Shown one piece after another: positions 1-62,017 of a stretch of 62,017 bases of DNA. Below the pieces are notes generated by a model. It searched no databases, was not told the origin of the DNA, and saw only the letters and a program-made list of their open reading frames with translations. A program made the translations under genes and the position numbers. Each line of letters begins with the position of its first letter. Position 1 is the stretch's first letter. Source of the stretch: Candidatus Kuenenia sp. (GTDB lineage: Bacteria > Planctomycetota > Planctomycetia > Planctomycetales > Planctomycetaceae); assembly GCA_043775985.1 (NCBI GenBank), contig JAYVRU010000320.1, forward strand, positions 1 to 62,017. The letters run 5' to 3'.

Positions 1-3000
1 AAAGTTTCCGCCAACCTGCTGCACAAACGGATTGCGGCTGAAGAGCAGTTCCACATCCATCTCGTAGAAATTGATCTGCACAGTTTCGAGGTTGCGGTAA
101 CTCAGGTTGATCTTCTTCGCTTCCACCGTGAAGTCCAGGCTCGGTTCTGTTGCGGCAAGTTGCCCCTGCTGCTGTTCGCGATTTTCCAGATCGATCGCGG
201 CGGCACTCTTGCCGGAAGCTTCATCCAGTTGCGCGGTGATCACAGCAAACGTGTTGTGCCAGCGGTCTACCGGATGATCGGCGTATTTCACGGCAATCTC
301 TCGGGCGGCTTCGGGTTCATCCGAGAAAAAATTTACATAGGCGGCACAGTAATCGTACTGCATCTTCTCGGTGATGTTGTCGCGGTTGACTTTGGAAAAT
401 GTGGCCAGGGCTTCTTCGATGCGGTCCTGCAGGAACAGGTAATATGTCACGGCCAGTAGCTCTTCGTCCAGAAGCGTCCGTTCGTAGGCCAGTTCCTTCA
501 TGAAGCGATGGTACTGCCACAGCAGTCGCTCATTCACGATCTCTCGGCGTTTTCCCAAGCTGTGAGCCCTGGCGTTGACGAGCGGCTTGTACTCAAGGTG
601 TTCCATCGTTCGCCGATGCACGGGATTGATCGTCAGCAGTGAACTCCTGAGTCGCCCTCCTGCTTCGTTGACGATGTTGTCGGCATGCTGCAGGAATTCA
701 TTCGCAGCGGCCGTTTCGTTGTGGAGCAGCGCGTAGGACCACAACGTGTTTTGGTAGATGTGGCGAGCCGCGAGCAGCGGCAGAACAGTTTCCAGAACCG
801 CTTTGTCGTGCATCCGCCAGGCAATCCGGTCCAGATTCACTGCGTTGATGTTGTGCGTGTTCAAAAACGCGACAACGTCATCCAGAGTGCCGTATTGTGA
901 AACATAATCCCACGATTCCTTGTCGACTTTCGTCAGCCGGTCAACGACCGTTAGTGTCACTGGCTCGGCGGCGGCGATCAGTTTTTCGTTCTTTGCCACA
1001 TGGACCGGGAAGTGCGGAAACTGGCCCGCGGCGGGGAAGTAGAAGTGATATTCGACCGTCTGCGTGTGATAGGGCTCCAGATCGAGATGCAGAGTCTTCG
1101 TCGTCTGGCTGTTGAGAACTGGCAGGGCTCCGCGAGGAATCTGGACGAGCACATTCAGTTTCTGGCGTGACGACGTTGGGTTCGTGATGACCACCTGACA
1201 GCCGTAGACCGTGTGAATCAGGAATTCCTCGCTGACAAATTTGTCGACGGTTTCGCCGTTCTCAATCCGCTGACGATCACCATGCCGGAAGAAATTCTGG
1301 CTCACAAGCACCTTGGCCGCTCTGTCGGGCGCTACCGCTGGTTCAATTTCTTCGTGGAAGACAACGATCGGTCCGCCGGGTGTCAGCGTCATTTGAGTGC
1401 CATCGAATTTCGTTTCATGCTTTGGAGCTGCAAACGGCAGATCCAGGACGGCAAGCGCCAGCAGCATTTCGGGGAAGTTGCGAGAGGCTTCGGCCAGATT
1501 CCGCGACAGAAACGGCGTCTGCGGATCGTGCGCGGCAAAGTCTTTCCAAAACGCATTCACGGTGATCAGCTCGGCATTCTGCTGGTCGATCGTGAGATGG
1601 TGATAGTTGTTCTCGGCCCATTCCCATGTTTTGTCGAGCTTGCGATAGAGCATGCGAACAGATTCACGCTCACCGGATACGTCGGCAAAGAAATCCACGG
1701 ACTTCTCCAGCATCATCAACGATTCGTCGGAGCTGGAATCGGACTTTGCTCGATCGGCAGAATAGCGGTGAATCTGAGGGAGTCTTCCAAGTGACATCGC
1801 CCCCGATTTTTTCTTGTCGAATTCTGCCAATTGTTGTTTTACTTCTTCCTGACGTATTCTTCCCCCCATTGCTCCACCAGGTACCCCGGCCGCAGCTGCG
1901 GCCTCAGGCATGGGAGCGTCGAACGCCACAACTCCATCGGTGATTCTGATGTCTCGCAGGCGGACCGCCTCCATGGCATCTTTCAGTCCGAGCGCGTCAC
2001 CGGTCTCCAATGCACTCCGTTGAGACGCAGTGTCGAACAGGCGAATTAACCGGTCAACATCCGGCGGCAGCAGAGCCAGCAGATCAGCGACATGGCGAGC
2101 TGTCTTTGGACGTTCGCCGTCAATCCGACGCGCCAGCAGAATTCGTTCGACGATATTCAGCTGCCCGAACTTCCACGGCTGCACAAAGCCGGAAAGATCA
2201 TCCTTCAGCAGGTAATGATCCAGAAACGTCTTGTCCTTCTTGTTGGCAAGGTAAGGCTTGATCACCGCTACAAAGAACTCGGGGTCTTTCTGGGCAATGA
2301 AGAAACTCAATTCGTGGCTGGCATACTTGGAATACTGCGCGCGTTTTTCTTCAGGCTTCAATTTCGGCCAGTTGAGAAGAAACTCAAATTCCGCCAGCTT
2401 CGCATCCTTGTTGAGCGTCGCATACAGACCGTAAACGCGCGCCAGACTGTCATAGGCTTCGAACTTCGCCGTCGTGATGTCGCCGAGCGTGAAGGCCTGG
2501 CCTCCGGGCACAATACTGATCTGCTTTTGTCGCGTGAAATGAGCTGTGGGATGAAGGCCCGCGATCAGCCGCAGGTCGATAAAGGTCGGCATCGGCTCCG
2601 GCAGCGTGAGACTGCGATAGGTCGTATTGAGCGGATCAACGGCGACGACATGGATGTCCTGCTGCAATCCAAAGGCGTCCCGGTCCACTTCCACGACGCC
2701 GTTTTCGTCGGGAATCAGATTCATCAGCACGGCAGACGCAGACGCCAGGAAATCCAGGTCGGCGAAATTTTCTCCAATTCCGGCGGCGGCTCCGGCTTCT
2801 GCTGCGAGTCGACTAGCGTCGCCTGCGGCCATTTCTCCTTTGGGAGCGAAATCTTCGCCAGCAGCGGCAACTTGTTCACCTGTTTCCGTTTCGCGCACAG
2901 CCCACGGATTGAGCAGCAGCGACGGTCGTTCCAGCATGTTGCCGTAGAACTTGTTCGCATAGCGACGATCAATGATGTAGCGGTATTCATCGCCGATGTT

Positions 3001-5949
3001 ACGGCCTGTCAGATACACCGACTGCGCGGGGCTGAACTGATAAAGATACGGCTCCACATCCCGCACGCGGCTCAAATGACCATAGGCATCATATTCCGAA
3101 ACATATCGCGTCGCAAAAATGTGGACGCGGGCAAATTGTGAAATGTTCCGCAGCTGGATTTTCACCTTTGCGTCTGCGACCGTGATCGATTCGATCTGCA
3201 GCGGCTTGAGCGGCTTTGTTTCCAATTGCCGCTGTCTGCCAACGACAAAGCGTTCGAGCTGTTGGCCATCGGAAACACGCAGCGTAATCTTTGTGCCTGG
3301 CGACTTGAGTAGCAGGTCATAATCGCCAGCCGGAAGCTTTTCAATGACGAGCAGTCCGTTTTTGATCGCCAGATTTTTAAACCGATCAATGCCGTAAGAG
3401 CCACCGCTGAGTTCCAGCAGCGACAACTCGCTGCGAGTCGGTTCCTGATCTTTGCCAAGATACGGCAGCGTGATCGAGTTGCCGACTTTGGCATGCACGG
3501 TTTGCGAATACGTGTGCCGATCGCCCAGCAGCGTCCAGACGTGGCTCGTTCCTTCAGGACCGCTGGCCGTCAGCGTGGCAATGCCGTCCAGTGTGCCAAG
3601 CGCAATTCGGCCTTTGGGATTCGTCTTCAGCACAGTACCGATCGCGTCCCGAAAATCGCGATGTTTGAAGCTGAATGAGACTGGCCGTGAGCCTTTCGGT
3701 TCGCCCGTGCGGCCGCGAACTTCCAGCACATAGTTGCCATCGGCCCGCAGCAAATGCAGGTCATCCACTTTTTCGGTACGGTCGATGCCGTTGAGCGTGA
3801 AAGTTTGCTCGGCGGCGACATCCGTCTTGACGCCGGTAATCACCTGTTTGATCTTCGCCGTGAGCCGGAACGTCAGTGAAGTGAGCCGCTGCGGGACCTG
3901 GAATTCATGAACGGATTCCCGATCTTCAAACAGTTTAAAATCCGCCACATCGACTGATGACGCCACGCCGTCCAGATCGGTAGACGAAATCGTCAGCTTG
4001 ACTTCTTCCAGGAGCTTCAGTGACACGGGCGTGCCATTGACGAATAAGCCCGGACGAATCAGCAGGTCCGCCGTCTTGCGAGTCAGCAGTGCTTCCCGAT
4101 CGACATAAAATCCCGCCGTGAACTGATAGCCTTCTGGTTCGTGCTGAAAGAATCCCAGCGACGAATACGTGGCTCCATCGCCGCCAGGCGCTGGCGCTGT
4201 GATCACGATCGGCTGACGACCGGGACTAGAGCTGAACGGGACCGCAATCTGACCATCTTCGCTGGCAGCGTACTCATGGCCGGCCAGCCAAATCGAGGCG
4301 TTCTTGACCTGCTGTCCCTGCTCATCCAGGATCGTGAACGACTGCCCGGCGGGGGTTGTACGGACGAGATGCTTTAAATGTCCCTTGCGGATCAAAGCCC
4401 GGCTGCTTTGGCCGTTGCCGATAAAGTCGACGACATAAATTCCGGGTTTGTTGAGCATCGGAAACTCAAAGTGGCGTGCCACTCGACGGAGCGGAGGATC
4501 GTCGAATTGATGCGACTGTTCTACGTTCGCCACCAGACCGTCAAGATTGATGTCGGTATCGACCTCCAAGCCGTTTTGACGGTAGAAGCTCTTCCCGTTG
4601 ATCTCGAACACTTTGACGATCAGCGTCGAAACGTTCTTCACGTGCAGGTCGAGGCTCACTGGTGCTTCCGCAGCGAACTGCGTTTTGTTGGCCGGATCGA
4701 AATCGAGATCCACTCGGTCTTTCAGCTGACGAAACAACTCCGGCGGCAGCTGCGACGCCCACTGTTCTGGTTCGCCCAAGCCATTGACAATCTTCGTCTC
4801 AGCGAACAGATGTTTCAGGTAAATGTCGTTGACGTACGGCTCAAATTCTTTGGTGTTTCCGACATCGACGAAGAAATGAGCCAGGCACGACCGGATGAGC
4901 AGTTCATCATTCCCGATGACAGGCAGCAGCGTTGTGCCGTCATAGTTCGAGTTCAGATCGCAGGCAAAGAGCCTGATCGCTTCAGATTCCTGCATCGCTT
5001 TGGACAGGTATCCCACCGGCCGTGGCAGCTTCAGATACGCCAGCAGCAATTCTTTGGTGTACTTGCCCCGACTGCGCTCCAGCAACAGACGGTTATACAG
5101 GACATGCGCCTTCAGCGAGTTATGAACTGGATCCAGCCTGTCGGCGAACGCCTGCAGCCGTTCCAGATATTTCTGTAACTCATCAGCATCGTGTCGCCAG
5201 TCCACATCCGGGCCGGGTTGCAGTTTGGTCAGGTACGCGCGCACAAAAAGCTGCTGGTTCAGCAGGTCCGGTTTCGCCTTCAATGCGTCATCCAGCTGCG
5301 AATTCAGCAACTGACGATGGATGCCATGCGATCCAAAACCGCCGGAGTTTTCATGATTCAAATCGTCGATCACCAGTTTGACCAGGGAGTCATAATCCGG
5401 GCGAGTCAACCGTGCCAACAATTGCCGCCGCTGCTCCGGATCGAGTCCGCCAGCAATGAGCCAGTCAAGGGCCGTGTCTTCGAAGCCGTTCAGTGAGTTG
5501 GCATGGATGGCCAGGGCCTGCTGCTGGAAGGTTGCGCGGGAGACGACATTTGGATCCAGCGTCGTCGGCAGATTCGGCTCGGCGTTGAGCTCTTCCTTTT
5601 GATGCGGAAACTGGATGCCGAAACGACCACGCAGGTAGTCGAGCGATGCCTGTTGATTCCGGTCATACGTCAAAATCGCCCGGCGCGTGCGAATTTCCCA
5701 GACTCGCTGCGTCTCACCAAACCGCTGCACCCACGGAGCAAGCAGCCCTTCGACTTTCTCAAACTGTTCCGTATTCAGCAGATGCAGGCAATTCCAGTAG
5801 TAATAATCTTCCGTCCCCGGAATCAGTTGCTTGAGAGCCACCTCCCGGTCAGGAGACAGGGCAAACGTCTCAACAAACTCAATATCCCCGCCCAAACTCG
5901 CGGCGATCCCCTGAACCAACATGATTCCGTACAACATAAGACGTTTCAT
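1..5949 (-). CDS. Very large secreted hypothetical protein, C-terminus cut by the window edge (1983 codons inside the window)
   Basis: Absent from the supplied ORF track because it has no stop inside the window. The minus frame with codon ends at 3n is open from the stop at 6034-6036 down to base 1, and no minus ORF of that frame is listed in 1-6033. The first ATG is the complement of 5947-5949, with GGGAG 8 nt upstream. My manual translation starts MKRLMLYGIMLVQGIAASLGG (signal-like), continues ...DIEFVETFALSPDREVALKQLIPGTEDYYYWNCLHLLN..., and ends ...FVQQVGGNF at base 1. The long + ORFs listed here (1213-1794, 2092-3141, 4378-5178, 5503-6108) are Arg/Gln-rich antisense shadows. Confidence 0.8.
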   Translation of the reverse strand, partial: MKRLMLYGIMLVQGIAASLGGDIEFVETFALSPDREVALKQLIPGTEDYYYWNCLHLLNTEQFEKVEGLLAPWVQRFGETQRVWEIRTRRAILTYDRNQQASLDYLRGRFGIQFPHQKEELNAEPNLPTTLDPNVVSRATFQQQALAIHANSLNGFEDTALDWLIAGGLDPEQRRQLLARLTRPDYDSLVKLVIDDLNHENSGGFGSHGIHRQLLNSQLDDALKAKPDLLNQQLFVRAYLTKLQPGPDVDWRHDADELQKYLERLQAFADRLDPVHNSLKAHVLYNRLLLERSRGKYTKELLLAYLKLPRPVGYLSKAMQESEAIRLFACDLNSNYDGTTLLPVIGNDELLIRSCLAHFFVDVGNTKEFEPYVNDIYLKHLFAETKIVNGLGEPEQWASQLPPELFRQLKDRVDLDFDPANKTQFAAEAPVSLDLHVKNVSTLIVKVFEINGKSFYRQNGLEVDTDINLDGLVANVEQSHQFDDPPLRRVARHFEFPMLNKPGIYVVDFIGNGQSSRALIRKGHLKHLVRTTPAGQSFTILDEQGQQVKNASIWLAGHEYAASEDGQIAVPFSSSPGRQPIVITAPAPGGDGATYSSLGFFQHEPEGYQFTAGFYVDREALLTRKTADLLIRPGLFVNGTPVSLKLLEEVKLTISSTDLDGVASSVDVADFKLFEDRESVHEFQVPQRLTSLTFRLTAKIKQVITGVKTDVAAEQTFTLNGIDRTEKVDDLHLLRADGNYVLEVRGRTGEPKGSRPVSFSFKHRDFRDAIGTVLKTNPKGRIALGTLDGIATLTASGPEGTSHVWTLLGDRHTYSQTVHAKVGNSITLPYLGKDQEPTRSELSLLELSGGSYGIDRFKNLAIKNGLLVIEKLPAGDYDLLLKSPGTKITLRVSDGQQLERFVVGRQRQLETKPLKPLQIESITVADAKVKIQLRNISQFARVHIFATRYVSEYDAYGHLSRVRDVEPYLYQFSPAQSVYLTGRNIGDEYRYIIDRRYANKFYGNMLERPSLLLNPWAVRETETGEQVAAAGEDFAPKGEMAAGDASRLAAEAGAAAGIGENFADLDFLASASAVLMNLIPDENGVVEVDRDAFGLQQDIHVVAVDPLNTTYRSLTLPEPMPTFIDLRLIAGLHPTAHFTRQKQISIVPGGQAFTLGDITTAKFEAYDSLARVYGLYATLNKDAKLAEFEFLLNWPKLKPEEKRAQYSKYASHELSFFIAQKDPEFFVAVIKPYLANKKDKTFLDHYLLKDDLSGFVQPWKFGQLNIVERILLARRIDGERPKTARHVADLLALLPPDVDRLIRLFDTASQRSALETGDALGLKDAMEAVRLRDIRITDGVVAFDAPMPEAAAAAGVPGGAMGGRIRQEEVKQQLAEFDKKKSGAMSLGRLPQIHRYSADRAKSDSSSDESLMMLEKSVDFFADVSGERESVRMLYRKLDKTWEWAENNYHHLTIDQQNAELITVNAFWKDFAAHDPQTPFLSRNLAEASRNFPEMLLALAVLDLPFAAPKHETKFDGTQMTLTPGGPIVVFHEEIEPAVAPDRAAKVLVSQNFFRHGDRQRIENGETVDKFVSEEFLIHTVYGCQVVITNPTSSRQKLNVLVQIPRGALPVLNSQTTKTLHLDLEPYHTQTVEYHFYFPAAGQFPHFPVHVAKNEKLIAAAEPVTLTVVDRLTKVDKESWDYVSQYGTLDDVVAFLNTHNINAVNLDRIAWRMHDKAVLETVLPLLAARHIYQNTLWSYALLHNETAAANEFLQHADNIVNEAGGRLRSSLLTINPVHRRTMEHLEYKPLVNARAHSLGKRREIVNERLLWQYHRFMKELAYERTLLDEELLAVTYYLFLQDRIEEALATFSKVNRDNITEKMQYDYCAAYVNFFSDEPEAAREIAVKYADHPVDRWHNTFAVITAQLDEASGKSAAAIDLENREQQQGQLAATEPSLDFTVEAKKINLSYRNLETVQINFYEMDVELLFSRNPFVQQVGGNF

Positions 5950-6337
5950 GGACCACTCCCAGGACGAATTCAGAACCCGACGACCGTATTTCCAAAAAAT
6001 AGACTCAGCCGCCCGCGAGCAGACGATGAAATCCTAGCCAAGCGCGAGCGGCATCAACTCTGCCTGTCGGGGAGCCCAGTTTCGGAAACAGGATTTCCAT
6101 GCGTCTGACCCTGCTGACGGACGATTGATAGATATACGCAACGGTGCTGCCAGCATACTGCTGCTTATGGGCAGAAAGAGCCGGATTCCCGCGGGATTCA
6201 TCCGGCACGTGGGCAAATAGACGGCCCGCAGAGTGGATTAGTTCCCGGTTTCCGCGAAACAGCCCACGAATTGAACCCGCAACCGGGGGATCGGTCCGTT
6301 CAATTCCCTTTAGTCGTCGAATTGCCGGAGGTCTCAC

Positions 6338-6655
6338 ATGCGCACAGTGCTGGTTGGTGGCTTGGCAGTGTTGATCGGAGTGCTGGTTTTACGCGCCGAT
6401 CTTTCTCCCGAAGTGGGTCCGATTTGCAGCCGATCTTCAACCGAGGTGACGGATGCGGGGCTGCAGCAGCTGGATTCACTTGAGGCATTGCGGGAACTCG
6501 TTCTGCAGGAAACAGTAGTGACGGAAGCTGGCCTGATGAAGCTGGCACCACTCAGCGGCCTTCGAACCCTGTATCTGTCAAAGTCGAAAGTAACCGCGAG
6601 AGGGATCACTGAATTACAAAAGGCATTGCCCACATGCAATATCACTCAAGTCTAA
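6338..6655 (+). CDS. Small leucine-rich-repeat (LRR) protein with hydrophobic N-terminus
   Basis: 105-aa ORF. The N-terminal hydrophobic stretch is VLVGGLAVLIGVLVL. It is followed by about three 24-aa L-rich repeats (TDAGLQQLDSLEALRELVLQETVVTEAGLMKLAPLSGLRTLYLSKSKVTARGITELQKALP). Confidence 0.6.
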   Translation: MRTVLVGGLAVLIGVLVLRADLSPEVGPICSRSSTEVTDAGLQQLDSLEALRELVLQETVVTEAGLMKLAPLSGLRTLYLSKSKVTARGITELQKALPTCNITQV

Positions 6656-6831
6656 ATCGAGTGACGACTCGCCCGAATTCCTGAACCGCTCGTCGGAACT
6701 CGAGGGCTGTGTTCGCCGTTACGTCCCAGACAGTGGCGACTACCGGGCTTCCGCGAATTCCGACGACTGGCACAATTGAAAACCCTGAATACTACAGCTC
6801 AACCCGGGACCAGTTGTCATGGTCAACATGA

Positions 6832-7160
6832 ATTCCGCTCGACAGCGAGATTGGCGTGTACCGCACCATCAATGCATCGCCCGGCTTGTATCGCATCCGT
6901 GCAGCCGGGGTGAAGCCGCTGATCTACATCGGACAAACCGGCAGGAGCCTGCGTGAACGAACCAGAGCCGTGGCAAAAGGAGTCTATCAGCAAAGGAAAA
7001 CAGCAGTCAACAAGTGAACATTTGGGCGATGCACTATTCCACCGTGAGCCAGACCCGCCAACGCACGGTTTCCCACTGTCGCTTACGCGTAGCCTGAGCC
7101 GCGACGAATCGCAAAATGGAAACGTATTCCGAGGTGCTCTACTTCGCGACAGACAGTAAC
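6832..7160 (+). pseudogene. Possible decayed GIY-YIG nuclease gene fragment
   Basis: The frame opening after the TGA at 6829-6831 has no start codon. It reads IPLDSEIGVYRTINASPGLYRIRAAGVKPLIYIGQTGRSLRERTRAVAKGVYQ...*. The G-LYRI...LIYIGQTGRSLRER string matches the GIY...YIG N-terminal motif pair. Downstream pieces continue in other frames (NIWAMHYSTVSQ; RKMETYSEVLYF), consistent with frameshifts. The 3' part is overrun by the convergent kinase gene end. Confidence 0.35.
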
Positions 7161-10100
7161 GCTTCCGCTTCTTTGCGAAGGCGGCGCATTTCGATCTGCT
7201 CGGTCCACGGTACGCCAGAATAATACTCCTGATACCAGTCATTTGCCTGCTTAAAATACGCGTCTGCCTGCTCTGATTTTTTAAGATGATGGCACGTCAT
7301 TGCCAGGAAGTAGAAATCCCAGGCACGCTGTTGAATTTTGGTGGAGTTCGTTCGGGATGCCTCGAACTGTTGTTCGACCTGCTCAAACTGTCCGGCGCGA
7401 AACAGAGTCGCTCCGACCAGTCTTGAATCCCAGTCAAAGGGGGCTGCTGCTTTTCGCGCCAACTGGATGAGTTGATCGTATGCGGTGACTGCGTCGGATC
7501 CGGGAGTCAGGGTGTAGAGGATTCGAGCAGCAATGATCGGATCTTCCGTGTCGCCAAAGCGGCGGAGCATTTCAGTACAAAGGTCCCGGTATCCGGGGAG
7601 GTTGTCAGCCGCCAGCTGGCACAGTGCCGCCTGATAGAGCCGGTCTGCCTGCGTCTGTGGTGAAGCGTCACTTTGCTCCGAGAGCATCCGCAGGGGTTCT
7701 GAAGCTTCTGTCCACTGCTCCAGATTGCGCAGACAGGTGGCCAGTAGCGGAAGCGTCAATACTACATCTGCGCCAAGTTCCTGGGCGCGACGAACGTCAT
7801 CCAACGCCGTTTTCCAGGACTGCGCGGCCGCACGTTGTCGTGCACGGAACAGAATCAGACGCCAGTTACTGATACCTGGCGACACCATTTCGTTCAGAAT
7901 ATCCGTATTGATCCATGTTGTCTGTGTCAGCCCATTCTCATCGATCGGCACAGACTGTGTCAGGCCATGTTCGAACGCACTCTCGAGGAATCGGCCTGCT
8001 TCAGTCTTCTCTCTGACTTTGGCGAACGCATTGGCACATTCATTCATGATGAGCGGAATGGCACACCCCATGCCGATTGCCCGTTTCAGGGCGGCTGCTT
8101 CTTCGGAGTATTGTTCCGCCTGATAATGCCGACGCGCCTCGCCAAGGAGTTTGCCCCAGGGAGTCATGATCTCAGCCGCTTCCAGACCGGCATCGAGGGC
8201 GTAGAGGTTGCCGTAAGCCGTCTCAAATATCGACGCGGAGTTCACTCGCAGAAATGCGGTTTCAACCCGTTCGAACGCCGACTGCGCTTCTGCAACGCGT
8301 CCGAGCTGGTAAAGAGCCATTGCCTGAAAGGCAATGGAAACATCTGAGAGGTTTTTTGCAGCAGGGTTATCCGGATTGAAATTTGCCATGATCAGACGTT
8401 CGCTCTCTCGGAGCGTCTGCAGTGACTTCTCGAAATGGCCTGCGCGATATTGAGATACGCCAAGTGTATTCAGTTGGTACGGCTGATATTGCACTTTACC
8501 ATCATCCAACGTGTAACTTGATCGGAAACTGTTCGAGGAATCAAGTCGCATGGCTTCCGCCGCGTAACGCAGTGCTCTGGCGACTTGAGCGGGATCAGTA
8601 CTGCTGTGGAGCGGGCGAACAATGTTCCAGGCGGCGTCATTCAAATGTATCGCAGTGGGTTGCACTTGTGCGGCAATCCCCAGTGCTTGCTCGCGTACCA
8701 AGGGGCGCAGTCCTTCGTTTTCCTGAATGGCCTGTACAATTTCCTCCCGAAGCAACAGCGTACGTCCCAACTGTTTAACCAAATCGAAGGCCTCATACTC
8801 GGCCATTCGCCGGTCAACCTTCTGCGTCGTGGCTTTGTGCCAAAAGTGAATCCGTCCGTCACTCTGCCCGGAAATCAGAGTTTCACCATCGGGTGTGAAG
8901 GCGACTGCGACAACGGGTACGCTGCCGGCAGAAAATGTTGCCCGCTCAATACTGGTCGGCAAATCCCAGATCTTCACGGTGCCATCTTCACTGGCCGATG
9001 CGAGCGTGAGCCCATCAGCCGAAAACGCGAGGTCATATATGTCCTGCGAGTGTCCCTCGAACTTAGAGAGTGTCTGACCACTGTCGCGGTCGATCAGCCT
9101 GATATTTGCACCGTCCGCATAGACAAGTGTCTTGCCATCGGGAGAAAAATCGAGATCACAACAGGTCCCGACGTCGATCGATTTTTTCTCTGCCAGGCTC
9201 GCCAGGTCCCAGATCTTGATGGTCGAATTGTCGTCGATTGAAGCCAGCGTCTTACCGTCGGGGGAAAAATAGACGTCGTCGACATCGGAATTATGACCTC
9301 GCAGTGTCGCCTTTACTGCTCCACTTGCTGTGTCAAGCAGCAGGATCTGGCTGTCTGATCCTGCAGCAAGCGTTTGCCCGTCCGGGGAAGCGGCAAGGTC
9401 CCAGATCGAATCTGAATCCATATGGATACTTGTTCCGAGTTGTTTTCCGTCGGTCATACTCCAAAAATGAATTGATCCATTGGATTCGCCTGCAAAGGAA
9501 AATGACTTTCCGTCGGGCAACATCGCATAGGCAGGCCAAGCGCTTGGCCGATTCGGTATCTCAGCCAGTATTTCCATCTGGTCCACGTCCCAAAGTCGAG
9601 CGGGGCCGCGCTGATTGGCAGCTAAGAGTTTGTGGCCATCCCCGGAGATCATGAAACCATAGAGTTGGGTCTCGTGGAGTGATTCAACACCGCTCGTGGT
9701 TTGTGTATACTCCACTGGATTGAGGATTTCACATGGAGTAACCAGCCGTTCCGTTTCCCAGAGTCTGATGGTGCCATCAGAGCCCGCGGAGGCTAGATTG
9801 CTACCGTCAGGTGAAAAGGTGACGTGATTCACTCCACCAGCGTGCCCGCGAAGGATGGTTTGCTCTCTGCCCGCCACCACGTTCCACAATCGGACCGTGG
9901 AGTCATCGCTGGCGGAAGCGAGCCACTGACTATCGGGGGAAAAGGCAATCGAATTCACGTCCGCCACGTGTCCACGTAGCAAGAAATGATCTTCGCCGGT
10001 CGTCGCATCCCAAAGCCAGACAGACCGATCGACACCGCATGAAGCCAGTCGCTTGCCATCCGGAGAAAACACCAGATCGTTAATCTTCCCGGTATGTTTT

Positions 10101-12472
10101 GCGAGTAAAAACTTCTCATTCCCGGTTGCCACATCCCACACTTTGATCGTTCCGAAATCGCAACTGATGGCCAGACTCGCTCCGTCGGGTGAGAAGATCA
10201 TTTTGGTAGGACGTGGATCCGAGCCTCCCTTCAGCACAGAACTCTCGACGCTGGTCGTAATGTCCCAGAGTCTGACACTGTTGCCGACACTGTCCTGATC
10301 GAAGGTGGCCATGGATTCGCCGTCCGGCGAGAAACAAGCCATTCGAAAGGACTTGCCTGAGAAGGGGAATCTCTGGTGCTGTGTTGCAGTTCCGGCAACT
10401 TGCCGAAGTGCAATATGCCGAAGTGCGAACGACTGATCGTCGTGAAAGCCCCAGGCGAGGAAACGTCCATCCGTGAAGACGGAACTCGAATCATTAACCT
10501 CTTCCTCAGTGAGCTTCTCCCCCGTGATGGGGTTCCAAACCGTGGCGGCCCCGACTCCGCTTTCAACCAGAAACTGCCCATCTGGTGAAAACACAACAAA
10601 CACCCCGCCAGAGCTGTCGAAGCTGCTTTTAACTGCCCCCGTATCGACGCCCCACGTTCGAACTTCAGCGTCAAGACTGCTGGTCGATGCCAGCGTTTTC
10701 CCATCCGGTGAAAACGCGACCATTTCGACAGCATTTTTATGTCCGCGAAGCGTGAGTCGTTCGCGATGCAACTGATCAAAGTAGTAGTACCACTCAAATC
10801 CCCGCAAGTCCTCTTCGTTCGACTTCGGAGCTGTGGCTCGCAGCAGTTCGATTGAACGGCGGCCGTCCTGACGATCAAAAGCGGGTCCGAGCAGCAGCGT
10901 CTGAGTGTGGTGCAGATGACCGCGCGTCAATGCGGCTTCATTCGCCGCCTGCTCCAATCTGGCGTCGGCAAGCTGGAGCTCGGCTTTCGACTGCTCCATA
11001 CGCGCCGCGATTTCATCCTCGCGGGCTGTGACCTCTTTTTCGTGCGACAACTGAGCGGCGATGCGCTGCCGATGTTCCTCCGCACGAAGTCCCTGTTCAC
11101 GAACCCAGGCAATTGACATCACGACAGCGAGCCCCGTGAGCAGCATGATCGCCACACTGGTCAGGGCAGCCACCACAGGATTCCGTCTGGCCCAGCGATA
11201 CAGTCTTTCGACCCTGCCAACAGGCCTGGCATGAATCGGATCACCGTGCAGATAACGTCGCAGATCATTGGCGAATTCACTGGCGGTTTCATACCGACGT
11301 CCCGGCTCCTTCGCCATCGCTTTCAGACAGATCGTTTCCAGATCGCGCGGAATCCGATCATTCAGAGTTCTCGGATTGCGAGGTTCGTCGTTGAGCACCT
11401 GGTGCAGCAGCATCCGCTTCGTCCCGCGAAACGGGAGTTCGCCGGTGAGCAGTTCATAAAACACGACGCCCAGACTATAAACGTCCGTTCGGCCATCCAC
11501 CGTCGCGTGATCGCCCTTCGCCTGTTCGGGAGACATGTAAGCCGGCGTACCCAAAACCTGACCGTCCAGCGTGACGGTGATCTCGGCATCATCGCGGCGC
11601 GCCAGTCCAAAATCGGTCAGGTACGGTGTGAACTGCGATTTTGAGGCAGACACTGACCGTTGGGCAGATCCCGTCTGCAGCAGAATGTTGCTGGGTTTGA
11701 TATCGCGATGGATCACTTTTTGCCGGTGAGCGTAATCCACAGCATCGGCGAGGGTTGCAATAAGCTCGGTCGATTCCCGAAAATCAGGTCGGCCGCCGCT
11801 GATCAGGTCGGCCAGCGTCAGTCCCTCAATGTAGTCACTGACAATGTACGGCAGGCCGCGATCGTGTTCGATATGATGGACCTGCACGATAGATGAATGT
11901 CGCAGTCCGGCCGCGCTCCGCGCTTCTCTCAGAAACCGCTGCTCTTCTTCCGGCGTTGTAAAGTACTCCACGCGCGGGATTTTGATGGCCACAATCCGGT
12001 CGAGTTCCGGGTCGCGGGCTTTATAGACTTCTCCGAAGGCCCCTCGGCCGGCCAGTTCCAGGACCTCAAATCGACCGATTGTGACCCCCGGACCGTTTTC
12101 CCGATACGACAGTGTCGCATCGGGATCGACGTGGAAAGAACTGCCGCAGCCGGTACAGGTCAATTCCTTCCCGATCGGCTCAACCAGCTGCACACCGTTG
12201 CCGCAATGTGGACACTTGATGCGCTTTGTGATTGCGGCAGGAATGCGGCGACGCTTCCTGTCGCCCATATTCTCAGCCGCTCGGAACAGCCGCGCCACCA
12301 GCGCCAGCCGGCGTCCGAGTGGTTCAGCAATCTGTGGATGGGCCGTCAGTATCGGCTGGACATCAGGCGCTTCACCAGCCTGCAGGGCCGAGAGATATTG
12401 TTCGGCCAGAGCTTCAATCTGCTCCTCGATGTCGCCGGACCGAAAGCGGTCTATTTTTGATGAGTCGTTCAT
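7139..12472 (-). CDS. Giant Ser/Thr protein kinase: zinc-ribbon, Hanks kinase domain, TM helix, coiled coil, long WD40 region and TPR-like C-terminus
   Basis: 1777-aa ORF. It carries a zinc ribbon (CPHCGNGVQLVEP...CTGCGSSF) and the kinase motifs GRGAFGEVYKA, VAIK, HRDIKPSNILL, DFGLA and GTPAYMSPEQ. There is a TM helix (VVAALTSVAIMLLTGLAVVMSIAWV) and a long run of WD40 blades (e.g. GHKNAVEMVAFSPDGKTLAS, GHVADVNSIAFSPDSQWLASASDDSTVRLWN, GHSQDIYDLAFSADGLTLASASEDGTVKIWD). The tail is helical repeat. The ATG at 12470-12472 overlaps the sigma-gene stop (ATGA). Confidence 0.95.
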   Translation of the reverse strand: MNDSSKIDRFRSGDIEEQIEALAEQYLSALQAGEAPDVQPILTAHPQIAEPLGRRLALVARLFRAAENMGDRKRRRIPAAITKRIKCPHCGNGVQLVEPIGKELTCTGCGSSFHVDPDATLSYRENGPGVTIGRFEVLELAGRGAFGEVYKARDPELDRIVAIKIPRVEYFTTPEEEQRFLREARSAAGLRHSSIVQVHHIEHDRGLPYIVSDYIEGLTLADLISGGRPDFRESTELIATLADAVDYAHRQKVIHRDIKPSNILLQTGSAQRSVSASKSQFTPYLTDFGLARRDDAEITVTLDGQVLGTPAYMSPEQAKGDHATVDGRTDVYSLGVVFYELLTGELPFRGTKRMLLHQVLNDEPRNPRTLNDRIPRDLETICLKAMAKEPGRRYETASEFANDLRRYLHGDPIHARPVGRVERLYRWARRNPVVAALTSVAIMLLTGLAVVMSIAWVREQGLRAEEHRQRIAAQLSHEKEVTAREDEIAARMEQSKAELQLADARLEQAANEAALTRGHLHHTQTLLLGPAFDRQDGRRSIELLRATAPKSNEEDLRGFEWYYYFDQLHRERLTLRGHKNAVEMVAFSPDGKTLASTSSLDAEVRTWGVDTGAVKSSFDSSGGVFVVFSPDGQFLVESGVGAATVWNPITGEKLTEEEVNDSSSVFTDGRFLAWGFHDDQSFALRHIALRQVAGTATQHQRFPFSGKSFRMACFSPDGESMATFDQDSVGNSVRLWDITTSVESSVLKGGSDPRPTKMIFSPDGASLAISCDFGTIKVWDVATGNEKFLLAKHTGKINDLVFSPDGKRLASCGVDRSVWLWDATTGEDHFLLRGHVADVNSIAFSPDSQWLASASDDSTVRLWNVVAGREQTILRGHAGGVNHVTFSPDGSNLASAGSDGTIRLWETERLVTPCEILNPVEYTQTTSGVESLHETQLYGFMISGDGHKLLAANQRGPARLWDVDQMEILAEIPNRPSAWPAYAMLPDGKSFSFAGESNGSIHFWSMTDGKQLGTSIHMDSDSIWDLAASPDGQTLAAGSDSQILLLDTASGAVKATLRGHNSDVDDVYFSPDGKTLASIDDNSTIKIWDLASLAEKKSIDVGTCCDLDFSPDGKTLVYADGANIRLIDRDSGQTLSKFEGHSQDIYDLAFSADGLTLASASEDGTVKIWDLPTSIERATFSAGSVPVVAVAFTPDGETLISGQSDGRIHFWHKATTQKVDRRMAEYEAFDLVKQLGRTLLLREEIVQAIQENEGLRPLVREQALGIAAQVQPTAIHLNDAAWNIVRPLHSSTDPAQVARALRYAAEAMRLDSSNSFRSSYTLDDGKVQYQPYQLNTLGVSQYRAGHFEKSLQTLRESERLIMANFNPDNPAAKNLSDVSIAFQAMALYQLGRVAEAQSAFERVETAFLRVNSASIFETAYGNLYALDAGLEAAEIMTPWGKLLGEARRHYQAEQYSEEAAALKRAIGMGCAIPLIMNECANAFAKVREKTEAGRFLESAFEHGLTQSVPIDENGLTQTTWINTDILNEMVSPGISNWRLILFRARQRAAAQSWKTALDDVRRAQELGADVVLTLPLLATCLRNLEQWTEASEPLRMLSEQSDASPQTQADRLYQAALCQLAADNLPGYRDLCTEMLRRFGDTEDPIIAARILYTLTPGSDAVTAYDQLIQLARKAAAPFDWDSRLVGATLFRAGQFEQVEQQFEASRTNSTKIQQRAWDFYFLAMTCHHLKKSEQADAYFKQANDWYQEYYSGVPWTEQIEMRRLRKEAEALLSVAK

Positions 12473-13173
12473 ATGAGTCCCTTAAGCTGGCGCTCCAGAA
12501 AACGCAGACCTGCGTGATACCGGCTGCGGACGACGTCATAGCTGAGATCAAGCCGCTCTGCCACGGCTCGCAGAGAAAGTGATTCAAAGAAGCACAGTTG
12601 AAGAATCTGGCGATCCGTCGGATTCGGAATTTCATCCACAGCAGACTGCACCATTCGATCCAGTTCTTCGGATCCGGCAATGGAACTGGGTGATGGTGCA
12701 TCGTCCGCCGGCTCTTGTGCGGTCACAGGGTCACACAAATGATCAGCCGTTTGGTTGAGTCTCGTCATTGGTCCCTCATGGGCACGCCTGGCCGCACGAT
12801 GTGCCGCCTGACGGTTAATCGCGAGCCGTCGTACGAGTTGTTCGATCCATTTGTAGAACATAGCTGCAGTCGATTGATCATCGACTGATCCTTCAAATTG
12901 TGCAAGGCGTTCCCAAAGCCGCAGTGTCGCTTCCTGCGAGAGATCAGATGCGGTTTCTGCCGGAGAAATTTGGAAATCATACCGCTGTGACAACTGCTCC
13001 AAACTGGGCTGAAGTCGCTGCAACAAATCGATCTGTGCCTGACGGTCTCCCGCTTGTGCGCGCCGCACGAGTGCACATAGTCCGTCTGGAAAAATCATGC
13101 GTCTCACCTTCACAAGACAGGGATTCCCCGGAAGCGCGGGAACATTTTTGAGAAATTGTTTTGTGAATTTCAA
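12469..13173 (-). CDS. ECF-type RNA polymerase sigma-70 family factor
   Basis: Region 2-like segment: DLSQEATLRLWERLAQF. Region 4 HTH: LSLRAVAERLDLSYDVVRSRYHAGLRFL. The stop overlaps the kinase start by 4 nt. The real start may be the internal MIFPDGL Met at 13098. Confidence 0.9.
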   Translation of the reverse strand: MKFTKQFLKNVPALPGNPCLVKVRRMIFPDGLCALVRRAQAGDRQAQIDLLQRLQPSLEQLSQRYDFQISPAETASDLSQEATLRLWERLAQFEGSVDDQSTAAMFYKWIEQLVRRLAINRQAAHRAARRAHEGPMTRLNQTADHLCDPVTAQEPADDAPSPSSIAGSEELDRMVQSAVDEIPNPTDRQILQLCFFESLSLRAVAERLDLSYDVVRSRYHAGLRFLERQLKGLI

Positions 13174-13941
13174 TGTTCCTCAGTCGAGCCCGCTTCTGTT
13201 TCCGCCAACATCCGGATGTTACCGAATCAAAGCCTGCCACACCGTCACTGACAGCACGTTATCCCTCAACAAAGCGTCGGGAAATTCGGGGGAGCTTTCA
13301 GCCAGGATCAATTCGAGACCCGGATTTTGTCGTTCGATCGCGATGCGGAGAGGAGCGAGCACTGGGCAAAGTGCCAATCAGCCGTTGGCTCCTGGCCAAA
13401 TGCACAACTCACGAAGTCCGGTTCTCATTCTGAAATTAATTCAGATCTTGTTGTGCCGGGAGCAGGCTCCATTGCTGTCGAGGCTCCGCCAGTCGACATA
13501 CTGGAGACGTTCAGCGAACTGGCGGTCAAAGAGCCTGATCTGATCCGGTTGGTCTTGCAGGCCGCATGTTGGGGCGCTGGTGAATATACAGACTGTGGAA
13601 GGTGCGGACGCTGAAATAAAGAGACGGACTCAAGACCGAGGTTGCGACTAAAAGCATCCTTTGCCGTCGCACTTCTTTCACTTCGCGCTTCATTTCGGTG
13701 TTGAGCCCAATGCGATAAGCCTCATTCCGATTTGACCGCGCACTCAACGAAACAACGCACGCTTTCATACTTATTTTCACCCACAGAGTTTGCGGAGGAT
13801 CCTAAATAAGCGTTACAGCCAGCGTATTCACCGCGCAATATCCCGGAGCAACACCCTCAGTTGATACTTCGCCAGGAACCTGGCCAATTCCGAACACATG
13901 TTTAGGCATCAGGCCCGATTCTCCAGAGGACAGGACCAACA

Positions 13942-15069
13942 ATGAGTCTTGTGAGCCAATACGCCACCAGCAATTGCAAGGCTGATCAGTCGATCAAGTG
14001 GTCGCTCGTTGGCGTCGGAAACGGTGTGTCAGCTCATTCCGTCGTGATCAACAAGGAGACATTCCGAGTTGGACGACGAATAGATATGGACTTGTGCATC
14101 GACTCGATGTCCGTCAGTGGATTTCACGCCGAGATTCTTCAAGTAAAGGATTTCTTGTTTCTGAGGGACGCCGGAAGCACAAACGGCACATTCCTGAATG
14201 GAACACAAATCACTCGGGAAGTGGAACTTCACCACGAAGACTGCTTGGATTTGGCGGGCTCGACATTTCGAGTGATACGCCGTAGTGATGATTCTCGCGG
14301 GCCGCAACCCGGGTCATTCAGCACTGTCTTCAAGACTAGTTCCCTGGATGCTGCCGATGCCATGATGGGCAGAAGTCTCGCACGGCTGTTGGGCGGAGGA
14401 TCGTTGATTCCTTGTTATCAAGCGATCTACGACCTTCAGACGGGTGAAATTGTCGGATATGAGTTTCTCGCAAGAAGCGTTTATCCGGGAATTGAAACAC
14501 CCGATAAACTTTTCCATCAGGCGGCGCGTGTCAGCCGCGATATAGAACTCAGTCTTTTCTGCAGGAAACAGGCTTTTGCTCACTGTCATCTGACTCCATC
14601 GGATGTGCCTGTCTTTGTGAATACTCATCCGATTGAACCACTTCTCGACGTCGTTTTGCCGCAGATGCAAGACCTTCGTCAGGCGTACCCTAATCGAGGG
14701 ATGGTGCTTGAGATTCACGAGGCCGCGCACACCGAACCGGGGTTGATTCGTGAACTTCGGCATCAGCTGGCATTGATCAATGTGCAACTCGGATTTGATG
14801 ACTTTGGAGCAGGTCAAACTCGAATACGCGAAATGATTTGTGCATCTGCAGATTACATCAAGTTTGATCCGTCTCTCATTCGCGATCTTCTTCAGGTCTC
14901 CAATGATCAGCGGCGTTTCTTTGCGATGATTCTGGACAATATGAAGAGCGAAGGCACGATCACCATCGCTGAAGGCATTGAGACCGCCGAGATGGACGCG
15001 GTTTGCCACGACCTCGGCTTCGATCTGGTGCAGGGCTATCTATACGGCCGCCCGACGGTCATGAAATAG
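13942..15069 (+). CDS. FHA domain - EAL domain protein (putative c-di-GMP phosphodiesterase with a phosphothreonine-binding module)
   Basis: FHA motifs: FRVGRRIDMDLCIDSMSVSGFHAEI...LRDAGSTNGTFLNG. EAL-domain motifs in canonical order: YQAIYDLQTGEIVGYEFLAR, VNTHP, LEIHE, FDDFGAG, IKFD, IAEGIET, QGYLYGRP. Confidence 0.9.
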   Translation: MSLVSQYATSNCKADQSIKWSLVGVGNGVSAHSVVINKETFRVGRRIDMDLCIDSMSVSGFHAEILQVKDFLFLRDAGSTNGTFLNGTQITREVELHHEDCLDLAGSTFRVIRRSDDSRGPQPGSFSTVFKTSSLDAADAMMGRSLARLLGGGSLIPCYQAIYDLQTGEIVGYEFLARSVYPGIETPDKLFHQAARVSRDIELSLFCRKQAFAHCHLTPSDVPVFVNTHPIEPLLDVVLPQMQDLRQAYPNRGMVLEIHEAAHTEPGLIRELRHQLALINVQLGFDDFGAGQTRIREMICASADYIKFDPSLIRDLLQVSNDQRRFFAMILDNMKSEGTITIAEGIETAEMDAVCHDLGFDLVQGYLYGRPTVMK

Positions 15070-15390
15070 TAGTGTGAGATGTGGGACGGTTTGCCTGGCA
15101 ATCGCTACGATGCTGGAGACATGGCCAGACGTGCGAAAGAGATTCAGACCACACTGCTCGTGCGCGCACCAGAGGGTGCTGCCACTGTCCTTTATCCCAT
15201 GGCCTCGATGTTCCGAACGGGCAAATCGGGCCTGACCTTTTTTGTCGCTCCTTCACCCTTTTCCAAGAACTGCAACTTGTTTGAGCCAGTCGGTTTCGAG
15301 AGAATTCGCTCGTCAGACGTCACGCGGGCGGCCCCGACTAAAGGTCCGACGAGTCCGCGAAATGAAGTGAGAACGTGAAAGGATCAAAAA

Positions 15391-15816
15391 ATGAAACTGA
15401 AAATGAATGGCCACGAAAGGACGAACTTGCGGTACGTCAGCGCCGCAGAATTAAAACGAGTCTCTGACGGTAACTCGATGGGATATTTCAAAAGCGCCAT
15501 TGATTGGAACGATGCCGACGATCCCATTGTCGTGACAATTGTGAACACAACTTACATAAACCAGACGCTCACTGGTCAGCAGAAGAAGGACGTCGAGGTA
15601 CACGAGCAAAAACACTTCGCAGATTCCAAAGGTCTCGCAGAACAGATGAAGAAGGAAATCGAGGCCGCACTAAAAGCAGGGCGAGATCCGCAATTACAGG
15701 AACGGGTCGATTGGTACATTTATGAAAACTGTCAGAAGTCAGCTGCATTTCATCGTCAAACCACAGGATATTCTATTGAAATTTGCTCTCGCCCCTCTTC
15801 AGAGCGTCCGACGTAG
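15391..15816 (+). CDS. Small hypothetical protein with an HExxH motif (possible minimal zincin)
   Basis: 141-aa ORF with an ATG start. It contains ...KKDVEVHEQKHFADSKG... (H-E-x-x-H). I cannot name a recognisable family. The local sequence looks less GC-rich than the flanks (visual impression, not computed). Confidence 0.5.
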   Translation: MKLKMNGHERTNLRYVSAAELKRVSDGNSMGYFKSAIDWNDADDPIVVTIVNTTYINQTLTGQQKKDVEVHEQKHFADSKGLAEQMKKEIEAALKAGRDPQLQERVDWYIYENCQKSAAFHRQTTGYSIEICSRPSSERPT

Positions 15817-16210
15817 ATAGGTGCCAGCGGGAATTCTCGACGAGCGTACGGCAAGTTGCCGCAACCGCCTTCGATGGTCCATATGCTTCTGGCAACTGGT
15901 AGCTGCAGAAAACGTGAAACGCGGAATCAATATTGAGCCTTTGCGTGCCATCGAGGCTTGCCGAATAACGAATTGCGATCTGTGCGGCTTCAGGGATGCA
16001 GACACCGAGAAATGTCAATCGGTGGCATATCGGAGCGGCACTTGAACTCGCCAACAGGGTGACTGTGACCATTAGCCCGTCTGCGGAATCTTTGAAAAGT
16101 CCCGGACTCCACAGGGCGCTCCAGATGCTCATGCCACGTCCTGAAATATTTGCCAGGAGTAACTGTTGGACCCAGATATTACGCCCCTGGACTGGGCGTG
16201 TCACCAGCAT
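15773..16210 (-). CDS. Hypothetical ORF (weak)
   Basis: 145-aa ORF that converges on and overlaps the 3' end of 15391-15816 by 44 nt. The codon pattern looks plausible, but there are no recognisable motifs and no clear RBS. Confidence 0.25.
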   Translation of the reverse strand: MLVTRPVQGRNIWVQQLLLANISGRGMSIWSALWSPGLFKDSADGLMVTVTLLASSSAAPICHRLTFLGVCIPEAAQIAIRYSASLDGTQRLNIDSAFHVFCSYQLPEAYGPSKAVAATCRTLVENSRWHLSTSDALKRGESKFQ

Positions 16211-16378
16211 GGGAATTGATTACGCTGGACGCTCCGGTCTGGGCGACCGACGCGGGTATCCGCGTGGGAATTCGGGCACCAAAACGCGACGGAAGTCTGG
16301 TGTAACTGCGGTCTCTCAATCATCACGCCACTTGTTAACCAGTCAGTCGATTTTGTGAGCCTGCGGAAAACCAACCCG

Positions 16379-16414
16379 CCAGTTAACAGCTCTTGATCTC
16401 TGGCTGTTAACTGG
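16379..16414. other. Perfect 12-bp inverted repeat CCAGTTAACAGC-N12-GCTGTTAACTGG
   Basis: Read directly: ccagttaacagc tcttgatctctg gctgttaactgg. No U-tract follows on either strand. Confidence 0.7.
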
Positions 16415-16955
16415 CTCTTGAAAAGTTCGCGGTTGGTCGCTCTCGTATCGGCATACCTCGACAGAGACCCCGAAAACTGCGAGTTCAATTGTCGTAGCCG
16501 CTTACGGAAACTATCCCGGTCCGTCAGAGGCGAGCGTTGTTACGAAAAGGGTTCCTTTCGGGGAGACTGGCATCCGTATCTTCAGTGAAATCCCTGAGGA
16601 TCTGATTGTGCGTCAGATTTTGCAATTCCTGCGAAGCAGCATGGTTTTTGCCATGATTCCCCTGACTCTGTGGTCTACGCGGCAGTGAAAACTCATTTGG
16701 CGACCCACGGGACACCATCGTCGGATATCAACGAGGGAGCCACGGTCACCGGATTCAACGGCATGAGCGAGAAACTTGTCGCTGACGGCGTGGAAATGAC
16801 TGGTGCTTTGGTTAACACATAGTGCCTCGCATCGCCGCCCGCGCTGATACCCTTTGTTTCCGCCGATGGAGTAGACCGTCTAGCCAATTCACCCATACCC
16901 TGATCTGATCCCGTTGCCACGGGAGGTATATCGTCGTTACTTGCTTTGCGGATAT

Positions 16956-17318
16956 TTAACGTGAGATTGTCGAAAAGCGAGGTGTTTGCACGATAGGACG
17001 CTGCAGGGCTCGGCGGTGGTGTGATACCAGGTGAGCTGTTATTGGGGAGGACATCGCCGGATCCGCGTCCCAGGCGATTTGCATGAACGTGGGTGGCCCA
17101 TAGCCTGAATTCACCGGAATCTGCAGGTAGCTCCCTCGACCTGCGGTATTGCCAACTGGAATCTGCAGATATCCAGTTTGGCCAGATCCCATTCCCACCG
17201 GAAGTGACATGTATGTGCTCTGTCCGGTTGAGACTCCGCCCAATCCAGTTGACCCCGGAACCATCTTCATTGAGCTCCGCCCTCTCTCCCTGATCAACGC
17301 ACAAGAGACGATTCCCAC
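16956..17318 (-). CDS. Hypothetical repeat-peptide ORF (weak)
   Basis: The translation contains a reiterated peptide: TYMSLPVGMGSGQTGYLQIPVGNTAGRGSYLQIPVNSGYGPPTFMQI. There is no signal peptide. An overlapping alternative frame (16693-17304) is Ser/Pro-rich, so a frameshifted longer gene cannot be excluded. Confidence 0.3.
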   Translation of the reverse strand: MGIVSCALIRERGRSSMKMVPGSTGLGGVSTGQSTYMSLPVGMGSGQTGYLQIPVGNTAGRGSYLQIPVNSGYGPPTFMQIAWDADPAMSSPITAHLVSHHRRALQRPIVQTPRFSTISR

Positions 17319-17560
17319 TGTTGCCTCCTCCGGAACAAGACGATCTGCTGCAATGTTTGCGAATCCATTACCTGTTAAGCCAGTCTGCCGTCCAACGGCA
17401 TGCTAACACGTTCCCGGGTTCTCAATTAACGAATTCTGCCGAGTCGGCTGACGAATCCCTGCGAATCTTTGTCCTGTCTGATTAGAAGATTTCCATTACC
17501 AATGGTCAAAAGACTCTCAGCTCTGATCCTCTGCGCCGCAGTTTTCAGCATCTGCCGCCA

Positions 17561-17968
17561 CTACCACGGAGCAAAGTAATACGGTTGTGGATTGTAAATG
17601 CTGGTCGTCGGACCGGCTCCAGTATTGCTGTAGCCCTGATAAGACCCCGGTGTGCTGGTGTGTTGATGGGGCATAGCATCGTGTGGACCATTTCCGTACC
17701 ACGTATTTTGGCCAAAAGGCGTTTGCGTGACGTGCCAATGCGGTTGATAGTCATGGCCCCCGTTGCCGAAATACGATCCCACAGGCACTCCGCCGCCAAA
17801 GCCATTTCCGCTATATCCGCCTCGGCCGTACCCACCGTATCCGTACCCACCGTATCCGCCTCCACCGTATCCGCCTCCACCGTATCCGCGATAACATTGA
17901 GCCATCGCTGGTGCAGCAAATGCCATCAATCCACAGATCATCGCCAAAGTGATTGCAATTCGTTTCAC
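17561..17968 (-). CDS. Small secreted Gly/Tyr-rich, His-containing protein
   Basis: An in-frame GTG (complement of 17966-17968) is preceded by AAGGGGGA. It gives MKRIAITLAMICGLMAFAAPAMA|QCYRGYGGGGYGGGGYGGYGYGGYGRGGYSGNGFGGG..., followed by HDYQPHWH...HDAMPHQH...YNPQPYYFAPW*. The longer track ORF (to 18079) adds a non-signal N-extension. Confidence 0.7.
   Translation of the reverse strand: MKRIAITLAMICGLMAFAAPAMAQCYRGYGGGGYGGGGYGGYGYGGYGRGGYSGNGFGGGVPVGSYFGNGGHDYQPHWHVTQTPFGQNTWYGNGPHDAMPHQHTSTPGSYQGYSNTGAGPTTSIYNPQPYYFAPW
17831..17890. repeat. Four tandem copies of a 15-nt unit (yCCACCGTATCCGyn) inside the Gly/Tyr-rich gene
   Basis: Read directly: cccaccgtatccgta / cccaccgtatccgcc / tccaccgtatccgcc / tccaccgtatccgcg. 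It encodes the (GGYGG)n core on the minus strand. Confidence 0.9.
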
Positions 17969-18326
17969 AGCCAAATCCCCCTTTTTGGACTGCCGGGCGA
18001 ACCGGTCTTGACGCTGACCGAAGTCAAAGGATTTTGTCGTCGGCTGTCCTCCCTCCGATATCAGCACGAACCGTGCCATGAATAAAGAGAGTCGGGAGAT
18101 GCTCTCTGCCTCTCATTCGCATGTTGGTTTCACCAGCGCGAATACCAATTCAAATCGAAGAAGCAGAAAGGAAGGCGTGTCAAGCCGATATCAGTTGGCA
18201 TCAAACTGACACAGTTCCTGCCGCTCGCAAAGACAGTGACCTCGTGATGAAGTCGTGGCTGCATGCAACAAACCGGGGGACAATCGGGGCGGATCAGTGC
18301 GGAGCTAACCTTCGTCGGGGCTTCAA

Positions 18327-19313
18327 CTACCACTCTCCCACCACTTGCCCGTCATTTCTCGCACCCAGATTCCGCCAAACCTGCAAGTCAAGGTTTTCGC
18401 TCACGGTCCGCACGGAACCGTCCATCAACAGCGAATTGACAATGCCAGTATGGAAACTCCGGGAAGTAACCGCAGCGTAGGTGATTCCCGTGGCAGAATC
18501 TCCCTCCTCTTCCGACGTGTAGTCGATGCTGTAGGTCTTGCCCCCACTGATGTAAGGTATTTTCTGGTTTGGCGTGAATGTCGCCGTAAATCCGTCCTGA
18601 TGGACTCGACCTTCAACCCACTCCGTGTGTCCGTTGTCGACTTCGAAATTGCTTCCTCCAAATGCAGCGATCTGCGCGGGATTGCCTGGAATACTCGTCG
18701 GCGGGCTGCCACCTGTCTTTAAGATTGCCTGAAAGGATTTGATCTCGCTGAATGCCAGCGTGCTGCTTGTTCCGTCGGTGAAGTCACGAAACTTGAGATT
18801 GCTGTTTGGAAAAAATGCCCCGTCTCCTCCAACACCATTGGCAGGATTGTACACCATCCATGTACCAAGATTGGCACCATAATTCACAGGGTACTGCTGC
18901 AGATTGTCAGCCCCGCTGGCGCGATCATTGATTTCACTTGGACACATGTAGACCGGAATTCGCATTTTCACGACGGCAGGCTGCACCTTATACGTTCTGC
19001 TGAAATCAATCAGATTTTGCAGATTCGCCTGCTCAATGAAGGGAAGCAGTCTCGCCTGAGGCCCCCATTCTCCATATTCGCTGCCGTTGAGGGTCAAGCA
19101 CATTGACGGTGGCAGGGCGTTGTAAACGTCGTGGTAGTTGTGCAGCGCCAATCCAATTTGCTTGAGATTGTTCTTGCATTGGATGCGTCTCGCCGCCTCT
19201 CTCGCCTGTTGCACGGCAGGCAACAACAGCGCAATCAGGATCGCGATGATTGCGATCACAACCAGGAGTTCGATCAGAGTAAAACCAGAACGGAAATTGC
19301 GATGGATTTTCAT
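18327..19313 (-). CDS. DUF1559-type protein with N-terminal prepilin-type cleavage/methylation motif
   Basis: [62 protein letters not shown] is the hallmark planctomycete DUF1559 N-terminus. I prefer the internal ATG at 19313 (AAAGGG upstream) over the track start at 19367. Confidence 0.9.
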
Positions 19314-19480
19314 GACCAACAACCCTTTCGATTGATCAGATTCGGATCGGTAAAGCTGCCGGTCCACTGGCTTACTTGCTTGGTGAAAGAACGCTGGCAG
19401 TTTAGGGATCTACGAAATTCTACGGCCATTTTGTTTGGATTGGCCACACAGTCGATACTGAGACTCAATCGCAGAACGTT

Positions 19481-19773
19481 ATGCGATCCATCGGCGATGT
19501 CAAATTTAAACTCTTCGGCATGTCGGAATTCCACGGGACAGGAAGGCCATTTCGGACTTCCTGTTGCACGTGGTCAGGCGCGACAAAGACTCGGGGTTCA
19601 CGACAGCGTTCGGTGAAGTGCAGCCGTACTCTCGGAGAGCGGATTTGTGTCAACATCAAGATGCGGGATTTAATGGCCACTTGGTCAAGCCAGTGGACTT
19701 CGCCGCGTTGGAAAAGTTACTGGCCGGGTTCGCTTTCGTGCCATGGACGGTTTCCCGAGCGTCGTTTGAGTAG
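19481..19773 (+). pseudogene. Frameshifted remnant of a response-regulator receiver domain
   Basis: Frame 1 reads DVKFKLFGMSEFHG (compare D-x-x-L-D-x-x-MP-x-MDG). Frame 2 reads ...TTAFGEV...RRADLCQHQDAGFNGHLVKPVDFAALEKLLA, the typical receiver C-terminal AGF..H..KP motif. There is no intact N-terminus or start codon. Confidence 0.5.
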
Positions 19774-19965
19774 GACGTGCCAGACCGGGCGGACGCCACC
19801 TCAACGTTAACGAGCCTGGATTTTCGTCCTCCATACGCCGTGGTAAGCCGGTGTCCCAGCCAGCAATGCCCCCGAAAAAAAGTTCGATAGCCGTCGTGTC
19901 GCCCGGACTTCTTTTGAGGTGCAAGCATTCTAATGAAACTGAAACACTTTACCCGCGGAACCGCG

Positions 19966-22401
19966 CTATCTTGCGCGCGTCGGTGGCGCACACGAATGAA
20001 TCATGTGCTTGCGGCCGCCGATGACTTCGTGAAGTGCCGGGCTCTGCAGTCGTGTCATCAGCCTTGCACCACCTCCCTCAGCGGCCCCCTGAAACGCGGT
20101 GTACCGTGCATAAATGTCGAAGTCGCCGCCGATTGTGTAGCCCAGCGAAACGCTGCTGACTCGTGTCGTGACCGCCTTCATCAGCAATCCGCTTTTGGTG
20201 AGCGACACGTCTTTCTCCCACTCGCCGCTTGCCAGTCGAAACAATTCCGGAGGCAATCCGTGCGTGGAAAAATTATGCTGAAACAGTGCATTCAGATGAT
20301 CGCGATCTTTGTCGAGAAAGTCAGACTGCGATCCGGCAAGTTCGTCTTCATCCGTGGTTGGCAGAGTTCGTCGCCAACTGCCTGTCCAGCGAATGTTGCG
20401 AACTCGCAGCCCCTCCTGATCGGCATAGTGAAAGAGTCCGAAGAATCGCTGGTTCGTTGCGGGAAGGGTTTGTTCGGCGATGCGTTCGCCATTGAGACTC
20501 AGTGTGATCACGTCACCACGGAGACTCACTTGCATGCGATTCCATCCGTCCTGCTTCAGCGGCAACGGGATTGAACGCGGCGACAGCGAAGTGAGGTTCG
20601 CCGGATCAGCGGAAGTTTGATCGTAAATTCCATCCGTAAGCTGATGCAGTCCCACAAAGTCATTGTTCAGGATGAAGCACATTCGGTCGATTGCCGGATG
20701 AGCACACTTCGCTCCTGCTTCGTAGTAGAACTCGTATTCGATCGTGCCGTCCTCCAGCATTGGTCGATGATAGTACAACGCTTTTTCGTTCATCGTGCCG
20801 TGGTCAGATGCTGGAAACCGTCGGCCGACGATTTCGTCATCATTCAGACTCCATGTCAGTTGCTCCCACGGATCTTCCACAGCGTAGTAGTCGAACCAGG
20901 AATCCAGCCCGGGGCCGATCAGGTCAATCGTTTCTGGAATCGTTGGTGATCCGGAGATCAGAACGTTTCTTGCACCACCTTCATTGAGGTGTCGGCTGCG
21001 AATCCCAATCCATGGATCTCGAATCTTTCCGAACGTGTCCTGCTGCACCTTGTTTCCGTCAAGCGAAACGTCAGCCGTTTGGCTCTTGATATTTGTTCGA
21101 TGACGATACCAGTGGTCCATGCGGGTCGTCGGTCGCTCAGACTTGAAATCGCCGATTTTGCGACGCACCGTTCCAACAGAATGAAGATCGGCCTGATGAG
21201 CAGTGCCAACCCAGCGTGCGCCGACGATCATCTCCGCTTCGCGCCAGTTTGAAACGGTTGCGTCCGCTTCGAGAGTCAGATCGCCCAGCAATGGCATGTT
21301 GAAGTAGACGGCATCGTCACCATGATTCGCAACATTGATGACCTGAGATCGAGTAAACAGCCATTGAGCAGGCGGCATTCCGACGCCTCGTCTGGCAGCC
21401 AACGGATAAGTGACTGGAGTCCAGAATTTTGGAGCATCGACGATCGACGGAATTTCCTCGAGTGTTTTCGAGGTCAGGTCTTCGATCATCGCGGGCGTCA
21501 TTCGAAACGCAAGCCGGGTGAATTGCCGAGACCAGACGTCCATGTACGTGGGCCATCGTTCCGGGACAAGGACTTGCCGGACGTAATCAGCTATCGCCTC
21601 TTTCAGTTCCGGCGTCGTCGAAGCTTTGAGCATCAACAGCATTTCATCAGCACGGTACTGGCTGTTATGCGGATCACTGGCATTCGTCAGTTTCAAGAAC
21701 GCATCACAGTCCGCCAAAGCATCATCCCTGTTGTTCGCTGCAAGCTCAAAGAGGCACCGAAATGCAGCCAGCTGTTTCTCTTCAAGGCGGTTGCGCGGCT
21801 TGATTTTTGCAACCGCAGTTCGAACCAAGGCCAGCTTGTTCAACTGTGTTGCAGTGTCCAGCAAATCCACGGCCGGACAGATAATCTCTCCACCAGTCGA
21901 AATACGCTGGTCGCCAGCCTCTATTGGTTCGCCTTCTGCCTGTGAGGGATAGGTCGGAGAAAAAGCGAGGTTCAACCGCAGAGAAGTATGAGCGTCGTTC
22001 GGCAGGACCCATTGAGTCAAAAATGTAAATCGATCCTGAGGAGACATCGCCATGGCTCGTTCATGAACCCCCAGCGCCGCGTCAACGACGTGATCCTCAG
22101 CAAAGATCTCGCCAAGAGCGCGAGATCCTGCTTCGGAAGTCTGATCCGCAAACGCTGGCTGTAAGTCGACTTTTGTTCGAGTCACAAGCGTGAGCCGCAA
22201 GCCGCTAGCCGCGTGTACCTGCCTTGTGTCTTCTAAACATTCACCCGCAGCCAGCGCTTTGCGGCTGACAAAAACAAAAGCCTGCGATCCGAAAAGTATG
22301 AGTACGACCACAACGCAGCACATCAAGTGACCACGGCATCTTTGGCACGGGTGATGTGCTTTAATTAACGAACGCAGCCGCAGGAAATTCATGGCGATCA
22401 T
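19966..22401 (-). CDS. Paralogue 1 of 7: secreted DUF1583-like family protein (C-terminally truncated architecture)
   Basis: Family motifs: DRFTFLTQWVLPNDAHTSLRL, GGEIICPAVDLLD, HGDDAVYFNMPLLGDLTLEA, DPWIGIRS, YYHRPMLEDGTIEYEFYYEAGAKCAHPAIDRM, FFGLFHYADQEGLRVRNIRWTGSWRRTLP. Only a partial C-terminal GDFD module follows. Confidence 0.85.
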   Translation of the reverse strand: MIAMNFLRLRSLIKAHHPCQRCRGHLMCCVVVVLILFGSQAFVFVSRKALAAGECLEDTRQVHAASGLRLTLVTRTKVDLQPAFADQTSEAGSRALGEIFAEDHVVDAALGVHERAMAMSPQDRFTFLTQWVLPNDAHTSLRLNLAFSPTYPSQAEGEPIEAGDQRISTGGEIICPAVDLLDTATQLNKLALVRTAVAKIKPRNRLEEKQLAAFRCLFELAANNRDDALADCDAFLKLTNASDPHNSQYRADEMLLMLKASTTPELKEAIADYVRQVLVPERWPTYMDVWSRQFTRLAFRMTPAMIEDLTSKTLEEIPSIVDAPKFWTPVTYPLAARRGVGMPPAQWLFTRSQVINVANHGDDAVYFNMPLLGDLTLEADATVSNWREAEMIVGARWVGTAHQADLHSVGTVRRKIGDFKSERPTTRMDHWYRHRTNIKSQTADVSLDGNKVQQDTFGKIRDPWIGIRSRHLNEGGARNVLISGSPTIPETIDLIGPGLDSWFDYYAVEDPWEQLTWSLNDDEIVGRRFPASDHGTMNEKALYYHRPMLEDGTIEYEFYYEAGAKCAHPAIDRMCFILNNDFVGLHQLTDGIYDQTSADPANLTSLSPRSIPLPLKQDGWNRMQVSLRGDVITLSLNGERIAEQTLPATNQRFFGLFHYADQEGLRVRNIRWTGSWRRTLPTTDEDELAGSQSDFLDKDRDHLNALFQHNFSTHGLPPELFRLASGEWEKDVSLTKSGLLMKAVTTRVSSVSLGYTIGGDFDIYARYTAFQGAAEGGGARLMTRLQSPALHEVIGGRKHMIHSCAPPTRAR

Positions 22402-22595
22402 CGTATACGTACTCCGGCAGGGCGATCGTAGACTTCAGCGTGCACATCGATCGACTTCACCAAGACGCGGGCTTTCTTCCCGACTGCACCGGTATGGAGC
22501 AGGCAATGCAAGACGATCGGGCCGTCGAAGTGCTCGGTCTGATGGATCATTTCATCGGGTTCCGCGTTCTCATCGCATCTCATTCCTGTGGCCAT
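22398..22595 (-). pseudogene. Orphan relic of the family's C-terminal module between paralogues 2 and 1
   Basis: The 65-aa ORF ends ...EMIHQTEHFDGPIVLHCLLHTGAVGKKARVLVKSIDVHAEVY. This is clearly homologous to the last residues of paralogue 3 (...KDHSAGPIVLHCLLHTGATKQHSSVLLKSIQIHADSY) and resembles the paralogue 7 tail (LLRALIHTGGDNRKTVIRFKSFRIQAE). Confidence 0.7.
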
Positions 22596-25500
22596 TCTGT
22601 TGTCGCCGGCGGAGTGGTTGCTGAGAATGCAATGGTTTTGCCATCTGGCGACCAGTCACCGCCGGGAACGTCCCAACTCTCGGGCTGGCCGGGCAGTAGT
22701 CTGAGATCTCCCGGAGCATCACGATTCACAAGGAACAGTTTCGCTGTCGTCACCGTCGGTCGCTTCAGGGAAATCAGAACCTGCCGTCCATCAGGACTCA
22801 TCGTGAACTCTTCATTAATATGATCCGGTCCATCGTAGACGACTCCGAATCCTGTCGCAGAATCCGCATCTGCAACGGCCACAACGAACCCGGTTGCATC
22901 TCGTTTGCGGGCTTTAAACGCGATCGCGTTTCCATTCTGTGACCAACCAATATTCCAATAGACGTAACTAAACTGAGCGGATTGTTCAGTAGTCAACAGC
23001 TGGCGGCGTTTGTTAGTCTTTGTGTCCAACAGAACAACATTGTTGCCGAGAGCAAATGCAATGCACAGACCATCAGGTGACCACTGTGCACCCCAGCCAT
23101 TAGCGTCAATCAGCTTTCTTTCAGAGCCATCAGCTTTCATTCTCATGATGCCGGTTGAAGGCTGACTGAAGACAATCTCTTTGTTGTCAGGCGAAAAACT
23201 TGGCATACAACCTGGGCCGAGATCTTTTATAGATCTGCCTTCACTGTTCATAACGACGATACGAGAAGTCTCAACGCCGCCTTTTGACATGTCGCCAATC
23301 AGTTTCCGTCCGTCCGCCGACCACTCGAACGATCCCAATTGAATGTATTCAGGGCGTGGTTCTGCCAGCAATCGGACATCGGTGCCGTCCACGTTCATGG
23401 CATAGAGGTTGGTCAGCGATTTCGCATTCGCGTCCGGCTTCAGGGTCAGTCGTTCAGCTCGAATGCTGATCGACTTCCACATGACGCTCGTTTCCCCCTC
23501 GCCACTGCACATGGTGTGGAAATGCAGACCATCAGCGACTGAGGCACTGTCAGAGATCTCCTCCGTTTCCAGCACTCGAAACACAGACGATTCATTCTCT
23601 GCAAACAAGTAATAGAGCGTCGTGCCGCGTCGCGCCATTCGCAGGCGACCAGTGGCGGCATCTGTCTTCCTGGGTGGACGAGCAGAAAACGAACGACCTC
23701 CGTCCTGATGAATTTGAGACAGCGACGAGTGCAGTTCCTGACGTTGCAACTCGTCTCGAATTCGCAGGATGCGGCACTGCCGTCGCTTTTCATCGCTCAG
23801 TTCGACCACAAGCATAATGCAGCCATATTCATCGCCGACGGCTTTGAAGTCTTCAAAGCCGATTTCCATGTCAAAGTCGCCGTGAACCATGAACGGCAGG
23901 TTTACAAAAGTATCAAACCACGGCCCGCCACCGGGACGATCGATTTTCCATCCGTCCTTTCCCGGGTTGAGGGTGTCGCCGGGCTGATTCCGTCCTGCCG
24001 GGAAAAACCGGGCTGGAACCCCAGCCTTTGCAAAATCGTGCGTAAAGACATCCGAAAGCTTTACAAGATCCGCGTCGAGTTGCTCGGGACGTTTGTCAGC
24101 GGCTTCCTGTTCTTTTGGGCCGGGAAGTGTTTTCGGCCAGCTGCCGCTCATCCTGACGTTGCGAACTTTGGCTTCAGTCTGATCAGCGAAATGAAACAGT
24201 CCGAAGACTCGATCATTGGACGCGTCGATCCTTGTTTCGCAGATCTGGTGTCCGTTCAGATGCACAGTCGCCCTGTCGCTGTTGACAGAAATCGTCAGTT
24301 GATTCCATTCGCGTGGTTTCAGCGGAAGACGCGACAACGTCGTTTCGACAGGCTGTAGCTCAGACAAATTCTCGGGGCCCAGTTCAGTGCGGTCCAGCGA
24401 GCCATCGGTCAACCAGTGAATGCGGGCACCGTCTGGCTGAAGACAGAGCACCATCCGATCGAGCGCCGGGTGGACCTCCGTTTTTCCAGGTTCGTAGAGG
24501 AACTCGTAAGACATGGAACCGACCGAATCCAAAGGCCGTTGATATGCCAACAGACTTTCGCAAAACGTTCCCGCCAGTGCGCCACCATGACCAAGAATCA
24601 CACCCGACGATTTTTCGTCCGGTAAGTGTTCCCAGACCGCGCCCGAAGTGCCGACTGACACTTCATAGTACGGATACCAGCCTCGAAGATCTTCTGTCGC
24701 CGAGAGATCGACCGTTTCAGGAATGACCGGATTGCCCGTGATTCTGATGTCCCGTGCGGCCGCATGCAGTCGCCACCAGTTTCGGACGGCAAACCACGGA
24801 TCAAGCGTTGTGGCCGCACGCTCAGTGTGTGCGACAAGTCCATTCAGACTGGTTGTACAAGTGCCGTCGTAGACGACGCTGCGATGGTGAATCCAATCAT
24901 CAAATCCGGAGAACTTCAGGTCGCTCGCGACTCGACGTGCGCTGTTTCGAAACGTTCCCATCCAAAGATGCGATCGGTCACCATCATTGCCAACAAACGT
25001 GCCGGCTGCCATGGTCTGCGTCGTAAACGCCGTGACATCGCATTGCACTTCATAGTCACCGGTGAGAGGACTTCGAAAGAACAAATAGTCATCATCGTGT
25101 CCGCTGATCTTGAAGACCTGGGAGCCTGCTCGCCCCCAGCGTGACGCGGCCAGACCGGGGCCGCGCGTGAGAGCTCTGCGACGGCTGATCGGAATCCATT
25201 GCGTCAATTCAGCTTCCTCAGGTGACGAAACCTTCGGAGCCTGAGATTCCCGGTGACCATGCTCACCGGCAAGCGACGCAATCTGTGTGTGCCAATTTAG
25301 CTCATTGGGAAGAAAATCGAGCTGCGTCCGTTGTGAAAACAGAAAGCCTAAGATCTCATCAATTCCCGGTGCGGTCTGCTTCCGAACAATGTGTCGATAA
25401 ACGACAAGAGTCTCCGGCCACATCTCCGACACGGCTTTCGGACGAGAATTCCGAACGAGCTGCAGGAGCTGATCCGTTGCCTTCGCGGCTTCGTCGTTCT

Positions 25501-25993
25501 TCTGCAGATCAAGATGGATCATCGTTAGCAGAGCGGTCTTTACTCGCAGTTGCTCGTCTGTTCCAGGTTCCGGAATTGCATCGACTTTCTGCAGCAGTTC
25601 GACAAGCCGATCTGACTTCTTCGCCAGATCCAGGAGATCGAAAACAGGGGAGACGATTCGTCCGCCACGTGCATGCTCTTCAGTCGCATCGAACTTGTTT
25701 CCAGGTGCGGGATTTGTCTGAGTGAAGTCGCCGGTCATGCGAATCGTAGCATGGTCCTCGCACGGAAGAACCCAGCTCACGAGCCGATCAAAACGTGCTT
25801 CATCCGACATTTTCGCCGCACGACCACATACGGCTGCAGCGTTGTCAGCGAGAATGACTTCTTCAAACAACGCCGCAACGGGTCGTGGCTTTGGTGCAGA
25901 CGGCGTTTGCTGCCGCTGTATGGCGATGACTCGATCGGCCAGGAGCAGGCAGGTGACGCACAGCAGTGTTCCAAGAGGCTTCATCGTTTTCAT
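22580..25993 (-). CDS. Paralogue 2 of 7: DUF1583-like core, one GDFD module and a TolB/PD40-like beta-propeller
   Basis: Family motifs: ARFDRLVSWVLPCEDHATIRM, GGRIVSPVFDLLDLA, GHDDDYLFFRSPLTGDYEVQC, AYQRPLDSVGSMSYEFLYEPGKTEVHPALDRM, VFGLFHFADQTEAKVRNVRMSGSWPKTLP. The C-terminal repeats are FEWSADGRKL, SFSPDNKEIVF, QWSPDGLCIAF, TMSPDGRQVL and DWSPDGKTIAF. I prefer the signal-like start MKTMKPLGTLLCVTCLLLA (25993 or 25984) over the track start at 26071. Confidence 0.85.
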   Translation of the reverse strand: MKTMKPLGTLLCVTCLLLADRVIAIQRQQTPSAPKPRPVAALFEEVILADNAAAVCGRAAKMSDEARFDRLVSWVLPCEDHATIRMTGDFTQTNPAPGNKFDATEEHARGGRIVSPVFDLLDLAKKSDRLVELLQKVDAIPEPGTDEQLRVKTALLTMIHLDLQKNDEAAKATDQLLQLVRNSRPKAVSEMWPETLVVYRHIVRKQTAPGIDEILGFLFSQRTQLDFLPNELNWHTQIASLAGEHGHRESQAPKVSSPEEAELTQWIPISRRRALTRGPGLAASRWGRAGSQVFKISGHDDDYLFFRSPLTGDYEVQCDVTAFTTQTMAAGTFVGNDGDRSHLWMGTFRNSARRVASDLKFSGFDDWIHHRSVVYDGTCTTSLNGLVAHTERAATTLDPWFAVRNWWRLHAAARDIRITGNPVIPETVDLSATEDLRGWYPYYEVSVGTSGAVWEHLPDEKSSGVILGHGGALAGTFCESLLAYQRPLDSVGSMSYEFLYEPGKTEVHPALDRMVLCLQPDGARIHWLTDGSLDRTELGPENLSELQPVETTLSRLPLKPREWNQLTISVNSDRATVHLNGHQICETRIDASNDRVFGLFHFADQTEAKVRNVRMSGSWPKTLPGPKEQEAADKRPEQLDADLVKLSDVFTHDFAKAGVPARFFPAGRNQPGDTLNPGKDGWKIDRPGGGPWFDTFVNLPFMVHGDFDMEIGFEDFKAVGDEYGCIMLVVELSDEKRRQCRILRIRDELQRQELHSSLSQIHQDGGRSFSARPPRKTDAATGRLRMARRGTTLYYLFAENESSVFRVLETEEISDSASVADGLHFHTMCSGEGETSVMWKSISIRAERLTLKPDANAKSLTNLYAMNVDGTDVRLLAEPRPEYIQLGSFEWSADGRKLIGDMSKGGVETSRIVVMNSEGRSIKDLGPGCMPSFSPDNKEIVFSQPSTGIMRMKADGSERKLIDANGWGAQWSPDGLCIAFALGNNVVLLDTKTNKRRQLLTTEQSAQFSYVYWNIGWSQNGNAIAFKARKRDATGFVVAVADADSATGFGVVYDGPDHINEEFTMSPDGRQVLISLKRPTVTTAKLFLVNRDAPGDLRLLPGQPESWDVPGGDWSPDGKTIAFSATTPPATTEWPQE

Positions 25994-26090
25994 GTCCCCA
26001 TTTGCCGCACGGCGGCAAGTGTCTGGTTCCCCGTTGATTTTACAACCGGACGTCAATTCTTCGCAGGCCATTCAACCGGTTGGGGTCATA

Positions 26091-29000
26091 CTACTTTTCC
26101 TCAACCGAATTTAAGTTGTTCTCGCGCACTGGCGTATATGAGTCAGCATGAATCTGAATTGACTTCAACAAAACGCTCGAATGTTGCTTTGTCGCACCAG
26201 TGTGCAACAGGCAGTGCAGCACGATGGGGCCAGCAGAATGGTCCTTCTGGTAGATCACGCGATCGCGTTCTGCGTTCTTCGGACGAGCGAGCATGGTGTA
26301 CGTTCCGCCGTGTCGCGCGATTCTCAGGGAAGAAACCTGGTCGATCTCAAAACCACCATTCCAGGAGTACTCATCTTTCCCGGTCGGCAGTGTTCTATGT
26401 TGCTGCGACGACACTTTGTATTCCGTCGGAGTCCGGACAAACATTGAGGCAAATCGAGTCCGGTCGCCATCGAGCAACTGCACCTGCCACATCAGGGTCG
26501 TAGTTCTTCCGGCGGACGGCAGTGCGAGGCTTGCTGCGTCGAACGTGAGTGTCACATCGAAATCGCCCTGAATGGGGTAACGTGAACCAAAGAAAGCGGC
26601 CACCCAGCCATCGACACCCTCGGACTCCATCGTCCAACCTTTGTCCGCAGCCTTCCATTCTCGTGCATTTCCAGGCAGGGAAAAATTCTGTGGGTCCGGA
26701 GCAATCTTCATAAAGTCATGAACGACGAACACGGGAAATTGTTCACGCTGTTCGTTCAGACGGTCAACCTCGGCTTGCTGATTCAGCATTGCCATGCCCG
26801 ACAGCCGTTCCGCTCTGACGGATAGAGTTGTCCAGACTGTGCGGCAATGTGCCCGATCCGCAGCAAAAGCGGAGAGACACAGATCGCCAACTCTCAGATC
26901 CTGATCTCCCACATCATCCGTGCCGAATAACCGAAACACGCTGGAATCGTTTTCCGCCACAAGATAGTGCAGTGTCGTCCCAAGTCGCACCAGCCGCAAC
27001 GTGCCCTCCGTTCCCTCCCAGGCTTTCCACTGAGCAGCCCCCTGCCGATTGCCCTCCGGGTCAAGGTGGACGACTTCATGTTTGATCTCCTGACGATTGT
27101 TCGGTTGCCTGGTTCGGGCAATCCGAATCTCCTGACGAGTGCCTTCAAGAGTCGCCATCAACTGAATCCCGGAAGCGCCAGACTCAGAAAGACTCAGATC
27201 TCGAAACGAGGCTCTCAGGTCGAAATCACCGCCAACCTGCAATTGAGTCTGCAGATCCGACTGCGTCCAGTTGACGTTGCTCTGGAGGTCGATCACCACT
27301 CCCTCTTTGCTGGCCATAATTGACGAATTGCTTTTCGAAAAAGCATGCCCCGGCAGTTCTGAGTTGCGGAAATCGTGAAGAAACGACTTTGGCAATTCGG
27401 CTGCGGACTTTTCGAGCTCGAATGTACTGTTCTGAACCAGAAGGGGTTGCATGACTTCGTCGAGCGTCTTCGGCCAGTCGCCAGTCCAGATCATGTTCCG
27501 CACACGCGCCCCCGTTTGATCGGCAAAGTGAAACAGTCCAAACTGTCGATGATTGGATTCATCGAGCTGGAACTGGAAAATTTCGGTCCCATTGACGCTC
27601 AGGGAAACGCCATCGTTTTGTATTGAAACCCGACATTGATTCCAGTCATTCGCCTTCAATCGGATCGGAGTTGAGCCACCGATCTCATTTCCTCTGATCA
27701 TGTTGACGGGAGATTCCGGCTCAAACTGGAAGGCACCGTCGGTCACAAAATATGTCTGGACACTTTCCGGAGTAAGCAGCATCACCATTCGATCCAGGGC
27801 CGGATGAACCATGAACTCGTTTGGCACATAATAGAATTCGTATTCAATGACACCGTTCTCAACCATTGGCCGATGATGTAAGAGAAGGTTTTCTGCCTGA
27901 GTCCCGGCAAGACCGGGCTTCTTTCTGGAGACAAGTTCAAGCTCATCAGCAGTCCCCGCCACGGTCATCCATGAATTGCGATCGAGAATCGCATTGTGAA
28001 CAGGCGCAGCCTCCGGAGAATCAAAGTAAGACCACCAACCCGTTAGCTCAGAGTCATTGATCATATTCACCGTTCGGGGAATCTGCGGATCGCCCGTCAC
28101 TGTCAGGTTGCGGAAAGAGCCATGTCGCTGGCGGCGAGATCGCAGGGCTACCCAGGGAAACGAATCACCGTGCAGCGTTCTTTGCAGATATTTTCTGCCA
28201 TTCACGTAATGTGTGCAGACGCCGTCACGAACAACAATGTGGGCACTCAGCCATTCATTCGGGTACGTCATGGGCGGATCCAGAGTCACCATCTCCTGAT
28301 TCAGCAAGCCACCAACTTCTGCTTTGCTGAGCAGCCAGTGGTGAGCCGCGTAGACTCCGGCATAGGCCAGCGCAATTTCTCGATAATTGAACGCTGTGAC
28401 TTCACATTCAACATCAAAGTTGCCGGTCAGCGGAATTGGCAAGTACAGAAAATCATTTGAGTGACCTCCGAGTCTCTGCGTGGTATTTCCCGATGCACGC
28501 CAGGCCGCCGATGGCCAGCCGCACCCGCGAGATTCAGCCGTCATGACTTCGGCAGGGATCCAGCCTTGAAACGTTCGTTGTTTGAGGTACTGCTCTTTCG
28601 CACCAATATCATCCCGCCGACTGACCCGCGCAAAGCACTGAAAAACGTAGTTATCCCAAGCGGTGCGGCCACTCCACCGAGCCTGATCGATTTGTCGGTC
28701 AAAAATGCACGCCGCGAAATCCTTCATCTCTAAAGCGTCGATAGAATGCTCCATCCCGTAAGCCATCGCCAGAGTTTCCGGCCACCAGCGAACGCCATGA
28801 TTCTCCCCGCGAACTCGAACCAGTTCTGTAAGCAGCCCCAGCAACTTCGCCGCCGATTCCGCATCCTTCTGGGCGACAGCGATCATATACAACAACGCCA
28901 GCCGCGCTCGTTCGCGATGCGGTTCGCCGGCATCGCCGACAGCTTCGACTCGCTGCCGAAGCTCGTCCAGCCGCCCGGTTTCTTCGGCGGCAGCAATCAA

Positions 29001-29327
29001 AGCAAAGACAGGCGAATAGATTCCGTCGGCAGTTGCATTCGGCGAAAATTGAGCGTAGGCCGGAATCGGATCGACCGGCGGAAACACAGCGTTCATCCGA
29101 TACTCAGATCGATGCGCTGAAGGCAGAACCCAATCCGCGAGAACTTCGTATCGCTGGTCAGCAAGCAGCGATTCCGACTGCCGCATTAAGGCACCGACGT
29201 TATCAGCAAGGACCGCATCGTCCTTCGCAAACAACGGAGCAACAACGGTCTTCGAATCGTCTGCCGCCGCTATGGAAGCGTTTGAGACAGGCCAAAGGCA
29301 GGCAAGGATGATAAGCGTTTGCAGCAT
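26091..29327 (-). CDS. Paralogue 3 of 7: DUF1583-like core plus two GDFD modules
   Basis: Signal peptide: MLQTLIILACLWPVSNASIAA. Family motifs: QRYEVLADWVLPSAHRSEYRM, GHSNDFLYLPIPLTGNFDVECEV, LLHHRPMVENGVIEYEFYYVPNEFMVHPALDRM, QFGLFHFADQTGARVRNMIWTGDWPKTL. Two modules contain GGDFDLRASF and QGDFDVTLTF. The tail reads IVLHCLLHTGA. Confidence 0.9.
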   Translation of the reverse strand: MLQTLIILACLWPVSNASIAAADDSKTVVAPLFAKDDAVLADNVGALMRQSESLLADQRYEVLADWVLPSAHRSEYRMNAVFPPVDPIPAYAQFSPNATADGIYSPVFALIAAAEETGRLDELRQRVEAVGDAGEPHRERARLALLYMIAVAQKDAESAAKLLGLLTELVRVRGENHGVRWWPETLAMAYGMEHSIDALEMKDFAACIFDRQIDQARWSGRTAWDNYVFQCFARVSRRDDIGAKEQYLKQRTFQGWIPAEVMTAESRGCGWPSAAWRASGNTTQRLGGHSNDFLYLPIPLTGNFDVECEVTAFNYREIALAYAGVYAAHHWLLSKAEVGGLLNQEMVTLDPPMTYPNEWLSAHIVVRDGVCTHYVNGRKYLQRTLHGDSFPWVALRSRRQRHGSFRNLTVTGDPQIPRTVNMINDSELTGWWSYFDSPEAAPVHNAILDRNSWMTVAGTADELELVSRKKPGLAGTQAENLLLHHRPMVENGVIEYEFYYVPNEFMVHPALDRMVMLLTPESVQTYFVTDGAFQFEPESPVNMIRGNEIGGSTPIRLKANDWNQCRVSIQNDGVSLSVNGTEIFQFQLDESNHRQFGLFHFADQTGARVRNMIWTGDWPKTLDEVMQPLLVQNSTFELEKSAAELPKSFLHDFRNSELPGHAFSKSNSSIMASKEGVVIDLQSNVNWTQSDLQTQLQVGGDFDLRASFRDLSLSESGASGIQLMATLEGTRQEIRIARTRQPNNRQEIKHEVVHLDPEGNRQGAAQWKAWEGTEGTLRLVRLGTTLHYLVAENDSSVFRLFGTDDVGDQDLRVGDLCLSAFAADRAHCRTVWTTLSVRAERLSGMAMLNQQAEVDRLNEQREQFPVFVVHDFMKIAPDPQNFSLPGNAREWKAADKGWTMESEGVDGWVAAFFGSRYPIQGDFDVTLTFDAASLALPSAGRTTTLMWQVQLLDGDRTRFASMFVRTPTEYKVSSQQHRTLPTGKDEYSWNGGFEIDQVSSLRIARHGGTYTMLARPKNAERDRVIYQKDHSAGPIVLHCLLHTGATKQHSSVLLKSIQIHADSYTPVRENNLNSVEEK

Positions 29328-29410
29328 TGTGAACCAATCAGATTTGAGCTTGTTTATCCCGTAGCAAAAGATCAGACACCACCGAGCTCGGACCTGCGTT
29401 TGACGGATGA

Positions 29411-31450
29411 CTACTCGAGCGCAACCAGTTTCTGCAGTTGTTCGGGAGACAGCTTCTCCGGCCAGTCTCCCTTGAGTACCACGTTGCGAATTTGCACGGC
29501 CACCGTATTGCGGTCGTGATAGAAACCGATATGACGATTGAAAATGTCCGACACAGGACGCTCGTAGATCTCTTCACCGTTGAGCGACAGACTGACTTTG
29601 TTATCCGTCAGCTTCATGACGACAGCATTCCAGTCAGCAGCCTTCAATGGCAGCGACTTTGAACCTCGGCGATTGAGTGGTTCCACGATCGAATTGTCAG
29701 CGGCAAGACCTGTCCATTCGCTGGCGTTGTCGGTCAGCCAGTGCATGCGAACTCCACTCGCTTCGATCAGAAATGTGAGTCTGCCCAACACAGGATGGAC
29801 GGTCGTCTTGCCTTCGTCATAAAAGAACTCGTAACTCAGCGATTCGCCGTCAAGCAACGGCCGCATATAAGCGAGGTGACTTTGAGCCACTTTGTCCGTT
29901 TCCGGAGCAGCCGCCATGCGACCATGAATGATCCCTTCAGCCACATGCCAATCGGTCGGGTCCGTGGCTGGCGTTGCAGCGAGATCCGGCTGAAATGGTA
30001 CGATGGCTTTCGGAACCGTCTCACTATACGTCGCTGTCCAACCTCGTAAATCGCTGCTGTCCGCAATGCGAACTTCTCGAGGAATCACGGGCTCGCCAAC
30101 CAATTCGAGATTTCGGAAGTACACTCGCCCGTCCCCGAACGCATGCAGACCGAGCCATGGGCAACTGCTGCTGGACGCTGCAGGTTCGTTAAATCCAGGA
30201 TGAAGATTTGACAGGAACGTCACCTTTTCACCATCGCGGCGAATGTTGACTCGATTAAACATTCGTAGTTCTTTGGGAGCGACAAACGGCCAGATACGTT
30301 TTTCAGCACGCGATCGCTGCACTTCCCGCAGTGTGAATGCTTCTGCGTTCGCGTCGAACCCCAGACCACCGTAGGTCATTCCGGCTCCACCATGATCCAG
30401 CGCCGTCACTTCGCCCTTGAGTTCAAATGATCCAGTCAGCGGATATTTGAACAAGAGCAGATCGTCACCAGGCCCTGCGAGTCGCTTGATGTGCTCTTCA
30501 TGAGTCAGCCAGATCACTCGATCGGAACCAGTTGATAATCCGTCATGCTTCTGTTCATTCGCTGCAATCCACAGTTCTGGCGTTTCATAAAGAACAGTGG
30601 CCGGATTTATTTCCGGGCTGCGATTCTTCAGGATGACGGTCGCTCTCAGGCGCCTCAGAAACGCGATATGCGGCGAAGTGCCCTTAGTGAAATCGAACTG
30701 ATTCAGGCGTTCTGCGATCTGCTCACATACAGGCCCCAATCCGGTTCGCGTCATTGCGGCTGACATGAGCACAGCATCATTCAAAGCTGTTGCTCGAGCG
30801 TCTTCGCCTTCCGGTGCGACTCGGGCTGTGAGTTTCGCTATCAAGTCTGCATCGGTCGTGCGAGTGTCGCGGATCTTTGCCAGAGTCAGTACGAAGTCCG
30901 CGTTGGTCACCTTTTTTTCAGCCAGTCTTTCGAGTTCGCTGATCAGTTGCCGCAGACTGCCCGCATCGTCAGCCGCAACGATCATCGTCCATGCTGAACA
31001 AAACAGCCCCGGCATATCGCCGACCATCGAGACGGCAAAGGATTCCTTCTTCGGTCGCTGCCCAAGTGCTCGCGCGAATTCCATGGGAGGAGCGATCTCC
31101 GGCACAAGCGACGTCAGCACTCGTAACGGATTTGTCGCGTCCTTTTGAATTGACCATTTCCGTAGCAGATCGTACTGCTCGTCGGTGCCGAGTTGCGCCA
31201 GTGCTCGGTGCATTCCCCCCGAAGCCGCTGACAACTTTTTAAGGAATGGATCCTCTACAAGAACAGTCTGCGGATCGAACGATTCAAGAGCCTTGAGGGC
31301 TTTGGGAATGTCGTCATCATGCAGAGCATCGAGAACGGCTTTGTTCAATGCAGTTGTTGCCGATGCCGCAGCGGCATCTGGCTGCGATTGGGCGACTGTC
31401 GAGATCTGCAGTGCGACTGCAAGAAAAAGAATAAGAGAAACGGTTCGCAT
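29411..31450 (-). CDS. Paralogue 4 of 7: shortest and most divergent member (core only)
   Basis: Signal peptide: MRTVSLILFLAVALQISTVAQS. Family motifs: GPGDDLLLFKYPLTGSFELKGEV, LAYMRPLLDGESLSYEFFYDEGKTTVHPVLGRL, LPLKAADWNAVVMKL...LSLNGEEIY, HIGFYHDRNTVAVQIRNVVLKGDWPEKL. The protein ends right after the core. Confidence 0.85.
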   Translation of the reverse strand: MRTVSLILFLAVALQISTVAQSQPDAAAASATTALNKAVLDALHDDDIPKALKALESFDPQTVLVEDPFLKKLSAASGGMHRALAQLGTDEQYDLLRKWSIQKDATNPLRVLTSLVPEIAPPMEFARALGQRPKKESFAVSMVGDMPGLFCSAWTMIVAADDAGSLRQLISELERLAEKKVTNADFVLTLAKIRDTRTTDADLIAKLTARVAPEGEDARATALNDAVLMSAAMTRTGLGPVCEQIAERLNQFDFTKGTSPHIAFLRRLRATVILKNRSPEINPATVLYETPELWIAANEQKHDGLSTGSDRVIWLTHEEHIKRLAGPGDDLLLFKYPLTGSFELKGEVTALDHGGAGMTYGGLGFDANAEAFTLREVQRSRAEKRIWPFVAPKELRMFNRVNIRRDGEKVTFLSNLHPGFNEPAASSSSCPWLGLHAFGDGRVYFRNLELVGEPVIPREVRIADSSDLRGWTATYSETVPKAIVPFQPDLAATPATDPTDWHVAEGIIHGRMAAAPETDKVAQSHLAYMRPLLDGESLSYEFFYDEGKTTVHPVLGRLTFLIEASGVRMHWLTDNASEWTGLAADNSIVEPLNRRGSKSLPLKAADWNAVVMKLTDNKVSLSLNGEEIYERPVSDIFNRHIGFYHDRNTVAVQIRNVVLKGDWPEKLSPEQLQKLVALE

Positions 31451-31484
31451 ATTGTCAGTGTCTTTCGAAATGATTTCTTCTATT

Positions 31485-31679
31485 GAGCCACAAGGCGCTA
31501 GCCGCGGATGTTGTATTTAGTCCTACCCGAGTTACTTCCGTTTAACCCGACTCGAAGAGGAGGCAGGGCACTTCATAACCTCCTCTGCGAGTCGGGTTAA
31601 ACAACTCGATGAACACGTGCCTGGCCGCTCGTGTCGTCACATGATTATATCAACACCCGCGGCTAGCGCCTGGCGGCTC
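31485..31679. repeat. Composite element A: REP unit (fwd), 24-bp-stem hairpin, REP unit (rev)
   Basis: Forward unit gagccacaaggcgctagccgcggatg at 31485-31510. Hairpin arms gtttaacccgactcgaagaggagg (31540-31563) and cctcctctgcgagtcgggttaaac (31579-31602), with 1 mismatch. Reverse unit cacccgcggctagcgcctggcggctc at 31654-31679, abutting the stop of paralogue 5. Confidence 0.9.
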
Positions 31680-34600
31680 ATGGTGGCGGTTCGGCTGTGA
31701 ATACAATTTGATGTCCGTCGGGTGACCAGTCGCAATCGATGATTCTCCAGTTGCGTGGCTGGCCGGGAACGGGAATGAGTTTCTCTGGATCATCGCGTTT
31801 GACAATAAACATCTGAGGTGTCCCGGTGGGTGGATCGAGCCCGGAGAACAGTACCTGATTTCCATCCGGATGCCACGACACATCGGAATGCAGTCGAACA
31901 CCCGTACAAAGAACATTCAGCTCATCGGGCTTGTCGAGATCGATCGCCACGATGGCGACAGCATCGCCCTTATCTTTCGTCAACCTGGTTTTGAAAGCCA
32001 GCGACTTGCTGTCACGAGACCAGCCGATTCCCTTCTCAATCGCGCGAAATGGCGACGGCTGGTCGTCTGACGGGATCAATCGCTGCTCATCAGTTTTCAC
32101 GTCCAGCACAACGATCCGCTTGTTTGAGATCCACGCGATGAAGCGACCATCCGGGGACCATGCACCACTGTGGCCGGCTGGATCCAGATCTTTCGCGACA
32201 ACATTGCCGCCAGTCGCGGGAATGATTGATACGCCCCGCCCATCGTTCGTAATAGCGATTTTTGAGCCGTCCGGTGAGAGGCTCGGCAAAGTGCCGATCG
32301 CGAACGAACGCTGTTGAGAGTTGCTTAACGTGATTTGACTGAGAAGAGAATACTGGCCGTTGTTCATTTCATAGATGATGGACTTGCCATCGTGAGACCA
32401 CTCGGGCCACTTCAATTGCAAGTACACTTCACTGGCGTCCGCAAGCTTTTTGACCTTGTCTGGTGCAGGCGTTTGAACTTTCTGGTCATCAGGAGGAGCA
32501 GAGTTGTCTACATCAAGAAGGTAGAGATTTCTAAGTCCCAAACGCCTCGCGTCTTCAAGGGACTCTGCCCGGACTGAAATCTTCTTCCAGATCGCGCTGA
32601 CCTCGGAAGCTTCAGCACCCTGAGCATAGCAACTTATCCTCAGCAGAAAGTTCCCGGACAGAATGGGGATATCGGGTCCTGCCATTGAATGCAGCAGACG
32701 GAAATTATCGGAGTCCAGCGGGGCGATCAAATAGTGCCACATCGATCCACGCCGAGCCACACGCAGCCGCCCCGAACGACATTCATCTCCAAAAATAGCC
32801 GGATATTCGTAGCGAAATCCTTTGGCCCCTGAACTCAGTATCTCGACCTGGGTGAGTTCTCGAAGAGGAGTATTGGGATGCTGAACCATGCCGCGAAACA
32901 ACAAATGGGCTTCGAACTCCTTCTGGATCACTCGAGGCCCCAGATAGATTGCACAAACACCGTTGTCTGACGCCATGAGTTTGAGGTCAGAGAACTCGGC
33001 GATTACATCAAAGTCGCCGGAAATCACCATTCTTGGACCAACGGATGAAGTAGAGGACTCTTTCGGCCCAGCCGCCCCACGCATATGCAAACCATCGGGG
33101 CTTTGAAAAACATCCCAGTTGCTTTTATCCGACCCTCGCGACGACGTAACCAATTTGCCATCGACGATGCGTTGAATCTGAACCGATTGGCGTTTGTTGT
33201 CAGTGATCACAAATTCCGACTCAACTTCTTCATCAGTCTTGTCAGTGAAATCGAAATCGAAAAACTCCGCCAGTGCGTTGCGATCGCGGTCCAGAACGTC
33301 AGTTTCAGTTCCTTGCAGTTCCTGTTCCGCGACGGCTGGAACGAGCTTTGGCCAGTCGCCTTTCAGGACCACATTTCGCACCCGAGCTTCTGTCTGATCG
33401 CAGTAATAGAACAGTCCGAATGTCCGATCATTTGTTGCGGCGATCTCGGATTCATAGATCACGACTTCTTTCAGCCGCAGTCGGATAACATCGCCCGTCA
33501 TCTGAACAGCCATCCGATTCCATTCGCCGGACTTCAGCGGCAGGGAATCCACGGCAACGCGGTTGCCAGGTGCTGTTCGATTCAGCGGATCGATACTGGC
33601 TGTTTCCCAAACTCCGTTAGTCGTATCGTGGCACTTGACCCCGTCGCGTTCGAGCAGAAACGCTCTGCGACCAAGAGCAGGATGCACGATCGAATTTCCA
33701 TCCTCGCAGAAGAACTCGTAGGTGACTTCGCTGTCCCAGACAAGCGGCCAAAAGTACCGCAGCAATCGCTCAGCCCCCGTACCAGAAAGCTCCGGACTAT
33801 GTTGGCCGACGATTTGCGTTACACCCAAAGCGTCCGATTCCAGCTTCCATGAATTGTCGTCCGGGGTCCACGGATCTTCGTGCCAGGGATTCCAGCCCAG
33901 AAGATGCGAGACTGGTCTTTGCTGAGTGGCCGTTGAGTCTATGCCATCGCTCTCAAGTTTTGCGGACGCCTCCCAGGCTGCGGAACGAAGTTCTGAAATC
34001 CTCACTTCATCAGGCACTACGGGCTCGCCAGTGATACGAACATTCTTAATACTGCCAACACCACTGCTCAGATTTCGAATCGCGAGCCACGGATCATGCT
34101 CCTTTGGCAGAGTGTCGCGAGAAATCAGTCGACTGTTAATGTACCGCGAACAAACGCCGTCTCGCACATCGACTCGAAAACGAAGCCAGTTGTCAACTCG
34201 CGAAAGTTTGGGCTGCAGTTTGATCTCAGGATCAACACGATACATTTCACCAGTCTGCACAGACTCATGATGCCAAACCGGCGTGATCCATCGGCCATTG
34301 ATCAGCGGATGAATCTCCTTCCAGCCAAAGCCGGTACACAGACATTCCAGTGTGTAGTTGCCGCGCAGGGGGCTCGTGAACAACAGAAATTCGTCATCCT
34401 GTTTCGCAAAGACATCGACTTTGCCATGACTGGATTGAATATGTCCGGGAGGCATCCCAAGCCCGTTGGACCAGGAATGCGAACGAGTCACCCAATGCCA
34501 GGACTTCAAGCCCGGTGCTGCCGTCCAGGGCTGAATTCGTTGCTCGGGCGGCAACTTATGATGTCGTATGCGACCAATCAGATGGATTATCAGAACGTCC

Positions 34601-35349
34601 CATTCGGTGGGACCATGCGACTTGCCTGCGTGAATTTGTGAGTCTTCAATGCTGGCCAGAAACAACAAGGCTTCGTCGAGCAACAACACACCTCGCTCCG
34701 CCGCCGTCCAGAGCAGCAGAGTTTCAGGCATACGATCCTGTAGTCCATCAAATCGTTGGTTCACAAAACGCTGGTAGAGTTCATCAGTACTGCGAGCCGC
34801 CTCATTCAAATCCCCCTTTGCGATCGCAATCATCGCCAGCAAAGAAAACTGACATCGCTGCTGAACCTCCCCCTGCACGGTGGCGGACTGCACGGCAAAT
34901 CGCAGTTCATCCAGCTTGCCCAATTCTTTTGCTGCGTCAATCAAATCAAAAACGGGCGACACGAAAATGCCGCCAGTGCGAATTCGATTTTGAGTTCGCT
35001 GAACCCCCGCCTGTATTCTGGCCACATCAACAGGATGATTCGAGACTACCGATTCCGGTGGGTCGGTCGACGTTAATTTTCCGAGCAGTCGAAACTCCCG
35101 GTGCTGTTTCCCCGGCAACACGTGAGATTTGAGAAGCTCATACCGAGCGTCCACAGGGAGACTCTTCGCCGCCTCGCGCAGCCCAAAGACGTTATCTGAC
35201 ACCACATCGTTTTCGAACAAATCACCAACATCAATCGCTGCCGGCTTGTCATCCGCCAAGGCGCAGCATGAAGCAATGCTCAACGCCATCATCACAGCTG
35301 GCAGCAAGAGGCGGATCTTCAACAGAACAATTTGGACGGCTCGGTTCAT
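31678..35349 (-). CDS. Paralogue 5 of 7: DUF1583-like core, one GDFD module and a TolB/PD40-like beta-propeller
   Basis: Family motifs: ARYELLKSHVLPGKQHREFRL, GGIFVSPVFDLIDAAKELGKLDEL, KQDDEFLLFTSPLRGNYTLEC, DPWLAIRNLSSGVGSIKNVRITGEPVVP, VTYEFFCEDGNSIVHPALGRR, TFGLFYYCDQTEARVRNVVLKGDWPKL. Propeller repeats: EWSHDGKSIIY, SLSPDGSKIAI, AWSPDGRFIAW, SWHPDGNQVLF, DWSPDGHQIVF. Confidence 0.9.
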   Translation of the reverse strand: MNRAVQIVLLKIRLLLPAVMMALSIASCCALADDKPAAIDVGDLFENDVVSDNVFGLREAAKSLPVDARYELLKSHVLPGKQHREFRLLGKLTSTDPPESVVSNHPVDVARIQAGVQRTQNRIRTGGIFVSPVFDLIDAAKELGKLDELRFAVQSATVQGEVQQRCQFSLLAMIAIAKGDLNEAARSTDELYQRFVNQRFDGLQDRMPETLLLWTAAERGVLLLDEALLFLASIEDSQIHAGKSHGPTEWDVLIIHLIGRIRHHKLPPEQRIQPWTAAPGLKSWHWVTRSHSWSNGLGMPPGHIQSSHGKVDVFAKQDDEFLLFTSPLRGNYTLECLCTGFGWKEIHPLINGRWITPVWHHESVQTGEMYRVDPEIKLQPKLSRVDNWLRFRVDVRDGVCSRYINSRLISRDTLPKEHDPWLAIRNLSSGVGSIKNVRITGEPVVPDEVRISELRSAAWEASAKLESDGIDSTATQQRPVSHLLGWNPWHEDPWTPDDNSWKLESDALGVTQIVGQHSPELSGTGAERLLRYFWPLVWDSEVTYEFFCEDGNSIVHPALGRRAFLLERDGVKCHDTTNGVWETASIDPLNRTAPGNRVAVDSLPLKSGEWNRMAVQMTGDVIRLRLKEVVIYESEIAATNDRTFGLFYYCDQTEARVRNVVLKGDWPKLVPAVAEQELQGTETDVLDRDRNALAEFFDFDFTDKTDEEVESEFVITDNKRQSVQIQRIVDGKLVTSSRGSDKSNWDVFQSPDGLHMRGAAGPKESSTSSVGPRMVISGDFDVIAEFSDLKLMASDNGVCAIYLGPRVIQKEFEAHLLFRGMVQHPNTPLRELTQVEILSSGAKGFRYEYPAIFGDECRSGRLRVARRGSMWHYLIAPLDSDNFRLLHSMAGPDIPILSGNFLLRISCYAQGAEASEVSAIWKKISVRAESLEDARRLGLRNLYLLDVDNSAPPDDQKVQTPAPDKVKKLADASEVYLQLKWPEWSHDGKSIIYEMNNGQYSLLSQITLSNSQQRSFAIGTLPSLSPDGSKIAITNDGRGVSIIPATGGNVVAKDLDPAGHSGAWSPDGRFIAWISNKRIVVLDVKTDEQRLIPSDDQPSPFRAIEKGIGWSRDSKSLAFKTRLTKDKGDAVAIVAIDLDKPDELNVLCTGVRLHSDVSWHPDGNQVLFSGLDPPTGTPQMFIVKRDDPEKLIPVPGQPRNWRIIDCDWSPDGHQIVFTAEPPP

Positions 35350-35394
35350 TGTGTATGTTTGGCAACCATATCAACGTCAACCATCACCAATCTC

Positions 35395-35562
35395 GCGAGC
35401 CTCAAAACGCTTGCGGCCTGTTGATTTTGTCGCTCAATCAGCTGCTGGAGGCTAACCCACGTTTAAATTTGCTGTGTTTTTTTGGCAAAACCGGACGCTA
35501 GCGCGTTCCGGCTGATTTCGGTCGATAATTAATCAACACCCGCGGCTAACGCCTTGCGGCTC
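35395..35562. repeat. REP cluster: degenerate units, a type-2 unit and a type-1 reverse unit
   Basis: Type-2 unit ccggacgctagcgcgttccggctgat at 35491-35516. Type-1 reverse unit cacccgcggctaacgccttgcggctc at 35537-35562. The stretch aatttgctgtgttttt...aaaaccggacgctagcgcgttccggctgatt...aatcaaca is collinear with 56714-56780. Confidence 0.85.
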
Positions 35563-35636
35563 ACGGGAAGTTCACAAGACAGAGTCGCACCAGCATATCG
35601 ATTCACGTATGAATTTTCTCCTGCAGTAATAGGAAT

Positions 35637-38294
35637 CTACCTCTCTGGTTTGTTTTCTGCCTTTGTTTCAAGGTTCATTGCTGGACCTGTCATGCGTTGT
35701 GCTCGGATGCGGAGATTCTTCCAGATGATGCTGACTTTGCTGACACCATCAACACTGGAGTTCATTCCCGCGACCAGCCTGGCTCCGTCGAATCGAGACG
35801 GCTGCGTGGCCGAGTCTTCAACGTGGATAAGCCGGAATACAGTCGATTTTTCCGGGGCAAACATTGTGTAAGTCTTGTCCGCTCGTCGCGCGAGACGCAG
35901 TGTCCCCGATGTCACGGCTTCGGACCGCTTGTCAAGGAGTCCCTGATGAAACGGCTTGAGCTGCAGCAGGTCATGGTTGACCATTTTTTGCGGAAACTTG
36001 CCTGGATCAACATTCGTGGTCATCGAAGCTGCATGGTGACTGATCGGTTCGTCGGTGAGAGCCATTTGCAGCATTGCGTGGCAGAGTCCGTGTTTTGTGG
36101 GATTGATGTTTAGTTCCTCAAACGCAGCCGTAATGTCGAAATCACCTTCCACAACCAGCAACGGCGTCACGCAGACTCGACTATAGCCCTTGCCATTCAT
36201 TTCAGCATTGATGTGCAGACCATCGGCCTTCGCTTTCACATACTTGTCAGCCCCCTGATCCTGAATCTGAAACAGATTCAGCGGCAAGCCATTTTTCGCG
36301 AAGTTATGAGAGAACTCCGCCGTGAGCTGCGGTAACCCGGCGTCGAGTTCATCGGTTGTTTTGTCTCGAAGTTCCTGATCATGCAGCGCGGGCAATGTCT
36401 TCGGCCAATCACCCCGCCACCGCACGTTGCGAACTCGGATTTCTGTGTCGCCTTCATAGTGAAACAATCCAAAGATCCGCTCGTTTCCTTCGGCGTCCAT
36501 CGTACCACGATAAACCAATTGGCCATTCACCAACACCTCAAGCACGTCACGACGAATCTTTAGCAGCGTATGATTCCATTCGCCTGCCTTGAGCAGCAAT
36601 GGGCTCAAGGCAGAATCATCTGCATCCGGACGACGCTCATTGAGTGGGTCGGCACCGGTGCGATCGAAATGAGCGTCGGTGATGCGATGAATCATGACGC
36701 CTTCGGGATCAAGCAGCAGGACATCGCGGCCAATCGCAGGATGGACGTGTGACTTTTCTGGCTCAAAGAAGAATTCGTAGTCGATCTCACCATCTTCCAT
36801 TACAGGACGTTGATACTGCAGCAGACTTTCTTTGGCAGTCCCGGATCTCGATGCCGTATTGAGCCCCACAATCATGCCAATTCCCGACGCGTCGGTTTCA
36901 TGCCACCAATCATGTTCACTTCGATCACCGATGCCGCCGCCGTAGTATGAGGTCCAGCCGTGAAGCTGATTGTTGTCTGACAACCTGAGCGTGTCTGGAA
37001 TCTGCGGATTTCCCGTGATACAGAGATCCCGAACTCGACCAAACGTCGAAAATGGGACCCGGATCGCAAGCCACGGATCGTGACTGACCGGCAGCGTCTC
37101 CTCATGCACCAATCGACCATCGAGATAAAACGAACAGCGGTTGTCTCTGACCCTGGCCTGAAGCCGCATCCAATCGGTGATCTCGGACAATCGCGGACTG
37201 ATCTTTCCGATCGGCAGTTCACTGCCCACGTGACCCGCAAAATACGCGTCGTGCGAAAACGCGGGGACGACCCACGTACCAGCGACGAGCAATTGAGCTT
37301 CACGATAGTCAAAACCAGTCGACTCGCATTCAATCTCATAGTCGCCCGTTAACGGGCTGCGAAAATACAGGTAGTCATCGTTGTGGTGGGACAGCAGCCG
37401 GACCGATTTTCCGTCCCAGTCCCAATGTGCAACAGGGAAGCCGAGACCATGCGTCCCGAAGTCCTTCGCACTCACTGGAAACCATTCGTGCATGCGTGGC
37501 GCGTCGCCGAACTTTACCACCTGCAGTACCGTTTGCTTGTAGAGACTCAACTGCCCCAGCAATGACGGAATCAAACGATCCCACGAATCCGGGCCGTTGT
37601 TCTTTACTGATCGAATCTGTTGCTGCAGCATCCGAAGAAGAATCTCTTCGGTCGGTTCGCGAAGTCGCGCATGATGAATCGCTTCCGCCACAACAAGCGT
37701 CTCTGGCCACCGATCCTGTAGATCGACAAACACAAGTCTGCGATGCCGGTCGTAAAGATCATTCATCGCTTCACTCGCTGCGGCGAAGTCATCGTCGGCG
37801 ATATTTATCAGAGTCAAAAGGGCCAGCCGGGCTCGTTGCTGGGATTCAGTCTGACTTGAAATCGCGACGGTTCGCTCGCGGAGGTCAGCGACTCGCCCTG
37901 ACACTTTCGCCGCTGCAATCAAATCGAACACAGGTGATACAAGGCTGTCTGAGGCACGACGCTCAATATTTTGAGCAGTATTGGATGCGAAATGGGCGGT
38001 GAGCCGAATTGAGTCATGGCTCTGCGATGGCAACACCCAGTCTGTCAGAGTCCTGTATCGTTGATCAACCGGGAGCGAAATCGAGTTGTCGACAATATGG
38101 TCCGTGTTGTCGGCGAGGACAGTTTCCTCAAAGAGAACGCCGATCGTGCCTTGCATTGGCTGCTTGACCGTATTCCGTTGCGCTGGCTGTGCGGCGAATG
38201 GTTCGCCCTGTGACTGACCGTTCGCCACTTTTATAGCGATCAGCAAAATCAAAATGAATTGGCTGAAATATTTCATCGCCCATAAACGAAACAT
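35637..38294 (-). CDS. Paralogue 6 of 7: DUF1583-like core plus one GDFD module
   Basis: Family motifs: QRYRTLTDWVLPSQSHDSIRL, DSLVSPVFDLIAAAKVSGRV, HHNDDYLYFRSPLTGDYEIECES, DPWLAIRVP...ITGNPQIP, LLQYQRPVMEDGEIDYEFFFEPEKSHVHPAIGRD, IFGLFHYEGDTEIRVRNVRWRGDWPKTLP. One module contains EGDFDITAAF. Confidence 0.9.
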   Translation of the reverse strand: MFRLWAMKYFSQFILILLIAIKVANGQSQGEPFAAQPAQRNTVKQPMQGTIGVLFEETVLADNTDHIVDNSISLPVDQRYRTLTDWVLPSQSHDSIRLTAHFASNTAQNIERRASDSLVSPVFDLIAAAKVSGRVADLRERTVAISSQTESQQRARLALLTLINIADDDFAAASEAMNDLYDRHRRLVFVDLQDRWPETLVVAEAIHHARLREPTEEILLRMLQQQIRSVKNNGPDSWDRLIPSLLGQLSLYKQTVLQVVKFGDAPRMHEWFPVSAKDFGTHGLGFPVAHWDWDGKSVRLLSHHNDDYLYFRSPLTGDYEIECESTGFDYREAQLLVAGTWVVPAFSHDAYFAGHVGSELPIGKISPRLSEITDWMRLQARVRDNRCSFYLDGRLVHEETLPVSHDPWLAIRVPFSTFGRVRDLCITGNPQIPDTLRLSDNNQLHGWTSYYGGGIGDRSEHDWWHETDASGIGMIVGLNTASRSGTAKESLLQYQRPVMEDGEIDYEFFFEPEKSHVHPAIGRDVLLLDPEGVMIHRITDAHFDRTGADPLNERRPDADDSALSPLLLKAGEWNHTLLKIRRDVLEVLVNGQLVYRGTMDAEGNERIFGLFHYEGDTEIRVRNVRWRGDWPKTLPALHDQELRDKTTDELDAGLPQLTAEFSHNFAKNGLPLNLFQIQDQGADKYVKAKADGLHINAEMNGKGYSRVCVTPLLVVEGDFDITAAFEELNINPTKHGLCHAMLQMALTDEPISHHAASMTTNVDPGKFPQKMVNHDLLQLKPFHQGLLDKRSEAVTSGTLRLARRADKTYTMFAPEKSTVFRLIHVEDSATQPSRFDGARLVAGMNSSVDGVSKVSIIWKNLRIRAQRMTGPAMNLETKAENKPER

Positions 38295-38362
38295 GTTCGT
38301 CGTCCAGTCAAAGTCTGGCAGTATTCACTTTGCCCTGCGGCGAGTGTATCAAAATGCTGACG

Positions 38363-41300
38363 TTAGCCATCCACAATCTTCTCGGCCTGAATGCGAAAGG
38401 ACTTAAACCTGATGACTGTTTTACGATTGTCTCCGCCCGTGTGAATCAACGCTCGAAGCAGTCCCAGCGGGACCGGATCTGTTCCCATTTTCATCGCACC
38501 CAGAATCTGAGGAGGCGAATCGGGTTCGCCCTGGAAAATCTGATAGATCACGTCGCCTCGGCGAGCCAGTCTGAGCAGGCTGGCGGTGGTTTCCGGGCGA
38601 GACACGATTTCCTGATAGTTAAACGTCCCGTCGCCACGGATGCGACGCTGCTGAGTTTCCGCCTTTCGATCACCACCGTGGTGAATCGAAAACTTAACTT
38701 CGCTGTTCGATTTGCGTTTATCGTTGAATTCCGCCTGCAGCAGAACGACGGATTCGTCGCCCGACTTGCAAGGTTCCATGTGCACAACATCCAGCTCCAG
38801 CGAAATGTCGAAGTCCCCGTCCAGAGCCAATCTAGGAACCAAGCCGGCCGCCTGCCAGTTTTCGCTGCCTGGGACCGTAATCGTCAGTCCATCCTTGTCC
38901 TGCGAATAGGTCGCGTTCGTGTGGCTCCACACATCGAAAGGACCGATCCCAGTTGTACCGGCGACAGGCTTTGACCTCGCGAAATTGTAGACACGCTCGG
39001 CCAGCAGCGAGGAGCGTTCTTCGTCGAGCAACGCAACGGACTTCAGGGACTGCTCCGGCCCGCCAAAGGATGATTGAGCCTGCACCGATAACTTCTTCCA
39101 GACGGTTTGCGAGAATCCGGATTTGTGTTGCCCGACAATAAGTTTTACCGTGCCATCGGCATCAGAAACGGGCTCTGTATGGATCAGACGAAACTCAGTC
39201 GAATCATCCTCCGCGTAAAGATAGGACAACTTGATGCCTCGCCGAATCAGCCGCATTCTTCCGGTGTTCGATTCTTCGGGCGGGTTGTCGAAGAAGAGAT
39301 ATTGAGTCTCCCCGCCTCGCTTCTCAAAAATCGCTGCCTGAATCAATTGCTCGCGCGTGTCGGGAGGAACGCCGAACACTTTGCGAAACAGAAAGCATTC
39401 TCGGGACCTGTCATCATCAAGAGTCACCGCGAGTTGGATATTGCCTTCCCCATAATCGAGCTCCGTTTGAGTAGCAAAATCTTCGAAACTGGCCGTGATA
39501 TCGAAATCTCCGGTCAGCAAAACCGGTGAGACGATGGAATAGTTGACATACTCGCCACCGGGACGCCTCAACTGGGCGCCATTCTGAACCTGCTTGAGAT
39601 TCTCTTCCCATTTTTCACCAGCAACGGAAAACAAGCCTGATGGCACGCCCTTGCTAAAGTCATGTTCGAAGACAAGTGGCAACGCATTGGGGTCACCGAT
39701 CAATTTTTCGACTTCATCACTCGCAAGCTCCTGCTTCAGCGGTGCAGGCAGTTCCTTCGGCCAGTCGCCGCGCCAGCGAATGTTTCGGACTCGAGCTTCT
39801 GTCTGGTCGGCATAGTGAAACAATCCAAACGTACGCAGATTGGTGGCTTCGAGTTCCCGCGAAAACACCAGAGTGCCATTTAACGCTACATCGACGGTGT
39901 TACCTCGCACCGTCAATGCCATCAAGTTCCATTCGTTGGGCTTGAATGGCAACAGCCCTTTGTGTTTCTGATGCTGCGGTTCGGCAGTGACATTGTCCGG
40001 GCCAAGCGATGTTGGATCGTGGCGACCATCAGTGATCCAGTGCACATCAACGCTTGTGGGATTCAGCAGCAGCGACAGCCGATCCAGCGTAGGATGCACG
40101 AGCGACTGCCCGGGCTGATAGAAGAATTCGTACTCAATCGTGCCATCCTCAGCCATCGGGCGATGGTATCGAAGCAGACTCTGGCTGAACGTGCCTTCGC
40201 GATCGAGCCGCCGGGGACTGACGAGTTCGGTCGAATCGCCGAGTTCTTTTTGGCCGACTTTTGTTTGGCCGAGTTCCCGCAAGTCTGTGACGAACCAGTC
40301 TTCGCCTCGCCCGCCGACTGATTCATCGAAGTACGCTAACCAGCCGCCGAGGTCCGGTGTGATCAGTTTCACTTCGTCTGGGATGACCGGATCACCGAGC
40401 ACACGCAAGTTCTTCACTGATCCGTTGGTGTACCACCAACTGTGAATCGAAAGCCACGGATCGTCGTTCACGCCATGTTTTCGTTCATAAATTTTTCGTC
40501 CATTCGTCAACGTTGTGCGCGTTTCGTGATCCACGAGCATCCGAAGTCGCATCGACTCGAACATGCGGGTCAACGGAGGATTGATCGGAATCGCACCTCC
40601 TTCAATACGAAAACTGGCATTCACACAACTCTGCCGGTCATGTCCCGCACCCGCCCAATAGCCTCCGAATCCAAGATGAATGTCGCGAAAGTCAAAAGTT
40701 GTCAGATCCGCTTCAACCGAGAAGTCTCCAGTCAGCGGAGATGCAAAATACAGATAGTCATCGTGATGACCGGCCAGATGAGTCGCCTTGCCCGCCTCGA
40801 CACGCCACACAGGAATCGGGTACCCAGCTCCGCGCGTTTCCGACGTCATCCGGCTCACTGGTACCCAGTGTTTCAGTGATGGCTGCTGAGACGCCGCTTC
40901 ATCGGGCTTCTTGCCGACTTCCAATGCTGCATCAAGACGAAACTGCCTGCCAATAATCTGTCGAATCCAACGTTCATTTCGTGGAGGCGTTCCAGCCCAT
41001 GCGTGCTGATGCAGCAGTACTGCCAGTTCGCGAGCCAGCTCGCGAGTTTCAGCAAAGTCGCCGCCAGCCCAAACGGCGACAGCTTCAGTATGTGCTTCCC
41101 GGGCAGATCCCGGCAACGATCCGGCCAATGCCAGGACCTCGCGCATGCGAAGTTCCGCAACAGCGGCATCCTGTTGAGCAATCGCGACGAGAAGCTGAAA
41201 CACGATTCGAGATTTCTGATCCTCTGGCGATGTCACCTTCCACCGGTTAACAACCGTTTGAATTTCATCCAGCCGATTCAAACTGGCCGCGACGTTGACC

Positions 41301-41692
41301 AGATCGATTGCGGGCGAAACAAGATCACCGCCTGTAAATTTGCTGTGTTCCGATCCGGACGAATCACTTGCAACTCCGCTGGATCGGTCAACAATCGGAG
41401 CAGGGCAGGTCGGAGTAAACTCACACTGCATTCGCAACGAATGGTGGTCGTCGGACGGCAAGACCCACTGTGACAGAAATTCAAACCGCGCTGTCTCATT
41501 CAGTCGCAACGCCTGTTCATGAATCAGCAGGGCCTCCTGTGCCACATGATCATCAGCGAAGATCGCCCCCAATGCGGATCGAACACCCGCTGGCCGTCTT
41601 GCGTCGTCGTCCTGCGGCAGGGCAGCGACAAGCAACGGCGTGGAATACGGCATCGCTGTGATTATGAAAAGCAGAGTTCTGCAGAACCGCAT
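38363..41692 (-). CDS. Paralogue 7 of 7: DUF1583-like core plus two GDFD modules
   Basis: Family motifs: ARFEFLSQWVLPSDDHHSLRM, GGDLVSPAIDLVNVA, GHHDDYLYFASPLTGDFSVEADL, DPWLSIHS...VLGDPVIP, LLRYHRPMAEDGTIEYEFFYQPGQSLVHPTLDRL, TFGLFHYADQTEARVRNIRWRGDWPKELP. Modules contain TGDFDITASF and DGDFDISLEL. I prefer the signal-like start MRFCRTLLFIITAMPYSTPLLVAA (41692) over the track start at 41743. Confidence 0.9.
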   Translation of the reverse strand: MRFCRTLLFIITAMPYSTPLLVAALPQDDDARRPAGVRSALGAIFADDHVAQEALLIHEQALRLNETARFEFLSQWVLPSDDHHSLRMQCEFTPTCPAPIVDRSSGVASDSSGSEHSKFTGGDLVSPAIDLVNVAASLNRLDEIQTVVNRWKVTSPEDQKSRIVFQLLVAIAQQDAAVAELRMREVLALAGSLPGSAREAHTEAVAVWAGGDFAETRELARELAVLLHQHAWAGTPPRNERWIRQIIGRQFRLDAALEVGKKPDEAASQQPSLKHWVPVSRMTSETRGAGYPIPVWRVEAGKATHLAGHHDDYLYFASPLTGDFSVEADLTTFDFRDIHLGFGGYWAGAGHDRQSCVNASFRIEGGAIPINPPLTRMFESMRLRMLVDHETRTTLTNGRKIYERKHGVNDDPWLSIHSWWYTNGSVKNLRVLGDPVIPDEVKLITPDLGGWLAYFDESVGGRGEDWFVTDLRELGQTKVGQKELGDSTELVSPRRLDREGTFSQSLLRYHRPMAEDGTIEYEFFYQPGQSLVHPTLDRLSLLLNPTSVDVHWITDGRHDPTSLGPDNVTAEPQHQKHKGLLPFKPNEWNLMALTVRGNTVDVALNGTLVFSRELEATNLRTFGLFHYADQTEARVRNIRWRGDWPKELPAPLKQELASDEVEKLIGDPNALPLVFEHDFSKGVPSGLFSVAGEKWEENLKQVQNGAQLRRPGGEYVNYSIVSPVLLTGDFDITASFEDFATQTELDYGEGNIQLAVTLDDDRSRECFLFRKVFGVPPDTREQLIQAAIFEKRGGETQYLFFDNPPEESNTGRMRLIRRGIKLSYLYAEDDSTEFRLIHTEPVSDADGTVKLIVGQHKSGFSQTVWKKLSVQAQSSFGGPEQSLKSVALLDEERSSLLAERVYNFARSKPVAGTTGIGPFDVWSHTNATYSQDKDGLTITVPGSENWQAAGLVPRLALDGDFDISLELDVVHMEPCKSGDESVVLLQAEFNDKRKSNSEVKFSIHHGGDRKAETQQRRIRGDGTFNYQEIVSRPETTASLLRLARRGDVIYQIFQGEPDSPPQILGAMKMGTDPVPLGLLRALIHTGGDNRKTVIRFKSFRIQAEKIVDG

Positions 41693-41953
41693 GAGATCCT
41701 CTTTTGCCATTCCAATTGACGTCCTCAGAATCCACGCGGTCAATCAGGGGATTAACATCCCCCGCTCGCCGAAGCCATGCATCAACCACGATCGCTGCAG
41801 TATAACCAATGCAGCGCCAGATGACGGAACGACGTTTCACCATGCCTCACTTTGGTGCCAGCGATCCCATCGCTGTCGTCCAAACCCGTGGAATCACGCG
41901 GTGAATTTCTGAGAAAGCCGTGTTCCGAAATGCCACGGTGCTTTTGAATTAGT

Positions 41954-41979
41954 GAGCCGTAAGGCGCGAACTGCGGGTG
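41954..41979 (+). repeat. Degenerate solitary REP unit
   Basis: gagccgtaaggcgcgaactgcgggtg differs from the consensus gagccgcaaggcgctagccgcgggtg by 5 mismatches out of 26. Confidence 0.6.
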
Positions 41980-42150
41980 AGTGCTCCAGGATTCAAAGCC
42001 GGGAAACCCGCAGCTATTACATCGCAGCTCAGTCATATGAGTAATCAGTTTTCATCCGATCGTCAGCTTTTTTCTGAATGATTCCGCTGCAATCTTCGAC
42101 TACGCAGTTGAGTCAATGCTTGTACCAATAACAGACTTTGGAAGGCGAAA

Positions 42151-43110
42151 ATGCGAGGTCCATTGCGATTTCTGGTTCTTTTGGCATGCATGTGCCCAAG
42201 TGCGGTTTTCGGCGAAGAACCTGAAAAGATCGTGAAACGAATCTGGTTCCCCAGATTCTCCGCAGACAGCAAGCTTCTGGCGACAGCCCACGGCGGCTGG
42301 GATGCCAATGAAGGCGGCGAGGCCCGCATCTGGGACGCAGTTTCGGGAAAACAAAAGTTCGTGCTGAAACAGCCGCGAGGAATTCGGAGCGTAGCTTTGT
42401 CGAAGGACTCGACCTTGCTGGCCGCTGGCGGATATGGCTCGACGATCACAGTCTATGACCTGCAGTCGGGGAAGCCGATTCAGGAATGGAAGACTCCCAG
42501 CGGTGTTGAAAATCTGGCGTTTCATCCTGATGGACTTCATTTGTTCTCCGCACTTGGTGATGGTTCTGTTCGACTTTGGGATGCAAAAGCGGGTAAAGAA
42601 ACTCAGACTCTGTCCGGGCTCCATTCTGGAGAAATCTGGGGGATGGCCGTGTCGCCGGATGGAACGCATGTTGCCACCGCTGGCCAGGACCTGACGATCA
42701 ATGTGACGAATGTGAAGACGGGAAATCATCCGCCTCAATTCCCTCAACTCGGCTCCAACAGCGTCGCGTTCACAAGCGATGGCAAGCGACTGGCCGCTGG
42801 TGGTGCAGATTCCGTGATCATAATTTATGACCTTGAGACAGGGGCGGAACTTCATAAGTTGAAAGGACATCAGGGAGGCAAAGTCACGGACCTGCATTTC
42901 GGGGCGAACGATCAGATTCTGGCCAGTGGCGGCATGGACAAAACCGTGCGCGTATGGGATCTCAGTGATTCGCAGGCCCCAATACTGAAGAAGACACTGA
43001 CCGCACATCAGGACTTTGTGTTCGGCGTCGCACTGTCACCTGATGGAAAACTACTTGCCTCTGCCGGCTGGGACGATCGCATCAACGTCTGGGACACCAA
43101 GTTCGTTTAA
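42151..43110 (+). CDS. Secreted seven-blade WD40 repeat protein
   Basis: Signal peptide: MRGPLRFLVLLACMCPSAVFG. WD40 blades: ARIWDAVSGK, ITVYDLQSGK, SVRLWDAKAGK, GHQGGKVTDLHF...DKTVRVWDL, AHQDFVFGVALSPDGKLLASAGWDDRINVWD. Confidence 0.9.
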   Translation: MRGPLRFLVLLACMCPSAVFGEEPEKIVKRIWFPRFSADSKLLATAHGGWDANEGGEARIWDAVSGKQKFVLKQPRGIRSVALSKDSTLLAAGGYGSTITVYDLQSGKPIQEWKTPSGVENLAFHPDGLHLFSALGDGSVRLWDAKAGKETQTLSGLHSGEIWGMAVSPDGTHVATAGQDLTINVTNVKTGNHPPQFPQLGSNSVAFTSDGKRLAAGGADSVIIIYDLETGAELHKLKGHQGGKVTDLHFGANDQILASGGMDKTVRVWDLSDSQAPILKKTLTAHQDFVFGVALSPDGKLLASAGWDDRINVWDTKFV

Positions 43111-43661
43111 GGAAATATGGTCCTGGGACCGAGCAGAGCAGAAGTAGGCTGGTTCATTTGCGTGAACGACATCACACATTTCTATGCATGTCTCGGCCTA
43201 TTCCTTTTTTGTTCTTCATTGCTTCTGGCTTGTTTGCTTCTTCAACGACACGTCCACTTGACGTGCGTTTGGTCCGGGTCGGTGTCCAGAGCAAGGCGGC
43301 CTGCGCGTCGTTCCTCTTGACACCGTGTTCAATCTTTTCGGGCCACTTTCCTCGATCGACTCCGCTGATGCTTCAGCAGCATCGCTGTTCGCCGACGTCG
43401 CAGGTACTATGGACTCATCTGCCCGCCTCGCTTCATCGTGAGGCAAGCTCAACTCGAAAGTGGTGTCCCAATTCAATTAGAAAACCGGGAGCTCAATGGC
43501 TGGCCTGCGTTTCCCTTCGCACGGACGCTTAGGACAGACCGGTCGCCCGATCCGCCCCTCCGCTGAAGGCCGAAGTCGTTGACCAAACTTTCCTCGTAAG
43601 ATACTTGCATTCTCTATTCCAAACCGGTTTTATCCCGGCACACCCTGACCCCTTTGAGTTT

Positions 43662-46331
43662 TCAAGGCGGCCAGCGTCGGAACTGATAGGGCGGAAAAAC
43701 GTTGGTGCAGCCACGTTTGCTTTTGCCGGTCAACGTCAGCAGGCTGCCTTCGCTACCGCTGACGGATGCAGCGGCAGTGACAATCGCGGGGGCAGCGTTG
43801 ACGACCGGCCCTTCAACAGCACCGATGTCCGGCCGACCCACACCGCGACTGAAAGCGTTTACCGGGCGCACTTGTCCTCGTTGATCCGTGCTTCCGTTCA
43901 ATAGGGAATCTCCGGCTTCCAGTGCGGGGCTGTCTGGCAAAGGCAGATGAGTCAGTGTCGGCCCACCGTTATCCGCGAGTGGCCCCAGTCGAGGGTCAAT
44001 CCGGTTCAGGAAATCGCCAACGATATCGGTGCCTGATCCGGACCAGCCGACCGCCGTGCCCGACAATAGGTTTTACCCGCCGGACAGCACATTCGAAGCA
44101 TTCCGAGAAAGAACCGTCTGAGCGGAGTTTCCAGCGATAATCGAATTGTGGACGGTGACTGATCCGGCATTTGAAATCACCGGCAGCACAGCCGCTGCAC
44201 TGGCTGCTGTTCCATTACCTGTTATTGTTGACTGATCAATCAAAAGCGACCCCGTCGAGATTGCGGCAATCTGCGATTGCCCGGAAATCGTTGAGTTCAC
44301 AATCGAACCGCTGGTCATGCGAACTCCGTGTCCGATCCCGTTGGCGATTGTTGATCTTTGGAGGGTGACCGTAGATTCCGAATCTATAGTGTAACCTTCA
44401 TTGCGAAGCAGTTGAGACTGAGAGACAGTTAGAGGCACAGTCGCATACACCGTCGCTCTCTGCCAAAGCGCATCGGTCAAACGATTGTCGTGAATGAATG
44501 AATGAATTCTCAAGGCGTCCTCCCGGGGCTCGTCCCGCGAAAACAACGCCAGCACCATTGGTAGTCGTTGTCAGGGGATGAACAACAGTGTCTGCGACGG
44601 TCACGTTGCGAAACACAATCTCGGACAGGCTGTTGGAGTTAACACCGATCCCGCCGCCCCACTGAGTTCCAACTCTGTTGCCCAAAACTTCACTGTTCTC
44701 CACGATTACTGCGCCAGAGCCCGGACTATAGATCCAGGCTCCCCAGCCGTCGGGTGCGTTCACGCTGGCCTGAGGGCCGTTGCTGTTGAAGTGACTGTTA
44801 TTGACGGTGGCAGCATTGATCGAGTACGCCAACAACCCAAAACCTGCATTCCCGGACGAAATCCACTCGTCGTGCCGGACCAGTTTCGGTCAAATCGCGA
44901 AGTGGACACACTGGTCGATCCCAGTGTGCCCGACAGCACCGTTCCATAGGACGTATTGCCTGTTGCCGTCAGACCGGAAATCACTGCACCATCGAATCCG
45001 AACAGATCCATTCCCAGCCCGATATTGCGCCGCGATTCACCGCCGGAAAACGTCAGACTCGGCAACGCTGCACCAGCAGCAAGTATATTCTGGCCTATCA
45101 GCGTTCCCGTCCGACCATTGTCATTCGTCGTCAGACTGGCAAGAGAGACATTCCCCGTCATGTTCGTCAACAGGATGCCCCAGAACGAATTGTGGTTGGC
45201 ATTGATTCCCGATAACTGGGCCGTTCCGGCAATGCCGATGGCTGCAAACCCGGCCGCCAAATTATTCAAAAATTCGCCGCCGGACACAGAGACAGAATTT
45301 ACATCTGTCGCGAAGAAACCGTCGAAATCATTGCGATTTGCCGTAATATTCTGTCCCGCGACGCTGCCATGGCCCTGCCACACAACGAAGCCTCTTGCGT
45401 TATCGCTGGCTTCCACGTTAGCCAGAGTCGTTGTTGTGACCATATTCAGATATGCACCGATGCCAGCGTTGTTGTTAAACGATGAGTTGCTGACGTTGAC
45501 GGTGATGTTGCTGCCGACATCAAGGCCGTTACCTGTCGCGCCGTTCACTGTCACATTGTTAGCCGTCAGAACTGCCGGTGCGTTGATCGGCGGCGTTGGA
45601 AAACCTGTGCTGCTGCGCGTGGTGTTAGAGACAAACAGTCCCGTCCCGGAGACCACTCCGACGCTCAAGCCATTGATACTCAACTGATGAACCCAACTGG
45701 CACTGACGCCACCCCCATTGGGATTGTCGATCGAGACCTGGTTTAACGTGGCCGTCCCGATGTCGCTCAGGTCGATGCGACCGCGAATCGTCGCTACATT
45801 TGTCGCCGAAAACGAATGGAGACCAATCAGCGACAGAGCGGTCCCCGGACCATTGAGCATGTTGATGCTGATATTCTCCAGCGTCAGGTTTCCGGATCGA
45901 CGGTAAACGTCGTTACCCACCCCAAAGCGGTTGACTCCGATCGCGAGGGAGCCTGTTGGCCGGAGCTGAAAATTCCTGAACGCGGTCGTGCCAAATGGCG
46001 CACTCAACGTCAGCGGGAATGAGCCGGTAAGAATCGGGCGAGACACCGCATCGCCGATCACAGTCACTTCGCCTGGGTCGCTCACCGACACGATTTCTTC
46101 ATAGGTTCCGGCTGCAACCTGAATCTCATCCGTACCAGCATTCGCTTTGGCTGCCTCAAGAGCCGATGCAATCCGTGTAAATGGATTTTCTGGGGTCCCT
46201 GTGCCGCCGACCTCGCCGGTCGCACTTTGTTGCACATGAAAAACAGCCAGCAGTACTTTCTGCTCCAACTGCTCAGTCGTGAAGGAATTTCGAACAGTAC
46301 GACGACGTGAATAGATTTGCCCGCGAAACAT
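43662..46331 (-). pseudogene. Disrupted right-handed beta-helix / choice-of-anchor-Q-type secreted adhesin-like gene
   Basis: Four collinear ORF pieces: 44760-46331, 44398-44835, 44073-44558 and 43662-44066. The N-terminus has the planctomycete TTEQLEQKVLLA motif. It is followed by many beta-helix repeats (NNAGIGAYLN, NDFDGFFAT, NHNSFWGILL, ENSEVLGNRVG, HNSIIAGNSA) and then RIDPRLGPLADNGGPTLTHLPLPDSPALEAGD. The frame changes twice (end-coordinate mod 3 goes 2, 0, 2). There is an in-frame TAA at 44073-44075 (...NVLSGG*NLLSGTAVGW...). Confidence 0.75.
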
Positions 46332-46659
46332 GATACCACTCTCGAATCAAGACTGTTCAAAAGTACCGTGACGACTTCCGAAACCTAACAAACATGATCA
46401 ATGGGTTCAAGTAATTTCGCGACGATACATGACAGTCAGGCGCAGCTTGAATCAACGTTCAAAATTCAAATGGAGCAACCCGATGTCTGGTAAGGAGAGA
46501 CAAGAGTGAAAACGGTCCGGCCCTGCGCGATATTCCGACGAAGAACGCAAAAGGGGGAATCGCAAAAGAATCGCAAAAGGGGACATTGTATTTATCAAGT
46601 AATGCAGAATGTCCCCATTTTCCCTTCCCATTTTCTCTTTTTATTCACTCCTTGCCCAA

Positions 46660-46854
46660 TCCACAACGCATTCCGCACTGCAGATTAATCCCTGCTGGGA
46701 AGTCGATCTCGGCCAACCATTCGACCTCGACCGCGTCCTCATCTGGAACCGCTCTGACTTCGGGCAAAACCTCCTCCACTGCTTCCGAGTCCACCTCCTT
46801 GACGAACAGCGCGAGCTCGTTTGGCAAAACTCCCCGCTCCCGCGAGACAAGTAA
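46660..46854 (+). pseudogene. Orphan C-terminal fragment of a discoidin (F5/8 type C)-like domain
   Basis: ...ALQINPCWEVDLGQPFDLDRVLIWNRSDFGQNLLHCFRVHLLDEQRELVWQNSPLP* follows the W.VDLG....I..V.IWNR.D....RL..F.V pattern of galactose-binding-like domains. There is no matching N-terminal part and no credible start. Confidence 0.45.
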
Positions 46855-46964
46855 GGTACTGGTCGAGAAATTACTGTCGGATTGTCGCCTTTCGCTCTGC
46901 GAAAGTTGCGTTGCTTTCGCGAAGCGAAAGACGACACTACCATCGAGCGGATTATTACCGTCTT

Positions 46965-47027
46965 ATCAGCCGGAACGCGCTAGCGTCCGGTTCAGGGAAA
47001 ACCGTGAGCTAGCGCTCTGCGGCTGAT
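46965..47027. repeat. REP type-2 unit (reverse) plus a hybrid unit
   Basis: atcagccggaacgcgctagcgtccgg (46965-46990) is the exact reverse complement of the type-2 unit at 35491-35516. gtgagctagcgctctgcggctgat (47004-47027) is a hybrid or degenerate unit. Confidence 0.8.
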
Positions 47028-47086
47028 TTCAGTCACGACACTTATTGATCGCTCGATGCTTATACGACAGCGGAAAGTCATTCCGC

Positions 47087-47868
47087 TCATGGGGTATCTG
47101 AGGTGGCCGACTCCTTGAATGGCGGCTCAGCTGTGAACACGATTTGACGTCCGTCCGGTGACCAGGCGCAGTCGATAATTCGCCAGTTGCGTGGCTGGCC
47201 GGGAACGGAGACTATCGTTGCAGGTTTGTCGCGTTGCCCGGTGATACGGACGTTTTTCACAATGCCAACACCGCTGCTCGGATTGCGAATCGCGATCCAC
47301 GGATCATGCTCTGTCGGTAGTTTCTCCTGCAGAGCAAATCGACTATTGATGTATCACAAATCAATTCATTGCCCGTGACGCGAATGATGTTTGGTTTCTC
47401 AGTGTGCTCGTCATCCGGGGAGGCAAAGTAATCGATTGTCCAGGTGCCTTGAAGAGACTTGAGTCGTGCGGCGATTTCTTCAGGCGCGCGTTGATTCAGA
47501 ACGGAGGTCGTCTCGGACGCCGCTCCCTCTTGTCCAAGCGCCTGTGGAAACATCGATTTCAATTGCTCCACGGGCGCCGCCAGCAGCAGATTTCGCATGT
47601 CGAGCGACTGCTAAGTCTGCAACAGGCGAGTCTGCATCTCGAGCAGCTCGGCCCGCAGCAGGCTTTGTCGCAAAGTGAACGCTCGCCGCAAGGCCGTTCG
47701 CAGCTCGGCGTTCTTCCCCGCATCCGGAGTTTGCCGAAGCGACGCAGCCAGATCATGAGCCTGCTTGTTGGCGGTTTCGTAGTCGATTCGCAATTGAACG
47801 ATCTTCAACGCGATAGGGTTTGTTGCCGTGTCCGTTGCTGGTTCAGCTTCTTCTGACGAGCGTGGCAC
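47087..47868 (-). pseudogene. Chimeric pseudogene: coiled-coil / LQGTW-domain N-part (in-frame TAG) fused to an internally deleted paralogue-5-like fragment
   Basis: The minus strand reads ...RAELLEMQTRLLQT*QSLDMRNLLL..., with a TAG at 47611-47613 in frame with ORF 47257-47598. It continues ...LKSLQGTWTIDYFASPDDEHTEKPNIIRVTGNELI. After a frame change it reads YINSRFALQEKLPTEHDPWIAIRNPSSGVGIVKNVRITGQRDKPATIVSVPGQPRNWRIIDCAWSPDGRQIVFTAEPP...*. The DNA at 47111-47215 matches 31681-31790 and 47228-47345 matches 34011-34150, at roughly 80-85% identity judged by eye. Confidence 0.7.
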
Positions 47869-47944
47869 CGGAAAATTCGTATCTTCCCAACGTGGGCGTT
47901 TTTCAACGGATGCTGGTTCGGGCGGTGCGAAGAATTCCCCTGCC

Positions 47945-48388
47945 TCAGTTCCCTCTCATCCTATGTAAGCCATGACCAAAGGCAATCTGCACTGCTTCGC
48001 CGCCGTTCGTGCAGCACTTTCGATTCTGTGCAATTCGTCGGTCATATATCCCGGGTGTGCATGCAGGATGAGAGCATTTTGTTCCTCTTCCCCCGTCAGT
48101 TCGGACTCCTCCCGCGTGGAAGGAGATCTGCTGAACTCCGACGTTCCTCAGGGCTTCGATCAACTGCTTGAGTTTCTCGTACGACTCATCGCTTCGCATG
48201 CCAAGAGTCACGCTGATCGACGAATTTGCGGGTGGAGCTGTCTCCGCAGTTTTCCCCGTCGCAATCCCTGCCCTCTCAAGAGCCTCTACGACCTGTTTGA
48301 CGACATCGGACTGCTGCGCGTCAGCGTCTATCACAAGAACGATGGCCTTCGATTCCAACGGGATGGCTTCCTTTGCGGGTTCGTGCAC
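47945..48388 (-). CDS. Hypothetical ORF (weak, possibly frameshifted)
   Basis: 147-aa ORF. The first 95 aa look protein-like (AIVLVIDADAQQSDVVKQVVEALERAGI...ISVTLGMRSDESYEKLKQLIEALRNVGVQQISF). The C-terminal third is Cys/Arg/Gly-rich, and an alternative frame reads more naturally there. Confidence 0.3.
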   Translation of the reverse strand: MHEPAKEAIPLESKAIVLVIDADAQQSDVVKQVVEALERAGIATGKTAETAPPANSSISVTLGMRSDESYEKLKQLIEALRNVGVQQISFHAGGVRTDGGRGTKCSHPACTPGIYDRRIAQNRKCCTNGGEAVQIAFGHGLHRMRGN

Positions 48389-48872
48389 TGCCTTTGAATG
48401 TGGTACGCCTCACGGAGGGCTGACGCATGACGTTCGGATGCAGGATGGTGGCGGTGGCCAGACGGCCCGATCTAGTGTAGTGAGTCCCCGCACGGGCCAG
48501 GAACTCACGCACAAAAAGAAAAGAATCCGAAAAGAATCCACGGGATGATGTTGAGCCAAAATCCGAAGGCACCCGCGTTTGTGAGGAGCACCGTCAGAAA
48601 AAGCCATGCGAAAAAAGCCTGCCTGCGGCCCGATGTCAAACGAGAACGCCGTTCGGATATCGACTCACGACTCGGCCCGTGGCAGCGTTCGCGGAGTTGT
48701 GCGATCCTCTGCTCAAGTGTCTCATGTGGGTTGCAGCCATGGTGATCGGCCTCTTCCATCGACAGAAAGATCGACGGGTAAGTCTCGAGGACTCACAGAC
48801 CACCGCACACAGCCGCCCACTGACGCACAACGTTGTGTGATGGGGGGCCTTTTTGCGGGTCGTATTCTTAGT

Positions 48873-48948
48873 GAGCCGGCGGAAGTGGTGCCATATAGAG
48901 CCTTCGTCAACTGACGAAAGAATTGGCACCACACCAGGCGGCTCGCGC
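48873..48948. repeat. Nested long palindrome with REP-like termini
   Basis: Outer ends gagccggcgg... and ...ccaggcggctc. Middle arms gtggtgcca (48885-48893) and tggcaccac (48924-48932). Inner perfect palindrome ttcgtca-ac-tgacgaa (48903-48918). It lies just downstream of the minus-strand DUF1579 gene. Confidence 0.75.
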
Positions 48949-48983
48949 CGCTTCGCAACAATTGGCACGTGCGGTCTGCGGCA

Positions 48984-49574
48984 CTATTCCTTCACCCGTT
49001 CGTAGACTGTCTCGACCGCCTTCGACTCCTGGTCGACCATAATGTTGTACGCGGTAATCGTCAGATGATCGGCGTCGATTAATTCGTAGTCCGTTCGCCA
49101 TCCACCCTGGGGTTGGTCAACCGCCCAGTCGTATTTGCCAGAAACCGAAAAACCCCGCTCGATCGCATCCCCTTCGCTGATCAGGATCGCACTGCTCATG
49201 TGAAAATCGTCGAACCAAAAGACCTGAAACTTCTTCGTCACGTCGTTCATCGCCAGAGTTTCTTCGCCATGTCGCGGTTTGCCGCGCATCGATCCTTCGT
49301 AAGTGTGCCGAAAGAAGTTTCCGTTCAGCAGCGACACGATCTCACCCGAGACTTTCGATTCATCGACCAGTTTTCCCGGCTCGAACCATGTTTTTACTGT
49401 CCCCTGCCACTTCCCAACACATTTCCCGAGAAATTTTTCCGGTTCGGCCATCTTCTTTGTCGCTTTCTGTGTTGATTGTTTGTCCACCGATTCGGCATCA
49501 CGATTCTGCCCTATGGCATGTGTGGTGACAATGAATAAGCACGCGACAAGGAACATTTTCGTAAACAGTCGCAT
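48984..49574 (-). CDS. DUF1579-like secreted protein
   Basis: Signal peptide: MRLFTKMFLVACLFIVTTHAIG. FLGKCVGKWQGTVKTWFEPGKLVDESKVSGEIVSLLNGNFFRHTYEGSMRGKPRHGEETLAMNDVTKKFQVFWFDDFHMSS fits the G.W.G....W..PG......G......G.F....Y.G...G....G......D.....F...W.D pattern I recall for DUF1579. I prefer the internal ATG at 49574 (AAGGGCGGA upstream). Confidence 0.75.
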   Translation of the reverse strand: MRLFTKMFLVACLFIVTTHAIGQNRDAESVDKQSTQKATKKMAEPEKFLGKCVGKWQGTVKTWFEPGKLVDESKVSGEIVSLLNGNFFRHTYEGSMRGKPRHGEETLAMNDVTKKFQVFWFDDFHMSSAILISEGDAIERGFSVSGKYDWAVDQPQGGWRTDYELIDADHLTITAYNIMVDQESKAVETVYERVKE

Positions 49575-49930
49575 TGGTCCGCCCTTTGATAAAGACAAGA
49601 TAACGAGAACGGCCGAACTGGAATTCAATGTAATCGGAACATCTGTCGCAACCTGGATGAAGAAAATCCACGATCACGATCTGCACTCAGTCGCCGCAGC
49701 ATACGATTTCACTCTGGAAATACGCAGCAATGCGGATAAAACGACCGTGACCAAGGGAGTGCGTACGCGATTTTTTCGCCAGCTTTCATCAAACTCGGCA
49801 GACGGAAGCTGAGTGCACATTCCGGTGGGAACTGCCAAAATCGGGCTTTGATCGTTAACCTTCTGGCATCGGCTGACAAATCCCGGAAAATCGTCGCATG
49901 ATTGGTGCCTGGTCTGCGACATAACAGCAA

Positions 49931-50626
49931 TTGCTGAACAAAAATCCGGTGCTGCCACTGGGGGTAAGAGGAAATGAGGCCCGATTGAACGATTCTGCTC
50001 TGGTCGAAGGACTTCGTCGTCACGACCCGGCGGCAGTGAAGCATCTGAGTGATTGCTTTCTGCCTTCGGTTTGGCGCTTCGTCTACGTCCGGGTGAAAGG
50101 CGATCGGCATTTGGCGGAAGATATTGTCAGTGAATCAGTGCTGGCGTTGATTCGAGCTGTTTCGGACCCGGAGTTGGAGATTGGTAATCCAATCGCGTGG
50201 CTTAGGTCGGTCGCGGCTCATAAGGTCGCCGACCATTTTCGCGCGGCGGCTCGAGTGCAGCATCTGATCGATCAAGCCAGGCACACGGCTCCTGTAAGTC
50301 TTGGCCACGATGCCGTACAGGCGCAGGAGTTACAGGAACGTCGCGACGAAATTCGGCAGGTGCTGGATCGCTTGCCAGAGCAGACTCGGCTGGCTCTGGA
50401 GTGGAAGTACATTGATAAGTTGAGTGTCAAAGAAATTGCCGCACGGCTGGATGTGAGTGAAAAAGCAGCGGAGTCGATTTTGTTTCGCGGTCGGAAGGAG
50501 TTTCGACAGCGAATATTGATGAAGGAAGAACAAGACAATTCCCCTACCGCCACGAGCTGCAACGGTTGCCGTCAGAGGATTGAGAATAGCGAACGGGTAG
50601 AAGAGCAAACAGATGTGGTTTCATAA
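49931..50626 (+). CDS. ECF-type RNA polymerase sigma-70 family factor
   Basis: Region 2-like segment: DRHLAEDIVSESVLALIRAV. Region 4: LPEQTRLALEWKYIDKLSVKEIAARLDVSEKAAESILFRGRKEFRQRI. The track start at 49931 is TTG. In-frame alternatives are GTG at 49949 and TTG at 49985 (AGAGGA upstream). Confidence 0.85.
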   Translation: MLNKNPVLPLGVRGNEARLNDSALVEGLRRHDPAAVKHLSDCFLPSVWRFVYVRVKGDRHLAEDIVSESVLALIRAVSDPELEIGNPIAWLRSVAAHKVADHFRAAARVQHLIDQARHTAPVSLGHDAVQAQELQERRDEIRQVLDRLPEQTRLALEWKYIDKLSVKEIAARLDVSEKAAESILFRGRKEFRQRILMKEEQDNSPTATSCNGCRQRIENSERVEEQTDVVS

Positions 50627-50649
50627 TGTAGTTTCCTGGTACAGCTTCA

Positions 50650-53181
50650 ATGATTAATTCCAACATGAACAATGCATCGCCGGAAACGGTGGACGATCGC
50701 GAGCTGGAGGAGCTGCTCGCAGGAGCCCTGGATGCGCCGCCGGTTCCGCGGTCGCTGCTGAAGCGGCTTGACCAGGGCATCGAAAACGTATGGGGCGAGT
50801 CGCCTCGTCTGGCTGATTCTCGGGCAGACAGGCTGCAGCGAAGGTTTACCCAGGGTTCTCGCTGGGTCCGCGGTCTTCCGATCGCAGCGGCAGTTGCGGT
50901 AGCCGTCGTCTGTGTTGCCTTGATGAATAGTACCGGAACGGCCTACGCATGGTCGTCCATGTTGAGCGCGTTGAGGCAACAGGGAATTGTGGAGTATCAG
51001 CAGAACGGTGTGACTCGCTGGTTATCGTTGTCAGAAGGTCTGGTGAGTGAATCGACGTCGGAATCCTGTGTGCTGCTCGATACCAATAAGAAGATTGTCC
51101 TGCGGCGGCTGCATGACGGAAACGTGATTGAACGTGAATCGTTGACGTTTGAGAACAGTGAAGCTCAGGATCGCCTGATGTTCGCCTTCTTCGCTGGAGA
51201 TTCCGATGGAGCATTTTCCGGTACGTCGGCAACAATAGTTGATCGGGGTTGGGAAGAAATCACGATCGACGGCAAGTCACAAGTTCAGTTGAACGTCTCC
51301 TGCGAGTCAGGTGGCGCTCCGACGAAATTGCATATCCTGGTGGACCCGGAGACGCAACTTCCGTTGGCGTGTGAAGTTCCTGAAGCCGACGATGATATCG
51401 CAGCAACGTCGGCGGTAGTTACAGCATCCCGCTTTCAGCCACTCACCTATTCCAGCGACGTCGCTGCAACTCGGGTCGCGGCAGTGTTTCCCGACGACAT
51501 GCCGATTGCTGATGTCACACCCGCCGATGAAATCAAGACAGCTTCGAATGAATCGCCAAAACCTGCTCGACGAGCGGTTGCTGCCGTCGATCCTCCAAAA
51601 GTCGATGGCAAGGCTGCGACAGATCCTCATGGTGGTGCTCCGTTGATGGGTGACGCCTCAAAATGGCGAGCTGTTCAGATTCAGCCAAGTGCCACGGGGA
51701 ATGCGGTCCAGGATCTTGATCTCCTGCTGGCAAGGCTGTGGGAAGAAAACAGCGTGAAGCCTGTGGGGCTGGCTTCAGATGAGGAACTACTTCGTCGCGT
51801 CTATCTGGATCTTGCTGGTCGCACTCCGAGCGTCAACGAGGTTCGCGATTACCTAAAGAATACCTCTTCGGACCGTTACGAATCACTGGTGAGCCGGCTA
51901 CTCGACAGCCCGGACCATTCAAGCCATCTCGCGGCGAAGTTTCGATCGTTCCTGCTTCCTGAGGGTGTGGACCTGACAAGCTTCGGTGGTGTCGAAGCCT
52001 TCGAAAAATGGCTGGCCGCTCGCTTCCAGAGCAACGAGCCTTACGACAAAACAGTCCAGAGCCTGTTGCTCGCAGAAGGTCGTCTGGCTCAATCGGGGCC
52101 GTTGTTGTTTTATTCAGCGACGAAGCTTGAGGCCGATCAGCTTGCGGGTCGAACGGCTCGAGTGTTTCTCGGGATGCGGCTGGAGTGTGCTCAGTGTCAT
52201 GATCATCCGTTCGAACCGTGGACTCAGGAAGACTTCTGGGGCTTCGCTGCCTTCTTCGCTCGCATCTCGCGACCTCGTGGCAAACTGGAAACCGTCTCCA
52301 CGGTGATGCAGGTTCGAGACGTGGATCGTGGTGAAGTGATGATGCCTGAATCTAAGGCGGCTGTTCTGCCTAAGTTCCTGAATGCCGACAATGTTCTGAC
52401 GGATGAGAAGTCGAATGCCCGCCGAAAGAAACTAACAGCGTGGCTGACGGGCAGTGACAATCCGTACTTCGCCCGAGCGACAGGCAATCGAGTCTGGTCG
52501 ATGCTGTTTGGCAAGGGGATTGTAAATCCGGTGGACGATTTTGGTGTAGGCAACCCACCGCTGTCACCGGAATTGCTCGATCTTCTTGCAGGCAACTTCA
52601 TTAAATCAAAGTTCAATTTGAAGGAACTGTTTCGAGTCGTCGCATTGTCAAAAGCTTACCGTCTTTCCAGCGGAGCTGAAGAGGCCGACGAGCTTCGCCA
52701 GGATTGGTTTGCTCAGATGAACGTGAAGATGCTGACGGCCGAGCAGGTCTATGACTGCATCACCGTGGCCACGATGCCAGGCTCGACTCAGACAACCGAC
52801 ATGACAGGCCTGGTGACTCGCTTCGGAAACGTTTCGCGAGACGAATTCCTGCGTGATTTCAGAACGCCATCGGGTCGTTCAACAGAGTATCAGGGCGGGA
52901 TTCCACAGGCGTTGACTCTGATGAATGGAACTCTGATCGATAGTGCAACGGGGCTCGCATCCAGCGGCTTGTTAAAGTCTCTGCAGGCTCCGTTCTTCAC
53001 TCGAGATCAGCGGATTGAGATCGTGTACTTTGCAACATTGTCTCGTCAGCCAAAGCCTTCCGAGAAAGAGCTGCTGAGTCAGTATATCACCGAAGATATG
53101 TCCGGTAACGATCTCCGTGAAGCGTTGTCGGATGTGCTCTGGGCACTGTTGAACAGTGCTGAGTTCACGATGAATCATTAG
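50650..53181 (+). CDS. Membrane-anchored DUF1549/DUF1553 (PSD1-type) protein with an anti-sigma-like N-terminus
   Basis: It starts 23 nt after the sigma stop. A roughly 80-aa cytoplasmic-looking head is followed by a TM helix (GLPIAAAVAVAVVCVALM). The DUF1549 signature is LWEENSVKPVGLASDEELLRRVYLDLAGRTPSVNEVRDYL. The DUF1553 signatures are FLGMRLECAQCHDHPFEPWTQEDFWGFAAFF and NPYFARATGNRVWSMLFGKGIVNPVDDFG. Confidence 0.85.
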   Translation: MINSNMNNASPETVDDRELEELLAGALDAPPVPRSLLKRLDQGIENVWGESPRLADSRADRLQRRFTQGSRWVRGLPIAAAVAVAVVCVALMNSTGTAYAWSSMLSALRQQGIVEYQQNGVTRWLSLSEGLVSESTSESCVLLDTNKKIVLRRLHDGNVIERESLTFENSEAQDRLMFAFFAGDSDGAFSGTSATIVDRGWEEITIDGKSQVQLNVSCESGGAPTKLHILVDPETQLPLACEVPEADDDIAATSAVVTASRFQPLTYSSDVAATRVAAVFPDDMPIADVTPADEIKTASNESPKPARRAVAAVDPPKVDGKAATDPHGGAPLMGDASKWRAVQIQPSATGNAVQDLDLLLARLWEENSVKPVGLASDEELLRRVYLDLAGRTPSVNEVRDYLKNTSSDRYESLVSRLLDSPDHSSHLAAKFRSFLLPEGVDLTSFGGVEAFEKWLAARFQSNEPYDKTVQSLLLAEGRLAQSGPLLFYSATKLEADQLAGRTARVFLGMRLECAQCHDHPFEPWTQEDFWGFAAFFARISRPRGKLETVSTVMQVRDVDRGEVMMPESKAAVLPKFLNADNVLTDEKSNARRKKLTAWLTGSDNPYFARATGNRVWSMLFGKGIVNPVDDFGVGNPPLSPELLDLLAGNFIKSKFNLKELFRVVALSKAYRLSSGAEEADELRQDWFAQMNVKMLTAEQVYDCITVATMPGSTQTTDMTGLVTRFGNVSRDEFLRDFRTPSGRSTEYQGGIPQALTLMNGTLIDSATGLASSGLLKSLQAPFFTRDQRIEIVYFATLSRQPKPSEKELLSQYITEDMSGNDLREALSDVLWALLNSAEFTMNH

Positions 53182-53192
53182 TGTAAGTAATT

Positions 53193-53302
53193 GAGCCGCA
53201 AGGCGCTAGCCGCGGGTAATTTCCTTATGTTTTTAAGACTCGCACCCGCAGCTAGCGCTTTGCGGCTCACAAAATCAACAACCTCCTGGCGCCTTGCGGC
53301 TC
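53193..53302. repeat. REPIN-like doublet plus a half unit
   Basis: Forward unit gagccgcaaggcgctagccgcgggta at 53193-53218. After a 24-nt spacer, reverse unit cacccgcagctagcgctttgcggctc at 53243-53268. Half unit tggcgccttgcggctc at 53287-53302. Confidence 0.9.
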
Positions 53303-53331
53303 ACGCGAACACAATTTTCAAAGGATCTCCC

Positions 53332-54666
53332 ATGAACCCTATGATCTCAAGACGCAGATGGATTTCTTCCCTTGCGGCCAGTGTGGCTGGAATTAGTGCG
53401 AGCGGGTGGTTTCCGCTATTGGCTCAGCAGCAATTGGCGGAAGCGAAGAAGAAGTCTCGCCGTGTCATCCTGCTGTGGATGAGCGGCGGGCCATCTCAGA
53501 CGGACACCTGGGACTTAAAGCCGGGGCACGCCAACGGCGGTGAGTTCAAGGAAATCCAAACGGCATCACCTGGGCTGCGATTCAGTGAGCATTTGCCGAA
53601 ACTTGCCGCAATGTCAGACAAACTGGCCGTGCTGCGAGGTCTTTCGACACGTGAAGGCGATCACGGGCGAGGCACCTATTATATGAGAACCGGCTACGCT
53701 CCGATGGGGCCGGTTCGATATCCGAGCATTGGAAGTTCGCTGGCCAATCAATTGGGATCGCCTGAATTTGGCCTGCCCGGCTGCGTCAGTGTCGGAGCAT
53801 TTCGAACGTTTAACGAAGACGCGTTTGGTGCAGGATTTCTGGGCCCAAAAATGCAGCCTTTGATGGTTGGGGCTTCGGACATGACCGGTGCGATGACGAC
53901 CGGTGGCGACGGATTTCCTCAACTTCAAGTCCAGGGAATGACTCGTCCGGCCAGTATTACGGATGTGCGAATGGAAAAACGTCTGAACATGTGGAAGAAC
54001 CTGCAATCGGGTTTTCTGGCCGAACATCAGGCCGGGGCTCCGAAGACTCATAATACGATTTACGAAAGTGCCGTGAGGCTGATGAACAGCAAGGACGCCG
54101 AGGCCTTTGATCTTTCAAAAGAACCAATCGAACTGCGTGAAGCGTACGGACGCAACGTTTTTGGACAGGGTTGCTTGTTAGCTCGGCGATTGATCGAACA
54201 GGGCGTATCATTCGTGGAAGTGTCCCTCGGGACCAGCAGCGGCGGAGCGGGCTGGGATACTCATACGGATAACTTTAATGCAGTGAAAGCTCTGTCCACG
54301 GATCTCGACAACGGCTGGGCGACGCTGATGAAGGACCTATCCGATCGCGGCCTGTTGGAATCGACCACGATTCTTTGGATGGGCGAGTTCGGCCGGACTC
54401 CTCAAATCAACGGTACTAATGGACGTGACCATTTTCCTGCCGCCTGGTCTGCTGTGCTCGCCGGAGCGGGTATCGCTGGTGGTCAGGCGTATGGCCGAAC
54501 CAGTGACAGTGGCATGGCTGTGGAAGACGGGCAGATGAGTGCCGAAGATCTGCTGGCAACCTTGTGCATGGCAGCCGGTGTGGAAGAGAAAGCCACGCAG
54601 ATCGATGACAACGGGCGGCCCATTCGAATCACAGAAGGAGTGGCCGCTAAAGCCGTGTTAGCGTGA
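53332..54666 (+). CDS. DUF1501 (sulfatase-like fold) protein with Tat-type signal
   Basis: The N-terminus MNPMISRRRWISSLAASVAGISA looks like a twin-arginine signal. Family motifs: VILLWMSGGPSQTDTWDLKPG, REGDHGRGTYYMRTG, GAGWDTHTDNF, WMGEFGRTPQINGTNGRDHFP. The track start at 53191 (TTG) lies inside REP units (peptide SRKALAAG), so I prefer ATG 53332 with AAAGGA 7 nt upstream. Confidence 0.9.
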   Translation: MNPMISRRRWISSLAASVAGISASGWFPLLAQQQLAEAKKKSRRVILLWMSGGPSQTDTWDLKPGHANGGEFKEIQTASPGLRFSEHLPKLAAMSDKLAVLRGLSTREGDHGRGTYYMRTGYAPMGPVRYPSIGSSLANQLGSPEFGLPGCVSVGAFRTFNEDAFGAGFLGPKMQPLMVGASDMTGAMTTGGDGFPQLQVQGMTRPASITDVRMEKRLNMWKNLQSGFLAEHQAGAPKTHNTIYESAVRLMNSKDAEAFDLSKEPIELREAYGRNVFGQGCLLARRLIEQGVSFVEVSLGTSSGGAGWDTHTDNFNAVKALSTDLDNGWATLMKDLSDRGLLESTTILWMGEFGRTPQINGTNGRDHFPAAWSAVLAGAGIAGGQAYGRTSDSGMAVEDGQMSAEDLLATLCMAAGVEEKATQIDDNGRPIRITEGVAAKAVLA

Positions 54667-54678
54667 ATGTCCGTCGGT

Positions 54679-54829
54679 GAGCCGCAAGGCGCTAGCCGCG
54701 GGTGCAGTTGATCGTTTAACCCGACTCGAAGAGGAGGTTGGCAATCAGCTCCTCCTCTTCGAGTCGGGTCAAACGAAAACGGTCAATGTGTGATGAAAAC
54801 AAACACCTGCGGCTAGCGCCTTGCGGCTC
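54679..54829. repeat. Composite element B: REP unit (fwd), 24-bp-stem hairpin, REP unit (rev)
   Basis: Forward unit at 54679-54704. Hairpin arms gtttaacccgactcgaagaggagg (54714-54737) and cctcctcttcgagtcgggtcaaac (54751-54774). Reverse unit cacctgcggctagcgccttgcggctc at 54804-54829. The architecture and hairpin arm sequence are the same as at 31485-31679. Confidence 0.9.
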
Positions 54830-54844
54830 AATTGAAAAAATAAT

Positions 54845-56644
54845 ATGCAGCCTTTCCATTCTATAATCAAATTTTTGAAGCGTCTCGCGATAGTCGGACT
54901 GCTTTCACTCGCAGCATTCTCAGCCGCACAGGCTGACGAAAACGAACTCACTGTCCCTGTGCGAATTCTCGGCGCTCCGGCTCCCGAACCAGCGATGGGG
55001 CCGATGATGGTGGCACGCGAAGAAGCACCGCCGGCGACTCCTGCTGCGAAGATGCCGCAATATCAGTTGCATCATAAGGATCTCGGCGATCTTGGCGACC
55101 CGTCGTCGCCGCACATTCGATTCGTGCTCGCGCTGCCCGAAAAGCCTCTGCTGATCGAAGCCGCAATCTTCATTGATGGCCAGCCGTTTCGACAGGCTCG
55201 GGAAAAACGAGTTCAGGAGATCATGCGGTACATCTCCGATCCCGTTGCCTTCAACGCCGAAGCGGCAAAGATTGCAGCGGAAGCTCAAGCGGCTGCTACT
55301 GCCGCTGAGGCGACGAAGAAACTGGGGCTTTTGGAATCAGTCGTCAACCTAGTGACCGGCAACGAGGCAGCAGCCGAAACAACTCCGCAAGTCACACCGG
55401 AAAAAGATCAAACGCCTGCTCCAGAAGAAGCGACTCCGGATGCAAAGGCCGAGGCAGTCGAAACACCAGATCCTGCAGAAGAAAAGCCAGAAGCCGCGAC
55501 TCCAGAGCCCGAGACGCCCGCTGAACCAGTTGTTCCGGCAACGCCCAAATACTCGGCACCTGCCACGATCTACGAACGCATCGAACGTTACACAAAATCT
55601 ACCGGCACGCCGCCGAGCGTCGATGAAGTTCGATGGTTGCTCACAAACTGGGTGGATGGCCCGTTGCTGTTGTTCCTGAACGACAACTTCCAGCGTTTCC
55701 GAGCCGACCAGCAGCCTGTATTCAAAGTCCTTGATCGAGATCGCGACGGCATCGTGTCGGCTGACGAATTGACAAAGGCCGTCGCGGCGTTTCAGGAATG
55801 CGATCTCAATCGTGACGACATGGTCGATGCCACCGAACTTGCTGAGGCGGCGAAAGATGTTCGCGATCAGCCAACGAATTCAACGGGCAAGCTGATCTTC
55901 CGCCTTCCTGATGAGAAAACCGCGACTGTTTTTCTGCGTCGCGTGGCAGCTCACTATGTGGCTCCGGATGCAAAGTTACCAACACCGCCGCAGTTCGATC
56001 CGGACAGCGATGGTGTCCTGTCTCCTGAAGAACTCAAGCAACTCCAGGAACGCCCGGCCGACGTTCGTTTAAAGATCGAACTGACGACCGGCCAGCCGGA
56101 AGCATCTCGATTGACCATCGACGGATTCAGCGACGAGTTTGCCGGACTGAGGGACTCGACGAAGAAGAATCCATCGAGCATGACGCTCAACTTCCCGTCG
56201 TTCAATCTGGAATTTCTGGCCGCACAAGGAGCCAGCAGCGATCAAATTTCAATAGGAGCTGTCAATGACGGCTACGCCATGCTTCAGGAAATCGATCCGA
56301 ATGCCGACGGTCGATTTTCGATCCGCGAGCTGCGGCAGTTGAATGAACGCCTCGCAGCTTTTGATCAGAATTCCGACGGACAAATTGGATCCGGTGAGAC
56401 TCATCCGACGTTTCGAGTCTGCATCGGCCTGGGACCGACGGCCCATCAGCCGCTGGCGTTGTTGCGTGAAATCAATTCACCGAGCGCGGCAGCTCAGGAA
56501 CCTGGCCCGGATTGGTTCATAGAGATGGATAAGAACAAGGATTACGATTTAACTCGCCAGGAGTTTCCTGGCACAGACGAACAGTTTAAGCAGCTTGATA
56601 GTGATGACGATGAATTGATCAGTTCTGTAGAAGCCAATAAATGA
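54845..56644 (+). CDS. Secreted multi-EF-hand-like (Ca-binding loop) protein with a Pro/Glu/Ala-rich linker
   Basis: Signal-like N-terminus: IVGLLSLAAFSAAQA. The linker reads ...PEEATPDAKAEAVETPDPAEEKPEAATPEPETPAEPVVPATP. Seven D-x-(D/N)-x-D-type loops are present: DRDRDGIVSADEL, DLNRDDMVDATEL, DPDSDGVLSPEEL, DPNADGRFSIRELRQL, DQNSDGQIGSGE, DKNKDYDLTRQEF, DSDDDELISSVE. Confidence 0.8.
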   Translation: MQPFHSIIKFLKRLAIVGLLSLAAFSAAQADENELTVPVRILGAPAPEPAMGPMMVAREEAPPATPAAKMPQYQLHHKDLGDLGDPSSPHIRFVLALPEKPLLIEAAIFIDGQPFRQAREKRVQEIMRYISDPVAFNAEAAKIAAEAQAAATAAEATKKLGLLESVVNLVTGNEAAAETTPQVTPEKDQTPAPEEATPDAKAEAVETPDPAEEKPEAATPEPETPAEPVVPATPKYSAPATIYERIERYTKSTGTPPSVDEVRWLLTNWVDGPLLLFLNDNFQRFRADQQPVFKVLDRDRDGIVSADELTKAVAAFQECDLNRDDMVDATELAEAAKDVRDQPTNSTGKLIFRLPDEKTATVFLRRVAAHYVAPDAKLPTPPQFDPDSDGVLSPEELKQLQERPADVRLKIELTTGQPEASRLTIDGFSDEFAGLRDSTKKNPSSMTLNFPSFNLEFLAAQGASSDQISIGAVNDGYAMLQEIDPNADGRFSIRELRQLNERLAAFDQNSDGQIGSGETHPTFRVCIGLGPTAHQPLALLREINSPSAAAQEPGPDWFIEMDKNKDYDLTRQEFPGTDEQFKQLDSDDDELISSVEANK

Positions 56645-56793
56645 GCCGCAAGGCGCTAGCTGCGGGTGTTGATCTAGTCTGTTTATCAGCCGCCGGGCGC
56701 TAGCCCCCGGTTGAATTTGCAGTGTTTTTGTACCGAAAACTGGACGCTAGCGCGTTCCGGCTGATTAAATCAACAGCCCGCTAGCCGCGGGTG
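56643..56793. repeat. REP cluster (type-1 fwd, variant, type-2, truncated type-1)
   Basis: gagccgcaaggcgctagctgcgggtg at 56643-56668, overlapping the TGA of the EF-hand gene. cagccgccgggcgctagcccccggtt at 56687-56712. ctggacgctagcgcgttccggctgat at 56740-56765. cagcccgctagccgcgggtg at 56774-56793. Confidence 0.85.
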
Positions 56794-56805
56794 CTGATTT
56801 GAAAT

Positions 56806-56943
56806 GGCGAGCGGGGGATGTGAATCCCCTGATAGATCGTTCTGGCAACACGCCCCAATCACTTGAATACCACGAACTCATGCACAAATAGAATCACATA
56901 ATCGCAGGAATCACAATCAGGGGACTGACGTCCCCCGCTCGCC
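56806..56943. mobile_element. MITE-like element or second REPIN family: 28-nt terminal inverted repeats around an 82-nt core
   Basis: Left end ggcgagcgggggatgtgaatcccctgat (56806-56833). Right end atcaggggactgacgtcccccgctcgcc (56916-56943). They are complementary at 25 of 28 positions. Each end also carries its own small hairpin (GGGGA-N6-TCCCC; GGGGAC-TGAC-GTCCCC). Confidence 0.6.
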
Positions 56944-56951
56944 AAACTCAA

Positions 56952-56977
56952 CGCCCGCAGCTAGCGCCTTGCGGCTC
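56952..56977 (-). repeat. REP type-1 unit (reverse)
   Basis: cgcccgcagctagcgccttgcggctc, 22 nt upstream of the MoxR ATG. Confidence 0.85.
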
Positions 56978-56998
56978 ACTTGTTGGAATAAAATTGAT

Positions 56999-58084
56999 AT
57001 GAATCGAATCGACTCCCACCTTGCAACAGACCGAACCCGCACAGGCAGCGACAACGGGCACGCGAAGGCTCCGATAGTGGAGAATTCTCAGGACGTCGCC
57101 GAAGCGATCGACGCCATGCACGAGCGGTTCGTGGAGCTGCGAAGGCAGCTTGCGGGCGTGATTGTGGGGCAGGATGAAGTCGCCGAACAACTCCTGATCG
57201 CGATGCTCTGCAAAGGTCACTGTATCCTGCAGGGGATGCCGGGGCTCGCGAAGACAATGCTCGTGTCGACCATGGCGTCGCTGATCGATCTGTCGTTTCG
57301 ACGAGTCCAGTTTACTCCCGACCTGATGCCGGGCGACATCACTGGCACTGAGGTTTTGCAGGAAGACCAGACAACGGGCAAGCGAGTCTTCCAATTCATC
57401 GAAGGGCCATTGTTCGGCAACGTGATTCTGGCCGATGAAATCAATCGCACACCGCCGAAGACTCAGAGTGCTCTCCTGGAAGCGATGCAGGAACGCCAGT
57501 TGACCGTGTGTGGCAAGACGTACAAGCTTCCGGATCCGTTCTTCGTTCTTGCGACGCAGAATCCAGTGGAGACTGAAGGCACGTATCCGCTGCCGGAAGC
57601 TCAGCTGGACCGATTCCTGCTGAAGATCCATGTGAAGTATCCATCCCGCGCGGAAGAACTTGAGATCGCTCGTCGCCAGACAACGGACTATAGCTTCAAG
57701 ACGAAAACGGTCATTGATATCGACCACATGCACGCGATGCAGTCGCTGGTTCGCAACGTGGTTGTCGCGGATCATGTTTACGAAGCAGCGCTGGATCTTG
57801 TGCGAGGAACTCGGCCTGACGAAGGTTCCATGGCGGCCGATCTTCAGAGTCTCATCCAATGGGGCGCGGGGCCTCGTGCGACGATTGCACTGCTGCTGGC
57901 CGCGAAGGCTCGTGCATTGCTGAACCGTCGATGTCATGCGACGACGGCGGATCTGGCTGCGGTTGCGTTGCCGGTGTTACGGCATCGAGTGATCCTGACG
58001 TTTAATGCCGAAGCCGCCGGGATCGATGCAGATTCAGTGCTGAACAGAATTCTGGAGAATACGAAGTCGTTGCAAAAGGCCTAA
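56999..58084 (+). CDS. MoxR-family AAA+ ATPase
   Basis: Walker A GMPGLAKT and Walker B VILADEINR, plus ATQNPVETEGTYPLPEAQLDRF and the C-terminal GAGPRATIALLLAAKARALL. I prefer ATG 56999; the track TTG at 56969 lies inside a REP unit. Confidence 0.95.
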   Translation: MNRIDSHLATDRTRTGSDNGHAKAPIVENSQDVAEAIDAMHERFVELRRQLAGVIVGQDEVAEQLLIAMLCKGHCILQGMPGLAKTMLVSTMASLIDLSFRRVQFTPDLMPGDITGTEVLQEDQTTGKRVFQFIEGPLFGNVILADEINRTPPKTQSALLEAMQERQLTVCGKTYKLPDPFFVLATQNPVETEGTYPLPEAQLDRFLLKIHVKYPSRAEELEIARRQTTDYSFKTKTVIDIDHMHAMQSLVRNVVVADHVYEAALDLVRGTRPDEGSMAADLQSLIQWGAGPRATIALLLAAKARALLNRRCHATTADLAAVALPVLRHRVILTFNAEAAGIDADSVLNRILENTKSLQKA

Positions 58085-58094
58085 GGAAAGTACA

Positions 58095-59051
58095 ATGTTC
58101 CGTCTCTTTCGATCAAAACCGAATCCTCCGACACCCGCTCCGGGTGCTGCGGTGGGGTACGCTTCGGAATTGATTGATCCGAAGGTGATGGAGCAGATCG
58201 GCTATCTTGAGTTGCTGTCGAGAACCGTGGTCGATGGTCTGCTGGCAGGCAAGCATCGATCCACGACAAAGGGCGGATGTTGCGAGTTCGCTCAGCATCG
58301 CCAGTATGCTCCGGGCGACGAGATTCGCCAGATCGACTGGCAGGTGTTCGCTCGCAACGACAAGTACTTTATCAAGCAGTTTGAAGAAGAAACCAATCTC
58401 CACGCTGTGATGGCGCTCGACACCAGTGGGTCAATGAAGTTTGGCTTATCGACGGTGAGCAAGCTCGATTACGCTCGCCAGGCGGCGGCGTGCATTTCTC
58501 GTATGTTGCTGCGACAGCGAGATGCCGTCGGTACGGCGATCCTGAATGAGCAGACTCCAATGTTTCTGCCGCCGAAACAGAACGCCGCCCATCTGCAGGC
58601 GATCCTGTCGACTCTTTCCGCTGCGAAGCCATCGAATGGTGGTTCTCTTGCGACTCAGATTCGCGCTATGGTGCCGCGGATGCGTCGAAGGGGGCTGTTT
58701 GTTCTGTTCTCGGATTGTTTTGGGGATCTTGATGAACTTTCGACATCGCTTCGCATCGTTCGGGCACGAGGTCATGACGTGGTTGTGATGCATGTGCTCG
58801 CACCTGAGGAAATTCATTTCGTTTTCCGGCACTGGTCGTCGTTTCAGTCGCTGGAAGTTGCCGGACATCGCATGAATCTCGATCCGGCAGCGATTCGAGA
58901 TGAGTATCTAAAACGCATTCGGGCCTTCGTGGAGAAACTGGAAAGCATCGTCACGGGGCTCGGAGGTGACTATGTGAGGATGACGACGAACAAAGATCTG
59001 GCGGAAACGCTGGGATGGTTTTTGCGGCAACGTGCGGCAAGGTCGATTTAA
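58095..59051 (+). CDS. DUF58 family protein (vWA-like, MoxR partner)
   Basis: HRSTTKGGCCEFAQHRQYAPGDEIRQIDWQVFARNDKYFIKQFEEETN is the DUF58 signature. It starts 10 nt after the MoxR stop. Confidence 0.9.
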   Translation: MFRLFRSKPNPPTPAPGAAVGYASELIDPKVMEQIGYLELLSRTVVDGLLAGKHRSTTKGGCCEFAQHRQYAPGDEIRQIDWQVFARNDKYFIKQFEEETNLHAVMALDTSGSMKFGLSTVSKLDYARQAAACISRMLLRQRDAVGTAILNEQTPMFLPPKQNAAHLQAILSTLSAAKPSNGGSLATQIRAMVPRMRRRGLFVLFSDCFGDLDELSTSLRIVRARGHDVVVMHVLAPEEIHFVFRHWSSFQSLEVAGHRMNLDPAAIRDEYLKRIRAFVEKLESIVTGLGGDYVRMTTNKDLAETLGWFLRQRAARSI

Positions 59052-59066
59052 GGACCAATCACCAAC

Positions 59067-61346
59067 GTGGGTTTTCTGAGTATCACATTTCTGGTCGCTT
59101 TGCCTTTAGCATTGGCACCGATTCTATTGCACTTGTTTGATCGTCGACGCAATGTCACGATCGAGTGGGGAGCGATGGAATTCCTGCTGGATGCCGCCAC
59201 GCGCCGGACGAGTGCTCGAAAGCTCAAGCAATGGCTGTTGCTGGCTCTGCGAGTCCTCGCGATCGCCGCGTTGGTGCTGGCGCTGGCAAGACCGAAACTG
59301 CCGGGGCATTGGTTCGGAAACAACGATCGAGGCGAAACAGTTTTTGTCATCGACAATTCGATGTCCACGCTTCGCGAATCGGAAGACTCGACGCTCTTCG
59401 CAAAACTCATTGTACGTGCGACCACAGAACTGAATGCGATGCCGTCTGGCGACACTGTTCGCATTCTGCTGGCGTCACCTTATCCGGTGTGGGCGACGGC
59501 CGGGGATTTGCGAGTTGACTCAGGCTCGCGAGACATGCTTGCCGAGCAGCTTAAGGAGATCCGTCCAACTAATGGAAGCAGTGATCTGCTGGCGGCGATG
59601 TTTACAGCCGTGCAGGCGGATTCAGAACAGAAGACTGAAAAGCGTCGCATCATTTTGCTCACCGATGGTCAGGCGGCGGACTGGAAAACGGCGGATACCA
59701 GCGGCTGGCAGCGATTTCAGGAAGTACTCAAGTCGGCAATTGTTCCGACTCAACTGGACGTGATTGAACTGAACGCGAAAACTGCCAAGTCGACAAATAT
59801 CGCGGTGAACACGCTACGATCGAATCGCCTGGTAACGGGCATCGATCAGACGTTCACAGTCACCGCGCAGATTCAGAATCACTCGGCCGTCGATTCTCCG
59901 GGCTGCACGGTCTCGTGGCAGGTCGGAACGCATGAAGAACAGACGGCCGAAGTTCCATCGTTGACCGGCGGCAATACACATGAAGCTGTTTGGCGTCATT
60001 CGTTTTCAAAGCCGGGCGTCTATTCACTTTCTTGCCAACTCAAAGCAGATGACAATCTCGCGCCCGACAACCGCGCGACGGTTGTGATTGAAGTCATCGA
60101 AGAAGTGCCGGTGCTCGTCGTTGAAAGCGCAGCGGGCCAGGCAGAACTTCAGCAGGATGCATTCTTTCTTCAGGCCGCGATGGGATGGATCAACGGCGAA
60201 GCGATGGCGGCTCACAGTGTCTACCGACCGGTCACTGTCAGCCCTGATCAATTGGAAGGCATGAGTCTGGCTGAGTACCGAGCCGTCATTATCCCAAACT
60301 TCACAGCGATCTCGGAACGGTCGGTTGCAGAGCTGAAGGCTTTCGCATTCAACGGTGGCGGCGTCTGGATTGCGCTTGGTCCGCGAGCCGACATCGAAAT
60401 GTTCAACCAGTACGTGTTTGCTCATGGTGACGGATTGTCTCCGCTTGCCATTGATGGGATCGTCGCTGAGCAAAGTGCCGATGCCGCTCCGAAGATCAAT
60501 GCCGGGTTGCGAGAGCATCCGGCGACGATGGCTTTGGCAGACAACGAAAAGCTGGACACGAGCGATATTCGAGTCCGTCGTCGATTTCGATTTGTGCCGC
60601 CTCCACGTGATGAAGATGTGTCGGCCTTGTTGAGTCTTACCAACGGCGAATCGCTGGCGGTCGAAAAGTATGTTGGGCAGGGACGAGTCATCGTGCTGGG
60701 CATTCCTTTAACGATGCGCGACTGGAGTGAGCTGGCGAAGTCTCAGGCGTTTGTTGTGATGGTGCAGGATTGGGTGGCGTATCTGACTCAGCCTCAGGCG
60801 ACGCGGCATAATCTTTCGCCCGGTGACCCTATTTCCGTGCATCTTGCTGAGACCGATAACCGCGACGCGTTTCTGAAAACGCCACACGGTGACCAGATCG
60901 AACTGACGGCCGACACGGTTCCTGATGGAGTCATCTTTCGCTCAAGCCGGACAATTTTGCCAGGGGATTACAGCTTGCAGTTGGGTCTTTCGGGAGATTC
61001 CATCCCGTTTCATGTGCAGCGAAATCCGAAGGAGTCGAATCTCACAGGGCTTTCCGACGAGGATCACAAGCTTCTCGCGGATACGGCTGGCTTGAGTGGC
61101 AGTTTGTTAAATCCGAATCTGAGCAGTACCAGTCAGAGCGATCCAGTCTGGCCGATGCTGTTGATGATGTTGATCGCGTTTATGAGTTTTGAACTGATTC
61201 TGTCTGGAATGATTTCTCGCGAACGTTTCGGCACTGCCGCGATCTCGGAGACATCGGAGAGAATTGGCGACGCCGGTTTTTGGATGCCGGTAGAGTTTGG
61301 GAAGAAGACCGTCTCCCGTGAGCCGCAAGGCGCTAGCCGCGGGTGA
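59067..61346 (+). CDS. BatA-N / von Willebrand A domain membrane protein
   Basis: GTG start. The N-terminal double-TM aerotolerance-type motif is FLSITFLVALPLALAPILLHLFDRRR...EWGAMEFL. The vWA MIDAS motif DxSxS is VFVIDNSMST. There is a C-terminal TM (VWPMLLMMLIAFMSFELILSGMI). The last 9 codons (REPQGASRG*) are encoded by the REP unit at 61320-61345. Confidence 0.9.
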   Translation: MGFLSITFLVALPLALAPILLHLFDRRRNVTIEWGAMEFLLDAATRRTSARKLKQWLLLALRVLAIAALVLALARPKLPGHWFGNNDRGETVFVIDNSMSTLRESEDSTLFAKLIVRATTELNAMPSGDTVRILLASPYPVWATAGDLRVDSGSRDMLAEQLKEIRPTNGSSDLLAAMFTAVQADSEQKTEKRRIILLTDGQAADWKTADTSGWQRFQEVLKSAIVPTQLDVIELNAKTAKSTNIAVNTLRSNRLVTGIDQTFTVTAQIQNHSAVDSPGCTVSWQVGTHEEQTAEVPSLTGGNTHEAVWRHSFSKPGVYSLSCQLKADDNLAPDNRATVVIEVIEEVPVLVVESAAGQAELQQDAFFLQAAMGWINGEAMAAHSVYRPVTVSPDQLEGMSLAEYRAVIIPNFTAISERSVAELKAFAFNGGGVWIALGPRADIEMFNQYVFAHGDGLSPLAIDGIVAEQSADAAPKINAGLREHPATMALADNEKLDTSDIRVRRRFRFVPPPRDEDVSALLSLTNGESLAVEKYVGQGRVIVLGIPLTMRDWSELAKSQAFVVMVQDWVAYLTQPQATRHNLSPGDPISVHLAETDNRDAFLKTPHGDQIELTADTVPDGVIFRSSRTILPGDYSLQLGLSGDSIPFHVQRNPKESNLTGLSDEDHKLLADTAGLSGSLLNPNLSSTSQSDPVWPMLLMMLIAFMSFELILSGMISRERFGTAAISETSERIGDAGFWMPVEFGKKTVSREPQGASRG

Positions 61347-61445
61347 GTGCAAGAGAAATTAAAAAGTATAAGTAGAACAAGACTTTTCCAAATGAATCAT
61401 AAGAACAGGTTCAGACAGGTACCCGCGGCTAGCGCCCGGCGGCTC
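61320..61445. repeat. REPIN-like doublet (fwd 61320-61345, rev 61420-61445, 74-nt spacer)
   Basis: gagccgcaaggcgctagccgcgggtg ... tacccgcggctagcgcccggcggctc. Confidence 0.9.
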
Positions 61446-61986
61446 GGAAACGGAAACAGGCAATCATGATTGAACGGGGCACCTACTTCATCACATGGAC
61501 GACATATGGTACGTGGTTACCGGGCGATGAAAGTGGCTGGAGAAAGCACGGTGAAAGCGTAAAGCCGCCACAACCGCGACTCGAGGAATGGTGTCGCGAG
61601 CAGATGACAGGAGAGCCAGTGGTGTTGACGGAGTTACAACGAAAGAAGGTCGAATCGGTTTGCTATGAACATGCTGAGCATCGACGGTGGGAACTGCATG
61701 CGGTGAATGCTCGAACCAATCATGTCCATTTGGCTGTGACGGCAGACCAGGCTTCGAAGACAGTGCGTGATCAGTTCAAGGCCAATGCAACTCGGGTTCT
61801 TCGTTTGGAGCCTGAACCAATGACCGCGGGAATAATTTGGACAAAGGGTGGGGATGTTGAAATTGTTGATGGCGAACAGGATCTTGAGAATGTTGTGAAA
61901 TACATAGTCGAAGCGCAGGACAGAATGGATCGTGGTAAATGAGCCACAGGTAGGTCTGGTGAGCCGCAAGGCGCTAGCCGCGGGTG
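61420..61986 (+). mobile_element. RAYT-like gene bracketed by inverted REP units
   Basis: The reverse REP unit ends 20 nt before the ATG (61420-61445). The forward REP unit starts 18 nt after the stop (61961-61986). A further reverse unit starts at 62010 and is cut by the window end. Confidence 0.75.
61466..61942 (+). CDS. HUH / Y1 (IS200-IS605-type) transposase-like protein, candidate REP-associated tyrosine transposase (RAYT)
   Basis: 158 aa. The N-terminus is YFITWTTYGTWLPGD. The HUH motif is NHVHLAV. The C-terminal Tyr motif is VVKYIVEAQD. The gene is single and carries no TnpB-like partner. Confidence 0.8.
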   Translation: MIERGTYFITWTTYGTWLPGDESGWRKHGESVKPPQPRLEEWCREQMTGEPVVLTELQRKKVESVCYEHAEHRRWELHAVNARTNHVHLAVTADQASKTVRDQFKANATRVLRLEPEPMTAGIIWTKGGDVEIVDGEQDLENVVKYIVEAQDRMDRGK

Positions 61987-62017
61987 AATGTCAGAAAAAC
62001 GTGCACAGACACCCGCG
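61961..62017. repeat. REP doublet truncated by window end
   Basis: Forward unit gagccgcaaggcgctagccgcgggtg at 61961-61986. The start of a reverse unit, cacccgcg, lies at 62010-62017. Confidence 0.8.

Follow-up and report, generated by a model that had tools for sequence, protein, structure and literature searches.

The question raised by this locus is whether the REP units dispersed through the window (the whole stretch of 62,017 nt that was analysed) have their cognate enzyme encoded beside some of them at its edge. To our knowledge, studies of REP/RAYT systems have been almost confined to Proteobacteria. We consider that the REP family dispersed in this planctomycete chromosome probably has its cognate enzyme encoded by the gene at 61466..61942, namely a class 3 TnpAY1 in a REPtron-like locus. 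Support for this reading comes from the fold and catalytic residues of the protein, the covariation within the hairpin, the enrichment of units around the gene, the match between flanking and dispersed variants, and the variants specific to individual paralogues.

The N-terminal string YFITWTTYGTWLPGD, the HUH motif NHVHLAV and the C-terminal VVKYIVEAQ are all present in the 158-aa ORF exactly as a preliminary description of this DNA had claimed. The key residues are H86 and H88 of the HUH motif, W125, the catalytic Y146 and Q151, and their conservation was examined in 81 homologues: H86 was found in 81/81, H88, W125 and Y146 each in 80/81, and Q151 in 79/81, and the residue directly after W125 was T, A or S in 81/81 (WT in this protein). 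In one homologue alignment, the N-terminal positions F8, T10-Y14, G15, D21 and G24-K27 are invariant, and over all 81 sequences Y14, G15, D21, G24 and W25 are present in 81/81. The Pfam profile PF01797 (Y1_Tnp) matches residues 53-148 at 34.8 bits, above its cutoff of 23, and in sequence comparison the HUH motif and Tyr align with those of the solved IS608 and Sulfolobus IS200 transposases; the Y1_Tnp match and the catalytic Tyr expected from the first reading of the DNA were thus both found. Because a PDB sequence search gave marginal E-values (0.005-0.1), a fold search was required to confirm the Y1 family. For the AlphaFold2 model (pLDDT 74.6, pTM 0.70), ranks 1-30 of a Foldseek search against PDB consisted solely of IS200, IS608 and ISDra2 TnpA and the RAYT 4er8 (E 6e-5 to 2e-3, TM 0.5-0.67). 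The profile, the HUH/Tyr/Gln set and the ferredoxin-like HUH fold by which the Y1 HUH superfamily is recognized are therefore all found in this protein. The family annotation of the gene is inconsistent, being 'transposase', 'IS200-like' or 'RayT'.

The REP unit is a 25-nt sequence, GAGCCGCAAGGCGCTAGCCGCGGGT (top strand, GGTGAGCCGCAAGGCGCTAGCCGCGGGTGAA), laid out as 5'-(G)TGAGC box, CCGC, AA bulge, GGC, [GCTA] loop, GCC and GCGG-3', and the units are usually paired as convergent, REPIN-like doublets. Copies with up to 3 mismatches number 13 in the window against 0.00 expected from 100 shuffles, those with up to 5 mismatches number 16, and a covariance model (CM) gives 17-20 units. All the copies in the window are intergenic and lie between co-directional genes, at roughly one doublet per 9 kb, and scans of the window for Rfam families and tRNAs gave no match. 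Some units extend over the stop codon of an adjacent gene, which is relevant to annotation. The hairpin of a single unit is thermodynamically weak (-7.1 kcal/mol; z -1.0 for one copy and -0.1 for another), and this predicted structure draws its support entirely from comparison, that is, from covariation.

The preliminary description had placed a reverse REP unit ending 20 nt upstream of the ATG and a forward unit starting 18 nt downstream of the stop, and both copies of GAGCCGCAAGGCGCTAGCCGCGGGT are where it had put them (Table 1), so that the observation on the gene and its flanking units is confirmed. Its picture of two bracketing units stands as to their presence and inverted orientation, but they are not single, each being the inner arm of a convergent, REPIN-like doublet. 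The left arm of the upstream doublet also codes for the final 9 codons and the stop of a BatA/VWA ORF, and the region 61315-61450 containing this doublet folds with -34.2 kcal/mol (z -7.0). On the downstream side, the forward unit folds into the predicted bulged hairpin, and the 8 nt of a reverse unit at the window end are presumed to be the right arm of its doublet; the spacing of 24 nt between the unit at 61961 and the start at 62010 resembles that of the doublet 53193/53244. Because the flanking units are doublet arms, the locus layout is [+ -] gene [+ -].

Table 1. Positions of the Y1 gene and of REP units in the window
Feature	Position	Strand	Basis
Class 3 Y1 HUH endonuclease / transposase-like gene	61466..61942	+	158 aa, ATG start
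REP unit, left arm of upstream doublet	61320..61344	+	CM 44.3 bits
REP unit, right arm of upstream doublet, box end towards gene	61421..61445	-	2 mismatches; CM match 61418-61448, 27.8 bits
Relic 5' half of REP unit, TGAGCCACAGG	61940..61950	+	begins at the gene's stop codon; read from sequence
REP unit, left arm of downstream doublet	61961..61985	+	0 mismatches; CM 42.3 bits
First 8 nt CACCCGCG of reverse REP unit	62010..62017	-	truncated by window end
Degenerate convergent REP doublet	22192..22267	.	CM 22.3 and 17.0 bits
Convergent REP doublet, intergenic	31485..31679	.	unit scan + CM
Full reverse REP unit (35538-35562) and partial reverse unit (35487-35510), intergenic	35487..35562	-	unit scan + CM
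Degenerate single REP unit	41954..41978	+	4 mismatches; CM 14.7 bits, weak
Convergent REP doublet (REPIN-like), intergenic	53193..53268	.	unit scan + CM; one long hairpin, -30.4 kcal/mol, z -7.3
Convergent REP doublet, intergenic	54679..54829	.	unit scan + CM
REP cluster (units 56643+, 56687+, 56953-), intergenic	56643..56977	.	unit scan + CM

Evidence that the gene and the repeat belong together comes from the relatives. The homologue set comprises 80 loci of 20 kb each from 74 planctomycete assemblies, six of which give two divergent copies each. Hairpin units at these loci have a 5' GTGAGC box, a bulged 7-bp stem and a GCTA loop; the box was (G)TGAGC in 58 representative units, with foot variants [GC]TGA[GA]C that are mostly GTGA or CTGA. 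Over the 80 loci, units number 3.7 per kb up to 500 nt from the gene and 0.095 per kb elsewhere, a 39-fold difference in density, as counted by our own pattern scanner, which agrees with the CM on the window. At most homologue loci, both flanks carry units of this kind as inverted copies. When 63 loci were compared, REP-type units were present on both sides of the gene in 38 and the exact (-, +) bracket in 14, this being the commonest arrangement but not a universal one, and 11 lacked any unit in the 300 nt to either side when the strict scanner was used. An intact unit begins at the gene's stop position in 17/79 loci, so that the TGA of its box doubles as the stop codon. In two loci (L071 and L052), near-identical tandem arrays of units or doublets are present on both sides of the gene, as expected of an enzyme acting in cis. 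The family profile matches 1,251 clusters (50% identity) at E<=1e-10, the labels obtained for distant members are only Planctomycetota and Phycisphaerales, and the association between gene and REP units, maintained throughout the phylum, is an ancient one, extending across Planctomycetaceae and Pirellulaceae.

A comparison of synteny around the homologues was largely negative. Only the closest genome (L006) has the upstream BatA-like gene in common with the window, and matches to DUF1501 and PSD1 genes, which belong to multi-copy planctomycete families, are uninformative as to synteny. Among the neighbours of homologues no conserved partner gene was found, the 10 downstream neighbours include no OrfB/TnpB, the neighbouring genes are unrelated housekeeping genes, and searches of plasmid and phage collections with the gene gave no match. 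Multiple identical copies with IS ends, which the preliminary description had named as the mark of an ordinary IS, were not found; with whole genomes scanned in part, there are 1-2 divergent copies per genome.

Changes in the stem of the predicted hairpin are compensatory from one genome to another. Among stem cells of the aligned units, 93% are paired, compared with 78% in shuffles, and 58 are altered on both sides, compared with 20. The covariation score is 0.335 against 0.088 in shuffles, with 0/500 shuffles as high, and it collapses when the stem partners are slid. Because the scanner demanded a 3-bp stem adjoining the loop, 3 of the 7 stem pairs were partly preselected, and the covariation is found mainly in the 4 pairs outside this preselection.

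The variant of the unit, moreover, goes with the gene. Units more than 1 kb from a gene differ from the units flanking that same gene by a mean of 3.1 mismatches, 26/77 being identical, and from the flanks of other loci by a mean of 8.0. Where a genome carries two paralogues (49-70% identical), the two differ in the stem variant at their flanks, as seen in 4/4 informative genomes; the pairs L055/L058 and L009/L024, for example, have CCG-A-CGGC and CGGC-AA-GGC stems. Protein distance and REP distance are correlated (Mantel r = 0.60, 0/2000 permutations as high), a correlation that shared phylogeny alone could produce. The co-variation of flanking and dispersed units that had been put forward as a check was thus observed, and the proposal that the enzyme of this REP family is encoded at the window edge is supported by the 39-fold enrichment and by the match between the flanking and dispersed variants.

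We next consider to which known class the enzyme belongs. Class 3 TnpAY1 was described from 24 proteins, including ADG69454.1, ABJ87398.1 and ABQ56422.1, together with manual inspection (Quentin, Siguier, Chandler, Fichant 2018, BMC Genomics 19:475; PMC6006769). Its hosts are mainly planctomycetes, in which a REPtron-like context had already been noted, with a reach into Acidobacteria and Legionella, and the class, resembling both IS and REPtron, was proposed in 2018 to comprise possible intermediates between IS200 and domesticated REP systems (PMC6006769). By motifs, taxon and REP architecture, and with the published class 3 proteins compared by description, the present protein fits class 3, and the assignment of the gene as a new member of this class, a kind already reported in 2018 (PMC6006769), is well supported. 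Shared characters are the NHVH form of the HUH motif, W[TA] (here WT), the Y-x4-Q spacing of the Tyr motif, and an extra conserved N-terminus, the published profile being about 155 aa long and the present protein 158 aa, with FITWTTYG...PGD.RGWRK invariant. In both, several weak, atypical hairpins without a GTAG tag lie beside the gene and also occur dispersed through the genome, in a REPtron-like manner. The supplementary tables include REPs assigned to class 3 from Legionella, P. limnophilus and Solibacter (PMC6006769), and the unit of P. limnophilus, CACGAGCCGGAAGCGTGAGCGACGGGT, is built like ours, with an xGAGC box, a CCG...CGG outer stem, an internal bulge, a short inner stem and a G..A tetraloop; the core GCGCTAGC of our units is absent from the units in those tables. 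The present family differs from the published class in its Tyr motif, YI[VLTN]EAQ instead of the consensus YV[VI][AENY]EQ, in its loop, GCTA instead of GTNA, and in its foot, which is mostly GTGA or CTGA instead of CnGA, CTGA fitting CnGA and GTGA doing so only loosely.

RAYT or TnpA-REP proteins constitute class 2, represented by E. coli YafM (PDB 4ER8; Nunvar 2010, Bertels & Rainey 2011, Ton-Hoang 2012). The present system resembles them in having a low-copy Y1 HUH gene amid units of its own REP family, a single REP variant for each paralogue, intergenic and dispersed units in inverted REPIN/BIME-like doublets, and a fold that matches 4er8 with TM 0.52. It differs in phylum, in the lack of YIxxNP and of the GT[AG]G tag of the REP, and in its short, bulged hairpin. 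The NCBIfam model REP_Tyr_transpos (NF047646) gives the protein 19.2 bits where 80 are required, and the Tyr motif reads YIVEAQ, not YIxxNP, so that a canonical RAYT of class 2 was rejected. The idea of a planctomycete RAYT therefore holds for the REP association, the low copy number and the single REP type per paralogue, but not for class 2 membership by sequence, and the comparison with the RAYT subgroup profile that had been suggested gave a negative result.

The best sequence and fold matches are to class 1, the IS200/IS605 TnpA proteins (IS608, ISDra2 and Sulfolobus IS200; PDB 2a6m, 2xm3, 2f4f), with which the protein has in common a catalytic constellation of HUH, W, Y and Q, a Tyr motif ending in Q and, presumably, a single-strand chemistry that recognizes hairpins. 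The differences are the Tyr spacing (Y-x4-Q here, Y-x3-Q there), a class-specific N-terminal insertion of about 40 aa, and a gene that is not multi-copy, lacks tnpB and is accompanied by commonly inverted hairpins far outnumbering it. With the NCBIfam IS200 equivalog NF033573 the protein reaches 28.7 of the 55 bits required, and a canonical IS200 was also rejected.

Taking IS608 TnpA and E. coli TnpA-REP as models, we infer the following mechanism for binding of REP units, the site of cleavage and mobilisation by the enzyme. The protein would bind the small bulged hairpin in single-stranded DNA, for example on the lagging-strand template, and would read the shape of the hairpin together with the conserved 5' box. 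Y146 would then cleave adjoining the box to form a 5'-phosphotyrosine, with the metal held by H86, H88 and Q151, and rejoining of the strands may excise, copy or amplify REP units or doublets in trans. The enzyme would act preferentially in cis, beside its own gene, and the gene itself would remain low in copy number.

Other explanations should be weighed against a cognate enzyme. The locus could be an ordinary autonomous IS of the IS200/IS605 type, whose left and right ends are the flanking hairpins and whose MITE-like derivatives or solo ends are the dispersed repeats. Its Tyr motif is of the Y-x-Q type like that of class 1 and not YIxxNP, its top sequence and fold matches are IS200/IS608 transposases, its gene end is fused to a unit at 17/79 loci as a subterminal IS end would be, its position is non-syntenic between distant genomes, and class 3 has been likened to both IS and REPtron by Quentin et al. 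(PMC6006769). We nevertheless judge an ordinary IS to be unlikely: the IS200 equivalog score is below the cutoff, each 20-kb locus carries a single copy and each genome 1-2, and an identity of no more than 49-70% between paralogues means that there are no recent gene copies. The commonest orientation of the flanks is inverted, whereas IS200/IS605 ends are direct, the REP units far outnumber the gene, and tnpB is lacking in a neighbourhood of housekeeping genes, without matches in plasmid or phage collections.

It is also conceivable, at a low probability, that the repeats are regulatory or structural elements of the host, such as intercistronic terminators, mRNA stabilisers or nucleoid-protein sites, which are kept by selection or gene conversion and which would serve a domesticated Y1 protein solely for binding or regulation, for example autoregulation, without being mobilised by it. 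The 39-fold concentration, the near-identical tandem arrays and the paralogue-specific variants are predicted by an enzyme-driven process and not by a general terminator function, no Rfam family is matched, and the intact HUH, Tyr and Gln set in about 80/81 homologues argues for retained cleavage chemistry, although the location of all window copies between co-directional genes, the very stable hairpins of the doublets, which could act in RNA, and the overlap of units with stop codons of adjacent genes would suit host elements, and mobility has not been observed directly. Mere coincidence, with a common repeat flanking a degenerate remnant of a transposase by accident, has a negligible probability. 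With a repeat as frequent as this one is in the window (a doublet about every 9 kb), chance will place units beside some genes; the enrichment over 80 independent loci, the units in both flanks and the fixed gene-unit junction in 17 loci refute a coincidental adjacency, and an intact reading frame has been conserved along with the catalytic residues.

If the protein is the cognate enzyme, one may further ask whether the planctomycete class 3 REPtrons go back to a Y1 transposase that was domesticated independently of the proteobacterial RAYTs and throughout the phylum, a possibility that we regard as rather doubtful at present. Were it true, the gene-terminal unit with the stop codon in its box would be the master copy, and a cis-preferring enzyme would build tandem arrays at its own gene before units disperse. 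The specificity code of the stem would co-evolve with the protein and be readable from paralogue pairs, giving a clean natural system for hairpin choice by HUH enzymes within the proposed missing link between IS200 and REP. What is new relative to the main text of PMC6006769 is the enrichment statistics, the covariation, the paralogue-specific variants, the stop-codon fusion and the flanking tandem arrays. Together with its 80 relatives, the locus indicates a tight, ancient and specific association, with tandem amplification beside the gene in some genomes, and it supplies oligonucleotide substrates and natural specificity swaps for biochemistry.

The 158-aa ORF singled out in the preliminary description is present with an ATG start near the 3' end of the window, and its three quoted motifs (YFITWTTYGTWLPGD, NHVHLAV and VVKYIVEAQ) were all found. 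The proposed assignment to the Y1 family was borne out by a match to Pfam Y1_Tnp (PF01797; 34.8 bits, above the gathering cutoff of 23). Weak HMMER alignments with the solved transposases of IS608 and Sulfolobus IS200 place the HUH histidines on NHVH, the conserved Trp on IWT and the catalytic-Tyr/Gln helix on VKYIVEAQ, the catalytic Tyr being in exact register only with the Sulfolobus protein and one residue off with IS608. An AlphaFold2 model built from a 21-sequence alignment (mean pLDDT 74.6, pTM 0.70; residues 16-33 a low-confidence loop) retrieved in the top 30 of a Foldseek search of the PDB only Y1 transposases (IS200, IS608, ISDra2) or the E. coli REP-associated transposase 4er8, and the match after these was 20-fold worse. 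Among 81 homologues, the catalytic set is kept (H86 in 81, H88, W125 and Y146 in 80, Q151 in 79), as is the N-terminal class-specific block (Y14, G15, D21, G24 and W25, each in 81). On the basis of the profile match, alignments, fold matches and residue conservation, the enzyme is predicted very probably to be catalytically competent.

The gene was also claimed to be bracketed by inverted REP units, and a 25-nt unit GAGCCGCAAGGCGCTAGCCGCGGGT does lie on each side of it at the positions and on the strands proposed (see table); these are not lone units, however, but each is an arm of a REPIN-like doublet. Because the units in the window mainly form convergent pairs (a + unit, then a - unit), and because CACCCGCG, which opens a reverse unit truncated by the window end, follows 24 nt past the downstream unit, the true layout is (+ -) gene (+ -). 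With up to 3 mismatches the unit has 13 copies in the window, against 0 in 100 dinucleotide-preserving shuffles, and with up to 5 mismatches 16; a covariance model gives 17-20 units. Every copy sits between the long ORFs; the unit of the window reads CCGC-AA-GGC-[GCTA]-GCC-GCGG. The hairpin of a lone unit is thermodynamically ordinary (-7.1 kcal/mol and z -1.0 in one copy, z -0.1 in another); doublets fold with -30 to -34 kcal/mol (z about -7). Rfam and tRNA scans found no Rfam families or tRNAs in the window.

Coordinates of the gene, REP units (window unit scan) and associated features in the window and at loci of relatives
Sequence	Feature	Position	Strand	Remark
Window	158-aa Y1 gene	61466-61942	+	
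Window	25-nt REP unit	61421-61445	-	ends 20 nt 5' of ATG
Window	25-nt REP unit	61961-61985	+	starts 18 nt 3' of stop
Window	Convergent unit pair	22192/22243	+/-	
Window	Convergent unit pair	31485/31655	+/-	
Window	Convergent unit pair	53193/53244	+/-	
Window	Convergent unit pair	54679/54805	+/-	
Window	Convergent unit pair	56643/56953	+/-	
Window	Convergent unit pair	61320/61421	+/-	upstream of gene
Window	BatA/VWA ORF, 759 aa	59067-61346		
Window	REP unit within ORF end	61320-61346		
Window	Co-directional gene block	50650-61346		upstream of gene
L071	27-nt unit arrays	9659-9800 and 10522-11198		both sides of gene
L071	GTAG-tagged palindromes	11267-11365		
L052	Doublet arrays	9263-9941 and 10463-11169		both sides of gene
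L076	Arrays, 45-nt period	about 9575-10720		both sides of gene
L005	Type I restriction-modification	11680-13842		adjoins gene
L021	Type I restriction-modification	10921-12273		adjoins gene

The co-directional block upstream (PSCyt2/PSD1 (DUF1549/DUF1553), DUF1501, an EF-hand protein and a MoxR(AAA_3)-DUF58-BatA/VWA operon) has the gene content of a typical planctomycete chromosome and carries REP doublets in nearly all intercistronic gaps. A REP unit encodes the last 9 codons and stop of the BatA/VWA ORF (C-terminal residues ...R-E-P-Q-G-A-S-R-G*), and the alignment with the syntenic orthologue of this ORF at locus L006 stops at residue 747; it therefore seems that a REP insertion took the place of this gene's 3' end.

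A word-indexed protein search gave at least 850 homologues of the 158-aa protein, the named ones all from Planctomycetota (Gimesia, Planctomycetaceae); JGI annotates them under the generic COG heading 'REP element-mobilizing transposase RayT'. When 1.84 billion representatives were searched exhaustively with a profile, 2,493 clusters (50% identity) passed E<=1e-3 and 1,251 passed E<=1e-10, and the few names recovered there were Planctomycetota and Phycisphaerales. For comparison of loci we used the best 80 of 151 relatives from a one-genome-per-species scan (L001-L080; 74 assemblies of Planctomycetaceae and Pirellulaceae, six of which give two copies). None of these loci has a second gene copy within 20 kb, and the plasmid and phage collections searched contained no copy.

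Most loci carry, in both 250-nt gene flanks, an inverted repeat of 20-35 nt with one common plan: a 5' box (G/C)TGA(G/A)C, an outer stem of 3-4 bp, a 5'-side bulge of 1-3 nt, an inner stem of 3-5 bp and a GCTA loop, rarely GCAA or GTTA. The stem is CGGC-AA-GGC-[GCTA]-GCC-GCCG in many Planctomycetaceae and CCG-A-CGGC-[GCTA]-GCCG-CGG in many Pirellulaceae, with TGGC/GCCA, GGGC/GCCC, AGGC/GCCT, ACGC/GCGT, ATGC/GCAT and GTGC/GCAC as further inner-stem variants. In 58 representative units, standard pairs fill 93.1% of cells (77.7% in shuffles), both sides have changed in 58 cells (20 in shuffles), and covariation scores 0.335 where shuffles give 0.088, 0 of 500 shuffles attaining the observed value; sliding the 3' partners by 1-3 columns made all these measures collapse. 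Since the unit scanner demanded three Watson-Crick pairs beside the loop, those pairs were preselected, and the informative covariation is that of columns 9:27, 10:26 and 14:25, which were not, together with 15:24, which was. At L067, L077 and L078 we found a REP variant, GAGCCTGAGGCGCTAGCCGAT, that is without the 3' half of the outer stem and could form an alternative hairpin, GCC-TGA-GGC.

Over all loci, unit density is 3.70/kb within 500 nt of the gene against 0.095/kb elsewhere, a 39-fold enrichment. When the nearest unit within 300 nt per side was taken at 63 loci with the strict scanner, the (-, +) arrangement of the window was the commonest (14 loci), followed by (+, -) in 10, (-, -) in 8 and (+, +) in 6; units stood on both sides at 38 loci, and 11 had none. 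Adjacent units are more often convergent (94 pairs) than divergent (29). At 17 of 79 loci the stop TGA of the gene is also the box TGA of an intact forward unit, and in the window a relic half unit, TGAGCCACAGG, occupies the matching place, with a complete unit after it. The 3' end of the ORF runs into a reverse unit at L038, L053, L055 and L079, where the stop codon falls within that unit (such as the TAG in the loop GCTAGC) and the C-terminus of the enzyme gene is reshaped by REP insertions. Long tandem arrays of near-identical copies flank the gene at L071 (5.3 and 25.1 copies of a 27-nt unit, 99-100% identity), L052 (a doublet of roughly 100 nt, present 6.8 and 7.1 times) and L076, which suggests amplification in cis beside the enzyme gene.

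Dispersed units agree with those at their own gene, a co-variation that the preliminary description had named as a check: units more than 1 kb away average 3.1 mismatches to the flanking units of their own gene and 8.0 to the flanks of other loci, and 26 of 77 such units are identical to their own flanking units and 48 are within 2 mismatches. Protein distance and REP distance are correlated (Mantel r = 0.60; 0 of 2000 permutations as high), a correlation that shared ancestry alone could produce. A sharper test is given by genomes with two paralogues (49-70% identical), since in all four informative cases each paralogue has a different stem variant, e.g., CCG-A-CGGC at L055 and CGGC-AA-GGC at L058. 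The sole syntenic orthologue of the gene, at L006 (BatA-like gene upstream; protein 69% identical), has a unit variant with compensatory stem changes.

The mechanism of IS608 TnpA and of E. coli TnpA-REP is established (structures 2vjv and 4er8). By analogy, the 158-aa protein would bind single-stranded DNA at the bulged hairpin and read the conserved box next to it; cleavage would be by Y146, with the metal held by H86, H88 and Q151, and religation would move or duplicate units and doublets. Such an active, cis-biased process would fit the units being near-identical within a genome and divergent between genomes, as well as the stem variants that differ between paralogues and the tandem arrays next to the gene.

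As to the identity of the enzyme, an ordinary insertion sequence, of which multiple identical copies had been named as the mark, is unlikely: no near-identical copies were found at the loci compared, the curated NCBIfam IS200 equivalog is missed (28.7 bits; cutoff 55), and tnpB is absent from the ten downstream neighbours examined, which are unrelated genes (PKD protein, carbamoyltransferase, HsdR, acetyl-CoA synthetase, methyltransferase, M48 peptidase, HsdS, sulfatase, fucosidase). The commonest flanking hairpins, inverted rather than direct, also speak against it. A canonical RAYT by sequence is ruled out by the REP_Tyr_transpos equivalog (19.2; cutoff 80). The Y1 family has been divided into class 1 (IS200/IS605), class 2 (TnpA-REP/RAYT) and a small class 3 of 24 sequences (11 planctomycete), characterised by the HUH motif NHVH, the W motif W[TA], the Tyr motif YV[VI][AENY]EQ (Y----Q) and an extended N-terminal conservation in a 155-aa profile (Quentin, Siguier, Chandler and Fichant, 2018; PMC6006769). 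Compared by description, the 158-aa protein fits all these published features, apart from the identity of the residues that separate Y and Q. Class 3 genes are described there as having weak, atypical hairpins on their flanks, which also occur dispersed in the genome, with about 600 copies in Solibacter. Class 3 units in Table S1 of that paper, such as CCGAGCCGCGACCGTAAGGGAGCGGA (Legionella) and CACGAGCCGGAAGCGTGAGCGACGGGT (P. limnophilus), share their architecture with the window unit: an xGAGC box, an outer CCG...CGG stem, an internal bulge, a short inner stem and a tetraloop of the form G..A.

The observation in the preliminary description is confirmed and its interpretation as a candidate planctomycete RAYT supported, in that a Y1 gene has a REP family that is probably its cognate one; the protein has class 3 features, not the canonical RAYT profile. 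By its features, the locus is probably an instance of the already known, barely characterised class 3, unsurprising to specialists knowing the 2018 classification; our literature search found no later paper on this class. The comparative evidence on the loci makes the question of class 3 as an 'IS-to-REPtron intermediate' directly testable.

Type I restriction-modification genes (HsdR-like, HsdS-like) adjoin the gene at L005 and L021, an adjacency that, in two of the ten neighbours examined, is probably a coincidence. The GTAG-tagged REPs reported from the PVC superphylum, including Planctomycetes (Di Nocera et al., 2013; PMC3733652), are another REP type than the window unit. At L071, a 33-nt GTAG-tagged palindrome (GTAGTGGATCTTGTCAAAGATCC...), a canonical GTAG-type REP, is repeated three times in tandem right next to the class 3 array, and we therefore propose that a further REP system, possibly one of class 2 RAYT type, may be present in this genome.
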